Assembly: GCA_025999335.1 (NCBI GenBank)
Contig: AP024681.1
Span: 395,547-459,546 of the forward strand
DNA length: 64,000 nt
Source: Candidatus Parcubacteria bacterium
GTDB lineage: Bacteria > Patescibacteriota > Minisyncoccia > UBA6257 > HR35
Direction of reading: 5' to 3'
The position numbers and the translations under genes were made by a program. The notes beneath the pieces were generated by a model. The model was not told the DNA's origin. It did no database searches and worked only from the letters and a program-made list of their open reading frames with translations. Below, piece after piece: positions 1 through 64,000 of the stretch (positions are counted from its first letter, which is position 1; each line of letters starts with the position of its first letter).

Positions 1-105
1 AGCAAAGGTATGGTTAACAAAATTTTAAAAGAAGGAGCTAGGCAAGCTAACAGAATTGCCGAGAAAAATTTAAAGACAATTTTAAAAATAGTTGGCTTAC
101 GATGA
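1..105 (+). CDS. trpS: C-terminal fragment of a class I aminoacyl-tRNA synthetase, most like tryptophanyl-tRNA synthetase. 5' end lies outside the window.
   Basis: Frame 1 reads ...SKGMVNKILKEGARQANRIAEKNLKTILKIVGLR* with stop at 103-105. This resembles the TrpRS C-terminal helix (..G..kAr.iA.etl.ev...GL). Confidence 0.4.
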   Translation, partial: SKGMVNKILKEGARQANRIAEKNLKTILKIVGLR

Positions 106-161
106 AATTTGTGACATTAACAATTTTAAATGATTATTAATAGAAAAAATATAGCTATATC

Positions 162-191
162 TTGACAATAGATATGTATATAGTTTATAAT
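162..191 (+). promoter_or_regulatory. sigma70-like promoter upstream of rplJ, followed by a short leader with a hairpin and a GGAGG ribosome-binding site
   Basis: TTGACA at 162-167, 18-nt spacer, TATAAT at 186-191. Leader 198-251 contains GTCTTTattAAAGAC stem and ggaggt at 243-248. Confidence 0.5.
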
Positions 192-251
192 ATACATTGT
201 CTTTATTAAAGACCGAAGAAGCGAGGCATTAACATAAGACCTCCGGAGGTT

Positions 252-764
252 ATGAAAACGCGACAACAAAAACAACAAGCTATAAGCGAATTATCAGATT
301 TGTTTCAAAGAAGTAAAGGATATTTGATTGTTAATATTTTAAATTTAAATTCTGAACAACAAACAAAACTCAAGGAAGCCTTAAAAGATAACAACGCTCT
401 TTTTAAAGTTGTGAAAAAAAGTTTGATTTATAAAGCTTTCCCTGATTTTGCTATCAAGGACAATGAACTAAAATTTCCTTTTGCTTTTATTTATGATTTT
501 GATGAAAACTTAAAATGCTTGCAGGTGATTAAATCATTAAAAAATGAAAATATTAATATAGACCTGGAGAAAGGTTATTTATGGGATAGAATCTTTAGCA
601 AGGAAGATTTAGCCGTGATCGTAAACTTGCCTAGCAAAGATGAGTTATTGCGCGATTTGTTGTCAGTTTTAGCTAAAAATTTATATTATTTACATTATGC
701 TTTAACTTTTCCAATGCAAAAATTACTTTTAACGTTGTCGTTTATTAATAATAAAAAAACTTAA
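252..764 (+). CDS. rplJ: 50S ribosomal protein L10
   Basis: 170 aa, lies immediately upstream of L7/L12, and the N-terminal region is L10-like. Confidence 0.8.
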   Translation: MKTRQQKQQAISELSDLFQRSKGYLIVNILNLNSEQQTKLKEALKDNNALFKVVKKSLIYKAFPDFAIKDNELKFPFAFIYDFDENLKCLQVIKSLKNENINIDLEKGYLWDRIFSKEDLAVIVNLPSKDELLRDLLSVLAKNLYYLHYALTFPMQKLLLTLSFINNKKT

Positions 765-773
765 TTTATTATT

Positions 774-1151
774 ATGTCAGAGAAAATACAAAAAATTATA
801 GATGAAATTTCTAATTTAACAGTCGTTGAATTGAATTCTTTAATAAAAAGTTTAGAAGATAAATTTGGTATTAGTGCTATGCCAGCAGCGGCAGTTAATG
901 TGGCTGCAGCGCCATCGGCTGCTCCCGAGGCTGCTTCTTCGGTTGTTGATTTATTATTGGTCGATGCCGGCGCTAATAAAATCAATGTTATTAAGGTTAT
1001 TAAAGAATTAAATCCTAATATTTCTTTAAAGGATGCTAAAGATATAGCTGATAATCCTCCGCAAAAAGTTGCTGAAAAATTAGAGCGCGCTAAAGCTGAG
1101 GAATTTAAGAAAAAATTTGAAGCTGCTGGCGCTAAAGTTGAGATTAAGTAA
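774..1151 (+). CDS. rplL: 50S ribosomal protein L7/L12
   Basis: 125 aa. Ala/Pro-rich hinge (AAAVNVAAAPSAAPEAA) and C-terminal domain ...KVIKELNPNISLKDAKDIAD...EEFKKKFEAAGAKVEIK. Confidence 0.9.
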   Translation: MSEKIQKIIDEISNLTVVELNSLIKSLEDKFGISAMPAAAVNVAAAPSAAPEAASSVVDLLLVDAGANKINVIKVIKELNPNISLKDAKDIADNPPQKVAEKLERAKAEEFKKKFEAAGAKVEIK

Positions 1152-1220
1152 AAATTAAAAATATAATTTCACGAATAATAATTATTATATTTTCTTAGCA
1201 ATTTTAAGTTTATTTTTGCT

Positions 1221-2159
1221 TTAAAATTTTTTTAAAAAATATGATAATAAACGAAAATTTTCAGGATCTATAAAGCACTTTTTAACACCCATTTTCCATA
1301 CAGACCAATGATTTAAACCAATACGTGATTTTGCTAATTCAATAGCTATATTCATATTAATTTCGGGGTCTTTTAAAGCTGCTGCGCATTTAGAGTATAG
1401 TTCTTGATTTTTGACTCGACAGGTATAGACATTACGGGGATCATCGCGTTCAAAAATATCACCAGGATTACATAGGGTATTATCCTTGGTTCTAAAACTA
1501 TGTACTGCCATATTGACTTGAAAAAGACCAATAGAAAAAGAATTACCATCTTTGCATTTATCTACTTTAGATTCCATATTGCTTTCACCGCCGCTTTCAT
1601 AAAGACAAATAAGAGCTAATCCATCAGCTACCTTAAAATTATAGTTGCCTATTGCTTCTTTAATTTTAATTCCGATTTTATCCGAATCGCAGGCAGAAGA
1701 ACCAATAGGTATGTCGCATTTATATCTTGTATTATAAGGGTTAAACGAATATTTATTAATTATATCTTCAGGTATTTCTACACCCTCGTCGCCGCCGCCA
1801 GCTCCTGGAAATGTTCCGGGAACATTGGGATCAAACGGAGGTAAGTCTACTGTAACTTTAGGAATGAATAATTTTACATTTGTGAAAATATCAGCGTTGA
1901 CAAAATACATAATAGCGGGCATAATAAGAGCAATAATTAAAGCAATAAGGGATTTTTTCATTTTATCTTTACCTTCTTGGGCATTGTAAATATTTGCTGC
2001 AGAAAGAATATATTGAAAAGCGCCGAAAACAAAAAACAAAAAAGATAAAGCTATTAAAATTGCAACTAACAAATTATAGATAGCTTGAAAACAGGTAGCA
2101 ATATCTGAGCATTGAGTTAATAATAATTCTGATGGTTGTGGTAGGTTAATGATTGGCAT
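1221..2159 (-). CDS. membrane-anchored lytic transglycosylase (SLT/lysozyme-like) with a VirB2/TrbC-pilin-like two-helix N-terminus
   Basis: Two hydrophobic helices separated by a charged loop in the first ~100 aa. C-terminal part carries SLT-like motifs ...ICLYESGGE... and ...SIGLFQVN... Confidence 0.5.
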   Translation of the reverse strand: MPIINLPQPSELLLTQCSDIATCFQAIYNLLVAILIALSFLFFVFGAFQYILSAANIYNAQEGKDKMKKSLIALIIALIMPAIMYFVNADIFTNVKLFIPKVTVDLPPFDPNVPGTFPGAGGGDEGVEIPEDIINKYSFNPYNTRYKCDIPIGSSACDSDKIGIKIKEAIGNYNFKVADGLALICLYESGGESNMESKVDKCKDGNSFSIGLFQVNMAVHSFRTKDNTLCNPGDIFERDDPRNVYTCRVKNQELYSKCAAALKDPEINMNIAIELAKSRIGLNHWSVWKMGVKKCFIDPENFRLLSYFLKKF

Positions 2160-2237
2160 AAATTAATACTTTTAAGCAAATTAATGATTAAATTTAATTT
2201 AAATTATAATTTAATTATAATTTATGTTTAATCAACT

Positions 2238-2310
2238 GCCCCTGTAGCTCAATAGGAAGAGCGCGTGGCTTCGGACCACGAGGTTGGGGGTTCGACTCCC
2301 TCCAGGGGTG
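2238..2310 (+). tRNA. tRNA-Arg (anticodon TCG)
   Basis: 73-nt cloverleaf folded by hand: acceptor GCCCCTG/CAGGGGT, D stem GCTC/GAGC, anticodon stem CGTGG/CCACG with loop CTTCGGA, T arm GGGGG-TTCGACT-CCCTC, discriminator G. CCA is not encoded. Confidence 0.8.
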
Positions 2311-2336
2311 CTAAGAGCTAAACAGACTAGAAAATA

Positions 2337-3113
2337 ATGCCTATTAACCATCAAACAAAAAATCAGCAAAAATCATCTATTAACAGTCTAACTCTTTTAT
2401 TATTTTTTATAGCAGGCGCTTTGGTAATTTTAGGAATCAATGCCGGCTTATTAAAAATTTCTACGGCGCCGAGCCAGAACGCAGATAATTTGCAATTAAC
2501 AACTAAATCTCTTGATATATATTCTCAGAAACCCATTGATAATCCTATAAAACCTTTAGGCGGTAGTTTTTTAACTGAATCTGACAGTCAGCAACAATCA
2601 ATAGTTTATCTTTGCGCAAACTCAAAAGAACACGCTAAAGAAATAATCAAAGATTATTTTTATACCTCAGTAAATGAAAACGATATTGTTAACCTTGAAG
2701 TTTATCCGGAATATATCGCTGTTCATTTTGCTAAAAAAATTCGCGATCATCAACAATGGAATATTTTACGTTGTGATTATTTTATTGATCAAGCGTCTTT
2801 TTCCCCTTATCAAGATGTTCAGTTGGCTAAACTCGGTATTTTTAAAGGCAAACCGTCAAAAGAATCTTTAAATTATTTAATATGGTTTTTAATAAGAATA
2901 GGAGTTGTTGAATTAGAAGGATCTAACCAGGGTGTTGATATTTATAAAAGTGATATTTTTGAAAACGATAAAGAAATTGTAAGGATAGACCAAGGAATAT
3001 ACTGGACCGCTAACGATGTTCCGCCATTTGAAACCCGTAAATTAAAAGTTGAATATGAGTATCGTTTACGAAAAAGCGACGGACAACTTTTTTATTCTCG
3101 AATAGTAAAATAA
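2337..3113 (+). CDS. hypothetical protein with an N-terminal membrane anchor or signal peptide
   Basis: 258-aa ORF with hydrophobic stretch LTLLLFFIAGALVILGINAGLL. No recognisable family. Confidence 0.4.
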   Translation: MPINHQTKNQQKSSINSLTLLLFFIAGALVILGINAGLLKISTAPSQNADNLQLTTKSLDIYSQKPIDNPIKPLGGSFLTESDSQQQSIVYLCANSKEHAKEIIKDYFYTSVNENDIVNLEVYPEYIAVHFAKKIRDHQQWNILRCDYFIDQASFSPYQDVQLAKLGIFKGKPSKESLNYLIWFLIRIGVVELEGSNQGVDIYKSDIFENDKEIVRIDQGIYWTANDVPPFETRKLKVEYEYRLRKSDGQLFYSRIVK

Positions 3114-3177
3114 AAATCTAACAAATTTTAGTAATTGATTGTATAAACAAGATATCTCCTTTAAAATAAAACACGGA

Positions 3178-4173
3178 TTACAACTTTTTTCTTTTTAATT
3201 TCTCCCAAAAATATATCAACCAATACCTTCCAGAAAATCTGTAATCAATTGTTGGAAAAAGTTTAATTAATTCACCGCCAAACCCCTTTTTAAATTGAGT
3301 TAAACCATACCAAGGATGACGAGAAGTTTCTTTTCGAGCTATTCCCCAAAAATTGTAAAATTTACAACCCCGTTTTTTTGCCTCTTGAATAATTTCCCAT
3401 TGAAGTTTATAATTTAGTGGTTCTTTAATTGGATAAGATGCTGAATGATGATAAAAAGCAAGCTTATGCGAAAAAATAATTAAAGCTACAGAATAATATT
3501 TATTTTCAACTTTACCTAAAAAAAACAGAGCTTTGTTTTCTTTGGCAAAAATTTCAAATTCTTTTTTAATAAATTCTTTTTGATAGGGAACAAAGTTTTT
3601 GCGTTTAGCTAAGTCTTCATAAATTGACCAAAAAGTTTCAAATTTTTCTAAATTATCGGTTTTTTCAATTTCTAAAAAAGGTTTTTTTAAGGAATCTAAA
3701 ACTGCTTTTCGATGGCGATCATTCATTTCTTTAAGCATTTCTTCGTCATTTTTAATTTCTTTTATCCAGAAATTTTCGGAGACAGCATAGGTTGGCGCTA
3801 AAATAAAACCAATTTTTTTAAAATCAATTTTTAAATTTTCAGGTTCCGCGAGATTGATTCTTAAAAAGTCATATTTTTTAAAATAATTATTTTCTTTTAA
3901 AAATTCTAAAATTTTACTTAATCCGTTTTCGAAATGCTCTTTTTTAATTACTGGTCCATGATGACAAACCAAACCTTTGCCTCTTTTTCCTTGATAACCA
4001 ATTAATTGACAAACGCCAATTAAATCATTTTCAAAAATTCCCAATCTTAAAATTTCTCTCCCTAAATTTTTTTCAACTTCGCCATACTCAAAATCTTGCA
4101 AAAAACTTAAATAATTATTATCATCTAAAAATTTATTCCATTGATTTTGATTTTCTAAAATTTTTATTTCCAT
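3178..4173 (-). CDS. FemAB/FemX-family aminoacyl-tRNA-dependent peptidyltransferase (peptidoglycan interpeptide-bridge formation family)
   Basis: 331 aa, two-lobed GNAT-like layout typical of FemAB, including the C-terminal ...KFYNFWGI...RHPWYGLTQFKKGFGG... motif region. Confidence 0.65.
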   Translation of the reverse strand: MEIKILENQNQWNKFLDDNNYLSFLQDFEYGEVEKNLGREILRLGIFENDLIGVCQLIGYQGKRGKGLVCHHGPVIKKEHFENGLSKILEFLKENNYFKKYDFLRINLAEPENLKIDFKKIGFILAPTYAVSENFWIKEIKNDEEMLKEMNDRHRKAVLDSLKKPFLEIEKTDNLEKFETFWSIYEDLAKRKNFVPYQKEFIKKEFEIFAKENKALFFLGKVENKYYSVALIIFSHKLAFYHHSASYPIKEPLNYKLQWEIIQEAKKRGCKFYNFWGIARKETSRHPWYGLTQFKKGFGGELIKLFPTIDYRFSGRYWLIYFWEKLKRKKL

Positions 4174-4462
4174 AGGATTTGAGGTTATTTTTTATTATTT
4201 TGAATTACTTTTGCCTAAATAAAAGTAAAAATGATTTTGTCAAGGTTTATGATTAACTTTTTGCTTATTATTGAAGCAAAAATAATTAACCGCAAACTTT
4301 TCGGCTGAATTTTTATAGAAATTATTATATCATTTAAAAATTTTGAATCCTAAAAAATTAAATGATTAAAAAACTCCTTTCATTTTTTATTTAAATTGAA
4401 TGCAATAAGTTTTGTAATTATAATTGTAATTATAATTAGTTGCATTATTTTAATTGATCCTC

Positions 4463-4491
4463 TTGACAAATTATAATTTTTATGCTATATT
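4463..4491 (+). promoter_or_regulatory. sigma70-like promoter driving a short GC-rich transcript
   Basis: TTGACA at 4463-4468, 17-nt spacer, TATATT at 4486-4491 (a second TATAAT at 4492-4497). Predicted transcription start near the GG at 4498-4499. Confidence 0.35.
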
Positions 4492-4497
4492 TATAAT

Positions 4498-4571
4498 GGC
4501 ACCCTCCCGTCCACCCCCATCCGCACCGCACCGCGGGGGATCTTGTTTTTCTACAAGATCCCCCATTTTTT
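4498..4571 (+). ncRNA. candidate small RNA of about 75 nt, with a C-rich unstructured 5' part and an intrinsic terminator
   Basis: Isolated GC-rich island ggcaccctcccgtccacccccatccgcaccgcaccgc in an AT-rich intergenic gap. Sits directly between a promoter and a perfect 11-bp terminator stem. No ORF. Not a tRNA fold. Confidence 0.3.
4535..4571 (+). terminator. rho-independent terminator, plus-strand orientation
   Basis: GGGGGATCTTG (4535-4545), loop tttttcta, CAAGATCCCCC (4554-4564), then ATTTTTT. The minus-strand side has no U-tract. Confidence 0.6.
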
Positions 4572-4640
4572 ATTTACGTTTATTTATAATCTCTGGATAA
4601 AAATAAATATACTTTAGTTAATTTTTGCTAGATATTTATA

Positions 4641-5921
4641 TTAGATATAGTTATATTTTTGTAATAAGTTTATTATTGTTTGGGCTTGTTGTTCGTTAAT
4701 ATTTGGATGTGTTGGTAAATTAAGAAGTTTGCGGCTAACATTTTCAGCCTTTGGACAAGTTCCTAATTTATAAGCAAAATTTTCTATATTAGAACAAGGC
4801 GCTAAAACGCATCTATACCAATCGCCAAGATAGATATTTTGTTTTTTAAATTTTTCTAAAACTTTATCAGGATTTTGAGAGAAAATAGGAAATCTTAAGA
4901 AAATAGGTTCGGAATCATTATTGATAGTAAAATTTTTTAAACCTGCGGCTATATAAATTTGAGCAATTTTTTTTCGTTGCTCATTAAATCTTTCTAATTT
5001 GTTTAATTGGTTTACTAATAAAGGAAATAGAATTTTAGGGAATTTAGCAAGATAGTTCTTTGGTTGTTTGCCTTGTTTTTCAAGAGAGGAAACCATTTCT
5101 AAAGTAAAATTTTTAGTTCTTAAAAATTTTAAGTAGATTTTCATTAGGAAGTTGTAATTTTCTTTTGCTTTATAAAGTATTTTGCCGGTGAATAAAGTTT
5201 TTTTAATTTCTTTAGAATCTAAATCCGGCAGTTCTTGGTATTTTTGTCGAATTTTTTCATTGAAGTTTTTATTTCTAACAATTAAAGCACCACCAGTGAT
5301 AGCAGAGATAACTTTATTGCGGTTAAAGCTTAATAGTACAAAATCGCCAAAATTTCCTAAATAGACGCCTTTATATTTTGCACCTAAAGAATGAGTTAAA
5401 TTTTCAATGATTAAAAGATTGTTTTTTTTAGCAATATTTAGAATTTCTTCAATTTTAGCTGGGATACCGAAAGTATTTTGAATAATTATCGCTTTTGTTG
5501 TTTCATTAATTTTGTTTTTTAAATCATCGATATTTAAATTAAAACTTTCATCAATGTCAATATAAAGAGGCTGGAAACCAGCAAATTTTATAGCATTAGG
5601 GACAACTAAACAGGAAAAAGCTTGGGTTAATATATGCGGATCGCGGCGAATATTACTTGCGTTTATTTGCGTTTTTAAAACGTTCGTGTTTATTCGCGTA
5701 TCTATATTTTCCAATAAAAAACTTAAAGCACTTCTAGCTGAATTAAAAAAATAAATTTCTGTATTAGGAAAATAAGTAAATAAAAATTTTTTTGCTTTTT
5801 CTTCTAAGTTTTCAAAATCAAAAGAATAATTTTTTAATAATTTATCTATAATTTCAAAATCATCATATTCAAAATTTGGAACTAAATCAATGTTAATTGG
5901 TTTTTTCATTTGTTTAATCAT
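4641..5921 (-). CDS. DegT/DnrJ/EryC1/StrS-family PLP-dependent aminotransferase (amino-sugar aminotransferase type)
   Basis: 426 aa. ...NSARSALSFLL..., ...AIIIQNTFGIPA... and the PLP-lysine region ...GDFVLLSFNRNKVISAITGGALI... match the DegT family pattern SFH..K. Confidence 0.65.
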   Translation of the reverse strand: MIKQMKKPINIDLVPNFEYDDFEIIDKLLKNYSFDFENLEEKAKKFLFTYFPNTEIYFFNSARSALSFLLENIDTRINTNVLKTQINASNIRRDPHILTQAFSCLVVPNAIKFAGFQPLYIDIDESFNLNIDDLKNKINETTKAIIIQNTFGIPAKIEEILNIAKKNNLLIIENLTHSLGAKYKGVYLGNFGDFVLLSFNRNKVISAITGGALIVRNKNFNEKIRQKYQELPDLDSKEIKKTLFTGKILYKAKENYNFLMKIYLKFLRTKNFTLEMVSSLEKQGKQPKNYLAKFPKILFPLLVNQLNKLERFNEQRKKIAQIYIAAGLKNFTINNDSEPIFLRFPIFSQNPDKVLEKFKKQNIYLGDWYRCVLAPCSNIENFAYKLGTCPKAENVSRKLLNLPTHPNINEQQAQTIINLLQKYNYI

Positions 5922-6034
5922 TTAAACCTTTGCAGACTATACGCAAACTGTCGCCAACTATTTCGGGAGCTTTTATGAACTTTCTTATTAATCGTGAAGT
6001 ATTATATGCCGGTATTTTTTTACTATAGTTCATA

Positions 6035-7570
6035 TTAATTCATAATAAATTTTATTTTTTCCGGAAATCTATTAAAAATCCAAATCCCGATTTTTTTATT
6101 TTTTAAACTTTGTAAGAACAATTCTAATTCTTCTGCGTTTTTAATTAGCCATACTTTTTCTTTTAAAATTTCTTTAAAAATTTCAATATAATCATTAGAA
6201 GTTAAAATGATTTTATCAAAACTTAAAAATTGTAATGCTAATTCTTTATAAATTATTTCTGCTTCTGCGCCTAGTTCAAAAAGACCATTAAAAACAATTA
6301 TTTTATAATCAAACTCTAAATTTTTAAAAAATTTAATACTATCAAAAACTCCTTTAGGATTGGCATTGTAAGAATCGTCAAAAATATTTATGTTTTCTTT
6401 AATCTTTAGTTTTAAGAATCCTTCAGGTAGTTCTAAAGTTTTAATTTTTTCATAATATTCTTTTAAATTATCAATTAAAGATAGATAAGTTAAAATTCCG
6501 CAAAGATTTTCAATTTGCATAGGGAAAATAATTTTTGTGGTAAAAATTTCATCTTTAAATTTAAAAACTGTTTTTTCTAAGTTTTGTTCCAAAATTGTAT
6601 AAGGTTCGTAAAGATATAATTTAATTTGCGGTGCTTTTACTTTTTCAATAGCGTTTTTTAGTTTTTCAAAATATTCATGATTTTGATTAACGATTAAAAT
6701 TCCTTCCTTCATCCAGGTTAAAATTTCAACGCCTTCGCCTTGAATAATGTTTTCTATGCTTCCGAACAGAAATAAATGTTGCTTGGTAATACCGGTGATA
6801 AAAGCAATATGAGGAGTGATGTATTGAGTTATCCATTTAACATTACCTAAATAATAAGAACCAAATTCAATTATTAAATAATCATAATTTTCTAAATCAG
6901 TTTTTAAGACAAATTTTAAAAGCGCATATTCGTGATTAATTCTTGGAGGCGTCGAGATGACTTTGTATTTTTCCTGTAATAGTTGTTCTAAAAATTCTTT
7001 AGTTGATGATTTGCCATAACTACCAACAATTCCGATAATTTTTAAATTCTTGTTTTTTGTTAATTTTTGCTTAACTTTTTTGCCTAAATAATTTAAATAT
7101 GGCTTAACAAGTAAATCAAATATACTAATAGCGATTGTAAAAACTATAAATTGACTTACCCACAAAGATAATAAAGTTGTTATTATTTTATTATTATTAA
7201 CTATATATAAGAGAAAGGTATTGATAATAAAGCTAAAAATAGTGATAATGATTACTTTAGGCGTAAAAAAAATTTTTTTTATTAAAGAGCGTCTCAAAAT
7301 AAATATGAAAATAATTAAGAGGAGAGCGATAAAATTTAAGAATTGAGATAAGAAATTTATTTTTTGCAAAGAAAAAAAATCAAACCATATTGATCCAACT
7401 ACTAAAAGATATAGCAAATATTCTTTTTTATTAAAAATGAGTTTCCGTGAGCTTGGAAGATAAAAATGAGCTACGGCTCTTTTGAAAAGATAATTTTTGA
7501 TTTGATAAAATCTTAAAACCGCCGTGCCATTAATTAAAAATATAATAAGAGAAAGAAAAAAACTAATCAT
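6035..7570 (-). CDS. MurF-like Mur-ligase-family enzyme fused to an N-terminal polytopic membrane domain of about 170 aa
   Basis: Four to five hydrophobic helices, then P-loop IIGIVGSYGKSSTKEF (compare MurF ITGSVGKTSTKEM). Then ...NHEYAL...IIEFGSYYLGNVKWITQYITPHIAFITGITKQHLFLFGSIENIIQGEGVEI..., which parallels the MurF central domain. Confidence 0.6.
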   Translation of the reverse strand: MISFFLSLIIFLINGTAVLRFYQIKNYLFKRAVAHFYLPSSRKLIFNKKEYLLYLLVVGSIWFDFFSLQKINFLSQFLNFIALLLIIFIFILRRSLIKKIFFTPKVIIITIFSFIINTFLLYIVNNNKIITTLLSLWVSQFIVFTIAISIFDLLVKPYLNYLGKKVKQKLTKNKNLKIIGIVGSYGKSSTKEFLEQLLQEKYKVISTPPRINHEYALLKFVLKTDLENYDYLIIEFGSYYLGNVKWITQYITPHIAFITGITKQHLFLFGSIENIIQGEGVEILTWMKEGILIVNQNHEYFEKLKNAIEKVKAPQIKLYLYEPYTILEQNLEKTVFKFKDEIFTTKIIFPMQIENLCGILTYLSLIDNLKEYYEKIKTLELPEGFLKLKIKENINIFDDSYNANPKGVFDSIKFFKNLEFDYKIIVFNGLFELGAEAEIIYKELALQFLSFDKIILTSNDYIEIFKEILKEKVWLIKNAEELELFLQSLKNKKIGIWIFNRFPEKIKFIMN

Positions 7571-7783
7571 TACTTTTGTAAAAACTTAACAAAGATAGAA
7601 TTTTATGACAATAAAATCGCAATAAATGACATAGTAATTATATCATCGTTTAGAAAAGACTTTAATACTCTGCGAAGCAAAAATATTTTTACTTTAAAAA
7701 CAAACAAGATAAGCAAAAATTTTTACATTGAAGAGGTAATTACCTATTTTCGCGAACAAACTTTAAAAAAAATTTTATCGGAA

Positions 7784-8488
7784 TCAGATATTTAAAGCTT
7801 CTTTTAATATTTTAGCGAATTTTTCAGGATCTTTTTTGTGGTAACTATGACCTCCTTCAAAAACGATTAGCTGAGAATTTTTAATTAATTGTTGTAACAA
7901 TTTGCCTTCTTTTAAAGGAGTTATTTTGTCATAGACGCCCCAAAGCATTATTGTTGGTACGCTAACTTCTTTAGCTTTTTCGCTTAAATCTTGATATATA
8001 TTTTTCATAGTTTTTTTCAAATTATCATCAACATTAAAATAATCATAACTTCTGACAATAAAACGATAGATAATTTTTTTTATAAATAAAGCTATTTTTT
8101 GAGGAAAAATTTTTTCAACTTTTTTAACAATGCGAGCCAATGTTCTTAAAATTTTTACTTTAATTTTTTTTGAAGTTGATCTAACAATTGCTGGATTGTA
8201 GAGAATTAATTTTTTTACTTTTTGTGGGTGTTTAATAGCAAAAAGCATAGCCAAAGCTCCACCAAAGGAATGTCCTAAAAGATAAAAATTGTCAAGCTGT
8301 TTAGTGTTTTCTTCTATAAATTGAATAAAATCTTCAAAGGTATAAGGGCGAGGTAATGGTGTTTTAAATCCAGGTAAATCTAAAGCTCTGATAACATTAA
8401 AGTCTTGATTAATTAGCTCAATAACTGATTGATAAGAATTGCTACTATCTCGCCAGCCATGGATGATGACTAAATTTTCTTTTGGCAT
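7784..8488 (-). CDS. alpha/beta-fold hydrolase (esterase/lipase type)
   Basis: 234 aa. ...LVIIHGWRDS... oxyanion region and nucleophile elbow LLGHSFGGALA. Confidence 0.7.
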   Translation of the reverse strand: MPKENLVIIHGWRDSSNSYQSVIELINQDFNVIRALDLPGFKTPLPRPYTFEDFIQFIEENTKQLDNFYLLGHSFGGALAMLFAIKHPQKVKKLILYNPAIVRSTSKKIKVKILRTLARIVKKVEKIFPQKIALFIKKIIYRFIVRSYDYFNVDDNLKKTMKNIYQDLSEKAKEVSVPTIMLWGVYDKITPLKEGKLLQQLIKNSQLIVFEGGHSYHKKDPEKFAKILKEALNI

Positions 8489-8561
8489 AATTTTAAATTA
8501 AATGATTAATTGCGATTTTTATTTTAAAAACACAATATATTAATTAAATTATAATATTATA

Positions 8562-10637
8562 ATGACCTTAGATGATCTTAACAAACCTTTAGAAGAATTA
8601 CATCTTAAAAAAGATTTGCTAGATAAATTAAAGCTAAAGAAAATTACTACAATTAAAGATATTTTATATTATTTTCCTTATAAATATTTAGACTTAACGA
8701 AGATAAAAAAAATCAAAGATTTAACAATTAGCGATGAAAAAATAACTTTGGTTGGCAAGCTTAGCAATATAAAAGCTTTTTCAGCGCGTTATAGAAAATT
8801 GTTTATTATTTCAGCAACCTTATCCGATGCGACTGGAGCAATTAAAGTAATGTGGTATAATCAGCCATTTCTTCTAAAACATTTTAAAAATCAACCTTAT
8901 GTATTGGTTTACGGTAAGTTAAGTTTTTCTAAAAATATGTTAATTATGCAGTCTCCTAAAGTAAAGATATTAGGCAAAGAAAAATTTTTTAGACTAAATA
9001 TTATTCCTATCTATTCAGAGTTTAAAGGCGTAAAGAGTCGCACTATTGCTAATATTATTGATAAAATTTTTCAACAATTTGCTATTGATAAAATTGATGA
9101 AACCTTGCCGCCGCTAATTTTAAAAAAACTTGCTTATCCAACTTTAGGTGAAGCTTTATTAACCTTGCATAAACCAAAAACTTTAAAAAATATACATCAA
9201 GCGCAACAGCGTATTTCTTTTGAAGAGATTTTGTATTTAGAATTAGCGTCTTTATTAAATAAATCAACGCTGAGCAAAAATAAAGCTCCTCTTATTAACA
9301 AAGATGAACAATTAATTCAATCTTTTTTGCAGTCATTAAATTTATCGTTAACTCAAGGGCAAAAAAAGGTTCTCGATGATATTTTTCAAGATTTACAAAA
9401 AGGAAAGCCAATGAATCGCTTGCTACAAGGAGAAACTGGTTCAGGTAAAACTTTAATTGCGGAAATTGTTAGTTTAAATATAGTTACTTACGGTTATCAA
9501 GTAATTTTAATGGCGCCAACGGAAATTTTAGCACAGCAACATTTTGAAAGACTTAAAAACGATTTTAAAAATTTTAATTTTGGTTTAGGTTTGATTACTT
9601 CAGGGCAGATTTTTTATGCTGTTAAAGGCTTTAAGGCAAAGAAGAAAATGTTAGATATTAATCGTTATTTAAGTCTCGGTGATATTAAAATTTTGGTTGG
9701 CACACATTCTTTGATTAAAAATAATTTATCTTTTAATAACATAGGTTTAATAATAATCGATGAACAACAGCGTTTTGGCGTTGAACAACGTCAGGAACTT
9801 TTAAGCAAAAGCAAACAAAATTTTGTGCCTCATTTTTTATCAATGACAGCAACTCCAATTCCGCGCACTTTGGCTTTAGCTTTATACAGCGATTTGGATT
9901 TGTCTTATCTTAAAGAGAAACCGCCGGGATTTAAACAAATCAAAACTTACATTGTTTATCCGAATAAAAAAAATATTATGTGGAATTTTATTAACAAAGA
10001 ATTAAACGAAAATCATCAGATATTTATAGTTTGTCCTCGCGTTGAAGATAAAGAAGATGAAATTGCTTCGGTAAAAAAAGAATATGAAAATATAAGAAAT
10101 CTTTTTCCTAAAGCCAATGTAGCTTTTTTGCACGGTAAGATGAAACCCGAAGAAAAAGAAAAAATTTTGAAATTAATGCAAGCTAACAAGATTAATATTT
10201 TAGTAAGTTCGTCGGTTATAGAGGTTGGTATTGATTTGCCTTTGGTAACAGTTATTGTTATTCTTTCGCCAGAGAGATTTGGTTTAGCGCAACTGTATCA
10301 ATTAAGAGGTCGTGTTGGCAGAAGCATTCATCAAGGTTATTGTTTTTTAGCTGTTAGTAATTTATCTGATAAATCGAAAAAACGATTGCAATTATTTTTG
10401 CGATCTGATTCAGCTTTAAAACTTGCTGAATATGATTTACGTTTAAGGGGTCCGGGAGAACTTTTAGGTATTAAACAGTCAGGTTTATCTGATCTTGCAA
10501 TGCGCGCTCTTGCCGATATTAATTTGCTTAAAAAAGCTAAAATTGTTGCTCGTTATATTTTTAATCATCAAGCTAATAAAAATTTTGCTTATTTATTAAA
10601 AAAGGCATCATCTTATTTGGATTTTTTAAAAGCTTGA
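8562..10637 (+). CDS. recG: ATP-dependent DNA helicase RecG
   Basis: 691 aa. N-terminal wedge/OB region, Walker A LQGETGSGKT, DEQQRFGV (RecG DEQHRFGV), and helicase C-terminal motifs. Confidence 0.85.
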   Translation: MTLDDLNKPLEELHLKKDLLDKLKLKKITTIKDILYYFPYKYLDLTKIKKIKDLTISDEKITLVGKLSNIKAFSARYRKLFIISATLSDATGAIKVMWYNQPFLLKHFKNQPYVLVYGKLSFSKNMLIMQSPKVKILGKEKFFRLNIIPIYSEFKGVKSRTIANIIDKIFQQFAIDKIDETLPPLILKKLAYPTLGEALLTLHKPKTLKNIHQAQQRISFEEILYLELASLLNKSTLSKNKAPLINKDEQLIQSFLQSLNLSLTQGQKKVLDDIFQDLQKGKPMNRLLQGETGSGKTLIAEIVSLNIVTYGYQVILMAPTEILAQQHFERLKNDFKNFNFGLGLITSGQIFYAVKGFKAKKKMLDINRYLSLGDIKILVGTHSLIKNNLSFNNIGLIIIDEQQRFGVEQRQELLSKSKQNFVPHFLSMTATPIPRTLALALYSDLDLSYLKEKPPGFKQIKTYIVYPNKKNIMWNFINKELNENHQIFIVCPRVEDKEDEIASVKKEYENIRNLFPKANVAFLHGKMKPEEKEKILKLMQANKINILVSSSVIEVGIDLPLVTVIVILSPERFGLAQLYQLRGRVGRSIHQGYCFLAVSNLSDKSKKRLQLFLRSDSALKLAEYDLRLRGPGELLGIKQSGLSDLAMRALADINLLKKAKIVARYIFNHQANKNFAYLLKKASSYLDFLKA

Positions 10638-10768
10638 TTTTTAAATCGCTTTTTATTTAACCTAATATAATTTTTATTTATAATTTTAATTAGTTATATT
10701 ACTATATAATATTAGATATGGCTTTAAAATTAATATTTACTAATACACTTTTTATCCACAAAATAAAC

Positions 10769-10798
10769 TTGACATTTATATAAAAAAATGTGTATAAT
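10769..10798 (+). promoter_or_regulatory. sigma70-like promoter upstream of the secreted peptidoglycan-binding protein gene
   Basis: TTGACA at 10769-10774, 18-nt spacer, TATAAT at 10793-10798. Confidence 0.4.
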
Positions 10799-10905
10799 TT
10801 ATGTATGAAAATTAATATTTTTAAAGGTCTTAATTAATATTGTAAATAGCGTTAATTAAAAATTTTTTAGTTGGTTTAATGACCAACTAGCAATTAATTA
10901 AAAAA

Positions 10906-12831
10906 ATGGAATACGGTAAAAAAGTTTTTGTCGGCATTATACTTTCATCTTTGTTTATATTTTTGGTCGTTCCTTCATTTGCCGTTAAAGCACAGACTTC
11001 AGTTTCTTGCGACCCTGATGCTTTAAAACCTGCTAGCAAAGGTCAACGCGGTGCTAATGTTAAAAATTTGCAAGCTTGCTTAATTGAAGCTGGTTATGAC
11101 ATTCCCGCAGGTCCTACAGGATACTACGGTCCACAAACAGTAAGTGCAGTTTTGGAGTTCTACAAAGACAATGATATGCAAGACGGTATTAACCTTAAGG
11201 GTAATAGAATTGGTCCTAAGGGCATTGCTGCTTTAAAGGACGCTTTATCACAGGTTAGCGAAGAACCTAGCGAAGAACCTGGTGAAGAGCCTTCTACAAC
11301 AACTCCATCAACTGGAAGTCAACAACAACAACCATCAGTTGATCAAATTGTAGCTGCTGTAATTGCTGCTTTAAGAGCTCAAGGCTTATTACAACAACAG
11401 CCTACATCTACTGGTGTTACAGGGACAACTGGCGAAGAAGGTATTTTAACAGTGGACACCAATCCAACGCCAGCGTCTGGTCAGCAATTTAGAGAAGGAG
11501 AAACTCTTACTTGGTTAGGTGTAAGATTTAGAGCTCAAGATTCTGACATTAGAGTTAAAAGCTTTAAAGTTACTTGGCCATCTACAAACAATGTTGCTCC
11601 TCAAAGAGTTGTTGTAAAATTTGAAATCGTTGATGAACAAGGCAATGTTCTTAAAACAATTCCAGCTTCAGACTTTACTCAGGAAATATCCGGAAATCTT
11701 GACAGCTACTATTATGTAACTGGTTTAGATTATGTTGTGCCTAAAAATACTTACAAAGCTTTATACATAAAAGCATATGCTGTTTCTACATTCCCAAGTG
11801 GCTTACCAACTTCCTTTAATCTTCAGGTAAGCGAAGTAAGAGGTAGAGATAATGCTGGAATCGATAGATTCCCAGCAGGAACAGCTTCCAGAACTGTTAC
11901 ACCTCAATCAACCGTTGCTACTTCGGCACGATTTGATGTTTCTAAATCAGTTTCTTCTCCAGTAGAAAACAATGTTGTTGGTGATTATGTAACTGGAAGA
12001 GCAAACAATGTAAGACTTTTAGATGTTGAACTTTTAGCTAGAAATGATAGAGTTAGATTAATGCAATTAGTAGTTAATATTTCTGGTAGCGCTACTGCTT
12101 CTGTTGTATACCTTAAAGATGACGCTGGTAATACTATTGATTCAGCAGCGCCATCAGGAGGTACTGCAACCTTTACCAATGTTTTGGGTCAAAATATTTG
12201 GGTTGAAAGAGATCAAACTAAAAAACTTTCAATTTATGCTGACTTTACTGGCGTAACTACATCAGAAGTAACATCAACAGTTTCTGTTGCTTCTTTACAA
12301 AGACAAAACAGCTTAGGTGATACTGGTTCTCAGTCAGTTTCTGGAGTTAGCGGAGATCTAATGCATATCTTCACCGAAGCTCCAGTCTTTGCTAAAGGTT
12401 CAACTTTCGATGTAAGTATTACTAGAGATCAAAATAATTCAACCACAACCGCAAATGCTACTTTATATGTTAATGTTACAGCCAGAGGTTCAAATATTAA
12501 AATAAGTTCAACATCAGTCTTCACTCTTGCTTGGGAAAGAAATAATACTACAACAGTTGTAACTACTTCTGTTGCCGCAACTGAAGTTAAAGATCAAAGC
12601 GGTAATACTGTTGCTCAAGATACTAATGGTTATTACAATATTCCAGTTAATCAAACCTATACTTTTGTTCTCCAGAATCAACAAATCTTTACTGGAGCTC
12701 CAAGAGTTAGGGTAAAGGTTAATGGTATAACCTGGAGAAACTCTGCTAACAGTGATATTACTTCAGGTTCCTCAAGCTCAGCAACTGAGACTTGGGTTGG
12801 AAGAGATCTTAAGACTAATTGGAGCAACTAA
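10906..12831 (+). CDS. secreted protein with an N-terminal peptidoglycan-binding (PG_binding_1-like) domain and a long Ser/Thr-rich beta-rich region
   Basis: Signal peptide VFVGIILSSLFIFLVVPSFAVKA. Then ...GQRGANVKNLQACLIEAGYDIPAGPTGYYGPQTVSAVLEFYKDN... fits the PG_binding_1 consensus. Remainder is low-complexity T/S/V-rich. Confidence 0.5.
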   Translation: MEYGKKVFVGIILSSLFIFLVVPSFAVKAQTSVSCDPDALKPASKGQRGANVKNLQACLIEAGYDIPAGPTGYYGPQTVSAVLEFYKDNDMQDGINLKGNRIGPKGIAALKDALSQVSEEPSEEPGEEPSTTTPSTGSQQQQPSVDQIVAAVIAALRAQGLLQQQPTSTGVTGTTGEEGILTVDTNPTPASGQQFREGETLTWLGVRFRAQDSDIRVKSFKVTWPSTNNVAPQRVVVKFEIVDEQGNVLKTIPASDFTQEISGNLDSYYYVTGLDYVVPKNTYKALYIKAYAVSTFPSGLPTSFNLQVSEVRGRDNAGIDRFPAGTASRTVTPQSTVATSARFDVSKSVSSPVENNVVGDYVTGRANNVRLLDVELLARNDRVRLMQLVVNISGSATASVVYLKDDAGNTIDSAAPSGGTATFTNVLGQNIWVERDQTKKLSIYADFTGVTTSEVTSTVSVASLQRQNSLGDTGSQSVSGVSGDLMHIFTEAPVFAKGSTFDVSITRDQNNSTTTANATLYVNVTARGSNIKISSTSVFTLAWERNNTTTVVTTSVAATEVKDQSGNTVAQDTNGYYNIPVNQTYTFVLQNQQIFTGAPRVRVKVNGITWRNSANSDITSGSSSSATETWVGRDLKTNWSN

Positions 12832-12854
12832 AATAAAAACCTAAAAGGTTGAAA

Positions 12855-12885
12855 AAGCCCGGGCGTTACCCGGGCTTTTTCTTTT
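12855..12885 (+). terminator. rho-independent terminator
   Basis: AGCCCGGG cgtta CCCGGGCT followed by TTTTTCTTTTT. Confidence 0.75.
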
Positions 12886-12957
12886 TGAATATTTTTTTAT
12901 ATCGATAAAAGTTTTAAAATACAAAATAACTCCGCTGTTTTTTATGTTAAAATTTTA

Positions 12958-14052
12958 TTGATGAGGATAGTTAAGATTTTAAGTTTAGTTTTTTTATTTA
13001 CAATATTATTTTTTAATGCTTTTGCTCAAAGATTGATTAAAAATAAATTCATCGATACTATTATTGTCAGCAAAAATGATCCAGTAATTAGTTCGGAAAC
13101 AGTCACTTTTTCTTTTCAAGGGATTGATAAATCTAATAAATCTAAATCTTTTCGTTTTCAAACTGTTTTATTGCCGATAGAAAAAAAATGGCAAAATTAT
13201 GATTTAAGTACAAAAACTTATTCTTTGCCCAAAGGTTTAGCAACTTATATCTTTAAAGTTAGAGCTATTAACGATAAAAATAGATATGATCCAACGCCGG
13301 CTTTTTTTGTATTTACAAATTATATTTCTAATTTTTATAAAGATATTAGGATTAATATTTCTAATGATGGTTTTAGTCTTGTTTTAGAAAATAAAAGTAC
13401 TAGTAGTATTAATATTACGGGTTGGCATCTGGTTAGCTCTAATATTAATCTTTACATTCCTAAAATGGTTAAAAATTTACTTCCTGACTATTATAATATT
13501 ACCCCAGAGGATGTTGTTTTAGAGCCAGGCGGAAAATTAATCATCAAGGCTGTTTATAATAATGCTGCTTCTTTACCTTTAAATATAAATCAAAATGATA
13601 TTAAATTAGCTCCTTTAAATTTTAATTTTTTAGTTAATAAATGTTTGGGTTATTTACATCCCGATTATGCTAATTTATATTGCGATAAATTTACCGCTAC
13701 TAAAGATGAATTATTGACTTTAGTGCAAACAGGTAGAATAAGCCGTCAGTGCGCATTAATTTTAGAAAATCCTGATTGTCGTGGTAGAGAAACTATTAAA
13801 AAAGTTTTAGAAATTAATGATTATTATTGTAAAACATTAGTTTTTGATTGGTATAATTACCGTTCTTGTTATGCTCGCAATCAAGATAAGACAGATTTTT
13901 ATTTAAAAGATTGGCATATGTTTATTGATCCGCGTTCGTCTCAAGAAATTTCTGCAAGGAAACCGCTTAAAAGATTATTTCAGGATCGTTACGAAGCAAT
14001 TTTACTTTATGATAGCAATAATTTATTAGTAGATAAATATTCAATTTACTAA
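12958..14052 (+). CDS. hypothetical secreted protein with a Cys-rich C-terminal half
   Basis: 364-aa ORF. N-terminal hydrophobic signal ILSLVFLFTILFFNAFA. Several Cys pairs in the C-terminal third. No family recognised. Confidence 0.35.
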   Translation: MMRIVKILSLVFLFTILFFNAFAQRLIKNKFIDTIIVSKNDPVISSETVTFSFQGIDKSNKSKSFRFQTVLLPIEKKWQNYDLSTKTYSLPKGLATYIFKVRAINDKNRYDPTPAFFVFTNYISNFYKDIRINISNDGFSLVLENKSTSSINITGWHLVSSNINLYIPKMVKNLLPDYYNITPEDVVLEPGGKLIIKAVYNNAASLPLNINQNDIKLAPLNFNFLVNKCLGYLHPDYANLYCDKFTATKDELLTLVQTGRISRQCALILENPDCRGRETIKKVLEINDYYCKTLVFDWYNYRSCYARNQDKTDFYLKDWHMFIDPRSSQEISARKPLKRLFQDRYEAILLYDSNNLLVDKYSIY

Positions 14053-14054
14053 AT

Positions 14055-14936
14055 TTATTTTTTTATCCTTCGTCTACCATGAAAAGCTTGATGAATATTT
14101 TTTAGTTCTTTATTAGTAATATGAGTGTAAATTTGTGTTGTTTGTATGTTTTTATGACCTAAAAGCATTTGAATTGCCCTTAAATCAGCGCCAGCAGTTA
14201 AAAGATCGGTTGCAAATTGATGTCTTAAGGTATGAGGAGTTATTTTTTTATATAAGCCGCTTTTTTTAGCATAATATTTAATTATTTTCTCAATACTTCG
14301 TGGTTTTAATCTTTGCCCTTTTGAATTTTTAGCCAGACTGATAAATAAAGCTGGTTCATCATCATTACGTTTGCTTAAATATTGTTTAATATAATAAATG
14401 GCTATTGGCGAAAGAAAAGCAATTCGTAATTTATTTCCTTTACCTCTGACAGTTATTTCTCCTTTGTCAATATTTATGTCTTTATTTAAAGAACACAGCT
14501 CGCTGACTCTAAGTCCAGTGCTAAATAAAGTTTCCATAATAGCTCTATCGCGTAAAGATTTTATACTATTGCCACTGGCAGCATTTAATAGAGTTTCTAG
14601 TTCTTTGTCATTTAAAATCCCAATTTCTCTTTCTGGTAATTTTGGTAGTTCAATTTTTGCTGGATCGTAAATGTTAATATTTTTTTTGCGTAAATATTTT
14701 AAAAAGTTTCTAATAGCTATTAAATAATAAGATTGAGTTTTGAGGCTGAGATTTTTTTTATTAAGAAAATATCTAAAATTATAAATGGTTTCATCATTAA
14801 TTTTACTGCCATTATCTTTAAGCCAATTCAAGAAAAATTTTAATTTTCTTAAGTATTCAATAATCGTCCCCTTAGCTCGTCCTTTTTCGATGGTTAAATA
14901 ATTTTCATATTTTTCTAAATATTTTTCAAGATTCAT
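14055..14936 (-). CDS. xerD: tyrosine site-specific recombinase, XerC/XerD type
   Basis: C-terminal catalytic region ...ITPHTLRHQFATDLLTAGADLRAIQMLLGHKNIQTTQIYTHI... Start placed at internal Met (MNLEKYLEKYENYL...), giving a Xer-like SAM-like N-domain. The ORF-track start at 15032 would overlap rpsO. Confidence 0.75.
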   Translation of the reverse strand: MNLEKYLEKYENYLTIEKGRAKGTIIEYLRKLKFFLNWLKDNGSKINDETIYNFRYFLNKKNLSLKTQSYYLIAIRNFLKYLRKKNINIYDPAKIELPKLPEREIGILNDKELETLLNAASGNSIKSLRDRAIMETLFSTGLRVSELCSLNKDINIDKGEITVRGKGNKLRIAFLSPIAIYYIKQYLSKRNDDEPALFISLAKNSKGQRLKPRSIEKIIKYYAKKSGLYKKITPHTLRHQFATDLLTAGADLRAIQMLLGHKNIQTTQIYTHITNKELKNIHQAFHGRRRIKK

Positions 14937-15025
14937 ATTATTAATTATTATACGATTATTAATATTATTATAATCTTCGGTTTTGTTAATTTGAAATTTT
15001 ATCTTTTTTGTGGTAAAATAAAGTA

Positions 15026-15292
15026 ATGGCAAGGATTTTTAAAGATAAAATTCAAAATATTATTACTAAGTTTGGTAAAGATAACAATGATACCGGCAGT
15101 CCTGAAGTTCAAATTGCTTTGTTGACAGAAGAAATTTTAAATTTAAATAAACATTTGCAAAGCAATAAAGGAGATAAAAATTCTAAAAGAGGATTGATTT
15201 TAAAAATAGCTCGCCGTAAAAAGCTTTTAAGATATTTAAAAGTTACATCTTATTCTCGTTACCGCAAGGTTGTTAAAGAATTACGCTTATGA
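15026..15292 (+). CDS. rpsO: 30S ribosomal protein S15
   Basis: 88 aa, ...SPEVQIALLTEEILNLNKHLQ...LLRYLK...YRKVVKELRL, typical S15. Confidence 0.9.
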   Translation: MARIFKDKIQNIITKFGKDNNDTGSPEVQIALLTEEILNLNKHLQSNKGDKNSKRGLILKIARRKKLLRYLKVTSYSRYRKVVKELRL

Positions 15293-15792
15293 ATCCTTTT
15301 ATTAAATCGTGGCAAAGGCTTAATATCTTCATTGACACTCAGAACGTTTATCATTCAGCGAGAAATCTTTATGATGCAAAAGTTGATTTTGGTAAGTTAG
15401 TTAATCTTTTAACCAGTGGCAGGAATTTAATTAATGCTTTTGCTTATGTTGTGCAATCAGAATTAACACAACGAGAATTGGATTTTTTTGAAGCTTTGAT
15501 TAAAAATGGTATAAGATTGCGCGCTAAAGAATTATTAGTTTATCCTGATGGCACTAAAAAAGCTGATTGGGATGTAGGCATTGCCGTTGATGTTGTAAAA
15601 TTTAGCGAATTGGTTGATGTTGTTGTTTTGGTTACGGGTGATGGTGATTTTTTGCCGTTAGTAGAGTATTTGCAAAATAAAGGTAAACAAGTTGAGATTG
15701 CTGGTTTTGCGGCAACAACATCGATTAAACTAAAAGAAGCCGCTGATTTTTATTATGATTTAGGCGAGTTTAAAAAAATGATTTTAATTTAA
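15289..15792 (+). CDS. NYN-domain (LabA-like, PIN-related) predicted ribonuclease
   Basis: 167 aa. ...RLNIFIDTQNVYHSARN... and ...VVLVTGDGDFLPLVEYL... are the conserved Asp-containing NYN motifs. ATGA overlap with the rpsO stop. Confidence 0.6.
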   Translation: MNPFIKSWQRLNIFIDTQNVYHSARNLYDAKVDFGKLVNLLTSGRNLINAFAYVVQSELTQRELDFFEALIKNGIRLRAKELLVYPDGTKKADWDVGIAVDVVKFSELVDVVVLVTGDGDFLPLVEYLQNKGKQVEIAGFAATTSIKLKEAADFYYDLGEFKKMILI

Positions 15793-15801
15793 TTTTTTGC
15801 T

Positions 15802-17904
15802 ATGAATAAGACAAAAGAATATATTTACCATAGTAAGGATTATGACTTAGAAATATGTTTTCAGTTAAATGATTGGGCGTCACGATCAATGGTTTCATTA
15901 TTAACCAAAAGTAAAGATACTGTTATTTTAACTGTCATTAATTTAGGCGAACAATTGCCGGAATCTGATTTTTTACCATTGACCGTTGATTATGAAGAAA
16001 AATTTTATGCTGGAGGCAAAATATTCGGTAGTCGTTTTTTAAGAAGGGAAGGTAAGCCAAGTATTAATTCCATTTTAAACGCTCGTTTGATTGATAGAAG
16101 TATTAGACCGGCTTTTCCGCAAATATTTAAAACAAAAATACATATAACTAACACTTTGCTTTCTTACGATCCTCAATCTGAACCTGATTTATTAGCTTTG
16201 CTGGGAACTTCTTTTGGTTTAGCTTCTTTAAATTTACCTTTTAATATTATCGCTGGTTGGAAATTATATTTTTACAATAATCAATGGTCATTGGTTAATC
16301 CTAATTCAAGTTTGAATAATAATTTAGTTAGTGAGTTATTTGTTTCTGGAACTAAAAATAAGATAAATATGATTGAATTTGAAGGCTTGGAATTATCTAA
16401 CGATGAGGTTATTCAAGGTTGTGATTTAGCCTTTAAGGAAATAAAAAAAATCATAAATTTTATAGAAAGTATTTTCCCGTCAAGTTCTCTTGAAAATATT
16501 GGTAGTAATGAAAAATTAAAATTAGCCGAATCTTTATTTGATGAATTTTGCGCAAAGTATAATATTGATTTACAAAAAAGTCTTTTTTCTAATATTGAAG
16601 GCGATAAAAGTTTAGATGAAATTTTTGTTCATTTAGAAAATGAAGAAATTGAAGCATCAATGAAAGGGTATGTTTTTCAAATATTACAAAAAAAATTGAA
16701 AGAAATTTTTCAAAAAGGGGTTTTAGTTTCTAAAATACGTCCCGATGGAAGAAAGTTAGATGAAATTAGAAAAATAGATTTAAAATTAGGAATTTTGCCA
16801 CGAGTTCATGGTTCAGCTTTATTTCAAAGAGGTTTAACTCATATTCTTTCGACTGTTACTTTAGGTTCCCCGGGGGAGGAATTAGTATTAAAAGAATTAG
16901 AATACGAAGGAGCTAAACATTTTATGCATCATTATAATTTTCCACCTTATTCTACTGGTGAGTTAGGTAGTAATATGAGTCGTAGTCCTTCACGTCGCGA
17001 GATAGGGCATGGAGAGTTAGCTGAAAAAGCGATAAAAAGACTAATACCCAGTCAAGAAGATTTTCCTTATACTATTAGAGTAGTTTCAGAAGTTTTATCG
17101 TCAAATGGTTCAACTTCTATGGGATCAGTTTGTGCTTCCTCATTAGCTTTATTCGATGCCGGCGTGCCTTTGTTAAAACATATTGCTGGTATTAGCATCG
17201 GTATTGCCTATGAAAACGATAACAATTATGCTTTGTTGACAGACATTCAAGGACCGGAGGATTTCTTTGGTGGTATGGATTTTAAGGTTGCAGGTACAGA
17301 TAAGGGTATAACAGCTATTCAATTAGATGTTAAGATAGAAGGATTAAATTTATCGCAAATAAAAGAATCATTGCTTGCTGCTGAGAAGGCAAGGAAAAAT
17401 ATTTTATCATTAATGACTAAGGGTATTCCTCGTTATCGACGATCTTTGAGTCCTTTCGCACCTAAAATAGAATCATTAAAAATTGATCCTTCAAAAATTG
17501 GTTTAGTAATAGGTAGTGGCGGTAAAACAATTAATGAAATTATTACTTCGACAAACACTAAAATAGATATCTATCCTACGGGAACTATTTATATTACCGG
17601 AGAGAAGTTAGAAGACATTGAATTAGCGAAAAATTGGATTAAAATTATTTCAAATTCATTAATTAATGGCGAAGTTGTTACCGGCAAGGTTGTAAAAATT
17701 TTACCCTTTGGTGCCGTCTTAGAATTAGCTCCTCAAAAAACAGCTCTTTTGCATATTTCGGAAATCTCTGATAAAAGAATTGACAAAGTTGAAGATAAGG
17801 TAAAGTTAGGAGATAATATAAAAGTTACCATTAAAGAAGTGAATGATGATGGCAAAATATATGTTTCTTTAAAAAATGTCCGAAGAGCCACAAAAGAAAA
17901 TTGA
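15802..17904 (+). CDS. pnp: polynucleotide phosphorylase (PNPase)
   Basis: 700 aa. Two RNase PH-like cores, then KH (…GLVIGSGGKTINEI…) and S1 (…GEVVTGKVVKILPFGAVLEL…) domains. Confidence 0.9.
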   Translation: MNKTKEYIYHSKDYDLEICFQLNDWASRSMVSLLTKSKDTVILTVINLGEQLPESDFLPLTVDYEEKFYAGGKIFGSRFLRREGKPSINSILNARLIDRSIRPAFPQIFKTKIHITNTLLSYDPQSEPDLLALLGTSFGLASLNLPFNIIAGWKLYFYNNQWSLVNPNSSLNNNLVSELFVSGTKNKINMIEFEGLELSNDEVIQGCDLAFKEIKKIINFIESIFPSSSLENIGSNEKLKLAESLFDEFCAKYNIDLQKSLFSNIEGDKSLDEIFVHLENEEIEASMKGYVFQILQKKLKEIFQKGVLVSKIRPDGRKLDEIRKIDLKLGILPRVHGSALFQRGLTHILSTVTLGSPGEELVLKELEYEGAKHFMHHYNFPPYSTGELGSNMSRSPSRREIGHGELAEKAIKRLIPSQEDFPYTIRVVSEVLSSNGSTSMGSVCASSLALFDAGVPLLKHIAGISIGIAYENDNNYALLTDIQGPEDFFGGMDFKVAGTDKGITAIQLDVKIEGLNLSQIKESLLAAEKARKNILSLMTKGIPRYRRSLSPFAPKIESLKIDPSKIGLVIGSGGKTINEIITSTNTKIDIYPTGTIYITGEKLEDIELAKNWIKIISNSLINGEVVTGKVVKILPFGAVLELAPQKTALLHISEISDKRIDKVEDKVKLGDNIKVTIKEVNDDGKIYVSLKNVRRATKEN

Positions 17905-19447
17905 TTTTAAGATTTTAACTGCCGACAATCTTCTTAGCGATAAGGAAGCAGCTATTAAAAAAGTTAACATTGATAAAAGGGATAATTTGATTATTGAAAA
18001 TAAGCCCGAAGTGACAAATATTAATTCTCTTAACAATAATACTGCCAATGTTTCACCGCCATCGCCATTATCTTCTTCAGAGCAGCAGCCCTCCAACGTT
18101 TCTTTCTTAAGTAAATTTTCTTCTCTTTTGAGTTCTAGCCGAACCGAAAAAAAACAAGAAATTGATCAACCAATAAACATTGTTTATGATCAAGAGTTAA
18201 CCAAAAAACAAGAAGTAGACATAGATAAAAAAGATAGTTCTTTGTTTTATCAGCCAACAGTAAAAGAAATTTTAAAAACAGCCGCTTCAGCTAAGTCTGA
18301 GAAAATAAGAGAAATTACCGCTTCTTCAGAAGAGCCGGCTGTTAAACAAAGTTTAGGTTATAGAGTTTTGATGTTTTTTATAATTATTCTTGCTTTAAGC
18401 AGTGTTAGTTTTTACTTTTTAAAAGATAATCCATTTGTAAGTAAGCTATGGAAAGGCGATAATAGTCAACCTATATTTCCGACTCTTAAATTTTCTTACT
18501 TTGATCCTTCAGCAAAAACAACAGAAACTACAACTACAATTACAACAACTGCAAATGAGCAAGACAACGGTCTCGCTTCTAATAAATTGTTTACCCTTGT
18601 TACTTTTACCTCTTCCGAACAAGTATCAACGAACAATATTCAAAATTTAACTACATCACCAATAACAACCGAAACATCAACTATGCCTTTAACAACTCCA
18701 ACAACTCCTAATACTTCTTCGGAACAATTGCCAGTAACTACTACTACTACCATAGTGGCAACTACTAATAATAATCAACCAACATCATCAGCGCCAAAAG
18801 AAGTAACAGAAATTAAAAACGAAACTAAACCAGCAGATAAAGCTACTGACATTGATTCTTTGCCAGCAGCGCAAAAATTAGATTTTACAGATAATTTCAA
18901 AGCTCTCCCAGTTAATTTAGACAATAATTCTTTAGATGCGTTTGCTAAAGCTTTAAAAGCTGAATCAGCTAAATTAAAGACAGTTGGTTCGATTTATTAC
19001 TTAGATTTTTCGATTAACGATGGTCAAATATCAATCAAACCGGTGCTTGATTATTTTTTTCAACCAAACAAAGCTATAATATCTTTATTTGGGAAATTTA
19101 AAAATAATCTTTCGGGTAATTTTGCTTTATTATTTTATTATAGCTATACCCGAGTTTATCCGATTTTAGTTTTAGAAGTAAAAGATAGCGCCATGGCAAA
19201 ATCTTTTATGGAATTATGGGAAAAGAAGGGAATGAGCAATGATTTGCAGACGATTTTTCTTGTTAATGCTAAATTAACACCGTTAACCAAAGATTTTACA
19301 AAGAAATTTTATCAAAATATTGAATATAAAACCCAGAATTTTGAAAAGAATTTTGTTTTATCATGGTCAGTAGTTAAGCAATATTTAGTTATCGCAGCTA
19401 CTGATAAAAAAATTGACTATTTATTATCAATTTTAAGTAATTATTAA
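17876..19447 (+). CDS. hypothetical membrane protein with Ser/Thr-rich low-complexity regions
   Basis: 523-aa ORF. One clear transmembrane segment (VLMFFIIILALSSVSFYFL). Long T/S/N-rich stretches. Confidence 0.35.
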   Translation: MSEEPQKKIDFKILTADNLLSDKEAAIKKVNIDKRDNLIIENKPEVTNINSLNNNTANVSPPSPLSSSEQQPSNVSFLSKFSSLLSSSRTEKKQEIDQPINIVYDQELTKKQEVDIDKKDSSLFYQPTVKEILKTAASAKSEKIREITASSEEPAVKQSLGYRVLMFFIIILALSSVSFYFLKDNPFVSKLWKGDNSQPIFPTLKFSYFDPSAKTTETTTTITTTANEQDNGLASNKLFTLVTFTSSEQVSTNNIQNLTTSPITTETSTMPLTTPTTPNTSSEQLPVTTTTTIVATTNNNQPTSSAPKEVTEIKNETKPADKATDIDSLPAAQKLDFTDNFKALPVNLDNNSLDAFAKALKAESAKLKTVGSIYYLDFSINDGQISIKPVLDYFFQPNKAIISLFGKFKNNLSGNFALLFYYSYTRVYPILVLEVKDSAMAKSFMELWEKKGMSNDLQTIFLVNAKLTPLTKDFTKKFYQNIEYKTQNFEKNFVLSWSVVKQYLVIAATDKKIDYLLSILSNY

Positions 19448-19776
19448 TGTTTAATTTAGAAGAAATTAAGTTAAAACTTAATAAAGAGCAACAGGAAATA
19501 AAAGAAACTCTTGAAGAAATTCAACTTGAATTTGAGGAAGTTGTTAGCGAAAGAACTGGCGCTACTGATGAATTAGCTGATCAATATGAGGTAAAATCAG
19601 AAACTTCCTTACAGAAAAAAATACTTTCTAACAGATTAAAGCAGATAAGCAGAGCTTTAAAAAAAATTGAGGAAGGCACTTACGGTAAATGCGATAATTG
19701 TCATTTGGATATAGAAGCGTCACGTTTGAATATAGATTATGCTGTTAATGTTTGTCGTAAATGTTCTCGCGGCTAA
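19447..19776 (+). CDS. DksA/TraR-family C4-type zinc-finger protein
   Basis: 109 aa. N-terminal coiled coil and C-terminal CDNCHLDIE...VCRKCSRG (CxxC-x17-CxxC). Confidence 0.6.
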   Translation: MFNLEEIKLKLNKEQQEIKETLEEIQLEFEEVVSERTGATDELADQYEVKSETSLQKKILSNRLKQISRALKKIEEGTYGKCDNCHLDIEASRLNIDYAVNVCRKCSRG

Positions 19777-20791
19777 AAACTTCTAAATTATTCCAATCAA
19801 CAAGCGAAGGATGGCTATTGTTTAATAAGGTTAAATAACCAGCTATAGCTATATTTAACCCGTTGTCTGTTGATAGTTCTTTTGGTGGAAATAAAATCTT
19901 ATATTGTTTGAAAAATTTTTTAACCTGTTTTCTTAAGTTGCCATTAGCTGAAACGCCACCGCCGATTAAGATAGACTTACAATTATAAGTTTCAGCCGCT
20001 TTTTTTATTTTAAAGATTAAAATTTCAGAAACTGTTTTTTGTAAAGAAGCACTTAAATCACATATTGTTTGTTCGTCAAGTTTTTTTAATTTTTTTATAT
20101 CAGCAACAAGATCAATAAAAGCTGTTTTTAAGCCCGAGAAACTAAAAGTATAACTTTTTTGTATCATTGGTTTAGGTAAGGCAAAGAAATTTTTTGCTTG
20201 CCTAGCTTTTTTCTCAATTATTGGACCGCCGGGATAACCTAATCCTAAAGCTCGAGCGCATTTATCAATAATTTCACCAGCAGCATCATCAACAGTTGCT
20301 CCTAAAAGTCTTTTTTCCGCCCAACTTTTAAAAAGATATAAATTAGTATGGCCTCCAGAAACCACTAAAACAATAGCTGGAAAGACAACTGTTTTAATTT
20401 CTTGCCAAACCCCGATTTTGTTATTAATTAGACAAGCATAAGTGTGCGCTTCTAAATGATTAACTTTGATGATTTTTTTGTTTAGTTTTTTTGCTAAACC
20501 AATTACAAATTCTTTACCAGAAACTAAAGCTGGTAGTAGTCCTGGACCAGCAGAAAATGCTAAATAATCTATCTTCTTAAGATCAAATTTTTTTTCAATG
20601 TTTTTTAAAAGTAAAGGTAAATTTTTATGATGCTCTCTTGCCGCTAAGATAGGAACAACGCCTCCGTATTTTTGATGGACAGAATATTGCAAAGCTAATT
20701 CATTATTAATAATTTTAATTTTATTATCTTTAGCTTCAATTAGAGCAATGCCGCTTTCATCGCAAGTTGTTTCAATTCCTAAGATATACAT
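19745..20791 (-). CDS. tsaD: tRNA N6-adenosine threonylcarbamoyltransferase TsaD (Kae1/Gcp family)
   Basis: 348 aa. MYILGIETTCDESGIALI..., ...VVSGGHTNLY..., ...LIGGGVSANGNLR... Confidence 0.85.
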   Translation of the reverse strand: MYILGIETTCDESGIALIEAKDNKIKIINNELALQYSVHQKYGGVVPILAAREHHKNLPLLLKNIEKKFDLKKIDYLAFSAGPGLLPALVSGKEFVIGLAKKLNKKIIKVNHLEAHTYACLINNKIGVWQEIKTVVFPAIVLVVSGGHTNLYLFKSWAEKRLLGATVDDAAGEIIDKCARALGLGYPGGPIIEKKARQAKNFFALPKPMIQKSYTFSFSGLKTAFIDLVADIKKLKKLDEQTICDLSASLQKTVSEILIFKIKKAAETYNCKSILIGGGVSANGNLRKQVKKFFKQYKILFPPKELSTDNGLNIAIAGYLTLLNNSHPSLVDWNNLEVFSRENIYDKH

Positions 20792-21339
20792 TTATTTTTG
20801 TGAAAATTAATTTTTTGTGTTATAATTTTAACACAAAATTGATAGATCCAAGACTTATTAAATTAAAACCAGATAAGATAAGACTCATTGATAACGATGG
20901 TAAGCAAGCAGGTGTTTTTGATTTTGAACAAGCTTGTCAGATTGCTGCCGATAAAAATTTAGATTTGATTTTATTAAATGCTCATCAAGATCCAGTAGTT
21001 GTTCGTTTAGGTAATTATTCTTATTTTAAATATCAACAGGAAAAGAAACAACGACAAGCTACCAAGAAAAGAAAAGAAACTAAAGAAATAAGAATTAGTT
21101 TTCAAGAAGCAAAATTTGATATGCAGCGCAAAGCCCAGCTGATTAAATCTTTTTTAGAGGAAGGGCATCAAATTCAAGTAAAGCTTATGTTAAAAGGTAG
21201 AGAAAATTTATTTTTAGATATGGCAGAAGCAAAATTAAATGATTTTTTAAGCTTAATTAAAGAATTTACGAATTATAAAATTGTTCAATCACCAAAAAAG
21301 GTTGGTAATTTTTATTATGTCGTTTTAAGTAAAGCATAA
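20767..21339 (+). CDS. infC: translation initiation factor IF-3. True start is probably a downstream non-AUG codon, for example TTG at 20839.
   Basis: ...KIRLIDNDGKQAGVFDFEQACQIAADKNLDLILLNAHQDPVVVRLGNY... and C-terminal domain ...IRISFQEAKFDMQRKAQLIKSFLEEGHQIQVKLMLKGRE... The ORF-track start overlaps tsaD. A -35/-10 pair (TTGTGA/TATAAT) lies inside the 5' end of the ORF. Confidence 0.8.
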   Translation: MFQFLRYTFIFVKINFLCYNFNTKLIDPRLIKLKPDKIRLIDNDGKQAGVFDFEQACQIAADKNLDLILLNAHQDPVVVRLGNYSYFKYQQEKKQRQATKKRKETKEIRISFQEAKFDMQRKAQLIKSFLEEGHQIQVKLMLKGRENLFLDMAEAKLNDFLSLIKEFTNYKIVQSPKKVGNFYYVVLSKA

Positions 21340-21356
21340 ATTTAATGTTTTTTATT

Positions 21357-21521
21357 ATGCGTAAAGCCTTCACAAAGCGTTTTAAAATTACTAAAAAAGG
21401 AAAGATTTTAAGAAGAAGCGCTGGAATTAGTCATTTTTTAGCCAAAAAATCATCTAAACAAACACATCGCAAAAAAAGACTTAAACAGAGCGTTGATTTT
21501 TTATTAGACTATAAATTATAA
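21357..21521 (+). CDS. rpmI: 50S ribosomal protein L35. Not in the ORF track; 54 aa.
   Basis: Hand translation: MRKAFTKRFKITKKGKILRRSAGISHFLAKKSSKQTHRKKRLKQSVDFLLDYKL*. Typical basic L35, in the canonical position after infC. Confidence 0.8.
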   Translation: MRKAFTKRFKITKKGKILRRSAGISHFLAKKSSKQTHRKKRLKQSVDFLLDYKL

Positions 21522-21524
21522 TCA

Positions 21525-22082
21525 ATGGATAGGTTACCACAATTAAAAATAGTTATTTCTGGCGCTGCGGTAACAACTCCTTGTCGTGAAGATATGCATG
21601 AGATTGCTTATGAAATAGGTAAAGAATTGGCAAAAAGAAATGTTTTATTATTGACTGGCGCCACCACCGGTGTTCCTTTGTGGGCGGCTAAAGGAGCTTA
21701 TGAAAATGGTGGTATTGTTATTGGTATTTCTCCGGCGCGTAGTTATTTAGAACATGTTAAGGTTTATAAACTTCCTATAGATTTTCATCATACTATTTTA
21801 TACAGTGGTGAGGGTTATAGCGGAAGAAATCTGTTGTTAATTAAAATGGGCGACGGAGCTTTATTTTTGTGTGGGAGAATAGGCACATTAAATGAATTTA
21901 CAAATGCTTTTGAAGAAGATAAGCCTATGGGTGTTTTATTAAATTCAGGTGGCACTGAGCCTTATTTTCAAGATATCGTCCGCGATGCTCATCGTGGTTC
22001 GGGTAAAATTGTTTGGGAAGAAAATTATCAAAACTTAATAGATCAATTAATCGCCTTAATTAATAAAGAAATGGAAGAATGA
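21525..22082 (+). CDS. LOG/TIGR00725-like Rossmann-fold (SLOG) protein
   Basis: 185 aa. ...LLLTGATTGVPLWAAKGAYENGG... and ...CGRIGTLNEF... resemble the LOG-family GGxGxM and PGGxGTxxE motifs. Occupies the slot where rplT normally follows rpmI. Confidence 0.45.
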   Translation: MDRLPQLKIVISGAAVTTPCREDMHEIAYEIGKELAKRNVLLLTGATTGVPLWAAKGAYENGGIVIGISPARSYLEHVKVYKLPIDFHHTILYSGEGYSGRNLLLIKMGDGALFLCGRIGTLNEFTNAFEEDKPMGVLLNSGGTEPYFQDIVRDAHRGSGKIVWEENYQNLIDQLIALINKEMEE

Positions 22083-22498
22083 ATGATCAGGTTATTGAAA
22101 TAATTTTTAGATTTTTTTTAGCAGCTGTTATTGGAGCTTTAATAGGTGCTGAAAGAAGTTTAGCTCACAAACAAGCTGGCTTAAGAACATTTGCTTTAGT
22201 TTCTTTAGGCGCAGCGATTTTTTCTTATTTAGGAGTTATGCTTGACCCAGGAGCGCCTTCGCGTGTTTTAGCAAATTTAGTTGTAGGCATAGGTTTTATT
22301 GGGGCAGGGATAATATTTCTTCATCAAGAAAAAATTATAGGTTTAACCACAGCGGCAGCTTTATGGGTAACAACGGCTGTCGGAGCTTTAATAGGCACGG
22401 GTTATTATTTTTTATCGTTTTTTACCTCTCTAGTAGTTATTGTTGTGCTTTGGGCTTTAGTTTATATTGAACATTTTATAAGATCTAAGAATGATTAA
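22079..22498 (+). CDS. MgtC/SapB-family membrane protein
   Basis: 139 aa. ...FLAAVIGALIGAERSLAHKQAGLRTFALVSLGAAIF... is the MgtC signature. Confidence 0.7.
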   Translation: MNDQVIEIIFRFFLAAVIGALIGAERSLAHKQAGLRTFALVSLGAAIFSYLGVMLDPGAPSRVLANLVVGIGFIGAGIIFLHQEKIIGLTTAAALWVTTAVGALIGTGYYFLSFFTSLVVIVVLWALVYIEHFIRSKND

Positions 22499-23594
22499 CT
22501 CTTTAAAAGCTTTTTTTGTTTTAATTAGCACGATAATTGGTTTAGGAGTCTTTATGTTGCCATATGTTTTTGTTAACAGCGGTTATGTTTTTTTTATTTG
22601 GATGTTTTTAATTGTTATTGTAATGTTTCTTATTCATCTTATGATTGGCGAAATTCTTTTGCAAACTTCAGCAAAACATAATTTACCGTCGTTAGCAGCT
22701 ATTTATTTATCACCGAAGCTTAAAAACATAGTCTGGTTTAATGATTATTTAGGTATGTTGGGCATCTTTTTTATTTATTTAATAGTTTTAGGTAAATTGT
22801 GGAGTAGTATTCTGCCGGTTGATGCTATATATATAAAATTAGTCTTTGTGTTGCTTAATATTATTTTTTTAGTGAAAAATTTTTTAATTTTTTCTCGTTT
22901 TGAATCAGTGCTATCTTTATTAATTATTGCCCTCTTTATTATTTTAGCCGCAGTGATGTTTAACCATTTTAATTTCAATAATTTGTATTATTCTTTTTTT
23001 AATATTCAAAATTTTTGGTTGCCTTACGGAATTATGATTTTTGCTTTTAGTGGCAATTCAGCTTTGCCTTTAGTTTATGATTTAGTTGGCAAAGATAAAA
23101 AGAAATTTTTTTATGTTAATCTTATAGCTTTATTAGTCGTTGCTTTTTTGTATTTACTTTATACTATTGCGGTCGTTGGTTTTTTGGGTATTAATGTTAG
23201 CGAAGAATCTTTAAACAGTTTACGTGACTACTTAGGAGATGTTTTTTTTGTTTTGGCTGTTTTGTTGGTTACTTTGAATATTACTTTTGTTGATATGGCT
23301 TTTTATTTAAAAAGAGGCTTAATATATGATTATTCTCTTTCGCCGACTAAAGCCAATATTTTTTTAAGTTTATGCATTTTAAGTCTTATTTTTATTGATT
23401 CTAGTCAAATTGTTTTTTTAGCGAATGTTGTTAGTTCTTTGTTTGTTGGTTTTAACTTTTTTATTATTTGTTTAATATATCTAAAGCTTAAACAAAAACT
23501 TTATTTTAATCTTTCTAAAATAATTATTTTTCTTTTAATGACAATTTTTCTATCAGGCATATGTTATTCTTTGTATTCCATCTTGATTAATTAA
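22491..23594 (+). CDS. polytopic membrane protein, possibly a hydroxy/aromatic amino-acid permease (HAAAP)-like transporter
   Basis: 367 aa, about 11 hydrophobic helices. ...IFAFSGNSALPLV... resembles the HAAAP FGFHG..P motif. Confidence 0.3.
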   Translation: MINSLKAFFVLISTIIGLGVFMLPYVFVNSGYVFFIWMFLIVIVMFLIHLMIGEILLQTSAKHNLPSLAAIYLSPKLKNIVWFNDYLGMLGIFFIYLIVLGKLWSSILPVDAIYIKLVFVLLNIIFLVKNFLIFSRFESVLSLLIIALFIILAAVMFNHFNFNNLYYSFFNIQNFWLPYGIMIFAFSGNSALPLVYDLVGKDKKKFFYVNLIALLVVAFLYLLYTIAVVGFLGINVSEESLNSLRDYLGDVFFVLAVLLVTLNITFVDMAFYLKRGLIYDYSLSPTKANIFLSLCILSLIFIDSSQIVFLANVVSSLFVGFNFFIICLIYLKLKQKLYFNLSKIIIFLLMTIFLSGICYSLYSILIN

Positions 23595-23601
23595 TATAAT
23601 T

Positions 23602-24825
23602 ATGAGTGATTATCATCAACAAGGATTTTCTTTAATAGAAATTTTACTTGTTATTATTATAATTTCCGTTTTATCAGGTATATTTTTTTTCTTCTTTAAT
23701 TATTCTGAAATTAATCGCATTAATAGAGATGTTCAGCGTTTAAACGATTTGTCAGTTTTAAGGTTTGTTATTGACAATCTAAACTTAGATGCTCTCGATG
23801 ATTTAGAAAATAATATTTATTTATCTTTACCGGACACAACTTCTTCTTGCGCGAATTATAATTTAAACACTATTTATTCGCCTTTTGCCTATAAATGTCA
23901 GCCGGCTGCTAATTTAAGGAATACGGATTCTTCAGGATGGTTGCCAATTAATATGCAGTCGCAATCTATTGTTGGCATAAATTCTTTGCCTCTTGATCCT
24001 TTGAATAATGAACAATACTTTTATGCTTTTCAGGTTAAAGATAAAAAATATAAATTATCAGCAAGATTAGAATCAAGTTCTAAGGGAGCCGAGATGGTTT
24101 ATGATGGTGGCAGTAATTTAACTTTATATGAAGTTGGTAGTGGTCTTAATTTTGCGTCAGTTCACGACGGTTTAGTTGGTGCTTGGCATTTTGACGAACA
24201 AAGCACATCTACTCTTTTAGATTCTTCTTTATATAATAATAGTGGTTTTAGTAAAAGCGGAAGTGTTAATTTTGATTTGCATACGACTTCAACATGTAAA
24301 ATTGGTTATTGTTTACGCTTCGATGGTGTTGATGACTATGCTTTAATTTCTAATTCTTCAGTGTTTAATTTTAGCAATAAAGGCTTTACACTTTTAGCTT
24401 GGATTAAGATTGAAAATTTAAATGCTTCCAGCGAACATTTTATTATTAGTCGTTATAATTGGAGTAATGGGTCTGGTTATGGTATGCAGGTCACTAATAC
24501 AGGTAAAATTAGATGTGATTTTAATGGTTCTTCTGGTTATTTTTTGTCAAACGAATCTTATGTACAGCCTAATAATTGGTATTTAATTGGTTGTGTTTAC
24601 GATGGACAATCTTTAAAAATATTTGTTAACGGTAAAGAGAAGGAAGCATCTTCTCGTTCTAATTTGATTAATGCTATTAATTCTAATATTTATATTGGCA
24701 CGCCTGCAGATGCCGTAGGTTCTGATAATTTTTCTTTTCAAGGAATGATTGACGAGGTTTATATTTATAACCGTCCCTTAAATGAACAAGAAATTAATTT
24801 AATTTATCAATTTAGACCTAATTAG
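23602..24825 (+). CDS. type IV pilin-like (pseudopilin) protein with a C-terminal LamG/concanavalin-like domain
   Basis: Prepilin motif QQGFSLIEILLVIIIISVLSG (G^FxLxE cleavage/methylation site). C-terminal ...GMIDEVYIYNRPLNEQEI... is typical of LamG-domain ends. Confidence 0.6.
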   Translation: MSDYHQQGFSLIEILLVIIIISVLSGIFFFFFNYSEINRINRDVQRLNDLSVLRFVIDNLNLDALDDLENNIYLSLPDTTSSCANYNLNTIYSPFAYKCQPAANLRNTDSSGWLPINMQSQSIVGINSLPLDPLNNEQYFYAFQVKDKKYKLSARLESSSKGAEMVYDGGSNLTLYEVGSGLNFASVHDGLVGAWHFDEQSTSTLLDSSLYNNSGFSKSGSVNFDLHTTSTCKIGYCLRFDGVDDYALISNSSVFNFSNKGFTLLAWIKIENLNASSEHFIISRYNWSNGSGYGMQVTNTGKIRCDFNGSSGYFLSNESYVQPNNWYLIGCVYDGQSLKIFVNGKEKEASSRSNLINAINSNIYIGTPADAVGSDNFSFQGMIDEVYIYNRPLNEQEINLIYQFRPN

Positions 24826-24836
24826 TTCTTTAACAA

Positions 24837-26618
24837 ATGATTGAAAAAATTAGAAACTTTGCGATTATCGCTCATATTGATCATGGCAAATCAACTTTGG
24901 CTGATAGATTTTTAGAGATTACTAAGACAGTGAGTATTGATAAATTACAGCCGCAATATTTAGATCAATTATCTTTAGAGCGTGAAAGGGGTATAACTAT
25001 TAAAATGCAACCAGTAACGATGAATTATAATGGCTATATTTTAAATTTAATCGATACCCCCGGTCATGTTGATTTTCATTACGAAGTTTCTCGCGCTTTA
25101 GCTGCGGTTGAAGGAGTTATTTTATTGATCGATGGCACTCAAGGCATTCAAGCTCAAACCATTGCTAATTTAGAATTGGCTAAAGAACAAAATTTAAAAA
25201 TTATTCCTGCGATTAACAAGATTGATTTGATTAAGTCAGATATCGATGATTTAATTTTAGATATTTATAATTTGACAGGTGAACAAAATGTTTTTTTAAT
25301 TTCAGGAAAAACAGGTTCTGGCGTTCAAGAACTATTGCAAGCTGTTATTGATAAAATACCTCCGCCATCTTCTTACTTTCAAGCTAATGACGATAATAAA
25401 ACTAAAGCGTTGATTTTTGATTCTCATTTTGATCCTTATAAAGGTATTATTGCTCATTTTAGATTATTCCGTGGTAGATTGAGTGTTGGCGATGAAGTAT
25501 ATTTAAACAGAGCGCGCTATAAATTTAAAATTGTTGAATTAGGAATTTTTAAACCCGAAATGGTTGGACAGAAATTTTTAGACGAGGGGATGATCGGCTA
25601 TATAGCTACCGGTATTAAAGACCCCGGTATTCTTAAAATAGGCGATAGTATTACTTTAGATTTAGACACTAAACCTTTGCCTGGCTATCAAGATCCTTTA
25701 CCAACTATTTTTGCTTCGATATTTCCTAACCAAGATATGAATTATTATCGTTTTGTTGAAAGTTTAAATAAATTACGACTTAATGATCCGGCAATTTTTA
25801 TTGAACCGATCACCAATAGCTTTTTAGGTAGAGGTTTTAATGTTGGTTGTCTGGGTCTTTTGCATTTAGAAATTTTTCAAGAAAGACTTCGACGAGAGTT
25901 TGAAACAGATATTATTATGACTTTACCATCAGTAAAGTATTTAGTAAATTTAACCGATAAAAGCAAAATTTTTATTCAAAATGCAAGTGAATTGCCGCCT
26001 TTAACAAAAATTGAGTCTATCGAAGAGCCAATAGCGGCTGTTGATATTTTTAGCTCACCTTATTATTTAGAAAAAATAGCTAGATTGATTAAAGATAGCC
26101 GTGGCGAAATTAAAGAAATTATTTATGAAAAAACTATTGTAAAAATAATCAGTTTTTTGCCTTTAGATGAAGTTATTGGAGGTTTTTATGATGAATTAAA
26201 ATCAGTATCAGCCGGTTATGCTTCCTTGCGTTGGCAATTAGCTGGTTACAAAAAAGAAGATTTAGTTAAATTAGATATTTTAATTGCTGAAGAAAAAGAG
26301 CCTTCTTTATCTCGTATTGTTCATCGTTCTCAAGCTGAAAAAATAGGTAGAAAAATTTTATTAAAGTTAAAAGAATTGTTACCTCGCCAAGAATTCCCAA
26401 TTAAATTACAAGCAGCTATTAACAAAAGAGTTATTGCTAGAGAGACAGTGCCCGCTATTTACAAAGATATCGCTGGTTGGCTTTACGGCGGTGATCGAAC
26501 AAGAAAAATGAAGCTTTGGCAAAAACAAAAAGCTGGCAAAAAGAAATTAGAAAAAATTTTTAAAGGTACGGTTAAAATTCCTAATGATGTTTTATTGAAA
26601 ATCTTAAAAATAAGATAA
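24837..26618 (+). CDS. lepA: elongation factor 4 (LepA)
   Basis: 593 aa. NFAIIAHIDHGKSTLADR..., DTPGHVDF, NKIDL, and LepA-specific C-terminal domain. Confidence 0.9.
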   Translation: MIEKIRNFAIIAHIDHGKSTLADRFLEITKTVSIDKLQPQYLDQLSLERERGITIKMQPVTMNYNGYILNLIDTPGHVDFHYEVSRALAAVEGVILLIDGTQGIQAQTIANLELAKEQNLKIIPAINKIDLIKSDIDDLILDIYNLTGEQNVFLISGKTGSGVQELLQAVIDKIPPPSSYFQANDDNKTKALIFDSHFDPYKGIIAHFRLFRGRLSVGDEVYLNRARYKFKIVELGIFKPEMVGQKFLDEGMIGYIATGIKDPGILKIGDSITLDLDTKPLPGYQDPLPTIFASIFPNQDMNYYRFVESLNKLRLNDPAIFIEPITNSFLGRGFNVGCLGLLHLEIFQERLRREFETDIIMTLPSVKYLVNLTDKSKIFIQNASELPPLTKIESIEEPIAAVDIFSSPYYLEKIARLIKDSRGEIKEIIYEKTIVKIISFLPLDEVIGGFYDELKSVSAGYASLRWQLAGYKKEDLVKLDILIAEEKEPSLSRIVHRSQAEKIGRKILLKLKELLPRQEFPIKLQAAINKRVIARETVPAIYKDIAGWLYGGDRTRKMKLWQKQKAGKKKLEKIFKGTVKIPNDVLLKILKIR

Positions 26619-26619
26619 A

Positions 26620-27057
26620 ATGAAATTTTTACTTCAAAAAGCAAGTGCAATTAAAATTTATAAAAATGATGAAGCGTTGATTGACATCCCTGCAGGTTTA
26701 TGTTTTTTAATTTATGTAGGTATAGAAAAAGGCGATGAAACAAAAGATTTAACTTTGATTGTTGACAATTTATTAAACTTACAATTAATTGATGAGAATA
26801 ATAAATTTAAAAAATCAATTAAAGATATACGTCCGCATTTAATTTTTATTTCTAACATAACCTTAATAGCTGCTTTTAAAAACTTGCGTATTAATTTTAA
26901 TCAATCTTTAGATAAAAAACTAGCGCAAGATATTTTCGATAATTTAATTTCACTTGTAGAACAACATAATTTGCCTATTTCTAAAATTGATTTTGGCAGT
27001 CAATTGAAAATTCAAGCTTTAAATTTAGGTCCGGTTAATTTTTTTATCAGTTTTTAA
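26620..27057 (+). CDS. dtd: D-aminoacyl-tRNA deacylase
   Basis: 145 aa. ...GLCFLIYVGIEKGD..., ...IFISNITLIA..., ...NLGPVNFFI (compare Dtd SQFTLAA / NDGPVT). Confidence 0.7.
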   Translation: MKFLLQKASAIKIYKNDEALIDIPAGLCFLIYVGIEKGDETKDLTLIVDNLLNLQLIDENNKFKKSIKDIRPHLIFISNITLIAAFKNLRINFNQSLDKKLAQDIFDNLISLVEQHNLPISKIDFGSQLKIQALNLGPVNFFISF

Positions 27058-27286
27058 GATCTTTACGCAATTTTTTAGTGTTTTCTATTTTTTGAAAATT
27101 ATTGTAAAATAATTTAGAATAGTTAATTTATGAGGAATTTTTTATTAGGTTTTTTCTTTTCAGATTTACTGTTATCGTTGATTTTATATTTTAAGCCACA
27201 ATTTACTGGTCGCATTGATGATAAGTTAATATTTTTTTCAATAATTTCTGATATTTTCTTGATTTTAGTTTTATTGTTAAGCAGTT

Positions 27287-29089
27287 ATGTCCGACTTAGA
27301 TAATTTACGACATTCTCTGGCGCATATTTTGGCAGCAGCCGTTTTAAAGATAGATCCTCAAGCGAAACTTGGCATTGGTCCAACAACTAAAGATGGGTTT
27401 TATTATGATTTTCTTTTAAGTAAAAAAATTAGCGAAGAATCTTTAGAAGAGATTGAGAAGATAATGAAAGATATTATTGCTCATAATTTAGATTTTATTC
27501 AAAATAAAGTGAGTTTTGAAAAAGCAAAGCAAATTTTTAAAGAGCAGAAATTTAAATTAGAACTTTTAAGTGATTTAAAAAAATACGGAACTACTGAATA
27601 TAAAGAAATCCAACTTATTAAAGCAAAAAAGAAAAAAGCTAAAAAGATAAATAAGGTTACAATTTATCGAACCGGAGATTTTATTGATCTTTGCCGCGGT
27701 GGTCATCTAAAAAATACTAAAGAAATAAATCCTAATGCTTTTAAACTTATAAAAATTGCTGGTGCTTATTGGCGTGGCGACGAAAAAAAACCAATGCTTC
27801 TGCGAATTTATGGAGTTGCTTTTACGACGGAAAAAGAATTAAATGATTATCTGCAAAAATTAGAAGAAGTTGAAAAATATAATCATCGTGTTTTGGGAGA
27901 AAAATTAAAAATTTTTATGATTAATGAAAATATCGGTAAAGGTTTGCCCTTGCTTTTACCTAAAGGAGAAACGATTAAAAATATTTTAATAAATTATATG
28001 AGAATAAAAGAAGAAAAGTATGGATATGTTTATGTTGATACTCCGCACATTGCTTCTTATAAACTTTACGAAAAAAGTGGACATCTCAAATATTATCAGA
28101 ACGATATGTTTAAAGTTTTAGATCCGGAAAAAGAAGAATTTTATTTAAAGCCTATGAATTGTCCTCATCATCATATGATTTATCAAGAATTGGTTAAAAG
28201 TTACCGTGATTTACCTTTAAGACTCGCCGAGGCAGGGTCTGTTTATCGTTATGAAAAATCAGGCGAAGTTTATGGTTTGATGCGAGTTCGTGGTCCAATT
28301 ACGCAAAACGACGCTCATATTTATACTAACGAAGAAGATTTCGAAAATGAATTTTTAAAAATTATTGATTTATTTTTAGAAGTTTATAAAGATATCGGCG
28401 CGATAACAAATTATTGGTTTCGTCTTTCTTTGCCTGATTTTTCCGGCAAGAATAAGGGAAAATACGGTGGCGATTTAAAACTTTGGCGATGGGCGAGTAA
28501 AAAAATTCTCGATGTTTGTAAAAAAAGAAAAATTAATTTAGTCGAAGGTTTGGGTGAAGCAGCCTTTTATGGTCCGAAATTTGATATTCAAATTAATAAT
28601 ATTTATGGCAAAGAAGAAACTTTAGCAACAATCCAGGTTGATATTTTAGTTCCCAAAAGAATGGGACTTACTTATATTGATAAGAACGGCAAAGAAAAAA
28701 GTCCTATTATTATCCATCGAGCTATTTTAGGATCTTACGAAAGATTTATTGGCTTTTTACTTGAAGCAACTCGAGGCGATTTGCCTCTGTGGCTAGCGCC
28801 TATTCAGTTCGTTGTTTTACCTGTTAGCGATAAAAGTATTGATTATAGTTTAAAAGTTTTTAATCTTTTAAGAGAAAAATTTAGAGGCGTTCTTTGGAAT
28901 GAAGATACATTAAATAAACGCATTTTAAAAGCTGAAGACGAGAAAATTCCGGTAATGGTGATAATAGGAGAGAAAGAAGCGAAAAATAATTCTGTTTCTT
29001 TGCGCTTTAGAAAAGAAGGCAATTATGGCGAAAAGGATATTAATTTTCTTTTAACGCTCTTCAATGAAAAAGGCGTTATCCCTCTTTAA
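27287..29089 (+). CDS. thrS: threonyl-tRNA synthetase, no N-terminal TGS domain
   Basis: 600 aa. Begins at the N2/editing domain (HSLAHILAAAV...CRGGHL), then class II motifs (…FYLKPMNCPHHHMIY…, …GLMRVRGPITQNDAHIY…) and the anticodon-binding domain. Confidence 0.9.
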   Translation: MSDLDNLRHSLAHILAAAVLKIDPQAKLGIGPTTKDGFYYDFLLSKKISEESLEEIEKIMKDIIAHNLDFIQNKVSFEKAKQIFKEQKFKLELLSDLKKYGTTEYKEIQLIKAKKKKAKKINKVTIYRTGDFIDLCRGGHLKNTKEINPNAFKLIKIAGAYWRGDEKKPMLLRIYGVAFTTEKELNDYLQKLEEVEKYNHRVLGEKLKIFMINENIGKGLPLLLPKGETIKNILINYMRIKEEKYGYVYVDTPHIASYKLYEKSGHLKYYQNDMFKVLDPEKEEFYLKPMNCPHHHMIYQELVKSYRDLPLRLAEAGSVYRYEKSGEVYGLMRVRGPITQNDAHIYTNEEDFENEFLKIIDLFLEVYKDIGAITNYWFRLSLPDFSGKNKGKYGGDLKLWRWASKKILDVCKKRKINLVEGLGEAAFYGPKFDIQINNIYGKEETLATIQVDILVPKRMGLTYIDKNGKEKSPIIIHRAILGSYERFIGFLLEATRGDLPLWLAPIQFVVLPVSDKSIDYSLKVFNLLREKFRGVLWNEDTLNKRILKAEDEKIPVMVIIGEKEAKNNSVSLRFRKEGNYGEKDINFLLTLFNEKGVIPL

Positions 29090-30341
29090 GTTTTTTTTGA
29101 TTGTTTTAGATTCTTTGTTATTTTTCTTTTCACTATTTATAGTTTTATTTTTTCGTGTTAAATCCATTGATCGTTTAATAATTAGTATTAACGAACATTT
29201 TATAGCTTTTTTATTTTTATTACCTATTTATTTAATACTGATTTTTGCTTTTAGCTTGTATAATTTTTATCTTTTAAATATCAAAAAAATTTTTATTAGA
29301 ACTGCCTATGTTTTATTGGTTGGCTTGCTTGCCTCGTCATTGTATTTTTATTTCACTCAGTTATTTTTTGGCATATCGCCAAGAACTAATTTAATTCTTT
29401 TCGCAATAGTATTTTTTTGGTTATTATTTTTTAGTCGTTTTTTAGTTATTAAATTTTCTTATCGTGGCAAATTGCCTTTATATTTTTTAGGCTCAGAAAC
29501 ATTAAGAAACAAATTAAAAAATGATTTAAAAGATAATCATTTTTTTGAGTTTAAAGATTTGCAGGATATAGAAAAAATTCCTCCAGGGAGTATTTTGGTT
29601 ATTGATTCTAATTATCGTGTTAATGATGATATTTTATTGCAAAAAATACTATCTAAAAATTTAAGCGTTTTTGACTACATTGATTTTTATGAAAAATTTT
29701 TTGAAAGAATTCCGTTAGAAGCTATTAATGTTGACTGGATTGTTAAAGAGATTTTTGCCGGTGAAAATAAGGCATATTTTTATCTTAAAAGAATTTTCGA
29801 TATCGTTTTAGCTATTTTTTGTTTAGTGTTTATTTTTTTGCCTTTATTGCCTTTTATAGCTATCGCTATTTATATTAATTCTCCGGGTCCTATTTTTTTT
29901 ATTAACAGTCGCGTTGGTTATCGGGGTAAAGTTTTCAATCTTATAAAATTTAGAACAATGACAGGCGTGCAGCGTCAGGAAAGTTGGGCGGTAGGGAAAG
30001 AAGAAAAAAGGATTTTTTTTGTTGGTAAAATTTTGCGTAAAACTCATTTAGACGAATTGCCACAATTAATAAATATTCTAAAAGGTGATATTTCTTTTGT
30101 TGGTCCTAGGCCAGAGCAACCACAGATAGTTGCTGATATGATTAAACTCATACCTTTTTATGATTTAAGACATTTAACTATGCCTGGTTTAACTGGTTGG
30201 GCTCAAGTTAATTATAAATATCCTGAAAATGTTGAAGAAACAAAAATAAAGCTAGAAAACGATTTATATTATTTAAAAAATAATAACCTTTTTTTAGATA
30301 TTATTGTCATCATTAAGACCTTGCAAAATTTTATTTTTTAA
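29064..30341 (+). CDS. polyprenyl-phosphate sugar phosphotransferase (bacterial sugar transferase, WbaP/EPS type)
   Basis: 425 aa. N-terminal transmembrane helices. C-terminal ...PGPIFFINSRVGYRGKVFNLIKFRTM...DELPQLINILKGDISFVGPRPE... Confidence 0.75.
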   Translation: MKKALSLFKFFLIVLDSLLFFFSLFIVLFFRVKSIDRLIISINEHFIAFLFLLPIYLILIFAFSLYNFYLLNIKKIFIRTAYVLLVGLLASSLYFYFTQLFFGISPRTNLILFAIVFFWLLFFSRFLVIKFSYRGKLPLYFLGSETLRNKLKNDLKDNHFFEFKDLQDIEKIPPGSILVIDSNYRVNDDILLQKILSKNLSVFDYIDFYEKFFERIPLEAINVDWIVKEIFAGENKAYFYLKRIFDIVLAIFCLVFIFLPLLPFIAIAIYINSPGPIFFINSRVGYRGKVFNLIKFRTMTGVQRQESWAVGKEEKRIFFVGKILRKTHLDELPQLINILKGDISFVGPRPEQPQIVADMIKLIPFYDLRHLTMPGLTGWAQVNYKYPENVEETKIKLENDLYYLKNNNLFLDIIVIIKTLQNFIF

Positions 30342-30352
30342 ATAATACTATA

Positions 30353-30380
30353 TTGACTTTTTAAAAAATTATGTTAAAAT
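30353..30380 (+). promoter_or_regulatory. sigma70-like promoter with extended -10, upstream of tuf
   Basis: TTGACT at 30353-30358, 16-nt spacer, TGtTAAAAT (TG at 30372-30373, -10 at 30375-30380). Confidence 0.45.
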
Positions 30381-30428
30381 TTAATTTTAATTTGAGGGTC
30401 GTTTTATTTTTTACTAAAAACTTTTAAA

Positions 30429-31625
30429 ATGGCAGAAAAATACGAAAGAAAAAAACCGCATATTAACGTAGGTACTATTGGTCACATTGATCATGGTAAA
30501 ACAACCTTAACAGCAGCTATTCAACATGTTTTAAAGTTAAAAGGTTTAGTCGAAAAAGCCTTGAGCTATGAAGAAATAGATAAAGCTCCTGAAGAAAAAG
30601 CTCGAGGTATTACTATTAATATTCATCACTGTGAGTACGAAACAGAGAAAAGGCACTATGCTCACATTGATGCTCCGGGCCATGTTGACTATATTAAAAA
30701 TATGATTATAGGGGCAGCGCAAATGGATGGCGCTATTTTAGTTGTTGCTGCTAATGACGGCGTAATGGCTCAAACAAGAGAACATATTCTGTTAGCTAAA
30801 CAAGTTAACGTGCCGGCAATTATAGTTTTTATTAACAAAGTTGATATGGTGCCTGACAAAGAATTAATTGATTTAGTTGAAGAAGATGTTAGAGCTGAAT
30901 TAAAGAAACATGGTTATCCCGGGGATGAAGTGCCGGTTATCCGCGGTTCAGCTTTAAAAGCTACAGAAGCTAAGTCTTTAGATGACGAATGGGCAAAAAG
31001 CATTATGCAACTTTTAGATGCTTTAGATAACTACATACCTGAACCAGTAAGAGAAGTTGATAAGCCATTTTTAATGCCTATTGAAGATGTTTTTTCTATT
31101 GAAGGTCGAGGAACGGTTGCTACCGGTAGGGTTGAGCGAGGTCAGATTAAAGTTAATGACGAAGTAGAGATTATTGGTTTATCACACGAAACACGAAAAA
31201 CTGTTGTTACTGGCATTCAAATGTTCCATAAAGATATGGATGACGCTATTCCTGGCGATAATGTTGGTATTCTTTTAAGAGGTATTAAAAAAGAAGAAAT
31301 AGAAAGGGGAATGGTTTTAGCTAAACCAGGTTCAATTACTCCTCATACAGAATTTGAAGCTGAAGTTTATGTTTTGCGAGCTGAAGAAGGTGGAAGACAC
31401 ACTCCATTTCATACAGGTTACAAACCTCAATTTTATTTTCGAACTACCGACGTAACTGGAGAAATTACTTTAGCTGAAGGTATTGAAGCAGTAATGCCAG
31501 GTGATAATGCTAAAATGAATGTTAAATTAATTTATCCTATTGCTATGGAAGAAGGTTTACGTTTTGCAATCAGAGAAGGAGGTAGAACCGTTGGCGCTGG
31601 TGTTGTGACTAAAATTATTAAGTAG
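30429..31625 (+). CDS. tuf: elongation factor Tu
   Basis: 398 aa. [44 protein letters not shown]. Confidence 0.95.
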
Positions 31626-31668
31626 AGATTGATTAAAAAGCAAATTTACTATTTTATCTTTTTAGCAA

Positions 31669-31995
31669 ATGAACGAAAAAACAAAAAATGAACAAATTGT
31701 TCGCTTAAGATTGAAATCTTATGATCATCGTTTGCTTGATAAATCATTGCGACAGATTGTTGATTTGTTAAGCAAGGAAGATATTGTTTTACGGGGTCCT
31801 GTGCCTTTGCCAACAGAAATAAAAAGATACACGGTCAATCGTTCACCGTTTATCTACAAAAAAAGTATGGAACAGTTTGAGTTGCGAGTGCATAAAAGAA
31901 TTCTTGATATTTTAAATCCTAGTCAAAGAATTATTGATTTATTTAATTCCATTGATTTACCAGCAGGAGTAGAAGTAGAAATAAAATTAGTTTAA
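31669..31995 (+). CDS. rpsJ: 30S ribosomal protein S10
   Basis: 108 aa. ...IRLRLKSYDHRLLDKS... and ...PLPTEIKRYTVNRSPFIYKKSMEQFELRVHKR... Confidence 0.9.
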   Translation: MNEKTKNEQIVRLRLKSYDHRLLDKSLRQIVDLLSKEDIVLRGPVPLPTEIKRYTVNRSPFIYKKSMEQFELRVHKRILDILNPSQRIIDLFNSIDLPAGVEVEIKLV

Positions 31996-32037
31996 TTTTT
32001 AAGTTAGGTTTCTAATTTTACATTTTAATTATATAAA

Positions 32038-32628
32038 ATGGCGTCCTTTAAATTTTTATTAGGCGAAAAAATAGGAATGACGCAGATTTTTGTTGACAAT
32101 AAAGTCGTGCCAGTAACAATAATTAAGGCTGGACCTTGTTTTATTACTAATTTAAGATTTAAAGATCGAGATGGTTATTCAGCTGTTCAAATAGGACTAA
32201 AAGATGAGAAAAAAAATAATAAGTTTAAAAAAATAAAAGAATTTCGTTTAATCAACGACCCTCAAGAAGTTAATATTGGCGAAGAAATTAAAGTAACTAA
32301 TTTTTCTCAAGGCGATATTGTTCAAGTAAGAGGCAAGAGAAAAGCCAAAGGTTTTAGTGGCGTTGTTAAAAGACATCATTTTCGTGGTGGTCCTCGCACT
32401 CATGGTCAAGAAAACAAAGAAAGAGCTCCCGGCTCAATCGGACAACGCTGGCCCCAACGAGTAAGAAAAGGACTTAAGATGGCTGGAAGAATTGCGCCTC
32501 TTAATGTAACAATTAAAAATTTAGAGATTGTTGGCATTGAACCCGAAGATCAATTGCTTATTTTAAAAGGTAGCGTTCCTGGTCCCAATAAATCAATTAT
32601 TGAAATCAAAGCTATCGATCAAAAATAA
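32038..32628 (+). CDS. rplC: 50S ribosomal protein L3
   Basis: 196 aa. ...LLGEKIGMTQIF... and ...GFSGVVKRHHFRGGPRTHGQ... Confidence 0.9.
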   Translation: MASFKFLLGEKIGMTQIFVDNKVVPVTIIKAGPCFITNLRFKDRDGYSAVQIGLKDEKKNNKFKKIKEFRLINDPQEVNIGEEIKVTNFSQGDIVQVRGKRKAKGFSGVVKRHHFRGGPRTHGQENKERAPGSIGQRWPQRVRKGLKMAGRIAPLNVTIKNLEIVGIEPEDQLLILKGSVPGPNKSIIEIKAIDQK

Positions 32629-32645
32629 ACAATTAATTACTAATT

Positions 32646-33353
32646 ATGAAACTAACCACTGATTTATTTAATTTTGAAGGCAAAAAGATAGGAGAAATTG
32701 ACTTGCCGTCAGAAATTTTTGGTGTAAAAGTTAACGATGTTGTTGTCCATCAAGTTGCGCGTTGGCAAAGTTTGAATACTTATTATCCTTACGCTCACAC
32801 TAAAGATCGTTCTGAGGTTAGAGGCGGCGGACGTAAACCTTGGCGTCAAAAAGGCACTGGTAGAGCAAGACATGGTTCTATTCGTTCGCCTATTTGGGTT
32901 GGCGGAGGAGTTGCTTTTGGACCTCGCAAGGATACGATTAAGCAAATAAAAATTAATAAGAAAATTAAAAACAAGGCGTTAGCAATGGTTTTAACTCAAA
33001 AGTTTAAAGATAATTTTTTAAAAATTATTGATAAGATTTCGATAGAAGATTTCAAAACAAAAAATTTTGATAAATTCTTTTCAAAATTTTTACAACCACG
33101 CAAAACTGTAAAAAAGAGAGAAACAGCTTTACTTGTTGTCGACGGCAATCATCAACAAATTTTTCGCTGTGTTCGTAATCTTCCTTATGCTGATGTTATT
33201 GAAGCAAGAAATTTAAATGTTTTGTCTTTATTGAATCATAAATATTTATTTTTAACAAAAGATTCTTTGAATGTTTTGCAAGAACGTTTATTAAAACAAA
33301 ATAACAAACAGCAGGCAGAAGAAGAAAATATTTATGCTCTTGCTCAATCTTAA
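32646..33353 (+). CDS. rplD: 50S ribosomal protein L4
   Basis: 235 aa. ...RGGGRKPWRQKGTGRARHGSIRSPIWVGGGVAFGP... Confidence 0.85.
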   Translation: MKLTTDLFNFEGKKIGEIDLPSEIFGVKVNDVVVHQVARWQSLNTYYPYAHTKDRSEVRGGGRKPWRQKGTGRARHGSIRSPIWVGGGVAFGPRKDTIKQIKINKKIKNKALAMVLTQKFKDNFLKIIDKISIEDFKTKNFDKFFSKFLQPRKTVKKRETALLVVDGNHQQIFRCVRNLPYADVIEARNLNVLSLLNHKYLFLTKDSLNVLQERLLKQNNKQQAEEENIYALAQS

Positions 33354-33380
33354 TTAAATTTTTAATATTTAAAATTTAAA

Positions 33381-33803
33381 ATGAAATTTAATTTTTTTAA
33401 AAAAATTTGGGGTAAGAAAGATAAAGATCAGGAAAAGCAGGCAACAACCAAAGATGTCGCTCAAGAATCTAAAAGCTCCGCTACGGAAATTACTGCGGAA
33501 GCTAAAGAGCCATTATTAGAATATAATGCTGGCGATTTAAAAATAATTCCTTTAATTACCGAAAAAACATCTAATTTAGCAGCTCGTTATAATCAATATA
33601 CTTTTATTGTCGATACCAATGTCAATAGACAAGAAGCTAAAAAAGCAATAGAAAAAATTTTTAAAGTTCAAGTTACTAAGGTAAGCATTGTTAATTATAA
33701 AGAAAGAATTCGTGGGGCAACAAGAATAAAAAGTCGGAGGAAAAGTTTTAAAAAAGTTATTGCCACTCTTAAACCCGGTCAAAAGATACCTCTTTTTGAA
33801 TAA
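33381..33803 (+). CDS. rplW: 50S ribosomal protein L23 with a Lys-rich N-terminal extension of about 45 aa
   Basis: ...LKIIPLITEKTSNLAARYNQYTFIVDTNVNRQEAKKAIEKIFKVQVTKVSIVNYKER... Confidence 0.85.
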   Translation: MKFNFFKKIWGKKDKDQEKQATTKDVAQESKSSATEITAEAKEPLLEYNAGDLKIIPLITEKTSNLAARYNQYTFIVDTNVNRQEAKKAIEKIFKVQVTKVSIVNYKERIRGATRIKSRRKSFKKVIATLKPGQKIPLFE

Positions 33804-33850
33804 ACTTTACAACTAATTAATATTCTCTTATTTTTCCACAAATCATTTCA

Positions 33851-33879
33851 TTGACTTTTGTTATTTTGTAGATTATAAT
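33851..33879 (+). promoter_or_regulatory. sigma70-like promoter at the start of the cassette inserted in the S10 operon
   Basis: TTGACT at 33851-33856, 17-nt spacer, TATAAT at 33874-33879. Lies 7 nt upstream of the ORF starting at 33886. Confidence 0.4.
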
Positions 33880-33885
33880 TTAAAT

Positions 33886-34347
33886 ATGCTTGGAAAAAGG
33901 CATTTATTGTATGTTTTTATAGTTTTAGCAATGATTGTTGTTGTTGGCGGAGTGTTTTATTTTTTAGAATTAGAACGAAAAAAAGCAAGAGAAGCTCCGC
34001 CAATGCCCACAACGACATCGCCAACAATTTCTGTGCCGACAACAACTATAGAACAATATAAGTTAAAGACTGAGCAAATAGAGACGCTTCAATCTTTAAG
34101 AGAAGAACATTTAAAGCAAAAAGAAGAAACACTGAAAGGTTTAACGCCGCAGCAACGAGCAAAAGTTGAAATTCAAGAAAAGCAAGAGCAACATAACGCT
34201 TTACAAAAAAAGAGAGAAGAATTTCTTAAGAAAGAAGCTGCGCGTAATAAAGGTAAAACAACTAAACAAATTGCTCAAGAATCATTTCAAGAAAAACAAC
34301 GACAATATAATGAATTACAAAATTTACGAAATTTACTTGGTCAATGA
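33886..34347 (+). CDS. membrane-anchored coiled-coil protein (hypothetical)
   Basis: 153 aa. Transmembrane helix LLYVFIVLAMIVVVGGVFYF, Pro/Thr linker, then charged heptad-like K/E/Q-rich region. Confidence 0.4.
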   Translation: MLGKRHLLYVFIVLAMIVVVGGVFYFLELERKKAREAPPMPTTTSPTISVPTTTIEQYKLKTEQIETLQSLREEHLKQKEETLKGLTPQQRAKVEIQEKQEQHNALQKKREEFLKKEAARNKGKTTKQIAQESFQEKQRQYNELQNLRNLLGQ

Positions 34348-34390
34348 TTTTTTAGGTCATCATAATTAAATTTTATATATGGTTTCATAA

Positions 34391-37300
34391 ATGAGAAGTT
34401 TCTTTGAAAAAAAGTTAGCACTTTTGAGGTCGGCAGCTTTACTCTCTATTTTTGTTTTTTCTATAATCGGTATTAGTTACGCGTGGCAAAATCCTACAGT
34501 GTCTCCTCCTGGTGGTAACGTCGATGCTCCGGTAAATACCGGCACAAGCACTCAATATAAAGCAGGTGCGTTAGGTATTGGCGGTGTGTTTAATGCTTAT
34601 AACGATGCTTATTTTGGAATAACAACTGGAAGTGACACCACTACAGCTCCTAACGTTTCTATTACAGGTAATACGGTTGGGAGTGGTTATGAGTATAATC
34701 GTGATAAGAATTTTGTGCATTTGCAAACCGGTTCGATGCAAATAGATTCTCAATGTAGTTGCGATATTAGTACAACTGTTGCAGATTGTCCAGATTCTGT
34801 TTTTTATTCACCAGCAAATTTAGGCGATATATGTTTTGATTATTATAAAACGACAACGATATCAGGAGGAGCTTCTGTCATACAATATGGAAGATTTAAA
34901 TACGATCGTTCTGCTAATAAGGGATTATTAGGAGGCGCTCTTCAAGTGTACAATAAAGTGCTAATAGGGTCTTCTAAAAATCCTTCTTCCCATGTTCCTG
35001 GTATAGAATTTATAAAAACTTTTCAAAATACACCAGGAGAATCCAATCGATCTTTAGGATATTTTATATCGCTAATAAAAGAAGGTTTAGGTTTTTTCAC
35101 AAATAATAACACAACAACACCATCGGTTTTCTTCTCTCAAGATGGAACTCTAAGCATCAACACAACGACAGATAAGTCTATGTTAACTATCTGGGGTAAT
35201 GATAGAAATAATCTTTTAAGCATATTCGCTACTCCTTCTTATCCGTTTGTGTTTGTTGAAAACAGAAACGGTGATGGAGTTATGACTATTGGTAATACTA
35301 AATACATAAATTATATTCCTCTGTCATCTGGCTTGAATGTTATCGGCGATAATATTATTTTATCTAACTATAAATATCCTTCCGGCGGTGTCGGAGTAAT
35401 TTCAAAAAACGTTTTTGCTCATGCGACAAGAGATTATTTTTCAGATGTATCTCAGTACAATAATATAAAGAATCGTACGGGAGTAGGTTTTAGATGCGAT
35501 AGCAATGATGATATTAACATAGATCAGAAAAACTATTATAATGGCAGAGATGCCGATCCTAATTATAGCGTTGGTTCTGTATGTTATGATTTGTTTACTG
35601 AACAAGTATCTGGAGCTACTCTTTATGGTTTTAACGAATTTAAAGTTATAACCACTCAGGTTCCTTCCGGTCCTGTAGTTTGGCAGTACGAAGGTTTACC
35701 AAGTATTAATTTTATTGATTGGCGAAAATCATTATCTTCATTTTCATTATTTAACATAGGGGGTATTTTTAGAATTCAAGGTGGAACATCTACTATTTTA
35801 AGTATAGATGCAGAAAATAAAAATGTTGGCATAAATACTATTAGCATACCTACTACTGCTGCTTTATATGTTGTTGGCAATATTAAAGCAACTGGCGATG
35901 TTTGTGATGGAAATAGGTGTTTGAAAGATATTACTGGTGGTGGCGGTCCATCGTATTGGCATCTTAATGGCACTAATTTATATCCTACTGACATCAATTA
36001 TAAAGTTGGCATCGGCACAACCTCTCCTAATGCAATGTTAAGTATTAAAGGTACATCAACGAATAATTTATTCAGTATTTATACCTCTTCTTCTAACCCA
36101 GCTTTGTTTGTTGATAGTAGTGGTAAAATTGGCATAGGGACAACTACTCCTAATTATGTTGTTGATATTATTGGATTGAATTCCGTAGGCAGTTTAAGAT
36201 TAAGACATACATCTACCAATAGACATCTTTTATTAGGAGGCGATTGGCCATATATTGAAAGTGAGAATGCTGGAATTTTTATTAATTGGCACAATAATCA
36301 GCCAATATATATAAGACGAAACACTTTGTTTGTCGAGACAAATAAAGTTGGCATCGGCACAACTTCTCCTACTTCAATGTTAACTATTAGGGGTACATCA
36401 ACGAATAATTTATTCAGTATTTATACCTCTTCTTCTAACCCAGCTTTGTTTGTTGATAGTAGTGGTAAATCATTTTTTAAGATATTGCCATCTATATTTA
36501 ATGGCGATGATGCTAGTGTCGTTATTAGCAATAAAGCAACAATTTTTATTACCAATACTTCTAGCAATGGTTTAATCTTACAAAATACTTCTACTAGTTT
36601 TTATTTATTAACTCGTTCAGGAATGTGGACAAATGCAAATAGCAGTGACCCAGATACTTGCAGCGGGAATGATAGAGAGAATATTTTTAAAGAATGTTCA
36701 CAAGTTATTAATAGTTGTGTTGATGTAGCTAAGTTTGTAAATATAGATGAAAGTGGGGCTACTACTGAAGAATATTTAAAAAGTACTGTCACTTGTAGGC
36801 TAGTTAACGATCCTAATTCTAGATATCAATTTTCTGTTAACAAAGATAGTTTAGTTATTTCTTATGCTTCGTCTTCAAATAATAATTTATTATATATATT
36901 TAATAATGGTTCGGTTAGTTTAGGTGATAAAATTTATACCGATAGCATTCATTCACTTTATTATCGTGGTTCCTCAACTAGATCGTTTGAAGCAGATACT
37001 TTAATTGCGCGTAAAAGTATATTTGCTCTTAATGGTTATGTAGTAGCAAAAAAACTTTGTTTCGGTTTGGGAAATTGTCTAAGTGATTGGCCTAGTGGTG
37101 GGTCAGCATCTTATTGGAACGGAAGGAATGATCCGGATTATATTTATCCTATCGCCACTAGTTATAAAGTTGGCATTGGAACAACTTCGCCTGATGCGAT
37201 GTTAACTATCCGAGGCAATACCTCGTCTTCTCATTTACTCAGAGTTTATTCTGTTACAAGCACTATTCCTGCTTTGTTTATAAACAATAATAGTAACGTC

Positions 37301-38236
37301 GGCATTGGAACAACAAGTCCATCAGCAAAACTGCATGTCGTAGGAGGTGATGCTGTATTTAGTCATAGAATAGGCATCAGCACAACTTCTCCTAATGCAA
37401 TGTTAACTATTAGAGGTACATCAACGAATAATTTATTTAGTGTTTATGCTTCTAATTCAGATCAAGTTTTGACTATTAATTATCGAGGTGACATAAATAT
37501 TGGCGGTGGTAAATTTTTTATCAACTACCTTGGTAATGTAGGCATAGGGACAATTATTCCCGGGGTAGCATTAGATGTTTTGGGAGACATAAAATCTAGT
37601 GCAACAATAACAGCAGCAGTAGTATCATCGTCAAAAATATGCTTAGCTGGAACTTGTCGAACTACTTGGCCAAGTGGTAGTGTAGGTAATATTAGCGGGA
37701 GTGGAAACAGTGGTTATATTGCTAAATTCAATGATACAAACTCGATTACAAATTCTGTGATTTATGAACAATCTTCTAATATCGGCATTGGAACAACAAA
37801 TCCATTAGCAAAATTGCATGTTGACGGAGGTGGAGGTAAGGTTGTATTTACTAATAGTAACGTCGGCATTGGAACAACAAATCCATTAGTAAAGTTAGAG
37901 GTTAGCGGTGATGCTAAGTTTATTGGCAATGTTAGCGTTTCTGGTTATGTTGAAGCTGATATGATAAAACAAAAATTTTGTTTAAATTCTTCATGTACTT
38001 CCTTTCGACAATCAACTGCTATAAGAGGTATATATGATGTTAGTGGATCAGGTGGTAGTGGTACGGTTTTATACTGTCGTCCTAATGATAAAGTTATATC
38101 TGCTTTTATGGCTGGCTATGGAGGAAATGATAATTTTGGATGGGAGATAGTAATAAATGATTTGCAAGAAGGAGTTAAATTTTATCCGGAGGTGAATGCT
38201 ACGAATTTAAGAGTTAGATGCTTAAAACTTCAATAA
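34391..38236 (+). CDS. giant (1281 aa) secreted/surface repeat protein with tail-fibre-like (V)GIGTT(S/N)P..(M/K)L.(I/V).G repeats
   Basis: N-terminal signal/anchor LLSIFVFSIIGISYA. At least 8 copies of the GIGTTSP/GIGTTNP motif. Near-identical intragenic DNA repeats. Gly/Ser/Thr/Asn-rich and Cys-poor except at the C-terminal end. Confidence 0.5.
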   Translation: MRSFFEKKLALLRSAALLSIFVFSIIGISYAWQNPTVSPPGGNVDAPVNTGTSTQYKAGALGIGGVFNAYNDAYFGITTGSDTTTAPNVSITGNTVGSGYEYNRDKNFVHLQTGSMQIDSQCSCDISTTVADCPDSVFYSPANLGDICFDYYKTTTISGGASVIQYGRFKYDRSANKGLLGGALQVYNKVLIGSSKNPSSHVPGIEFIKTFQNTPGESNRSLGYFISLIKEGLGFFTNNNTTTPSVFFSQDGTLSINTTTDKSMLTIWGNDRNNLLSIFATPSYPFVFVENRNGDGVMTIGNTKYINYIPLSSGLNVIGDNIILSNYKYPSGGVGVISKNVFAHATRDYFSDVSQYNNIKNRTGVGFRCDSNDDINIDQKNYYNGRDADPNYSVGSVCYDLFTEQVSGATLYGFNEFKVITTQVPSGPVVWQYEGLPSINFIDWRKSLSSFSLFNIGGIFRIQGGTSTILSIDAENKNVGINTISIPTTAALYVVGNIKATGDVCDGNRCLKDITGGGGPSYWHLNGTNLYPTDINYKVGIGTTSPNAMLSIKGTSTNNLFSIYTSSSNPALFVDSSGKIGIGTTTPNYVVDIIGLNSVGSLRLRHTSTNRHLLLGGDWPYIESENAGIFINWHNNQPIYIRRNTLFVETNKVGIGTTSPTSMLTIRGTSTNNLFSIYTSSSNPALFVDSSGKSFFKILPSIFNGDDASVVISNKATIFITNTSSNGLILQNTSTSFYLLTRSGMWTNANSSDPDTCSGNDRENIFKECSQVINSCVDVAKFVNIDESGATTEEYLKSTVTCRLVNDPNSRYQFSVNKDSLVISYASSSNNNLLYIFNNGSVSLGDKIYTDSIHSLYYRGSSTRSFEADTLIARKSIFALNGYVVAKKLCFGLGNCLSDWPSGGSASYWNGRNDPDYIYPIATSYKVGIGTTSPDAMLTIRGNTSSSHLLRVYSVTSTIPALFINNNSNVGIGTTSPSAKLHVVGGDAVFSHRIGISTTSPNAMLTIRGTSTNNLFSVYASNSDQVLTINYRGDINIGGGKFFINYLGNVGIGTIIPGVALDVLGDIKSSATITAAVVSSSKICLAGTCRTTWPSGSVGNISGSGNSGYIAKFNDTNSITNSVIYEQSSNIGIGTTNPLAKLHVDGGGGKVVFTNSNVGIGTTNPLVKLEVSGDAKFIGNVSVSGYVEADMIKQKFCLNSSCTSFRQSTAIRGIYDVSGSGGSGTVLYCRPNDKVISAFMAGYGGNDNFGWEIVINDLQEGVKFYPEVNATNLRVRCLKLQ
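36005..36127 (+). repeat. intragenic direct repeat copy 1 (123 bp) within the giant repeat-protein gene
   Basis: Near-identical to 36347-36469. A 78-bp core (36050-36127) is 100% identical to 36392-36469. Confidence 0.85.
36347..36469 (+). repeat. intragenic direct repeat copy 2 (123 bp), 342 bp (114 codons, in frame) downstream of copy 1
   Basis: gttggcatcggcacaac[t/c]tctcct...ggtacatcaacgaataatttattcagtatttatacctcttcttctaacccagctttgtttgttgatagtagtggtaaa. A third, more diverged copy lies near 37368-37470. Confidence 0.85.
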
Positions 38237-38299
38237 TAGGATATTATAAGATTATTCAGTGAAATTCAGTTAAATTTAGTATATTATAAATTTTTTAAA

Positions 38300-40624
38300 A
38301 TGAACTTACAAAATAAATTATATTTAGTTAAAGCGGGTTTGGTGCTAGCGATTTTAGTTTTTTTAATATTTTTGTTTAATTATTTTGTTAAAGCTCAAGA
38401 ATCATCAGGATCTCCATCTTTTAATGTTTCTGGTTGGGCGTGGACTAATATGGCTTCAGGTTCATCTCCTATTTATGATCATGATCCAACTATTGGTTGG
38501 GTGGTTTTTAGTTGTAATACAAAGATTAAAAAGAATAACGACACAGAAGAACCAATTAAAATCTGTAGCGACGGTCTTGATAAAGGTAAGATATGCAACA
38601 TTGGCGTAGCTACCGGAATCCCACGAGTTGATTGTAGAAATTATGATGGTAGCATTAATAATGGCTTTTGTCAAGATGCTTGCAGAGTTTCTCGTTTTGG
38701 AGTTGATATTAATACTTCAACTGGATGTATAACTGGTGATGCTTGGAGCTCTAATATTGGTTGGATTAGTTTTAACAAAAATTCTTCTACTTTTATAAAT
38801 GGGATTTCAAGATTCCCCAATGGTTACAATCCAGCAAGCAGCACTTGTCCCAATTCTTTAGCTGTTTTAGAATCAACAAGCACGCTTTTTGTTACTACCA
38901 CAAAAATATTAGGTTGGGCAAGAGCTGTTGCGCCTGCTATTTTTCAGGATAGAGAGGGCAGATTTTATGATCCTCATCCTAACTCAGGAGGATGGGATGG
39001 TTGGATTAGCTTTAATAAATTCACCGGCACTGTTGATTATGGTGTATACATTGATAAAAATGGTGATTTTCACGGTTGGGCATGGAGTGATGATAAAATT
39101 GGTTGGTTGTCGTTTAATAGCGAAGATACTAGATCAACTATTCCTTATAAGGTTTCTTTAAGTAGTTCAACAATTTCAAGAAATTTAGCGCTTACTTTAA
39201 CTCCTAATCCTAATCCAGTGACTGTTGGTCAAACAACTACTTTTAGTTACAGCACTTCAGGAACTGTAAATTGTAATATTACTGAATTTTGGTCAGGCGT
39301 GCCTTGTGGTTTAAGTATTACTACATCTTCTTGTAACTATGTGCCAACAGCAACTGGTAATTATGCTTATTACATCGCAGCAACAGCAACTTGCGCTGGA
39401 ATTACATTTTTTGCTACTAGTGGTACGACTTTAGTTGTTACTGATGCTCCAATTGCGACTTTAAATATTAATAGCTATCCTTCTGGTGTTTCCTTTAATA
39501 GTTCCTTTGGTAGTTTCACTACTCCTCGTACCGTAACCTCAACAGCAACTATTACTGCTACTTTAATAGCGTCATCATCGGTTAACAAAAATGGAACTAA
39601 TTATGATTTTGTTGAGTGGGTTAACTGCAATTCTGTAAGTGGTTCTAATGGTGAAACTTGTAATGTAAGCGTAAATCCAGGAGAGACTATAAGTATTACA
39701 GCTAATTATAGGGCGCGTGGTGTAGCTACATTAAATATTATTAGCTCGCCTATTAGCGTTTCTATTAATGATGCTTTAATAAACGGATCTAGCGCAAACT
39801 TTACTACTCCTCATACCGTAACATCAACAGCAACTATTACTGCTACTTTAACAGCACCACTATCGGTCATAAGTGGAACTAATTATGATTTTGTTAAGTG
39901 GGTTGACTGCGATTCTGTAAGTGGTTCTAATGGTGAAACTTGTAATGTAACCGTTGCTCCAGGTGCAATAACTACTGTCAGTGCTAATTACAACACATCT
40001 TCACCTCCATCTCCACCTACAACAGGTAGTACTACTTTAAAAATTGTTACTCCTGCATGTAATGGCGAGATAGCAACTACATCTCATTTAAGTAGATATG
40101 CAGCTAGGAGTGACCCTCAAGGCGGAGAATATTTATCAGCTTTCAACACGACCTCACTTATAACTGAATATAATGCGTTTTTGAGTAGTAGAGATGCAAA
40201 CAGAACTCAATGTCCTTATATTGTTATAAATGATAAAAGTTCTTCGTTTAAATTATTTATAGATGTTGAAAATGTTAATACTTCTACTACTTATACTATT
40301 AAAATTAAAAATAACACATCTGGAAAGGAGGGTTCATTATTAGATGAGACGAGATTTAGTCAAAGCAATGAATTAAAATATATAAGCATAACTGATATTA
40401 GCGCTGATGGAATAATGAGCGAATTCGCAGGTCTTAATACTGTTTCATTAGAAGAATTTAGGTCAAGAAATGTGGTGGCTACGTCATCTTTAAATATATA
40501 TGGATTGCGCGTAGGTGGCGATTCATGTTATTTAAGGAATCAACCTGAGAAAATTTCAAGCAGTATCTATAGGTCTTTGTGTAATTTCTGGATTAATGAG
40601 ACAGGAATGATTAGACAGCAATGA
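38300..40624 (+). CDS. secreted Cys-containing repeat protein with three GW(I/L)SFN motifs and a tandemly duplicated ~90-aa Thr-rich domain
   Basis: Signal/anchor GLVLAILVFLIFLFNYFV. Motifs GWISFNKNSS, GWISFNKFTG, GWLSFNSEDT. Duplicated ...FTTP(R/H)TVTSTATITATL...GTNYDFV(E/K)WV(N/D)C(N/D)SVSGSNGETCNV(S/T)V.PG...(T/S)ANY... at about 39.45-40.0 kb. Confidence 0.45.
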   Translation: MNLQNKLYLVKAGLVLAILVFLIFLFNYFVKAQESSGSPSFNVSGWAWTNMASGSSPIYDHDPTIGWVVFSCNTKIKKNNDTEEPIKICSDGLDKGKICNIGVATGIPRVDCRNYDGSINNGFCQDACRVSRFGVDINTSTGCITGDAWSSNIGWISFNKNSSTFINGISRFPNGYNPASSTCPNSLAVLESTSTLFVTTTKILGWARAVAPAIFQDREGRFYDPHPNSGGWDGWISFNKFTGTVDYGVYIDKNGDFHGWAWSDDKIGWLSFNSEDTRSTIPYKVSLSSSTISRNLALTLTPNPNPVTVGQTTTFSYSTSGTVNCNITEFWSGVPCGLSITTSSCNYVPTATGNYAYYIAATATCAGITFFATSGTTLVVTDAPIATLNINSYPSGVSFNSSFGSFTTPRTVTSTATITATLIASSSVNKNGTNYDFVEWVNCNSVSGSNGETCNVSVNPGETISITANYRARGVATLNIISSPISVSINDALINGSSANFTTPHTVTSTATITATLTAPLSVISGTNYDFVKWVDCDSVSGSNGETCNVTVAPGAITTVSANYNTSSPPSPPTTGSTTLKIVTPACNGEIATTSHLSRYAARSDPQGGEYLSAFNTTSLITEYNAFLSSRDANRTQCPYIVINDKSSSFKLFIDVENVNTSTTYTIKIKNNTSGKEGSLLDETRFSQSNELKYISITDISADGIMSEFAGLNTVSLEEFRSRNVVATSSLNIYGLRVGGDSCYLRNQPEKISSSIYRSLCNFWINETGMIRQQ

Positions 40625-40712
40625 TTTGTTTTGTTTGAAGTATATGGTATAATAATAAATAATTATACAAGGGGTTGATTTATTTTTTTGCAAAAATTTT
40701 TAGATTTTTATT

Positions 40713-41549
40713 ATGTCAATAAAAACAATAAAATCTCGTAGTTCAGGAAAGATTATAAGAGTTTTGGTTGATAAGTCAGCGATAATAACGGCGCAAAAAC
40801 CGTACAAGCCTTTAACTGTTGCTTTAAAAAAACGAACTGCTCGCAATTCTCAGGGAAGAATTACTGTTCGTTTTAGAAGTAATCCTTATCATAGACGTTT
40901 ATATCGTATTATAGATTTTTCCCGTTTAGATAAAAAAGGTATTGTAGGCACGGTAGAAACTATTGAATATGATCCTAATCGAAGCGCTTTTATTATGTTA
41001 GTAAGTTACTTGGATGGTGATAAAAGATATCATTTAGCGCCAGAAAACATCAAAGTAGGAGATAAAATTGTTTGCGACGAGAATACTTCTTTGCAGATTG
41101 GCAATCGAATGGCTTTAAAAAATATTAATTCAGGAACAGAGATTTTTGAATTAGAGTTAGTTCCGGGTTCAGGTGGTAAGTTGATTAGATCAGCGGGTTC
41201 TTTTGGGGTGATGATGGGAATTGAAAAAAATTATGCTTTAATTAAAATGCCATCAGGTGAAATTCGTAAGATTCACAAAGAATGTTATGCAACTTTAGGA
41301 CGCGTGTCTAATTCAGGTCATCGTTTAGAGCAATGGGGTAAAGCAGGTCGTAGTCGTTGGCAGGGTAGAAGACCTAAGGTAAGAGGTTCAGCAATGAATC
41401 CGAGGGATCATCCTTATGGCGGTGGTGAAGGTAAGGCAACTCGTGGTACGCGCAAACCTAAAGATAAATGGGGTAATATTACTGGCGGTAGAAAAACAAG
41501 AAACGTTAAAAAACCTTATTCAAAGCTTATAATTAAACGTAGAAAGTAA
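40713..41549 (+). CDS. rplB: 50S ribosomal protein L2
   Basis: 278 aa. ...GRNSQGRITVRFRSNPYHRRLYRIIDF... and ...HPYGGGEGKATRGTRKP... Confidence 0.95.
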   Translation: MSIKTIKSRSSGKIIRVLVDKSAIITAQKPYKPLTVALKKRTARNSQGRITVRFRSNPYHRRLYRIIDFSRLDKKGIVGTVETIEYDPNRSAFIMLVSYLDGDKRYHLAPENIKVGDKIVCDENTSLQIGNRMALKNINSGTEIFELELVPGSGGKLIRSAGSFGVMMGIEKNYALIKMPSGEIRKIHKECYATLGRVSNSGHRLEQWGKAGRSRWQGRRPKVRGSAMNPRDHPYGGGEGKATRGTRKPKDKWGNITGGRKTRNVKKPYSKLIIKRRK

Positions 41550-41567
41550 TTTTAATATAATTGAATA

Positions 41568-41882
41568 ATGAGTAGGAGTATTAAAAAAGGTTTTTATGTT
41601 AACGAAAAATTAATGAAGAAAGTTATGAAGGTTAGGGAATTGCCTTTGGAAGATAGACCTAAAAATGTTATTAGGACTTGGTCTCGCGATTCAACAATTA
41701 CGCCCGAAATGATTGGTTTAGTTTTTGAAGTTCACAATGGTAAGAATTTTATTAAAGTTAAAGTAGTTGAAGATATGGTTGGTCATAAATTAGGCGAGTT
41801 TGCGCCAACGCGTAAATTTATTAAACATGGTGGTAGGGCGGCTGAATTAATGGCAAAAAAGCAAGGACAGGCGACTAAATAA
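41568..41882 (+). CDS. rpsS: 30S ribosomal protein S19
   Basis: 104 aa. [19 protein letters not shown]...[28 protein letters not shown]... Confidence 0.9.
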
Positions 41883-41893
41883 TTTTTTTAAAA

Positions 41894-42301
41894 ATGCCAG
41901 AAGCTATTGCTAAATTAAATTATTTTAGAATGTCACCTCGCAAAGTACGTATGGTGGCAAAGATAATCAAAGGTTTACCGGTTAATTATGCCGAAAGACA
42001 ATTGATGTTTTATAATAAAAAAGCTGCTAAAGCATTGTTAAAGCTTTTAAAATCAGCAATAGCCAATGCAAAAAATAAAGGTTATGATAGTAAAGATTTA
42101 TATGTTGAAAAAATAGTTGTTAATGAAGGACCACATTTATTAAAAAGATTTTATCCTAAAGCAAGAGGAAGAGTTGGTAGAATTTTAAAAAGAATGTCGC
42201 ATATAGAAATTTGCCTTGGTAAAATTGAAAATATGCCTTTGCGCAAAAAAGAACAAAAAAATAAACAAGATAGTCAAAAATTAATAACACAGACTTCATA
42301 A
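41894..42301 (+). CDS. rplV: 50S ribosomal protein L22 with a C-terminal extension
   Basis: 135 aa. ...FRMSPRKVRMVAKIIKGLPVNYAERQL... and ...KRFYPKARGRVGRILKRMSHIEI... Confidence 0.85.
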   Translation: MPEAIAKLNYFRMSPRKVRMVAKIIKGLPVNYAERQLMFYNKKAAKALLKLLKSAIANAKNKGYDSKDLYVEKIVVNEGPHLLKRFYPKARGRVGRILKRMSHIEICLGKIENMPLRKKEQKNKQDSQKLITQTS

Positions 42302-42305
42302 GCAA

Positions 42306-42995
42306 ATGGGTCATAAAGTATCGCCAACAGGATTAAGATTGGGCATTAATAATTATTGGAAATCAAGATGGCTAACTTTGAGAAATTATAAAGTTTTTTT
42401 AGAAGCTGATTATATTATTCGTAAAACTATAAAAGAAAATTTTCCCAAGGCTTCAATTGTAGAAATTATTATTGAAAGAAAAAGTTTGGATATATGTAAA
42501 TTGATTATTAAAACCGCCAAACCAGCTTTTTTAATCGGTAAAGAAGGACAAGTTTTAAAAAATTTAATTAAAAAAATAGAAAAAAACACAGAAGCTTTGT
42601 TTAAGCAGAATAACTTATCTATGCCAAGACTAGATGTTGATATTGTTGAGGTTAAAAAACCATTTTTATCAGCTGCTTATTTAGCTGAATTAGCAGCAAT
42701 TGATATAGAAAAAGGTATGAACACAAGAAAAGTTTTGAAAAAAATTATAGAAAAAGCTAAGCAAAGCAAAGAAATTATCGGTATTAAAGTTAAAGCTAGC
42801 GGAAGATTAGAAGGAGCAACAATTAAGCGAAGAGAAACAATTATTTCGGGAAGAATGTCGTTGTCAAAATTAATTGCTGATATTGATTATTGCGAAAGAC
42901 AGGTATTTACAAAATCAGGTATTGTTGGTTTAAAAATATGGCTTTACAAAGGCGATAAAGATAATTATCTTGATTTAGACAATGTTTCAGCCTAA
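42306..42995 (+). CDS. rpsC: 30S ribosomal protein S3
   Basis: 229 aa. MGHKVSPTGLRLGIN..W.SRW. and KH-like central domain. Confidence 0.9.
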   Translation: MGHKVSPTGLRLGINNYWKSRWLTLRNYKVFLEADYIIRKTIKENFPKASIVEIIIERKSLDICKLIIKTAKPAFLIGKEGQVLKNLIKKIEKNTEALFKQNNLSMPRLDVDIVEVKKPFLSAAYLAELAAIDIEKGMNTRKVLKKIIEKAKQSKEIIGIKVKASGRLEGATIKRRETIISGRMSLSKLIADIDYCERQVFTKSGIVGLKIWLYKGDKDNYLDLDNVSA

Positions 42996-43392
42996 AAAGT
43001 TAAAATTTCGTAAATTTCAATCAGAAAGAATTTTAAGCAACAGTTTAGCTACTAAAGGTTATTCTTTGGTTTATGGTAAGATGGGTTTAAAAGCATGCGA
43101 AGGAAAAATGATTAATGATAAACATCTTAATGCTTGCGTAAATGAGTTGAAGAGAAGATTAGGCAAAAAGGGAAGGTTTTGGTTGCGTATTTTTCCGCAT
43201 ATACCTAAAACAAAGAAACCTCCAGAAACAAGAATGGGAGGTGGTAAGGGCGATATTGAGAAGTATGTAACATTTGTTAAAGCAGGTAATATTTTATTTG
43301 AAGTTGATGGCTTAGATGATGCATCTTTAAAGAATGCTTTGAAGCTAACAAGCTATAAATTACCGCTTAAAACAAAAATTGTCAGTCGTTGA
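42982..43392 (+). CDS. rplP: 50S ribosomal protein L16
   Basis: 136 aa. MFQPKKLKFRKFQ...PETRMGGGKGDIEKYV... Confidence 0.9.
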   Translation: MFQPKKLKFRKFQSERILSNSLATKGYSLVYGKMGLKACEGKMINDKHLNACVNELKRRLGKKGRFWLRIFPHIPKTKKPPETRMGGGKGDIEKYVTFVKAGNILFEVDGLDDASLKNALKLTSYKLPLKTKIVSR

Positions 43393-43442
43393 TTTTGTTA
43401 AGATCATTTAGTTAAAGACTATGTTATAATTTTTTTATTGCT

Positions 43443-43631
43443 ATGAAAACAGCTGAATTAAGAAATAAAACAATACCAGAGTTGCAAAAATTAGCTAGAG
43501 ATTTAAGAGCTAAAATTAATCAGTTAATCACTGAAAAATCTTTTAATCGTTTAAAAAATACTAATTTAATTAAATTGCATAAAAAGGATTTAGCCAGAGT
43601 TTTAACTGTTTTAAAAGAAAAGTCAAAATAA
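43443..43631 (+). CDS. rpmC: 50S ribosomal protein L29
   Basis: 62 aa. MKTAELRNKTIPELQKLARDLRAKINQL... Confidence 0.8.
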   Translation: MKTAELRNKTIPELQKLARDLRAKINQLITEKSFNRLKNTNLIKLHKKDLARVLTVLKEKSK

Positions 43632-43649
43632 AAGTATAATATTTTTACA

Positions 43650-43901
43650 ATGAGAAAAAAAGTTAAAGGCGTAGTTATTTCAGATAAAATGAATAAAAGT
43701 CGTGTTGTTATAGGTAAAACATTAAGGCAATATCCTTTGTATAAAAAATATTATCAGCATATTACGAAGTATTATGTTCATGATGAGAAAAATCTTTCAA
43801 GAGTCGGCGATGAGGTTTTAATTGAGGAGACAAGACCTTTATCAAAATTAAAAAGGTGGCGTTTAGTTAAAATTTTAAAGAAAAACGAAGAACAACAATG
43901 A
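43650..43901 (+). CDS. rpsQ: 30S ribosomal protein S17
   Basis: 83 aa. ...KGVVISDKMNKSRVVIGKTL...YYVHDEKNLSRVGDEVLIEETRPLSKLKRWRLV... Confidence 0.85.
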   Translation: MRKKVKGVVISDKMNKSRVVIGKTLRQYPLYKKYYQHITKYYVHDEKNLSRVGDEVLIEETRPLSKLKRWRLVKILKKNEEQQ

Positions 43902-44272
43902 TTCAACGTAGAACTATTTTAAATAGCGCTGACAACTCAGGAGCAATAAAATTACAGTGCATTGGTATTATTAAAAAAGGAAATGCTCGTTATGCGGAGA
44001 TAGGTGATTTGATAACTTGTTCAGTAAAAGTTGCTGAACCTCGAAGCGAGGTTAAGAAAGGAGATGTTGTTAAAGCAGTTGTTGTTCGTCAGAAAAATAA
44101 TTATCATCGCAAAGATGGCACTTATATAAGGTTTGAAGAAAATGCATGTGTTTTAATAAAGAATTTAAAAACAAAAGAAATTGTTGGTAACCGTATTTTT
44201 GGTCCAATCCCTCGTGAAATAAAAGAATTAGGTTATACGAAAATAGCTAATTTAGCAGTTGAATTAGTTTAA
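43898..44272 (+). CDS. rplN: 50S ribosomal protein L14
   Basis: 124 aa. MIQRRTILNSADNSGA...IRFEENACVLI...GPIPREI... Confidence 0.95.
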   Translation: MIQRRTILNSADNSGAIKLQCIGIIKKGNARYAEIGDLITCSVKVAEPRSEVKKGDVVKAVVVRQKNNYHRKDGTYIRFEENACVLIKNLKTKEIVGNRIFGPIPREIKELGYTKIANLAVELV

Positions 44273-44280
44273 ATAAAATA

Positions 44281-44589
44281 ATGAAAATCAAAAAAAACGA
44301 TTTAGTTTTAGTTATTAAAGGTAAAGATAGAAAAAGAACGGGCAAAGTTATAAAAGCTTTACCAAAAGAAAATAAAGTTGTCATTGAAGGTTTAAATTTG
44401 GTAAAAAAACATATACGCCCTCGTCGTCAAGGAGAGAAAGGAAAAATTGTCGAAGTGCCAAGACCGATTTATGTGAGCAATGTTAAGCTTATTTGTCCGA
44501 AATGTGGTGATGCCACTAAGGTTGGCTACAATATTGTCGATAATAAGAAAAAACGTTTTTGTAAAAAATGCAAAAAGATTATAGATTAG
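44281..44589 (+). CDS. rplX: 50S ribosomal protein L24 with a C-terminal C4 zinc-ribbon extension
   Basis: 102 aa. KOW region ...KIKKNDLVLVIKGKDRKRTGKVIK..., then ...ICPKCGDATKVGY...RFCKKCKK... Confidence 0.85.
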   Translation: MKIKKNDLVLVIKGKDRKRTGKVIKALPKENKVVIEGLNLVKKHIRPRRQGEKGKIVEVPRPIYVSNVKLICPKCGDATKVGYNIVDNKKKRFCKKCKKIID

Positions 44590-45074
44590 ATTTAAAGAAA
44601 ACACACCCGGTTAGAGGTATAATTCAGATTGGTATTGGTAAATTGATAACTCAGCATTCCGATAGTGAAAAGAAAATCATTGAAGATGCTACTTATGTTC
44701 TGTCAATGGTTACCGGACAAAAACCAAAAATTGTTAAAGCAAAGAAATCTATTTCTGGTTTTAAGTTAAGACAAGGAATGCCGGTCGCTGTTTTAGTTAC
44801 TTTACGTAAAAAAAGATTATTAGATTTTATTAAGCGATTGATAATATATGCTTTACCGCGTACTAAAGATTTTTATGGATTAAATAAAAATAATTTTGAC
44901 AATAAGGGAAATATTAATTTAGGCTTAAAAGATTTAAATGTTTTTCCGGAAATAGTTTCTGATAAAATTAAATATAGTTTTGGAGCGCATATTAATTTAG
45001 TTGGTTCTGGTAAAACTAAAGAAGATAATATTAAAATGTGGCAAGAATTAGGTTTTCCAGTATCTAAAAAATAA
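44568..45074 (+). CDS. rplE: 50S ribosomal protein L5
   Basis: 168 aa. ...VLSMVTGQKPKIVKAKKSISGFKLRQGMPVAVLVTLR... The ORF-track start overlaps the rplX end; the true start may be slightly downstream. Confidence 0.85.
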   Translation: MQKDYRLDLKKTHPVRGIIQIGIGKLITQHSDSEKKIIEDATYVLSMVTGQKPKIVKAKKSISGFKLRQGMPVAVLVTLRKKRLLDFIKRLIIYALPRTKDFYGLNKNNFDNKGNINLGLKDLNVFPEIVSDKIKYSFGAHINLVGSGKTKEDNIKMWQELGFPVSKK

Positions 45075-45093
45075 AAAGTTTAATTATTAAACA

Positions 45094-45279
45094 ATGGTTA
45101 GCAAAGCACAAATAGAACGTTGGAAAAAAACACCAAAGTATAAAACAAGAAAAAGAAATGTTTGTTTTCGTTGTGGTCGAACACGCGCTTTTTTTCGAGA
45201 CTTCTCTTTATGTCGTATTTGTTTAAGAGAAATGGCTCATAAAGGCGAAATTCCCGGATTAAAAAAAGCAAGTTGGTAA
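45094..45279 (+). CDS. rpsN: 30S ribosomal protein S14, zinc-binding type Z
   Basis: 61 aa. ...[20 protein letters not shown]... Confidence 0.9.
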
Positions 45280-45283
45280 AACA

Positions 45284-45676
45284 ATGACAGATCCCATAGC
45301 TGATTTACTTACAAGAATTAGAAACGCCTTACGAGTGAATAAAACGATGATTGAAGTGAATGTTTCAAAGATGGCGATAGCTATTGCAAAGATTTTAAAA
45401 GATAATAGCTTAATCAATGATTTTAAAATTAATCAAACAAAACCGCCGAAAATGGTTATATTTTTAAAATACAGCGACGACGGCAAGCCATTTATTGAAG
45501 ATTTAAAGAGAATATCTAAGCCAGGAAGAAGAGTCTATGCTGGCTATAAAGATTTAAAACCCCTAAGAAGTGGTTTTGCTTTCCGGATTGTCTCAACAAA
45601 TAGAGGAGTAATGATTGATAGTGAAGCGAAGAGAAGAAAATTAGGCGGGGAAATAATTTGCGAAGTTTATTATTAA
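45284..45676 (+). CDS. rpsH: 30S ribosomal protein S8
   Basis: 130 aa. MTDPIADLLTRIRNA... and ...ISKPGRRVY...GGEIICEVY. Confidence 0.9.
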   Translation: MTDPIADLLTRIRNALRVNKTMIEVNVSKMAIAIAKILKDNSLINDFKINQTKPPKMVIFLKYSDDGKPFIEDLKRISKPGRRVYAGYKDLKPLRSGFAFRIVSTNRGVMIDSEAKRRKLGGEIICEVYY

Positions 45677-45689
45677 TCAATTAATATTA

Positions 45690-46262
45690 ATGTCTAAAAT
45701 AGGCGAAAAACCAATTATTATTTTAGAAGGCGTGACGATTGATAAAGTGAATGATCAAGAAATTAAAATTAAAGGACCTAAAGGAGAGGTAAATTTTTCT
45801 TTACCGTCTAATTTTACTTTTGTTTTTGAGGATAAACAAATTAAAATTGTCCCTCATCTTAATATTGACAACAAAGATCAGTTAGATCGCAAAACAAAAG
45901 CTTTATGGGGAACGCTGCGATCGCTTCTAAATAATAAAATTATCGGTGTTAGTCAAGGATTTGAAAAAGTTTTAATATTAGAGGGATTAGGATATGGAGG
46001 CGAAATAAGAGATAATAAATTAGTCTTTAAAATAGGTTATTCTCATCCTGTAAGCATTGACATTCCTTCGGATGTTGAAGTATCTATTAAGCCAGAAAAG
46101 GGTAAAAGTTTGATTTATGTTCGTGGCATTGACAAAGAACGAGTTGGTTCTTTTGCGGCAAAGATTAAATCATTGAAGAAAGCTGATCGTTATCATCAAA
46201 AAGGTTTTAGGTATATTGATGAGATCATTAAATTAAAGCCTGTTAAAAAAGCAACAAAATAA
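45690..46262 (+). CDS. rplF: 50S ribosomal protein L6
   Basis: 190 aa. MSKIGEKPIII...KGPKGEV.. two-domain L6 pattern and ...GFRYIDEII. Confidence 0.9.
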   Translation: MSKIGEKPIIILEGVTIDKVNDQEIKIKGPKGEVNFSLPSNFTFVFEDKQIKIVPHLNIDNKDQLDRKTKALWGTLRSLLNNKIIGVSQGFEKVLILEGLGYGGEIRDNKLVFKIGYSHPVSIDIPSDVEVSIKPEKGKSLIYVRGIDKERVGSFAAKIKSLKKADRYHQKGFRYIDEIIKLKPVKKATK

Positions 46263-46276
46263 AATTATTATAAAAA

Positions 46277-46615
46277 ATGGATAAAGCTAAAAGATTACAA
46301 AGAAAAAGAAGAATAAGACAAAAGATTAAAGGTACAGCAGAAAGACCACGTTTGAGCGTTTTTCGTTCTAATAGAAATATTTATGTGCAAGCAATTGATG
46401 ATGATAAAGGCATTACCTTGGCTGCTGTTAATAGTTTAACTTTTAAAGAAAAATTAACCAATAAACAAAAAGTGGAGAAAGTTGCTGAAGAGTTTGCTAA
46501 AAAGATTTTAAGTAAAGGTATAAAGACAGTTGTTTTTGATAGAAATGGCTTTGCTTATTCCGGTCGTATTAAATTATTAGCTGAACTTTTAAGAAAACAA
46601 GGATTAATATTTTAG
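46277..46615 (+). CDS. rplR: 50S ribosomal protein L18
   Basis: 112 aa. ...RPRLSVFRSNRNIYVQAIDDDKGITLAAV... and ...VVFDRNGFAYSGRIKLLAELLRKQGL. Confidence 0.85.
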   Translation: MDKAKRLQRKRRIRQKIKGTAERPRLSVFRSNRNIYVQAIDDDKGITLAAVNSLTFKEKLTNKQKVEKVAEEFAKKILSKGIKTVVFDRNGFAYSGRIKLLAELLRKQGLIF

Positions 46616-46617
46616 AT

Positions 46618-47142
46618 ATGACTAAAACTGATAGCGAACAAAAAATTGATTATAAAGTAGTAGAAATAAGAAGAGTAGCAAAGGTTACTGAAGGTGGCAA
46701 GCGTTTAAAAATTAGAGCTGTAGTGGTTGTTGGCAATCATCAAGGACGAGTGGGAATTGGCATTGCCAAGGGTGACGATTTTAGCGATGCAGTTAGTAAG
46801 GCTAAAAAAGCTGCTGAAAAAAATATGATTTCTGTGCCAATCATTAATGGAACAGTCCCTTATTCTGTAAAAGCTAAAATAGGCGCAGCCGAGATATTGA
46901 TTAAACCAGCCAAAAGTGGTAAAGGATTAGTTGCTGGTAGCGCTGCAAGAAATGTTTTAGCTTTGGCAGGCTATAAAGATGTTAGCGCTAAAATTTTAGG
47001 TGTTACTAAAAATGTTTTATTAAATACTTTTGTTACTTTAAAAGCCTTAAGTCAATATCAAGATTATGACAAGAAAAAATATATTAAGGAATTATTAAAA
47101 GGTAAAAAATTAGTAAGTCAAAGTGAATCCGTTGATAAGTAA
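46618..47142 (+). CDS. rpsE: 30S ribosomal protein S5
   Basis: 174 aa. ...VVEIRRVAKVTEGGKRLKIRAVVVVGNHQGRVGIGIAKG... and ...GSAARNVLALAG... Confidence 0.9.
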   Translation: MTKTDSEQKIDYKVVEIRRVAKVTEGGKRLKIRAVVVVGNHQGRVGIGIAKGDDFSDAVSKAKKAAEKNMISVPIINGTVPYSVKAKIGAAEILIKPAKSGKGLVAGSAARNVLALAGYKDVSAKILGVTKNVLLNTFVTLKALSQYQDYDKKKYIKELLKGKKLVSQSESVDK

Positions 47143-47162
47143 TTTTTATTCAATTTCGAACA

Positions 47163-47594
47163 ATGCAGCTTCATCAAATAAAATTTAGTTTAAGAAAAAG
47201 AAAAAGAGTAGGACGAGGCGGTAAAAAAGGTAATTATTCTGGTAGAGGTTTGAAGGGACAAAAGTCAAGAGCTGGTCGACGTATTCGTCCAGCGGTTAGA
47301 GATATTATTTTAAAATTACCCAAACGTAAAGGTTTTAAAAATATTAAAATTAAAAGAAAAATTTTTGTTATTAATTTAGACAATATTGATAAAAAATTTA
47401 ATGCCAACGAGATTGTTAGCCTTAAAACATTAGTTGCGAAAAAATTACTTACAATACCTAAAAGCGTAAAAAGTTTTAAGGTTAAAATTTTAGGCAGAGG
47501 CAATTTAACAAAATCATTATTATTTAAACCGGAATTTATTTTTTCTGACCGAGCTCTTAATAAAATTGAAGATTCGGGCAGCAAAATCGAATGA
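47163..47594 (+). CDS. rplO: 50S ribosomal protein L15, directly after rpsE with no rpmD (L30) between
   Basis: 143 aa. ...RKRVGRGGKKGNYSGRGLKGQKSRAGRRIRP... Confidence 0.85.
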   Translation: MQLHQIKFSLRKRKRVGRGGKKGNYSGRGLKGQKSRAGRRIRPAVRDIILKLPKRKGFKNIKIKRKIFVINLDNIDKKFNANEIVSLKTLVAKKLLTIPKSVKSFKVKILGRGNLTKSLLFKPEFIFSDRALNKIEDSGSKIE

Positions 47595-48874
47595 ACATTG
47601 TCAATCTTTTAAAACAATTATTGTTTTATCATGATTTACGACGTCGAGTTGTTATTGTTTTGCTTTTATTGTTATTTTTTAGATTATTAGCAAATATACC
47701 GTTACCGGATATCGACCGTCAGTCTATAAGTAATTTTTTTACAGGTAAAAGTTTTTTAGGACTTTTTGATTTATTCGCTGGTGGTGCATTGTCAAATTTT
47801 TCTTTAGTAATGCTTGGTTTAGGTCCTTATATTACAGCAACGATTATTTTACAGATTTTGACATTTGTTTATCCAAGATTAAAAGAAATGTATTATGAAG
47901 AAGGTGAAATTGGTAGGGCTAAATTTATGCAATATGCAAGGATTATAACTATTCCTTTAGCCTTTTTACAAGCTCTGGGATGGATAAATTTTTTGATTGC
48001 TAACAATATTGTGCCTTTTAATGGTTATATCAATTTGGTTAAAGATGCTTTATTAGTTACCGTGGGAACAATGATTTTAATGTGGATAGGTGAATTGATT
48101 ACTGAACAAAAATTGGGCAATGGCATTTCGTTGATTATTTTTTCAGGTATTGTTTCACATATGCCGCAAGTTATTTATAAAGCGTATTTAGATATATCTA
48201 ACTTTAATGTAGTTATTATTCAAAGTTATTTATTATTTTTAGCATTAGCTTTGTTAGTAATCGTAGGTATTATTTTTATTAATGAAGCTGAAAGAAGAGT
48301 GCCGCTCACTTTTGCTAAAAGAGTTAGAGGTAATCGCATTTATGGCGGTGCTAACACTTATTTGCCTATACGTTTGTCGCAAGCTGGTGTTATTCCAATT
48401 ATTTTTGCTATCGCTGTTTTATTATTTCCTCAGACTATATTTCAGTTATTAGCTAAAAGCAATTGGGGATTTGTTAGCGCTATTTTAAGCAGCATTAATA
48501 GTTTTTTGAGTAATCAATTATTTTTTGGTTTTCTTTATTTTATTTTAGTTTTTGTTTTTACTTATTTTTATACCTCAGTAGCTTTTAATCCTGATGAAAT
48601 TGCTAAGAATTTGCAAAATAACGGTGCTTTTATACCCGGCGTACGTCCTGGCAAAGAAACTCAAAAATACTTTAAAGATACTGTTTTTCGTTTAACATTT
48701 TTTGGCGGTTTGTTTTTAGGTTTTATTGCTGTTTTGCCTTATATTTTTCAATATATTACCGGTGTTCAATATTTATCTATTGGTGGAACTTCTATTTTAA
48801 TTATTGTTTCTGTTGCTATCGAAACGGTTAAACAAATAAGATCGGAAATTAGCTTACGGCGTTATGAAACATAA
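47591..48874 (+). CDS. secY: preprotein translocase subunit SecY
   Basis: 427 aa, 10 transmembrane helices. ...GLGPYITATIILQIL... and ...RRVPLTFAKRV...PIRLSQAGVIPIIFA... Confidence 0.9.
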   Translation: MNIVNLLKQLLFYHDLRRRVVIVLLLLLFFRLLANIPLPDIDRQSISNFFTGKSFLGLFDLFAGGALSNFSLVMLGLGPYITATIILQILTFVYPRLKEMYYEEGEIGRAKFMQYARIITIPLAFLQALGWINFLIANNIVPFNGYINLVKDALLVTVGTMILMWIGELITEQKLGNGISLIIFSGIVSHMPQVIYKAYLDISNFNVVIIQSYLLFLALALLVIVGIIFINEAERRVPLTFAKRVRGNRIYGGANTYLPIRLSQAGVIPIIFAIAVLLFPQTIFQLLAKSNWGFVSAILSSINSFLSNQLFFGFLYFILVFVFTYFYTSVAFNPDEIAKNLQNNGAFIPGVRPGKETQKYFKDTVFRLTFFGGLFLGFIAVLPYIFQYITGVQYLSIGGTSILIIVSVAIETVKQIRSEISLRRYET

Positions 48875-49481
48875 ACATTTTTTTAAAAATATAGTTTTTT
48901 TTATAGGACCACCAGCTTCAGGCAAAGATACTCAAGCAGAAATTTTAGCCAAAGAACTTAACGGCAAATTGCTAACAACAAGTTCTCTATTAAGAGATTT
49001 TTTTTCTCAGAATAAGAAAAAATTTCTTTATTTTAACAATAAAAAAATTGACCTTCGCCGGGAGGAACGAAAGATGCTTAACGGTAAGTTAGTTAATTCT
49101 AATTTAGTACTTTATGTTTTGTTGAATAGCATTCTAAACTTAACTAAAAAATATAATTTATTATTATTTGCTGGTTCGCCACGTACTTTAAAAGAAGCAA
49201 AACAAGAGCTTACATTTTTTAATACTCATAATATTAATTTCCTGACTATTTTTTTAGATATTGACGAGAAAGAAATAATAAAACGTGCTTTAAAAAGAGC
49301 TCGAATTGACGATAAGAAAGCAATTGTTTTAAAAAGAATTAACTTTTACAAAAGAAATACTTTGCCAGCTATTAAATTTTTAGCTAAACATAAGGTGCTT
49401 TTATCAATTAATGGTAAAGGTTCAATTTTGCAAGTACATAAACGAATTTTACGCGCTTTAACAAATTGTTTGCATATTTAA
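48864..49481 (+). CDS. adk: adenylate-kinase-like nucleoside monophosphate kinase, divergent
   Basis: 205 aa in the canonical position after secY. P-loop IVFFIGPPASGKDTQA (GKD instead of GKG), ...LLTTSSLLRD..., ...FAGSPRTLKEAKQ... Confidence 0.6.
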   Translation: MKHKHFFKNIVFFIGPPASGKDTQAEILAKELNGKLLTTSSLLRDFFSQNKKKFLYFNNKKIDLRREERKMLNGKLVNSNLVLYVLLNSILNLTKKYNLLLFAGSPRTLKEAKQELTFFNTHNINFLTIFLDIDEKEIIKRALKRARIDDKKAIVLKRINFYKRNTLPAIKFLAKHKVLLSINGKGSILQVHKRILRALTNCLHI

Positions 49482-49520
49482 TTTTTTATTAATTTTTATT
49501 TTGCTTGATATAATATTTAT

Positions 49521-49607
49521 GGAGGGGTGCGAGAACGGCTAATCGGGCGGTCTTGAAAACCGCTGGCTTTTACAGCCTTGTGGGTTCGAATCCCACCCCC
49601 TCCGCCA
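49521..49607 (+). tRNA. tRNA-Ser (anticodon TGA), class II with long variable arm and encoded CCA
   Basis: Acceptor GGAGGGG/CCCCTCC, 3-bp D stem, anticodon stem GCGGT/ACCGC with loop CTTGAAA, variable arm TGGCTTTTACAGCC, T arm GTGGG-TTCGAAT-CCCAC, discriminator G + CCA. TATAAT at 49509-49514 just upstream. Confidence 0.85.
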
Positions 49608-50561
49608 GTTTACAATTTCAGCGTTTTTGAATATTTTTTGTTTTGTTGTTTTTGTTGGTTGTTAATGATTTAGGTGTCTTGGTAAAAGTAATAAATTATA
49701 ATGAAATCAAGTAATAAATTAACAATTGTTGAAAATATAAAGAAATATCGGTTAAAAGTTAGGAGTTTCTCAAAACAAGCTTTCAAAATTAACTGACATT
49801 ACTTATGACGCGATTATCAAGATTGAATTAGAATAAATAAAAATCTTAAAACCAAAAGTTAAATTTTTAATTTAATCAATATTATTGTTAAATTATTCAA
49901 TTTGACTTGAATAGATAATTATGACTGAAGATTTTTTGAAAAATTTAATCAAAGAATATAAACACTTGACTATTTATGTTTATCCCAATCATGGTTATCT
50001 TGGAGGTTGCGTTATGCGGTGCAAACGCGAAGATGCTTTTGATTTGATAAATACAACGCCGGAGGAATAAATAGGGCTACTTTTTGTTTTGTGATATTTG
50101 AAAGAGGCAATAAAAAAAGCTTTTTAACAAGATTGGCTTAATTATTAGTTTTTGATAAATGAAACAAGAGACGTTTGCGCTGTCATTTTGTTACTCGCTA
50201 CGTAAAACTAAAAACATTTATTAATATTGTATTTGAAGATAAACTCTATGGACATAATCATAAAAAAGGTAATAGTTTCGTAACATCAGAAGAATTACTA
50301 AAGGCGATTCGAGAAGAATTAAAAAAGGCATTAAAATAATTTTAAAAACGGCTCATTCGTGAAGCGGGTATGGCGAGTAGGGAAAAATTTACCAATTGTT
50401 TGCTTGCGAGTTGATTACGATATTAGAGTAAATTCGTTGTTTGATAAGTTTTAAAGCGTGTTTGAGTTAAAACAACTTGGAAAAATTATGTTATTTGATC
50501 ATAATTATATAATAATGAGTATAATAATGAGTATATTAAACAAAAAATTATTATAAAACAT

Positions 50562-51257
50562 ATGAGCTCTGAAAATCCGATTAAATCTAAGGAAGTGTTC
50601 TCGAAAATAAGAATTGAAATTGATCCAGATTTTAATGGTTTTGTTCCAGACGAGTTTATGCAAAATCCTATAGAATATTTTGAAAAGATGGGACGGAATA
50701 TAAAATCAGGAGAAATTAAACGAGATAAATTTGGTAGAATACGCGAAGATCCAACTGCTGTTAAAGAATTTCCAGTTTGGCGAGATGCAAAAGGAGACGA
50801 ATTACAAACAATTGCTAAGAGAGTAAATATAAAAAAAGGGAAAATTGGAGAATCTGGTAATCCATTTTATGAATATGAAATTATGAAAATTGTAAGAAGC
50901 ATTAGCTTGCCTGCTCCGCGTCCTGTTGCGAAAGTTGAACAGCAGGGAGTATATTTGATTGTAATGGAGAAAGTGCCTGGGATTAATTGGCACGAAAACA
51001 ACGAACTTGAACTAAAAGAAAAAGGTTTCAGCGATGAAGATATCGAAAATCTTAAAAGGCAGGCGGAAATAATGATGGTTGAATTACAACAAAGATTTGA
51101 AGAAGCTGGAATTATTCGTGGTTGGAAATTAAAAGATATGATTTTTGATATTGATTTTGAAAATAAAAAAATTAGAAAAATTATACCTACTGATTGGGAA
51201 AGAACAAAAATTAACATAAAGAAACTAGAAGAGTATAGAAAGAGAATTCAGGGATAG
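50562..51257 (+). CDS. hypothetical protein with possible protein-kinase-like/phosphotransferase fold
   Basis: 231 aa. Hinge-like ...VYLIVMEKVPG... and ...IIPTDWERT... (compare the APH/Kdo-kinase IDWE motif). The catalytic-loop HGD is not conserved (RGWKLKD). Confidence 0.3.
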   Translation: MSSENPIKSKEVFSKIRIEIDPDFNGFVPDEFMQNPIEYFEKMGRNIKSGEIKRDKFGRIREDPTAVKEFPVWRDAKGDELQTIAKRVNIKKGKIGESGNPFYEYEIMKIVRSISLPAPRPVAKVEQQGVYLIVMEKVPGINWHENNELELKEKGFSDEDIENLKRQAEIMMVELQQRFEEAGIIRGWKLKDMIFDIDFENKKIRKIIPTDWERTKINIKKLEEYRKRIQG

Positions 51258-51481
51258 AAATGTATTTATAAGTTAAATAGGGTTAAATAATTCTTAAATT
51301 TTTATTAGAAAACTTAAGAATTGTTTTTTTATATTCAAAACTTTATTTTATTTTTTGAATTTATATTGCTCCTTAGATAAAGAATTAGTTGTTTGTTGGT
51401 TAAGATTAAAAAGAAAATTTAACCTTTTATTCTTATTTTGTAAATTTGGGTTTTTGAATTTTGGTTAATATTTTAATATCA

Positions 51482-52462
51482 TTAGCTCCAATGTGATTTG
51501 ATATACGATGTAATTTCGCTAACTTTTAAGGGTACAGTTGTATTATTGATTCTAACAAAAAATAATTCTTCGTTATCAAATTTTACATATACCGGTTTAT
51601 CACTTGGAAAAACTTTAATAATAGCTATTTCCTTATCTTCAATTTTTTGAAAAAAAATTTTGACATATTTATGATATTGAATGCCGATATAATGTTTAAA
51701 GATGTTGAGAAAATGATTTTGAAAACTGTCGCTGTTTTTTTTAGGTAATGTTTGATAGTCGGCATCTAGACCAGTTACTCTTTGTTCATCGTCAACGCCA
51801 ATAATTAAAAATCCTCCTTGGCTATTTAAAAAACCAGCGATAGTTTTGATAATTGCTTTTTCTAAATTTTTATTTACCTTGCCTTCTTTAAAATCCCATC
51901 GCATAGATTGTTTAAATTCAATATTTTCACTTTCTTTGCGTTGTAAAATGCTTGCTAAACTTTCGCCTTGGTAAAGTTCATTGATGTATTTTCTTTTAAT
52001 GTTGTTAATAATTATTTTTTTTATTTGTTTTGGATTATAAATATTGTCTAAGATTAAAGTTTGATTATCTTGGGAATTGTAAATAATAATATTGCCAACA
52101 TTAAAAAATTTGTCAAGGGGAGTATGAGATAATTTGACTTCTATTTTTTCATTAAGATATATTATTTGTCTTTTTTTGGCAATAAAATTTTTTTCATAAA
52201 TAATAACATCGGGATAAATAGTTATAGTTTCCAAATGCCATTTTATAAAAGCAGCGACGATTAAGATTATTTCCGCTAAGACTATAAATAATAATTTAGC
52301 TAATTCGTATGAGATTATTTGAGTTAAATTAAGAGCTTTATATATTTCTCCATAATTTGCTAAAATTGCAGCTATAAAATATAAAAAACTGCCTAAAAAT
52401 TGAATAATAATTAGGTTTTTGATAATTACAATAGGATGTTTTTTTATAACTATATTTTTCAT
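51482..52462 (-). CDS. membrane protein with an N-terminal bacterial PH (bPH_2/YdbS-like) domain and a C-terminal AlbA_2 (Schlafen-like putative DNA-binding) domain
   Basis: Two transmembrane helices plus ...DVIIYEKNFIAKKRQIIYLNEKIEV... bPH-like core. C-terminal ...ESENIEFKQSMRWDF...AGFLNSQGGFLIIGVDDEQRVTGL... matches the AlbA_2 motif. Confidence 0.5.
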   Translation of the reverse strand: MKNIVIKKHPIVIIKNLIIIQFLGSFLYFIAAILANYGEIYKALNLTQIISYELAKLLFIVLAEIILIVAAFIKWHLETITIYPDVIIYEKNFIAKKRQIIYLNEKIEVKLSHTPLDKFFNVGNIIIYNSQDNQTLILDNIYNPKQIKKIIINNIKRKYINELYQGESLASILQRKESENIEFKQSMRWDFKEGKVNKNLEKAIIKTIAGFLNSQGGFLIIGVDDEQRVTGLDADYQTLPKKNSDSFQNHFLNIFKHYIGIQYHKYVKIFFQKIEDKEIAIIKVFPSDKPVYVKFDNEELFFVRINNTTVPLKVSEITSYIKSHWS

Positions 52463-52514
52463 ATAGTTTTATATTAAGATTATGTATTTTGTATACTTAT
52501 TATACGATAAAGAC

Positions 52515-52543
52515 TTGACAAAAAAATAATTATTTGTTATACT
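52515..52543 (+). promoter_or_regulatory. sigma70-like promoter upstream of rpoB
   Basis: TTGACA at 52515-52520, 17-nt spacer, TATACT at 52538-52543. Confidence 0.35.
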
Positions 52544-52616
52544 TTTATTATATTTAAATGTTAATTTAGCCCTTTTTTCTTTTTTTATAAAGAAAGCCCT
52601 TTTCGGCTTTTATTTA

Positions 52617-55600
52617 ATGTTTGCGTCAAAAAACTTTTCCAAATTTAAGTATTTAGAAATTAATGATTTGTTAAAAGATATTAAGGAATCTTTTAATAAT
52701 TTTCTGTTTTTAAAATTTGAAAATATTATTAAAGAATATTTTCCTATTTATGATTATTCTGAAAAGGAATTGAGATTAGATTTTAAAGGTTTGGAGTTAG
52801 GTTCACCAAAAATAACTGAAGATGAAGCTAAATACTATGGCATAAATTTTGATATCCCTTTACGTTTTAATTTTGTTTTGCATAATCTTGTTACTGGCGA
52901 TGCTAAAGAGCAAAAGATATTTTTTGGCGACATTCCTGCAATGACTAAAAGCGGTACTTTTATTATTAATGGCATTGAAAGAATTATCGTTAATCAATTA
53001 TTAAGATCTCCGGGCATTTATTTCTCTTATCTTATGTATGGTGATGCTAAAAAATTTGGTGCTAAAGTTATGCCTCATCAAGGAGCGTGGCTTGAATTTC
53101 AAACTGAAGCAACCGATATTATTCAAGTAAGAATTGATCGTCATAAAAAAGTTCCGGTGACTATTTTATTAAAAGCTTTTGGCTTTGAAAGCAATGACGA
53201 GATTTTAAATTTTTTTGGTAATGATAATTTTATCGTTAATACTTTGAAAAAAGATAATACTTTAAATAGAGAAGAAGCTTTATTAGAAATTCATCGTAAA
53301 TTAAAACCTTTTGAACCTAATACCTACGACAACGCTCTTTTTTATTTTGAAAATACATTTTTAAATCCAGCTCGTTATAATCTTTCTCCTATAGGGAGAT
53401 ATCATGTTAATAGACGTTTGAACAATGATTCGCAGTCTCCTTGTTTAGAACGTCGCGATATTGAGTTAATTATTAAAGAAATTATTCGTTTAAACAATGA
53501 TCAAAATGCTGAAAGAGATGATATTGATGCTTTGTATAATCGAAGAGTGCGTGATGTTGCTGAATTGTTAGAAAATCAAACGCGAATTGGTTTATTAAGA
53601 TTAAAAAAAGATATTCAAGACAGAATGAGTGCTGTTGATAAATCTCAAGCTTTATTGCCTTCACAGGTTGTTTATCCAAGAAAATTTATTAATTCTATAA
53701 TTGAATTTTTTAATATCTCGCCATTGTCACAGATTTTAGATCAAGTTAATCCTTTGTCAAGCATAGAACATAAAAGAAAATTAACCGGTGGTGGTCCTGG
53801 CGGATTAACCAAAGAAAGAGCTACTTTAGAAGCAAGAGATGTTCATCCTTCTCATTATGGTAGAATATGTCCAATTCAAACTCCTGCTGAAGGACAAAGC
53901 GTTGGTATTAGTTTAAGTCGTGCTTTATATGCAAGAAGAAACGAGTACGGTTTTTTGGAAACTCCTTATTATAAAGTTGTTAATGGCAAAATTAGCAATG
54001 AAATTGTTTGGCTTACAGCTGATCAAGAAGCTAAAGAAATTATTGCCTCACGATTTGTTAATATAGACAACAAAGGAAATATTTTAGACGAAGAAGTTGA
54101 GGCAAGAGTATACGGAGAGCCAAGACTTGTTTCTAAAGATGAAGTTACCTTAATAGATGTTTCTCCTTTTCAAATCTTTTCATTAGCAACTTCTTTAATT
54201 CCTTTTGTTGAACATGATGATGCTAACAGAGCCCAGATGGGTTCTAAAATGCAAAATCAAGCAGTTACTTTGGTTAAGCCTGATATTCCTTTAGTATCTA
54301 CAGGTTTAGAAGAAAAAACAGCAAGAGAATCTGGATTAGTTATCATTGCTGAACACGACGGGGAAGTAGTTTATGTTGATGCTGATTGCATTATTTTAAA
54401 ATGCAAAACTAGCAAAGGTTATGAAAAGGTTGTTTATAATTTACGCAAGTTTCAAAGAACTTCAGCTTTTACTTGCTATAATCAAAAACCAATTGTTCGC
54501 TTAGGTCAAAAAGTGAAGAAAGGAGATGTTTTAACCGATGGTCCTGCAATTAAAAACGGCACTTTAGCATTAGGACAAAATGTGTTGATGGCATTTTTAC
54601 CGTGGCATGGTTATAATTATGAAGATGCTATTATTGTTTCGGAAAGATTGTTAAAAGACGATCTTTTTTCTTCTATTTATTTAGAAGAGTTTTCGGTTGA
54701 TGTTTTAGACACAAGATTAGGACCAGAAATTACAACTTATGATATTCCTGAAGTGCCTGAAAATAAATTAAGAAATTTAGATATTGATGGTTATATTCAA
54801 GTTGGTACTTATGTTAAACCGGGCGATATTCTTGTTGGTAAAATAACGCCAAAAAGAGAAGTAGAAATCACTCCTGAAGAAAAATTATTAAAAGCTATTT
54901 TTGGAGAAAAAGCGGAAGAGAAAAAAGATTCGTCTTTATATTTAGAACCTGGCAAAGAAGGAAGAGTGATTAAGGTTAAGGTTTTGAATCGTAGTAAGGG
55001 CGAAATTACTGAGCCAGGAGTTTTGAAAAGAGTTTTTGTTGAAATAGCTAAATTGCGCAAAATTCAAATCGGCGATAAATTAGCTAATCGACATGGTAAT
55101 AAGGGTGTTATTTCGGTGATTTTGAAAGAGGAAGATATGCCATTTTTGCCTGATGGTCGACGTTTAGATATAGTTCTTAATACTACAGGTATTATTTCAA
55201 GAATGAATATAGGACAGATTTTAGAAGCGCATTTAGGTTTAGCTGCCCATAAGTTACAATATAGAGCTATTGTTCCTCCTTTCTCTGGTTTTACGGCTGA
55301 TGAGGTAAAAGCAGAATTAAGGAAAGCAAACTTACCCGAAGATGGTAAAACAATTTTATACGATGGTTTAACTGGTGAACCTTTTAATCAAAGAGTTACT
55401 GTAGGTTATATGACTATTATGAAATTAGTACATATGGTTGAAGATAAAATTCATGCGCGTTCTATTGGTCCTTATTCTTTAATTACTCAACAACCTCTTG
55501 GTGGTAGAGCGCAATTTGGTGGGCAAAGATTAGGAGAAATGGAAATGTGGGCTTTAGCAGCTCATGGCGCTACAGAAATTTTACAAGAAATGCTTACTAT

Positions 55601-55832
55601 CAAATCTGACGATATTGTTGGTCGTAATTTAGCTTATGAGCAAATTATTAAAGGAGAAAAAGTTGAAATAACTTATTATTCTACTATTTTTGAAGTATTA
55701 TTGAACGAATTGAAAGCTTTAGGTTTTAATGTAGAAATTCAATATTATCCTAAAGATAAAGATAAACCAACCTTACCTTTGGGTGAATTAGGTCAAACAA
55801 CTGAAATACCCCAAGAACAACATAATGAATAG
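52617..55832 (+). CDS. rpoB: DNA-directed RNA polymerase subunit beta
   Basis: 1071 aa. ...GTFIINGIERIIVNQLLRSPG..., ...HPSHYGRICPIQTPAEGQSVG..., ...NRHGNKGVIS..., ...GGQRLGEMEMWAL... Confidence 0.95.
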   Translation: MFASKNFSKFKYLEINDLLKDIKESFNNFLFLKFENIIKEYFPIYDYSEKELRLDFKGLELGSPKITEDEAKYYGINFDIPLRFNFVLHNLVTGDAKEQKIFFGDIPAMTKSGTFIINGIERIIVNQLLRSPGIYFSYLMYGDAKKFGAKVMPHQGAWLEFQTEATDIIQVRIDRHKKVPVTILLKAFGFESNDEILNFFGNDNFIVNTLKKDNTLNREEALLEIHRKLKPFEPNTYDNALFYFENTFLNPARYNLSPIGRYHVNRRLNNDSQSPCLERRDIELIIKEIIRLNNDQNAERDDIDALYNRRVRDVAELLENQTRIGLLRLKKDIQDRMSAVDKSQALLPSQVVYPRKFINSIIEFFNISPLSQILDQVNPLSSIEHKRKLTGGGPGGLTKERATLEARDVHPSHYGRICPIQTPAEGQSVGISLSRALYARRNEYGFLETPYYKVVNGKISNEIVWLTADQEAKEIIASRFVNIDNKGNILDEEVEARVYGEPRLVSKDEVTLIDVSPFQIFSLATSLIPFVEHDDANRAQMGSKMQNQAVTLVKPDIPLVSTGLEEKTARESGLVIIAEHDGEVVYVDADCIILKCKTSKGYEKVVYNLRKFQRTSAFTCYNQKPIVRLGQKVKKGDVLTDGPAIKNGTLALGQNVLMAFLPWHGYNYEDAIIVSERLLKDDLFSSIYLEEFSVDVLDTRLGPEITTYDIPEVPENKLRNLDIDGYIQVGTYVKPGDILVGKITPKREVEITPEEKLLKAIFGEKAEEKKDSSLYLEPGKEGRVIKVKVLNRSKGEITEPGVLKRVFVEIAKLRKIQIGDKLANRHGNKGVISVILKEEDMPFLPDGRRLDIVLNTTGIISRMNIGQILEAHLGLAAHKLQYRAIVPPFSGFTADEVKAELRKANLPEDGKTILYDGLTGEPFNQRVTVGYMTIMKLVHMVEDKIHARSIGPYSLITQQPLGGRAQFGGQRLGEMEMWALAAHGATEILQEMLTIKSDDIVGRNLAYEQIIKGEKVEITYYSTIFEVLLNELKALGFNVEIQYYPKDKDKPTLPLGELGQTTEIPQEQHNE

Positions 55833-58800
55833 AAAAATTCCGACATCGGAAATAGAAAAATTAATATTAAAGATTGCTTCACCAGAAGAAATTTTAAGTT
55901 GGAGCAAAGGCGAAGTTTTGAGACCGGAAACTATTAATTATCGTACCGGTAAACCTGAAAGAGCCGGTCTTTTTTCAGAAGTTATTTTTGGTCCAATGAA
56001 AGATTTTGAATGCGCTTGTGGTAAGTATAAAAAACCTCAAATTAAGGGTATAACTTGCGAAAGATGTGGGGTGGAAATTATTCATTCTTCAGCGCGCCGA
56101 GAACGGATGGGACATATAACTTTAATTTCACCGGTAGCCCATATTTGGTTTTTAAAAGTTTATCCCTATCCTTTAAAAATATTTTTAGATATTCCTTTGC
56201 ATCAATTAGAAAAAGTAATTTATTATTCAGCTTATATAATTACTCGCGTTGATGAAAACGAGAAGAAAAAGCTATTGCAAGAAATAGAAAAAGAATATAA
56301 AGAAATGATTAGTCAATCAACCTCTAAAGAAGAAAAAAAACAAAAAAGCGCTATTTTTTCTCAAATCAAAGAAGAATTGAATTCTATTCAAGTTAAAAAA
56401 GTTCTCTCCGACGCTGAGTATTATTATTTATCTCGTAAATATCCTAATACTTTTGAGGTTGGTATTGGCGCTGAACCGATTAGAAGATTTTTAGAAGAAA
56501 TTGATTTAGAACAATTGAAAGCCGATACTTTAAAAAAGATTTCTAAAGCATCTTCGAAAGAAAAACAATATTTATTCCTGAAATTAAAATTTATTAACGC
56601 TTTTATAAAACATAACCGTAGACCGGAATGGATGATTTTGACTGTTTTACCGGTTATTCCTCCAGATTTAAGACCTATTGTTCAATTAGCTGGAGGTCAG
56701 TATACATCTTCTGATTTGAATGATTTGTATCGTCGTATTATCAATCGTAATAACCGCTTGCGCAAATTATTAGATTTAAAAACGCCGGAAATTATTTTTA
56801 GAAATGAAAAAAGAATGTTGCAAGACGCTGTTGATTCTTTGATTGATTTGAATATGAAAAAAGATAAAATTACCATTGGTAGAAAAGTGATTAAATCTTT
56901 AGCTGATATTTTAAAAGGTAAAGAAGGTAGATTTAGGCAAAATTTATTAGGAAAAAGAGTTGACTATTCAGGTAGATCGGTTATAGTTATAGGACCAGAA
57001 TTGCGTATTAATGAATGTGGTTTGCCTAAAAAAATAGCTTTTGAATTGTTTAAACCTTTTGTTATTCACGAACTTTTGAAAGCGGAGAAAGCTCAAACAA
57101 CTAAACACGCCAAACATTTGATTGAAATCCAAGATCCTGAAGCTGTTGCCGCTCTTGAGAAGGCTGTCCAAAATAAATATGTTCTTTTAAACAGAGCGCC
57201 TACTTTGCATAAATTAGGTATTTTATCATTCAAACCTATTTTAATTGAAGGTTTGGCGATTCGCATTCCACCATTAGTTTGTGAAGGGTATAACGCTGAT
57301 TTTGATGGTGATCAAATGGGTGTCTTTTTGTTATTGTCAGAAGAAGCACAAGAAGAAGCTCGCGAAATTCTTGACGCCGGAAAAAATTTATTAAGACCGG
57401 GCACTGGCGAACCAGTAGCAAAACCTCAACGTGATATTATAATAGGCCTTTATTATTTGACTTTAATCATAGAAGGCAGTAAAGGCGAGAATAAAAAAGT
57501 ATATGACGCTGAAGAAGCTTTATATTTATATTCTCAGGGTTACCTTGATTTACATGCCAAAATTTTTGTTAAACATTTGAAAGGCGAAAAAGATGTTGAG
57601 ACTTCGGTTGGTCGTATTATCTTTAATAATGTTTTGCCTTACGATTTTCCTTTTGTTAATCAAGTAATTAACAAAAAAGCTATCGGAAAAATTGTTTCTG
57701 ATATTTTAGCTCGTTATGATCTTGATAAAACGGCAATTGTTTTAGATTCATTAAAAGAATTAGGATTTAAATATGTTACTTTATCTGGATTAACTTTAGG
57801 TATTGACGATTTAGTTGAGCCAAGCAATCTTCAAGAGGTGATTAAGGAAAATTTACAAAAGCAAAAAGTTTTAGAAGAAGCTTATGACAATGGATGGATT
57901 AGCGAGCTTGAGAAGAAAAATCAATTAGCTGAAATTTGGAATTTAGCCCGACACGAATTAGATAAAAATGTTCAATTATTAACCAAGCCAACAGATAATA
58001 CAAGGTTAATGATTGATTCCGGCGGTAGAGGCTCTATTGGTCAATTATCACAAATGGTTGCGATTAAAGGTTTGGTTTCTAATCCTAAAGGTGAAATTAT
58101 TGATTTACCAATTTTGTCTTCTTTCAAAAAAGGTTTAACGCCAGCTGAATATTTTATTAGTACCCATGGCGCTCGCAAGGGTGTTGCTGATAAGGCTTTG
58201 AAAACACCTAAATCTGGATACTTAACAAGACGTTTAGTAGACGCTCTTCATGATGTGATTATTCGTATTAATGATTGTGGTGATAATGATGGATTGATTA
58301 TTGATAAAGAAGAATTGAAAAACGCTGGCGATGAATTCAAGGATCAAATTTATTCACGTATTTCTCTAGAAACTGTTAAAGATCAAAATGGCAATATTTT
58401 AGTTAACGAAGGAGATATTATTACTAAAGAGATAGCAGCAAAAATAGATAAAGCTGGCGTAACAAGGATTAAAGTAAGATCACCTTTTAGTTGTAAAGCT
58501 TTATACGGACTTTGCCAAAAGTGTTTTGGTTTAGATTTATCGAATGATAAATTAATTAAACTTGGCGAGGCAGTTGGTATTGTCGCTGCTCAATCAATAG
58601 GTGAGCCTGGCACTCAATTAACGATGCGAACTTTTCACTACGGCGGTGTTGTTGGCGCTATGGACATTACCACCGGTCTTTTAAGAGTAGAAGAAGTTTT
58701 AGAAGTTAGAACGCCTAAAAGTGAAGCCATTTTAAGTCCGGTCAAGGGTAAGGTAAAAGCCATAGAAGAAGCAGCTAAGTTTTTTGTTGTTTCTATTAAA

Positions 58801-59421
58801 ACAAAAAATAATAAAATTATAAATTTGAAAATTTCTAAAAAGTTTAAACTATTAGTTAAAAAAGGAGATGCAGTTGTTAAAGGACAAGTTTTAAATGAAG
58901 GTATTGAAGATCCTAAAAAAATTTACAGGACAAGAGGTAAAATGGCTGCTTTTCAATATATGTTAAGTGAAGTTAAGCGTATTTATAATGAACAAGGAGC
59001 TTCAATTCATAACAAATATCTTGAGATTGTTATTAAAAAGATGTTTTCTCGGGTAAGGATAACTGATCCAGGAGATAGCGAATTTATTATTAACGAAGTT
59101 GTAGAAAAAGATATGTTTTGGGAAGAGAATTTAAAGTTAAAACGAATGGGTAAAAAACCAGCAAAAGGAATTTTAATGTTAATGGGTATTAAGAATATAG
59201 CTTCCAGCATCTATAGTTTTCTATCAGCTGCTTCTTTTCAAGAAACTTCTCGCGCTTTAGTAAGAGCAGCTTTAGAATGTCGCGAAGATACTTTACGAGG
59301 TGTTAAGGAAAATTTTATTATTGGTCGTAAACCAACAATAGGTAATGAATTTAGAAAATGGCTCAAAAAAAAGGATCAGGTACAGTTAAGTCAGGAAGGG
59401 ATTCTATCAGCAAAAGATTAG
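55825..59421 (+). CDS. rpoC: DNA-directed RNA polymerase subunit beta'
   Basis: 1198 aa. Zn finger ...CACGKYK...CERCGVE..., ...NADFDGDQM..., and trigger-loop region. Confidence 0.95.
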
Positions 59422-59639
59422 GAGTAAAAATTTTTGGAGGACAAAAAGTTTATGCTGGTAATATTATTGTTAGACAAAGAGGCACAAAATTTTTACCGGG
59501 TCTTAATGTTAAAAAGGGAAGTGATGATACTTTATATGCTTTGAAAGATGGGATTGTTCGTTTTAAGACTTTGAGAAAAAAAACTTTTTCCGGTAGGAAA
59601 ATATGGAAAAAGCGAGTTGATGTTATTGAAAACAATTAA
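59358..59639 (+). CDS. rpmA: 50S ribosomal protein L27
   Basis: 93 aa. [29 protein letters not shown]... Start overlaps the 3' end of rpoC by 64 nt in a different frame. Confidence 0.9.
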
Positions 59640-59650
59640 AATATAGCTAG

Positions 59651-59721
59651 TGGACCTAGCCGGAATCGAACCGGCATCTTCGCTTTGCGATAGCGATGCT
59701 TTGCCATTAAGCTATAGGCCC
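59651..59721 (-). tRNA. tRNA-Ala (anticodon CGC) with G3:U70
   Basis: Minus-strand fold: acceptor GGGCCTA/TAGGTCC (G3-T70 wobble), D arm GCTT-AATGGCA-AAGC, anticodon stem TCGCT/AGCGA with loop ATCGCAA, T arm GCCGG-TTCGATT-CCGGC, discriminator A. CCA not encoded. Confidence 0.75.
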
Positions 59722-60962
59722 CTTATGATAGTATTATACCATTTATGATACGGCAAGGGAAATTTTGAGCATAATTGTTGTGTTGTTTTTTTGATTATTT
59801 TTGGATTTATTTTTTTAATAAGAAGTTTATAAATTAATTCAGCAATTATTTCCATTTCTTTTTCTTCCATACCTCTAGCAGTAACCGCTGGCGTTCCTAA
59901 TCTTATGCCTGAAGGATTAAAAGGCGAAATATCATTAGGCAAAGCATTTCTATTAGCTATGATGCCGCTTAATTCTAAAATTTTTTCTGCTTTTTTACCA
60001 TCAATTTTTAATGGCTTGAGATCAATAATCATTAAATGATTCTCGGTACCTCCGCTATATAATCTGAATCCTCTATTGATTAACGATAAAGACAATTGTT
60101 TAGCATTTTTAATTATTTGTTTTTGATAGTTAAGAAATTGTTTTGTTGTCGCTTTTTTAAAAGTATAAGCTATAGCGGCAATTGTTTGCATATGCGGACC
60201 GCCTTGTAAGCCAGGGAATACAGAACGATTAATTTGTTTTTCTAAATCTTTTTTCATAAATATTACTGCACCGCGTGGGCCTTGAAGAGTTTTATGAGTA
60301 GTGGTAGTAACAATATCAGCATAGTGGAATGGTGAAGGATGAAGGTTAGCAATGATTAAGCCGGCAATATGAGAAATATCAGCTAGATGATAAGCTTTGA
60401 TTTTTTTAGCAATTTTAGATATTTGCGAAAAATCAATAATGCGAGGATAGGCAGTTGTGCCGGAAATAATCAGTCGTGGTTTAAATTCATAAGCTAATTT
60501 TGCTATTTCGTTATAATCTATCTTTTCTGTTTGCAGGTTAAGACAATATTGTTTTGTTGTAAACAATTTGCCGCTGTGATTGGCTTGATGTCCGTGAGTT
60601 AAGTGACCACCGTGGAATAAGTTTAATCCCATTATTTTATCTCCTACGTTAAGCAACCCTAAATAAGCAGCTAAATTAGCAGGCGATCCTGAATATGGTT
60701 GGACATTTACTGACCATTGGCGTGAATCAAGTTTAAAAGCTCGCAGAGCTCTTTTTATGCTAAGCATTTCTATTTTATCCATCAAAGCAGTACCCGGATA
60801 GTATCTTTTTTGAGGATAGCCTTCGGAATATTTATTCATCAATGGCGAACCAACAATAAATAGAGTTTCTAAATCAGCATAATTTTCAGAAGGTATTAAA
60901 TTAATAGAATTTTGTTGCCTTTGTAATTCTTTTAAAATAATTCGCCAAAGTTGTTTATCCAT
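59712..60962 (-). CDS. glyA: serine hydroxymethyltransferase
   Basis: 416 aa. ...NLIPSENYADLETLFIVGSPLMNKYSEGYPQKRYY... and PLP-lysine region ...TTTTHKTLQGPRGA... The last three codons overlap the tRNA-Ala 5' end. Confidence 0.9.
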   Translation of the reverse strand: MDKQLWRIILKELQRQQNSINLIPSENYADLETLFIVGSPLMNKYSEGYPQKRYYPGTALMDKIEMLSIKRALRAFKLDSRQWSVNVQPYSGSPANLAAYLGLLNVGDKIMGLNLFHGGHLTHGHQANHSGKLFTTKQYCLNLQTEKIDYNEIAKLAYEFKPRLIISGTTAYPRIIDFSQISKIAKKIKAYHLADISHIAGLIIANLHPSPFHYADIVTTTTHKTLQGPRGAVIFMKKDLEKQINRSVFPGLQGGPHMQTIAAIAYTFKKATTKQFLNYQKQIIKNAKQLSLSLINRGFRLYSGGTENHLMIIDLKPLKIDGKKAEKILELSGIIANRNALPNDISPFNPSGIRLGTPAVTARGMEEKEMEIIAELIYKLLIKKINPKIIKKTTQQLCSKFPLPYHKWYNTIIRGL

Positions 60963-61953
60963 TTTGGTTTTTATTTTTTGTTAAATAACTATCTAAACTT
61001 AAATATCCTCCGCCAGTTACAAAGAGAATTGATAAAGCGCAAAATAAGGTTATGTGAGAATAAACTTCTTCTTGAAAATAAAAGAAAGAAAGTGTTAAGA
61101 TTACAAAAGTTACAGTTACGATAACTCTTGTATGCAATCCTAGAATAATTAATAAACCAGCAATCAATTCAATTAAACCAGCAACCAGGACCCATGTTTC
61201 TTTGTTTACAGGTATCAAAGCTGTCAAATTGTATTTTTCAACAACTAAACTAGCAACATAAGGATTAAGTATTTTTTCATATAAACCTAAAAAGATTAAA
61301 GCACCGCCTAAAGATATTCTTAAAATCAAAGGTAAAAATTTTTCTATGTTTATTTTTAAAGGCCATATTTTTATGTTCAGCAAATCTTCTAAGCCGGGAG
61401 TTGAGTTTTTTGATAATAATAAGACAATTAACATTCCCAAAATTTCCAAATTGCCAAGAGTATAAAAATTTTTGCTTAGAGCAATAAAATAAAGCACGAT
61501 AGACATAGCAGTCGCTATGAAAATAGGAAAACCAATTAATAAAGCAAAACCTAAAAGAATTTGAACAAATGAAAAACTATTTTCCATCGGTAAAGCAGGA
61601 CTTAGTAAGACATTATTTATGCCTGAACCAATGAGACTAATGCCAATGCTTAACCTTAACATCCAAGGGAATAAATTGCTATATTCTTTTTGTTTGTTAA
61701 GGATATTATTATAAATATTTTTAACAAAAGTTGTTCGTTTAAATCCTATGTATATTATTGCTATAATAATAATTACTGATATTGCAATAAGGATATTGTA
61801 AAAATTAAGAGCTGGCAAGAAAAAATTTATATCATAGCCGCTGTGTTTGCTAAAATTTTCTTGGTCAACAACATATTTTACATGGGCAGTGGTAATTACT
61901 ATGGGTATAATAATATAAAAAAACAGTGCTAATTTAAAAATTAAATTCTGCAT
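60955..61953 (-). CDS. polytopic membrane protein, possibly tandem DoxX-like
   Basis: 332 aa, about 8 hydrophobic helices. ...LRISLGGALIFLGLYEKILNP... resembles DoxX-family helices. Confidence 0.3.
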   Translation of the reverse strand: MQNLIFKLALFFYIIIPIVITTAHVKYVVDQENFSKHSGYDINFFLPALNFYNILIAISVIIIIAIIYIGFKRTTFVKNIYNNILNKQKEYSNLFPWMLRLSIGISLIGSGINNVLLSPALPMENSFSFVQILLGFALLIGFPIFIATAMSIVLYFIALSKNFYTLGNLEILGMLIVLLLSKNSTPGLEDLLNIKIWPLKINIEKFLPLILRISLGGALIFLGLYEKILNPYVASLVVEKYNLTALIPVNKETWVLVAGLIELIAGLLIILGLHTRVIVTVTFVILTLSFFYFQEEVYSHITLFCALSILFVTGGGYLSLDSYLTKNKNQNG

Positions 61954-61987
61954 ATAAAAATTATATCACGTATTTTAAGTTATTATA

Positions 61988-63430
61988 ATGACATTTATCA
62001 AGCAAAAAGATTTAGTAAAAATTTCAGATTATATTTGGGAAATTCCAAAAAGTTTTCGTAAAGATATGAAAGTTCCAGCGAGAATTTTTGCTTCTAAAAA
62101 AATGTTGGCAGAACTACTTGATGAAGAGAGTACAAGTATTTGGCAGCTTGTTAATTTAACAACTTTACCGGGTGTTTATAAGTATTCTTTAGCAATGCCG
62201 GATATTCATTCTGGTTACGGTTCGCCTGTTGGCGGCGTTGTTGCTTTTTTAAAAGAAGAGGGAATTGTTTCGCCGGGAATTTGTGGCTATGATGTGAACT
62301 GCGGCGTTCGTCTTTTGGTTTCTCCTTTTTATTATGAAGAAATTAAAGAAAAAATTCCAAAATTGACTGAACAAATTTACAAAGAAGTACCTTCGGGGGT
62401 TGGCGAAGGCGGCTTTTGGAGATTAAATAATGACGAAATGAATAAAGTTTTATCTGAAGGATCTAAATGGCTTTATGAAATTGGTTATGCTGAAAAAGAC
62501 GATTTAGAAGCAACTGAAAGTTATGGAAAATTTGAAAACGCTGATCCTAATAAGGTTTCGAAAACAGCTAAAGATAGAGGCAGAGATCAATTAGGGACAA
62601 TTGGTGCTGGTAATCATTTTGTTGAAATTCAAAAAGTTGCTGAAATTTTTGATGAAAAGATCGCGAAAAAATTAGGCTTGGAGAAAAATAAGATAACAAT
62701 TATGATACACTGTGGTAGTCGCGGACTTGGTCATCAGGTTGCGACTGATTATATAAGAGAAGCTTTAACATATTTATATAGGAGAAATATTGACCTTGTT
62801 GATCGTGAATTAGCTTATTTTCCTTATGAAACTGAAAAAGGGCAGGATTATTTTTCAGCAATGAAAGCAGCAGCCAATTTTGCTTTTGCTAATCGCCAGC
62901 TTATTGTTTATGAAATTAGAAAAGCATTTAAAAAAGTTTTTAGCAAAGATGTTGACTTAAAGCAAGTTTATGATGTTGCTCATAATATTATTAAAGAAGA
63001 AACTTATGATGGTAAAAGATTGTTAGTTCATCGCAAAGGTGCTACGAGAGCATTTCCAAAAGATAATCCCGAACTTCCTCAAAAATATCAAGAATTTGGC
63101 CAACCAACTTTAATTCCTGGTTCAATGGGAACATCAAGCTATATTTTAATTGGGCAACCTTTAGCTATGGATATTTCTTTTGGTTCTTCTCCTCATGGCG
63201 CTGGCAGAATGATGTCGAGGACAGAGGCAAAAAAGAAAATTAAAGGCAGTGAACTTAAAAAAGAATTGATAGAAAGAGGAATTTCCGTTGCTGCTGGAAG
63301 TATGCTTGGTTTAGCCGAAGAAGCGCCGGCAGCGTATAAAGATGTTATGCAAGTAGTTGAAGTTGTATGTAATATTGGCATTGCGAAAAAATTAGCACAA
63401 TTATTGCCACTTGGAGTTATTAAAGGTTAA
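61988..63430 (+). CDS. rtcB: RNA-splicing ligase RtcB
   Basis: 480 aa. ...MPDIHSGYGSPVGGV..., ...GAGNHFVEIQ..., ...HRKGATRAF..., ...IPGSMGTSSYIL..., ...SSPHGAGR... Confidence 0.9.
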   Translation: MTFIKQKDLVKISDYIWEIPKSFRKDMKVPARIFASKKMLAELLDEESTSIWQLVNLTTLPGVYKYSLAMPDIHSGYGSPVGGVVAFLKEEGIVSPGICGYDVNCGVRLLVSPFYYEEIKEKIPKLTEQIYKEVPSGVGEGGFWRLNNDEMNKVLSEGSKWLYEIGYAEKDDLEATESYGKFENADPNKVSKTAKDRGRDQLGTIGAGNHFVEIQKVAEIFDEKIAKKLGLEKNKITIMIHCGSRGLGHQVATDYIREALTYLYRRNIDLVDRELAYFPYETEKGQDYFSAMKAAANFAFANRQLIVYEIRKAFKKVFSKDVDLKQVYDVAHNIIKEETYDGKRLLVHRKGATRAFPKDNPELPQKYQEFGQPTLIPGSMGTSSYILIGQPLAMDISFGSSPHGAGRMMSRTEAKKKIKGSELKKELIERGISVAAGSMLGLAEEAPAAYKDVMQVVEVVCNIGIAKKLAQLLPLGVIKG

Positions 63431-64000
63431 GCGTTGCGAGGGAATTTTCTATAAAATATTTGTTTGGTAATTTCCATTAAGCCTAAACATACTAAAACAA
63501 TAATAAACATTTTTTTTATTAAGTCTTTGCCTAAAGGAGTGAATTGAAATATATCACGAAAGGGAGATAAATAAACAATAACGAAAGTCAGTATAATGGA
63601 GGCAAGAATAGTAATCACAAATAATCTTGACGGTTTGTCTTTAATAAACCAGTCTTTGGTGCGTACCGTAAAACATAAAATTATTCCTAAAATAGTCGTA
63701 GTCATAAAAATAAATGTTCTAATTACAGCAATATCTTGATCTTTTACAATTAAATACGCCGTGATATTAGCTAACATAGTTATAAAAGAAAGAATAATAA
63801 TAAATATAAAAAAGCCAATTTTATAATTGCTAATGCTTTTTTTAATTTCTGTTGTTTTAACTTTATCATTTGCAAAAGATATAATCGGTATATCAGTTAT
63901 AGCATTGGTTAATAAAATTTGCACAGGCGTTAAAGGAGTAAAATTAATGAAATTACTTAAAATTGATAAAGCAAACACATTTCCAAGATTGCCTACTAAA
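63427..64000 (-). CDS. C-terminal membrane part of a P-type cation-transporting ATPase. The 5' end runs off the window.
   Basis: ...FTPLTPVQILLTNAITDIPIISFANDK... matches the P-type ATPase M5/M6 region (PL..QILW.NL.TD..PALALG). Further transmembrane helices follow. No start codon inside the window. Confidence 0.5.
   Translation of the reverse strand, partial: LVGNLGNVFALSILSNFINFTPLTPVQILLTNAITDIPIISFANDKVKTTEIKKSISNYKIGFFIFIIILSFITMLANITAYLIVKDQDIAVIRTFIFMTTTILGIILCFTVRTKDWFIKDKPSRLFVITILASIILTFVIVYLSPFRDIFQFTPLGKDLIKKMFIIVLVCLGLMEITKQIFYRKFPRNA

What the first reader, a model, noticed from the sequence alone, without database searches (positions are those of the whole stretch)
34391..38236. 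Giant 1281-aa tail-fibre-like repeat protein with near-identical in-frame intragenic DNA repeats, a possible variability hotspot
The protein carries at least 8 copies of a (V)GIGTT(S/N)P..(M/K)L.(I/V).G motif. This pattern is typical of phage tail-fibre and large surface-adhesin repeat families. Two 123-bp segments (36005-36127 and 36347-36469) are more than 92% identical, with a 78-bp core 100% identical. They lie exactly 342 bp (114 codons) apart, so homologous recombination between them would delete or duplicate an in-frame repeat unit. More diverged copies occur near 37160-37330, 37368-37470 and 37782-37900. Such repeat architecture in a secreted protein suggests length or antigenic variation of a surface fibre, possibly for host attachment in an episymbiotic lifestyle.
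Basis: seen in the sequence. Interest (0 to 1): 0.6.

Follow-up and report, generated by a model that had tools for sequence, protein, structure and literature searches.

The report
Hypervariable mosaic surface-fibre gene (Parcubacteria)
A tiny CPR (Parcubacteria) bacterium carries, wedged inside its main ribosomal-protein operon, a phage-tail-fibre-like surface fibre gene whose blocks differ by 25-45% between strains that are otherwise 99-100% identical. This marks it as a recombination-shuffled cell-surface recognition gene, not just a repeat-rich protein.

Summary
ORF 34391-38236 encodes 1281 aa. Two 128-nt segments are 95% identical and 342 bp apart, with a 78-bp identical core. There are 9 clear and several degenerate VGIGTTSPxxxL motifs.

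The protein is identical to a hypothetical protein of a Candidatus Parcubacteria MAG (KatS3mg097_427). Its repeat region is homologous to the trimeric beta-helix shaft of Bdellovibrio "mosaic adhesive trimer" (MAT) fibres: profile vs PDB gives 8OND at E=1e-10, and all four hits are MAT fibres. The motif is their "capping loop". The protein has no S74 chaperone domain. Its N-terminal signal/anchor module is found on about 2,400 protein clusters; every named member examined is from Parcubacteria.

The main result comes from two other genomes. They are 99-100% identical in about 10 kb of flanking DNA, but the fibre gene is only 84% and 76% identical. Blocks of 100% identity alternate with blocks of 51-78% identity (dS about 1), and the three alleles are different chimeras. 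Breakpoints fall in conserved motif-coding DNA. The variable zone (34569-39865) runs into the next gene.

The near-identical repeats show concerted evolution, not unit loss or gain. I found no DGR, invertase switch or donor cassette. The three-gene module sits between L23 and L2 and is conserved in a sister species. The trimeric fold and any host-binding function remain inferred.

The parts
33381..33803 (+). Ribosomal protein L23 gene, the upstream boundary of the inserted module.
   Evidence: Pfam Ribosomal_L23 at 1.5e-22. It is 99.1% nt identical in L001 and L002.
33851..33879 (+). Promoter-like site TTGACT-17-TATAAT. Its -10 box ends 6 nt before the p153 ATG, which is positioned for a leaderless transcript.
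   Evidence: The site matches 11 of 12 consensus positions, and the sequence was read directly. Promoter-like hits in the region are not above chance overall (47 found vs 46 expected), so this is only suggestive.
33886..34347 (+). p153, a conserved small protein with an N-terminal TM helix and a K/E-rich coiled-coil-like tail. It is the first gene of the inserted module.
   Evidence: ORF. No family was found. It is 99.3% aa identical in both relatives.
34391..38236 (+). Fibre gene of 1281 aa, identical to KatS3mg097_427 of a Candidatus Parcubacteria MAG.
   Evidence: No Pfam or NCBIfam family matches. PHROG tail-fibre families hit. PDB hits are MAT fibres.
34391..34568 (+). Conserved N-terminal signal/anchor module (aa 1-59): basic n-region, hydrophobic helix, SYA|WQNPTVSPPGGNVDAPVNTG..QYKAG.
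   Evidence: It is 100% identical in the three alleles. 2,418 cluster representatives share it, always at the N-terminus. Named members are Parcubacteria.
34569..35146 (+). Variable block V1 (aa 60-252), a Cys-containing knob-like domain.
   Evidence: W vs L1=L2 is 56-68% nt identical, while L1 and L2 are 100% identical to each other. dS is 1.4 and dN/dS is 0.39.
35147..35940 (+). Conserved block C2 (aa 253-516). It begins with a degenerate capping loop (TLSINTTTDKSMLTIWG) and ends with CDGNRCLKDITG.
   Evidence: W and L2 share a 794-bp run of 100% identity, and L1 has a single difference at 35581. dS is 0-0.006. Apart from the three alleles, no homologue covering blocks V1 or C2 was found; the two hits of the 523-aa search, P0031 and P0032, match only the N-terminal anchor, aa ~4-99. 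The search behind this listed neither P0001, P0002 nor P0003.
35941..37297 (+). Variable block V2 (aa 517-969): a shaft segment carrying repeats r1 and r2, a Cys-rich knob (aa ~757-802), and the CFGLGNC..WPSGG staple.
   Evidence: W vs L1=L2 is 59-88% nt identical. dS is 0.9-1.2 and dN/dS is 0.24-0.29.
36000..36127 (+). Intragenic repeat r1, encoding KVGIGTTSPNAMLSIKGTSTNNLFSIYTSSSNPALFVDSSGK.
36342..36469 (+). Intragenic repeat r2. It is 95% identical to r1 with a 78-bp identical core and lies 342 bp downstream.
   Evidence: The orthologous pair in L1/L2 is 83-89% identical at 363 bp spacing.
37365..37492 (+). Intragenic repeat r3, 78% identical to r1.
35825..37900 (+). Zone holding the 10 capping-loop motif copies (V/I-G-I-G/N/S-T-T-x-P-x-x-x-L). 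The motif G starts at nt 35828, 36008, 36131, 36350, 37172, 37301, 37373, 37541, 37784 and 37865.
   Evidence: The motif corresponds to the MAT capping loop described in PMC10769870. These are the only segments with pLDDT of 70-78 in the AF2 model.
37298..38236 (+). Variable block V3, fibre part (aa 970-1281): the distal shaft plus an 86-aa Cys-containing tip domain (37976-38233).
   Evidence: W and L1 are 100% identical here, while L2 is 51-78% identical with module-level indels. dS is 0.55-1.0 and dN/dS is 0.5. L1 has unique sequence at 37225-37297.
38300..40624 (+). p774, a TM-anchored partner protein with GWxW..GWISFN repeats and an internal duplication. Its N-terminal two-thirds (to ~39865) belongs to the variable zone, and the C-terminal third is conserved.
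   Evidence: ORF. W vs L2 is 68-98% identical up to 39865 and 100% after that. No Pfam, PDB or PADLOC assignment was found.
40713..41549 (+). Ribosomal protein L2 gene, the downstream boundary of the inserted module.
   Evidence: Pfam Ribosomal_L2_N and Ribosomal_L2_C match. It is 100% nt identical in L002.

Best explanation
The gene encodes an exported, N-terminally anchored, modular surface fibre of a Parcubacteria (CPR) bacterium. Its shaft is built from the same capping-loop beta-helix repeat units as Bdellovibrio MAT fibres and phage tail fibres or tailspikes, so it is probably a homotrimer. The shaft is punctuated by C-x4-5-C..W 'staples', carries Cys-rich knobs, and ends in a small tip domain.

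The gene, together with the first two-thirds of the next gene (p774), is a strain-level hypervariable locus. Anciently diverged allelic cassettes (dS ~1) are swapped by homologous recombination. Crossovers fall in the few DNA stretches that stay conserved between alleles: the N-terminal anchor, the capping-loop motifs and the staple/GGxSYW linker. The result is different chimeras in otherwise near-clonal genomes. Within an allele, the repeated motif DNA is also homogenised by gene conversion, which explains the near-identical 128-nt pair.

Shown:
- the repeats and the motif;
- homology to MAT shafts;
- the mosaic divergence and its breakpoints;
- concerted evolution of the repeats;
- the conserved position between L23 and L2.

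Inferred:
- trimeric fold and surface exposure;
- DNA uptake by natural transformation as the route of exchange;
- that the selective agent is recognition, either of host or partner cells by the fibre or of the fibre by phages or host defences;
- co-transcription with the ribosomal operon.
For: Identity and fold:
- PHROG tail-fibre families hit at 2.8e-14 and 1.1e-10.
- phmmer vs PDB hits only Bd2133 and Bd3182.
- A 3-allele profile vs PDB gives 8OND at 9.8e-11, 8OJN at 4.7e-6, and 8OML/8ON4 at 3e-4. All are MAT fibres.
- The paper defines the capping-loop motif and the 'conserved end plus variable tip' logic.

Family:
- The anchor module occurs in 2,418 cluster representatives from Parcubacteria.
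- It carries S74 chaperone, collagen, Shufflon_N or LVIVD payloads.
- P0060 and P0046 have the same anchor, loops, Cys staple and variable-tip architecture.

Hypervariability:
- Flanking genes are 99-100% nt identical. The fibre gene is 84.3% and 76.5% identical, and p774 is 91%.
- dS is 0.9-1.4 in variable blocks and 0-0.006 in conserved blocks.
- Control: 99.48% identity over 10.2 kb of upstream flank.
- L1 has unique sequence at its crossover, so it is not a simple chimera of W and L2.
- An independent Logan assembly of DRR290133 reproduces W at 100% across V1, C2 and the start of V2.

Concerted evolution is shown. Competence and homologous recombination in Patescibacteria are documented in PMC10633639.
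Against: - There is no direct structural support. AF2 monomer models have pLDDT of 34 and 55, and the Foldseek hits to MAT fibres are not significant (E>=0.018, TM<=0.26).
- Only three alleles plus one partial allele from a sister species exist. Two of them may come from one study, so population-level claims rest on few genomes.
- MAGs and short-read contigs can be strain chimeras.
- Mean dN/dS is 0.24-0.53, so positive selection is not demonstrated.
- The donors of the cassettes were not found.
- Only 64 kb of the 680-kb genome was inspected for donor cassettes or a reverse transcriptase.
- The function (adhesion, and to what) is untested.
Confidence: 0.62

Rival explanations
1. Unequal homologous recombination between the near-identical 123-128-bp repeats deletes or duplicates the 114-codon unit, and the resulting fibre-length variation is the main form of variability.
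For: The repeats are real, in frame and have a 78-bp identical core. Alleles differ in loop-module arrangement and length in the 3' block: 1281 vs 1313 aa, with internal duplications specific to L2.
Against: All three alleles retain both r1 and r2 and the spacer between them, which is alignable at 63-64% identity. Two alleles have exactly the same length. Most of the difference is substitution at dS ~1. The repeat similarity pattern indicates gene conversion rather than unit loss or gain.
Confidence: 0.12
2. The locus undergoes programmed intragenomic antigenic variation. Silent donor cassettes elsewhere in the same genome are copied into the expressed gene by gene conversion, as in Neisseria pilE/pilS, Mycoplasma MgPa or Borrelia vlsE.
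For: The alleles are mosaic, cassette-like and have breakpoints at conserved motifs. Gene conversion is evidently active within the gene.
Against: No paralogous or donor sequence lies elsewhere in the 64-kb window at either DNA or protein level. No other protein of the same MAG appears among the homologues in a 5.8-billion-protein search. dS ~1 between cassettes, combined with identical flanks, fits imported alleles just as well.
Confidence: 0.08
3. The mosaic is an assembly artefact, arising because MAGs or contigs are stitched together from co-occurring strains or species.
For: All sequences come from metagenome assemblies. Logan contigs break inside the locus at 36079 and ~39741-39940.
Against: Those breaks coincide with internal repeats, namely the r1 core and the p774 duplication. 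The ORFs are intact in all alleles. An independent assembly of DRR290133 matches W at 100% over 33392-36079. L1 and L2, from different records, are identical over 2.8 kb of the variable gene. L1 has unique sequence at its crossover. Even if L1 were chimeric, W and L2 alone establish the block pattern.
Confidence: 0.05
4. Diversification is by a diversity-generating retroelement or some other targeted hypermutation, or by a shufflon- or invertase-type switch.
For: DGRs are common in CPR (own knowledge). One family member (P0046) carries a Shufflon_N domain match.
Against: No reverse transcriptase was found among the ORFs of at least 100 aa that were scanned. The r1/r2 mismatches are not adenine-specific. 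The differences span kilobases with indels and saturated dS. There are no significant inverted repeats and no inverted alternative 3' cassettes. The only recombinase is a XerC/D-like gene 20 kb away.
Confidence: 0.02
5. The fibre is a domesticated or resident phage or tailocin tail fibre, i.e. a prophage remnant rather than a cellular adhesin.
For: PHROG tail-fibre hits, and a weak tblastn hit to the distal tail fibre of Thermus phage phiFa (29%, 9e-4).
Against: The gene lies between L23 and L2 with no phage genes in the window. The synteny is conserved in a sister species. The protein has a Sec-type signal/anchor shared by thousands of Parcubacteria proteins. GC content is close to that of the surroundings.
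Confidence: 0.03

Closest known systems
Bdellovibrio bacteriovorus MAT (mosaic adhesive trimer) fibres, non-S74 subgroup (Bd2133, Bd1334; PDB 8OND, 8OML; Caulton et al. 2024, PMC10769870)
   Same: The repeated capping-loop motif is the same (VG-x-G/N-T-x-x-P-x-x-x-L-x-V). There is significant sequence homology to the solved beta-helix shaft (E=1e-10). The protein is about 1,000 aa or more. One end is conserved and the distal parts are variable or mosaic. There is no C-terminal S74 chaperone. The presumed role is surface recognition by a bacterium that lives on other bacteria.
   Different: - The N-terminal module is different: a Parcubacteria-type signal/anchor.
- Cys 'staples' and internal Cys-rich knobs interrupt the shaft.
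- The tip domain is unrelated.
- Diversity here is allelic, with one locus shuffled between strains, rather than 21 paralogues in one genome.
- The host organism is a monoderm-like CPR bacterium.
- The gene lies in the S10 ribosomal operon.
- Trimerisation was not shown here.
Phage tail fibres and tailspikes with beta-helical shafts (K1F endosialidase, T5 L-shaped fibre pb1; PHROG 9942/18345/3269)
   Same: The shaft repeat motif is shared, with PHROG hits at 1e-14 to 4e-7. Both are mosaic and modular, with recombination at conserved junctions (own knowledge for phages). Short members of the same Parcubacteria family do carry the Peptidase_S74 chaperone (P0044).
   Different: This is a cellular gene with a Sec signal, sitting in a housekeeping operon. 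It has no phage context, no S74 domain, and only one weak match among 50,697 phage records.
Cassette-type antigenic variation systems (Neisseria pilE/pilS, Mycoplasma genitalium MgPa, Borrelia vlsE) and R64 PilV shufflon
   Same: A surface appendage gene is made of conserved segments alternating with variable cassettes. Recombination occurs at conserved junction sequences.
   Different: No silent cassettes, invertible segments or dedicated recombinase were found. The variants are seen between strains, not (yet) within a clone.
Strain-level hypervariable 'metagenomic islands' encoding surface structures (O-antigen or S-layer loci; constant-diversity model). This comparison rests on own knowledge.
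   Same: Divergence is extreme and confined to a surface-structure locus in otherwise near-identical genomes, which is compatible with frequency-dependent selection by phages or partners.
   Different: Here the island is a single fibre gene plus part of its neighbour. The mosaicism is intragenic and the locus lies inside a ribosomal-protein operon rather than in a flexible genomic island.

Membership tests
MAT (mosaic adhesive trimer) fibre superfamily | Repeated capping-loop motif V-G-(x)-G/N-pi-x-x-P-x-x-x-L along the shaft | tested here: met
   There are 10 copies. They align to the Bd2133 and Bd3182 loops. The motif is defined in PMC10769870.
MAT (mosaic adhesive trimer) fibre superfamily | Sequence homology to experimentally solved MAT beta-helix shaft | tested here: met
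   The profile of 3 alleles gives 8OND at E=9.8e-11, 8OJN at 4.7e-6, and 8OML/8ON4 at 3e-4. No non-MAT chain was hit.
MAT (mosaic adhesive trimer) fibre superfamily | Intertwined homotrimeric beta-helix or beta-prism fold | tested here: inconclusive
   Only monomer AF2 was available, giving pLDDT of 34 and 55. The top 12 Foldseek hits are all MAT fibres, but E>=0.018 and TM<=0.26.
MAT (mosaic adhesive trimer) fibre superfamily | Conserved N-terminal presentation domain with variable distal or C-terminal domains | tested here: inconclusive
   The logic is met: aa 1-59 are invariant and widely shared, while distal blocks and the tip vary. However, the N-terminal module is a Parcubacteria-type anchor, and it was not compared with the Bdellovibrio N-domain. 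V1, close to the N-terminus, is also variable.
MAT S74 subgroup / phage S74 tailspikes | C-terminal Peptidase_S74 intramolecular chaperone | tested here: not met
   The window protein has no Pfam hit at E<=0.1. S74 is present in a short family member, P0044.
MAT (mosaic adhesive trimer) fibre superfamily | Display on the cell surface and binding of target-cell glycans | not testable with these tools
   Only an N-terminal Sec-type signal/anchor can be inferred from the sequence.
Phage or prophage tail fibre | Located in a phage structural gene cluster or prophage | tested here: not met
   The neighbours are L23 and L2, and the window is housekeeping. There is one weak phage hit.
DGR variable protein | Nearby reverse transcriptase and a TR/VR pair differing at adenines | tested here: not met
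   No reverse transcriptase was found in the scanned ORFs. Only 3 of the 6 r1/r2 mismatches are at A, and both copies are coding. Divergence spans kilobases with indels. The rest of the genome was not seen.
Shufflon / invertase switch | Inverted repeat recombination sites flanking alternative 3' segments, plus an Rci-type recombinase | tested here: not met
   Only short, AT-rich, imperfect inverted repeats are present. There are no inverted paralogous segments.
pilE/pilS-type cassette gene conversion | Silent donor cassettes in the same genome | tested here: inconclusive
   None are present in the 64-kb window, and no same-genome paralogue appears in the protein database. About 616 kb of the genome was not inspected at DNA level.

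The most novel reading that the evidence does not exclude
Parcubacteria may possess their own large family of MAT-like trimeric fibres, defined by a dedicated N-terminal anchor module (~2,400 clusters; S74, collagen, propeller and other payloads). In this lineage one long member, with its partner p774, would be the strain-specific determinant of which host cell is bound, or of which phage can bind. It would be kept hyper-diverse by transformation-mediated cassette shuffling at conserved capping-loop DNA, and expressed from within the S10 ribosomal operon so that fibre supply is coupled to growth. That would give CPR biology a concrete, testable host-range locus.
Probability: 0.3. Interest if true: 0.75.

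Novelty: new variant of a known kind. Interest (0 to 1): 0.58.

Why it matters
How ultrasmall CPR/Patescibacteria recognise their hosts is largely unknown outside type IV pili in Saccharibacteria.

This locus is a sequence-defined candidate recognition fibre related to the Bdellovibrio prey-recognition fibres. It shows the population-genetic signature expected of a specificity or evasion determinant: extreme, block-wise allelic divergence in near-clonal genomes.

It also shows how the conserved capping-loop DNA can double as a recombination substrate for module shuffling. And it flags an unusual, conserved insertion of surface-protein genes into the S10 ribosomal operon.

If confirmed, the locus could serve as a strain or host-range marker in metagenomes and as a target for binding studies.

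Tried and rejected
- **AF2 monomer predictions.** I ran aa 880-1281 with 3 alleles (pLDDT 34) and aa 905-1200 with 22 repeat-segment homologues (pLDDT 55). Both are too poor to use, and the Foldseek result is not significant and not independent of sequence.
- **More alleles.** Two JGI metagenome scans found nothing. The GTDB representative scan found only an unrelated 25% match. Exact-protein look-ups of L2, p153 and L4 gave only the known genomes plus short contigs.
- **Contig breaks as evidence of within-sample heterogeneity.** Rejected, because the breaks coincide with internal repeats.
- **Introgression from the sister species as the source of cassettes.** Rejected, because W and L2 are equally distant from it.
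- **Donor cassettes or paralogues in the window.** None found.
- **Inverted repeats or a shufflon.** None found.
- **DGR.** No reverse transcriptase and no adenine bias.
- **Defence-system, Rfam and PDB assignments.** PADLOC, Rfam and PDB gave nothing for p153, p774 or the intergenic gaps.
- **Ribosomal-operon position in distant relatives.** It does not recur for relatives sharing only the anchor or the repeats.
- **Homologues of the N-terminal 523 aa.** The search returned only two anchor-sharing proteins. For unclear reasons it did not list the three alleles again.

Full report
**1. Observation**

The ORF 34391-38236 (+) encodes 1281 aa. `repeat finder` gives family D1: 36000-36127 and 36342-36469 at 95% identity, 342 bp apart, with a third copy at 37365-37492 at 78%. 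The six r1/r2 mismatches lie between 36022 and 36049, so 36050-36127 and 36392-36469 are identical, a 78-bp core. There is no tandem array.

The motif G[IV][GSN]T occurs at aa 480, 540, 581, 654, 928, 971, 995, 1051, 1132 and 1159. More degenerate copies begin block C2 (aa ~254) and follow the anchor. A second punctuation, C-x4-5-C followed by W/GG, recurs at aa 505, 890, 1084 and 1197.

**2. Organism and genomic setting**

The window has about 30% GC. The protein is 100% identical to KatS3mg097_427 of a Candidatus Parcubacteria MAG, on a 680-kb contig.

The gene is the second of three non-ribosomal genes lying between L23 and L2 in the S10 ribosomal-protein operon:
- p153: TM helix plus coiled-coil-like tail.
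- The fibre gene.
- p774: TM-anchored, with GWxW..GWISFN repeats.

No terminator-like site separates these genes. A near-consensus promoter-like site ends 6 nt before the p153 ATG, but such sites are not above chance in this AT-rich DNA.

The same order occurs in two other records, L001 and L002. Contigs of a sister species, whose ribosomal-protein DNA is ~81% identical, carry fibre-3'-end, p774 homologue and L2 in the same order. More distant proteins sharing only the repeats or the anchor are not in ribosomal operons.

**3. What the protein is**

Pfam and NCBIfam find nothing. PHROGs hits tail-fibre families through the repeat region, at 2.8e-14, 1.1e-10 and 4.2e-7.

Against all PDB sequences, the only hits are Bdellovibrio bacteriovorus fibres. 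With a profile of the three alleles (aa 880-1281) the hits are:
- Bd2133 (8OND), E=9.8e-11
- Bd3182 (8OJN), E=4.7e-6
- Bd1334 (8OML and 8ON4), E=3e-4

Nothing else is hit.

Caulton et al. [quoted passage not shown] They are surface-displayed trimeric beta-helix or beta-prism fibres of about 1,000 aa. One end is conserved and the C-terminal tips are diverse. Subgroups exist with and without an S74 chaperone. The recurring 'capping loop' motif V-G-G/N-pi-x-x-P-x-x-x-L is shared with phage K1F and T5 fibres. The GIGTTSPxxxL motif here aligns to those loops. The window protein lacks S74.

Structure prediction could only be run on a single chain and was uninformative, with pLDDT of 34 and 55. Only the loops reached 70-78. 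Foldseek returned MAT fibres as its top 12 hits, but without significance. The trimeric fold is therefore inferred from homology, not shown.

**4. A Parcubacteria-wide anchor module**

The first 59 aa are invariant among the alleles. An exhaustive HMMER search with aa 1-80 finds 2,418 cluster representatives at E<=1e-3, with 99 at E<=1e-10. The match is always at the extreme N-terminus, and the proteins are mostly 150-400 aa. The named members examined are Parcubacteria: Nomurabacteria, Yonathbacteria and the GW2011 groundwater MAGs.

The consensus is a hydrophobic segment followed by YAWTEPTxxPPxGNVxAPINVGxxxQYKxGALGIGG, running directly into a first GNVGIGT loop. 92 of 148 representatives carry the loop motif.

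Payloads on this anchor include Peptidase_S74, collagen triple helix, Shufflon_N, LVIVD propellers and EPTP. Two other long members, P0060 and P0046, have the same layout of anchor, 8-9 loops, CIxGxCKxxW staples and an unrelated tip. The window protein is therefore a long, non-S74 member of a CPR family that parallels the MAT design. Apart from the three alleles, no homologue of blocks V1 and C2 was detected in that search, which did not re-list the three alleles.

**5. The key result: a strain-level mosaic hotspot**

Between the window (W) and L001/L002, the genes EF-Tu, S10, L3, L4, L23, p153, L2, S19, L22, S3 and L16 are 98.9-100% identical at DNA level. The fibre gene is 84.3% (L1) and 76.5% (L2) identical, and p774 is 91.1%. 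As a control, W vs L1 is 99.48% identical over 10.2 kb upstream.

The divergence is block-wise:

| Window coordinates | Block | Pattern |
|---|---|---|
| 34391-34568 | anchor | identical in all three |
| 34569-35146 | V1 | W 56-68% vs L1=L2 |
| 35147-35940 | C2 | identical (794-bp run) |
| 35941-37297 | V2 | W 59-88% vs L1=L2 |
| ~37298-38443 | V3 | W=L1 at 100%, L2 51-78% with module-sized indels |
| 38460-39865 | p774 N-terminal part | W vs L2 68-98% |
| from 39866 | p774 C-terminal part onward | identical |

The three alleles are thus three different chimeras. Synonymous divergence is 0.9-1.4 in V1 and V2 and 0.55-1.0 in V3, against 0-0.006 in the conserved blocks. dN/dS is 0.24-0.53. Saturated dS next to dS=0 cannot come from local mutation. 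It indicates replacement by anciently diverged alleles through recombination.

All four breakpoints lie in sequence that is conserved across alleles and modules:
- QYKAG|ALGIGG of the anchor.
- The start of the degenerate loop TLSINTTTDKSMLTIWG.
- Just after the staple, at CDGNRCLKDITG|GGGPSYW.
- At N|VGIGTTSP.

L1 carries about 70 bp of unique sequence at its crossover, plus scattered differences from L2, so it is not a simple assembly chimera of W and L2. The Logan assembly of DRR290133 independently reproduces W over 33392-36079.

The cassette donors were not found:
- not in the window;
- not among 5.8 billion proteins;
- not in JGI metagenomes or GTDB representatives;
- not in the sister species.

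Natural competence with ComEC-dependent homologous recombination is documented for Patescibacteria, and com genes are conserved across CPR (PMC10633639). This gives a plausible route for exchange, which is inference.

**6. What the near-identical repeats are doing**

The orthologous pair exists in L1/L2 at 363-bp spacing and 83-89% identity. All W-vs-L1 comparisons of these copies are 77% identical. The spacer between the copies is alignable between alleles.

Copies within an allele are therefore more alike than orthologous copies between alleles. This is concerted evolution by intragenic gene conversion. No allele has lost or gained the 114-codon unit. Allele lengths are 1281, 1281 and 1313 aa. 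Module-level rearrangement is seen only in V3 of L2, which has a different loop arrangement, its own internal 84% duplicates, and no staple at aa 1084.

**7. Alternatives examined**

- DGR: no reverse transcriptase among the 40 window proteins scanned against Pfam, no adenine bias, and the wrong scale of variation.
- Shufflon or invertase: no meaningful inverted repeats. The only recombinase is a XerC/D-like gene 20 kb away.
- Prophage: housekeeping context, and one weak phage hit (Thermus phage phiFa, 29%).
- Defence system: no PADLOC hit.
- Assembly artefact: addressed above. Contig ends at 36079 and ~39741-39940 are repeat-induced and were not used as evidence.

**8. Verdict**

The finding is real and more interesting than a repeat-rich ORF. 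It is a MAT-like or tail-fibre-like surface fibre gene of a Parcubacteria bacterium. Together with part of its neighbour, it forms a sharply bounded, recombination-shuffled hypervariable locus inside the S10 operon.

It is best classed as a new variant of a known kind. The shaft is homologous to MAT and phage fibres. The anchor, the knob and staple architecture, the allelic mosaicism and the operon position are distinct.

Still unproven are the trimeric fold, surface exposure, what the fibre binds, the selective agent and the origin of the cassettes. Only three alleles are available.

Noticed in passing
window 33886-40624 (between L23 33381-33803 and L2 40713-41549); L002 3488-10314; L007-L010: Three non-ribosomal genes for membrane or surface proteins (p153, the fibre, p774) are inserted inside the S10 ribosomal-protein operon, with no terminator-like site between them. 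The arrangement is conserved in two near-identical genomes. In a sister species with ~81% identical ribosomal-protein DNA, at least the fibre-p774-L2 part is conserved.
   Followed up: partly
window 38300-39865 (p774) and 39515-39681 vs 39725-39916: The N-terminal two-thirds of p774 is also hypervariable (68-98% identity vs L2; a sister-species allele is 56% aa identical), while its C-terminal third is 100% conserved. It contains four GWxW..GWISFN-type repeats and an internal duplicated domain. It has no Pfam, PDB or PADLOC assignment.
   Followed up: partly
window 33851-33886: A near-consensus sigma-70-like promoter (TTGACT-17-TATAAT) ends 6 nt before the p153 ATG, and no Shine-Dalgarno sequence is visible. 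The inserted module may have its own leaderless transcript.
   Followed up: no
proteins P0044-P0191; window aa 1-80 of the fibre: The N-terminal module (hydrophobic segment + YAWTEPTxxPPxGNVxAPINVGxxxQYKxGALGIGG) defines a family of ~2,400 clusters, and the named members examined are Parcubacteria. Proteins are mostly ~250 aa, with payloads as different as the Peptidase_S74 chaperone, collagen triple helix, LVIVD propellers, EPTP and Shufflon_N. No Pfam family matched it in the window protein or in the ten members scanned.
   Followed up: partly
L020 8001-11132 (P0060) and neighbours: A 1043-aa protein with the same anchor, loop and staple architecture lies inside a complete type IV pilus cluster (PilM, PilO, PilB, PilT, PilC, pilin, prepilin peptidase, minor pilins). 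This hints at a functional link between these fibres and type IV pili in some CPR.
   Followed up: no
window 23602-24825 (+) and 1221-2159 (-): The first is a type IV pilin-like protein (N_methyl motif) with a C-terminal Laminin_G_3/sialidase-like lectin domain. The second is a T4SS_pilin-like protein with a weak lysozyme-like domain. Both are further candidate cell-contact genes in the same window.
   Followed up: no
window 33381-33803 (L23): L23 is 140 aa, and the Pfam domain covers only residues 55-137. The first ~50 residues form a K/E/S/T-rich N-terminal extension.
   Followed up: no
window 51482-52462 (-): A gene with a bacterial PH domain plus a Schlafen AlbA_2 domain sits on the opposite strand between the ribosomal-protein/SecY/Adk cluster and the two large ORFs at 52617-59421, which are presumably rpoB and rpoC (not scanned).
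   Followed up: no
L017 end (= window 36079); L012-L015 starts (= window 39741-39940): Short-read Logan contigs from several runs terminate inside the r1 identical core and inside the internal duplication of p774. The intragenic repeats are long enough to break k-mer assemblies, so this locus will often be fragmented or missing in MAGs.
   Followed up: yes
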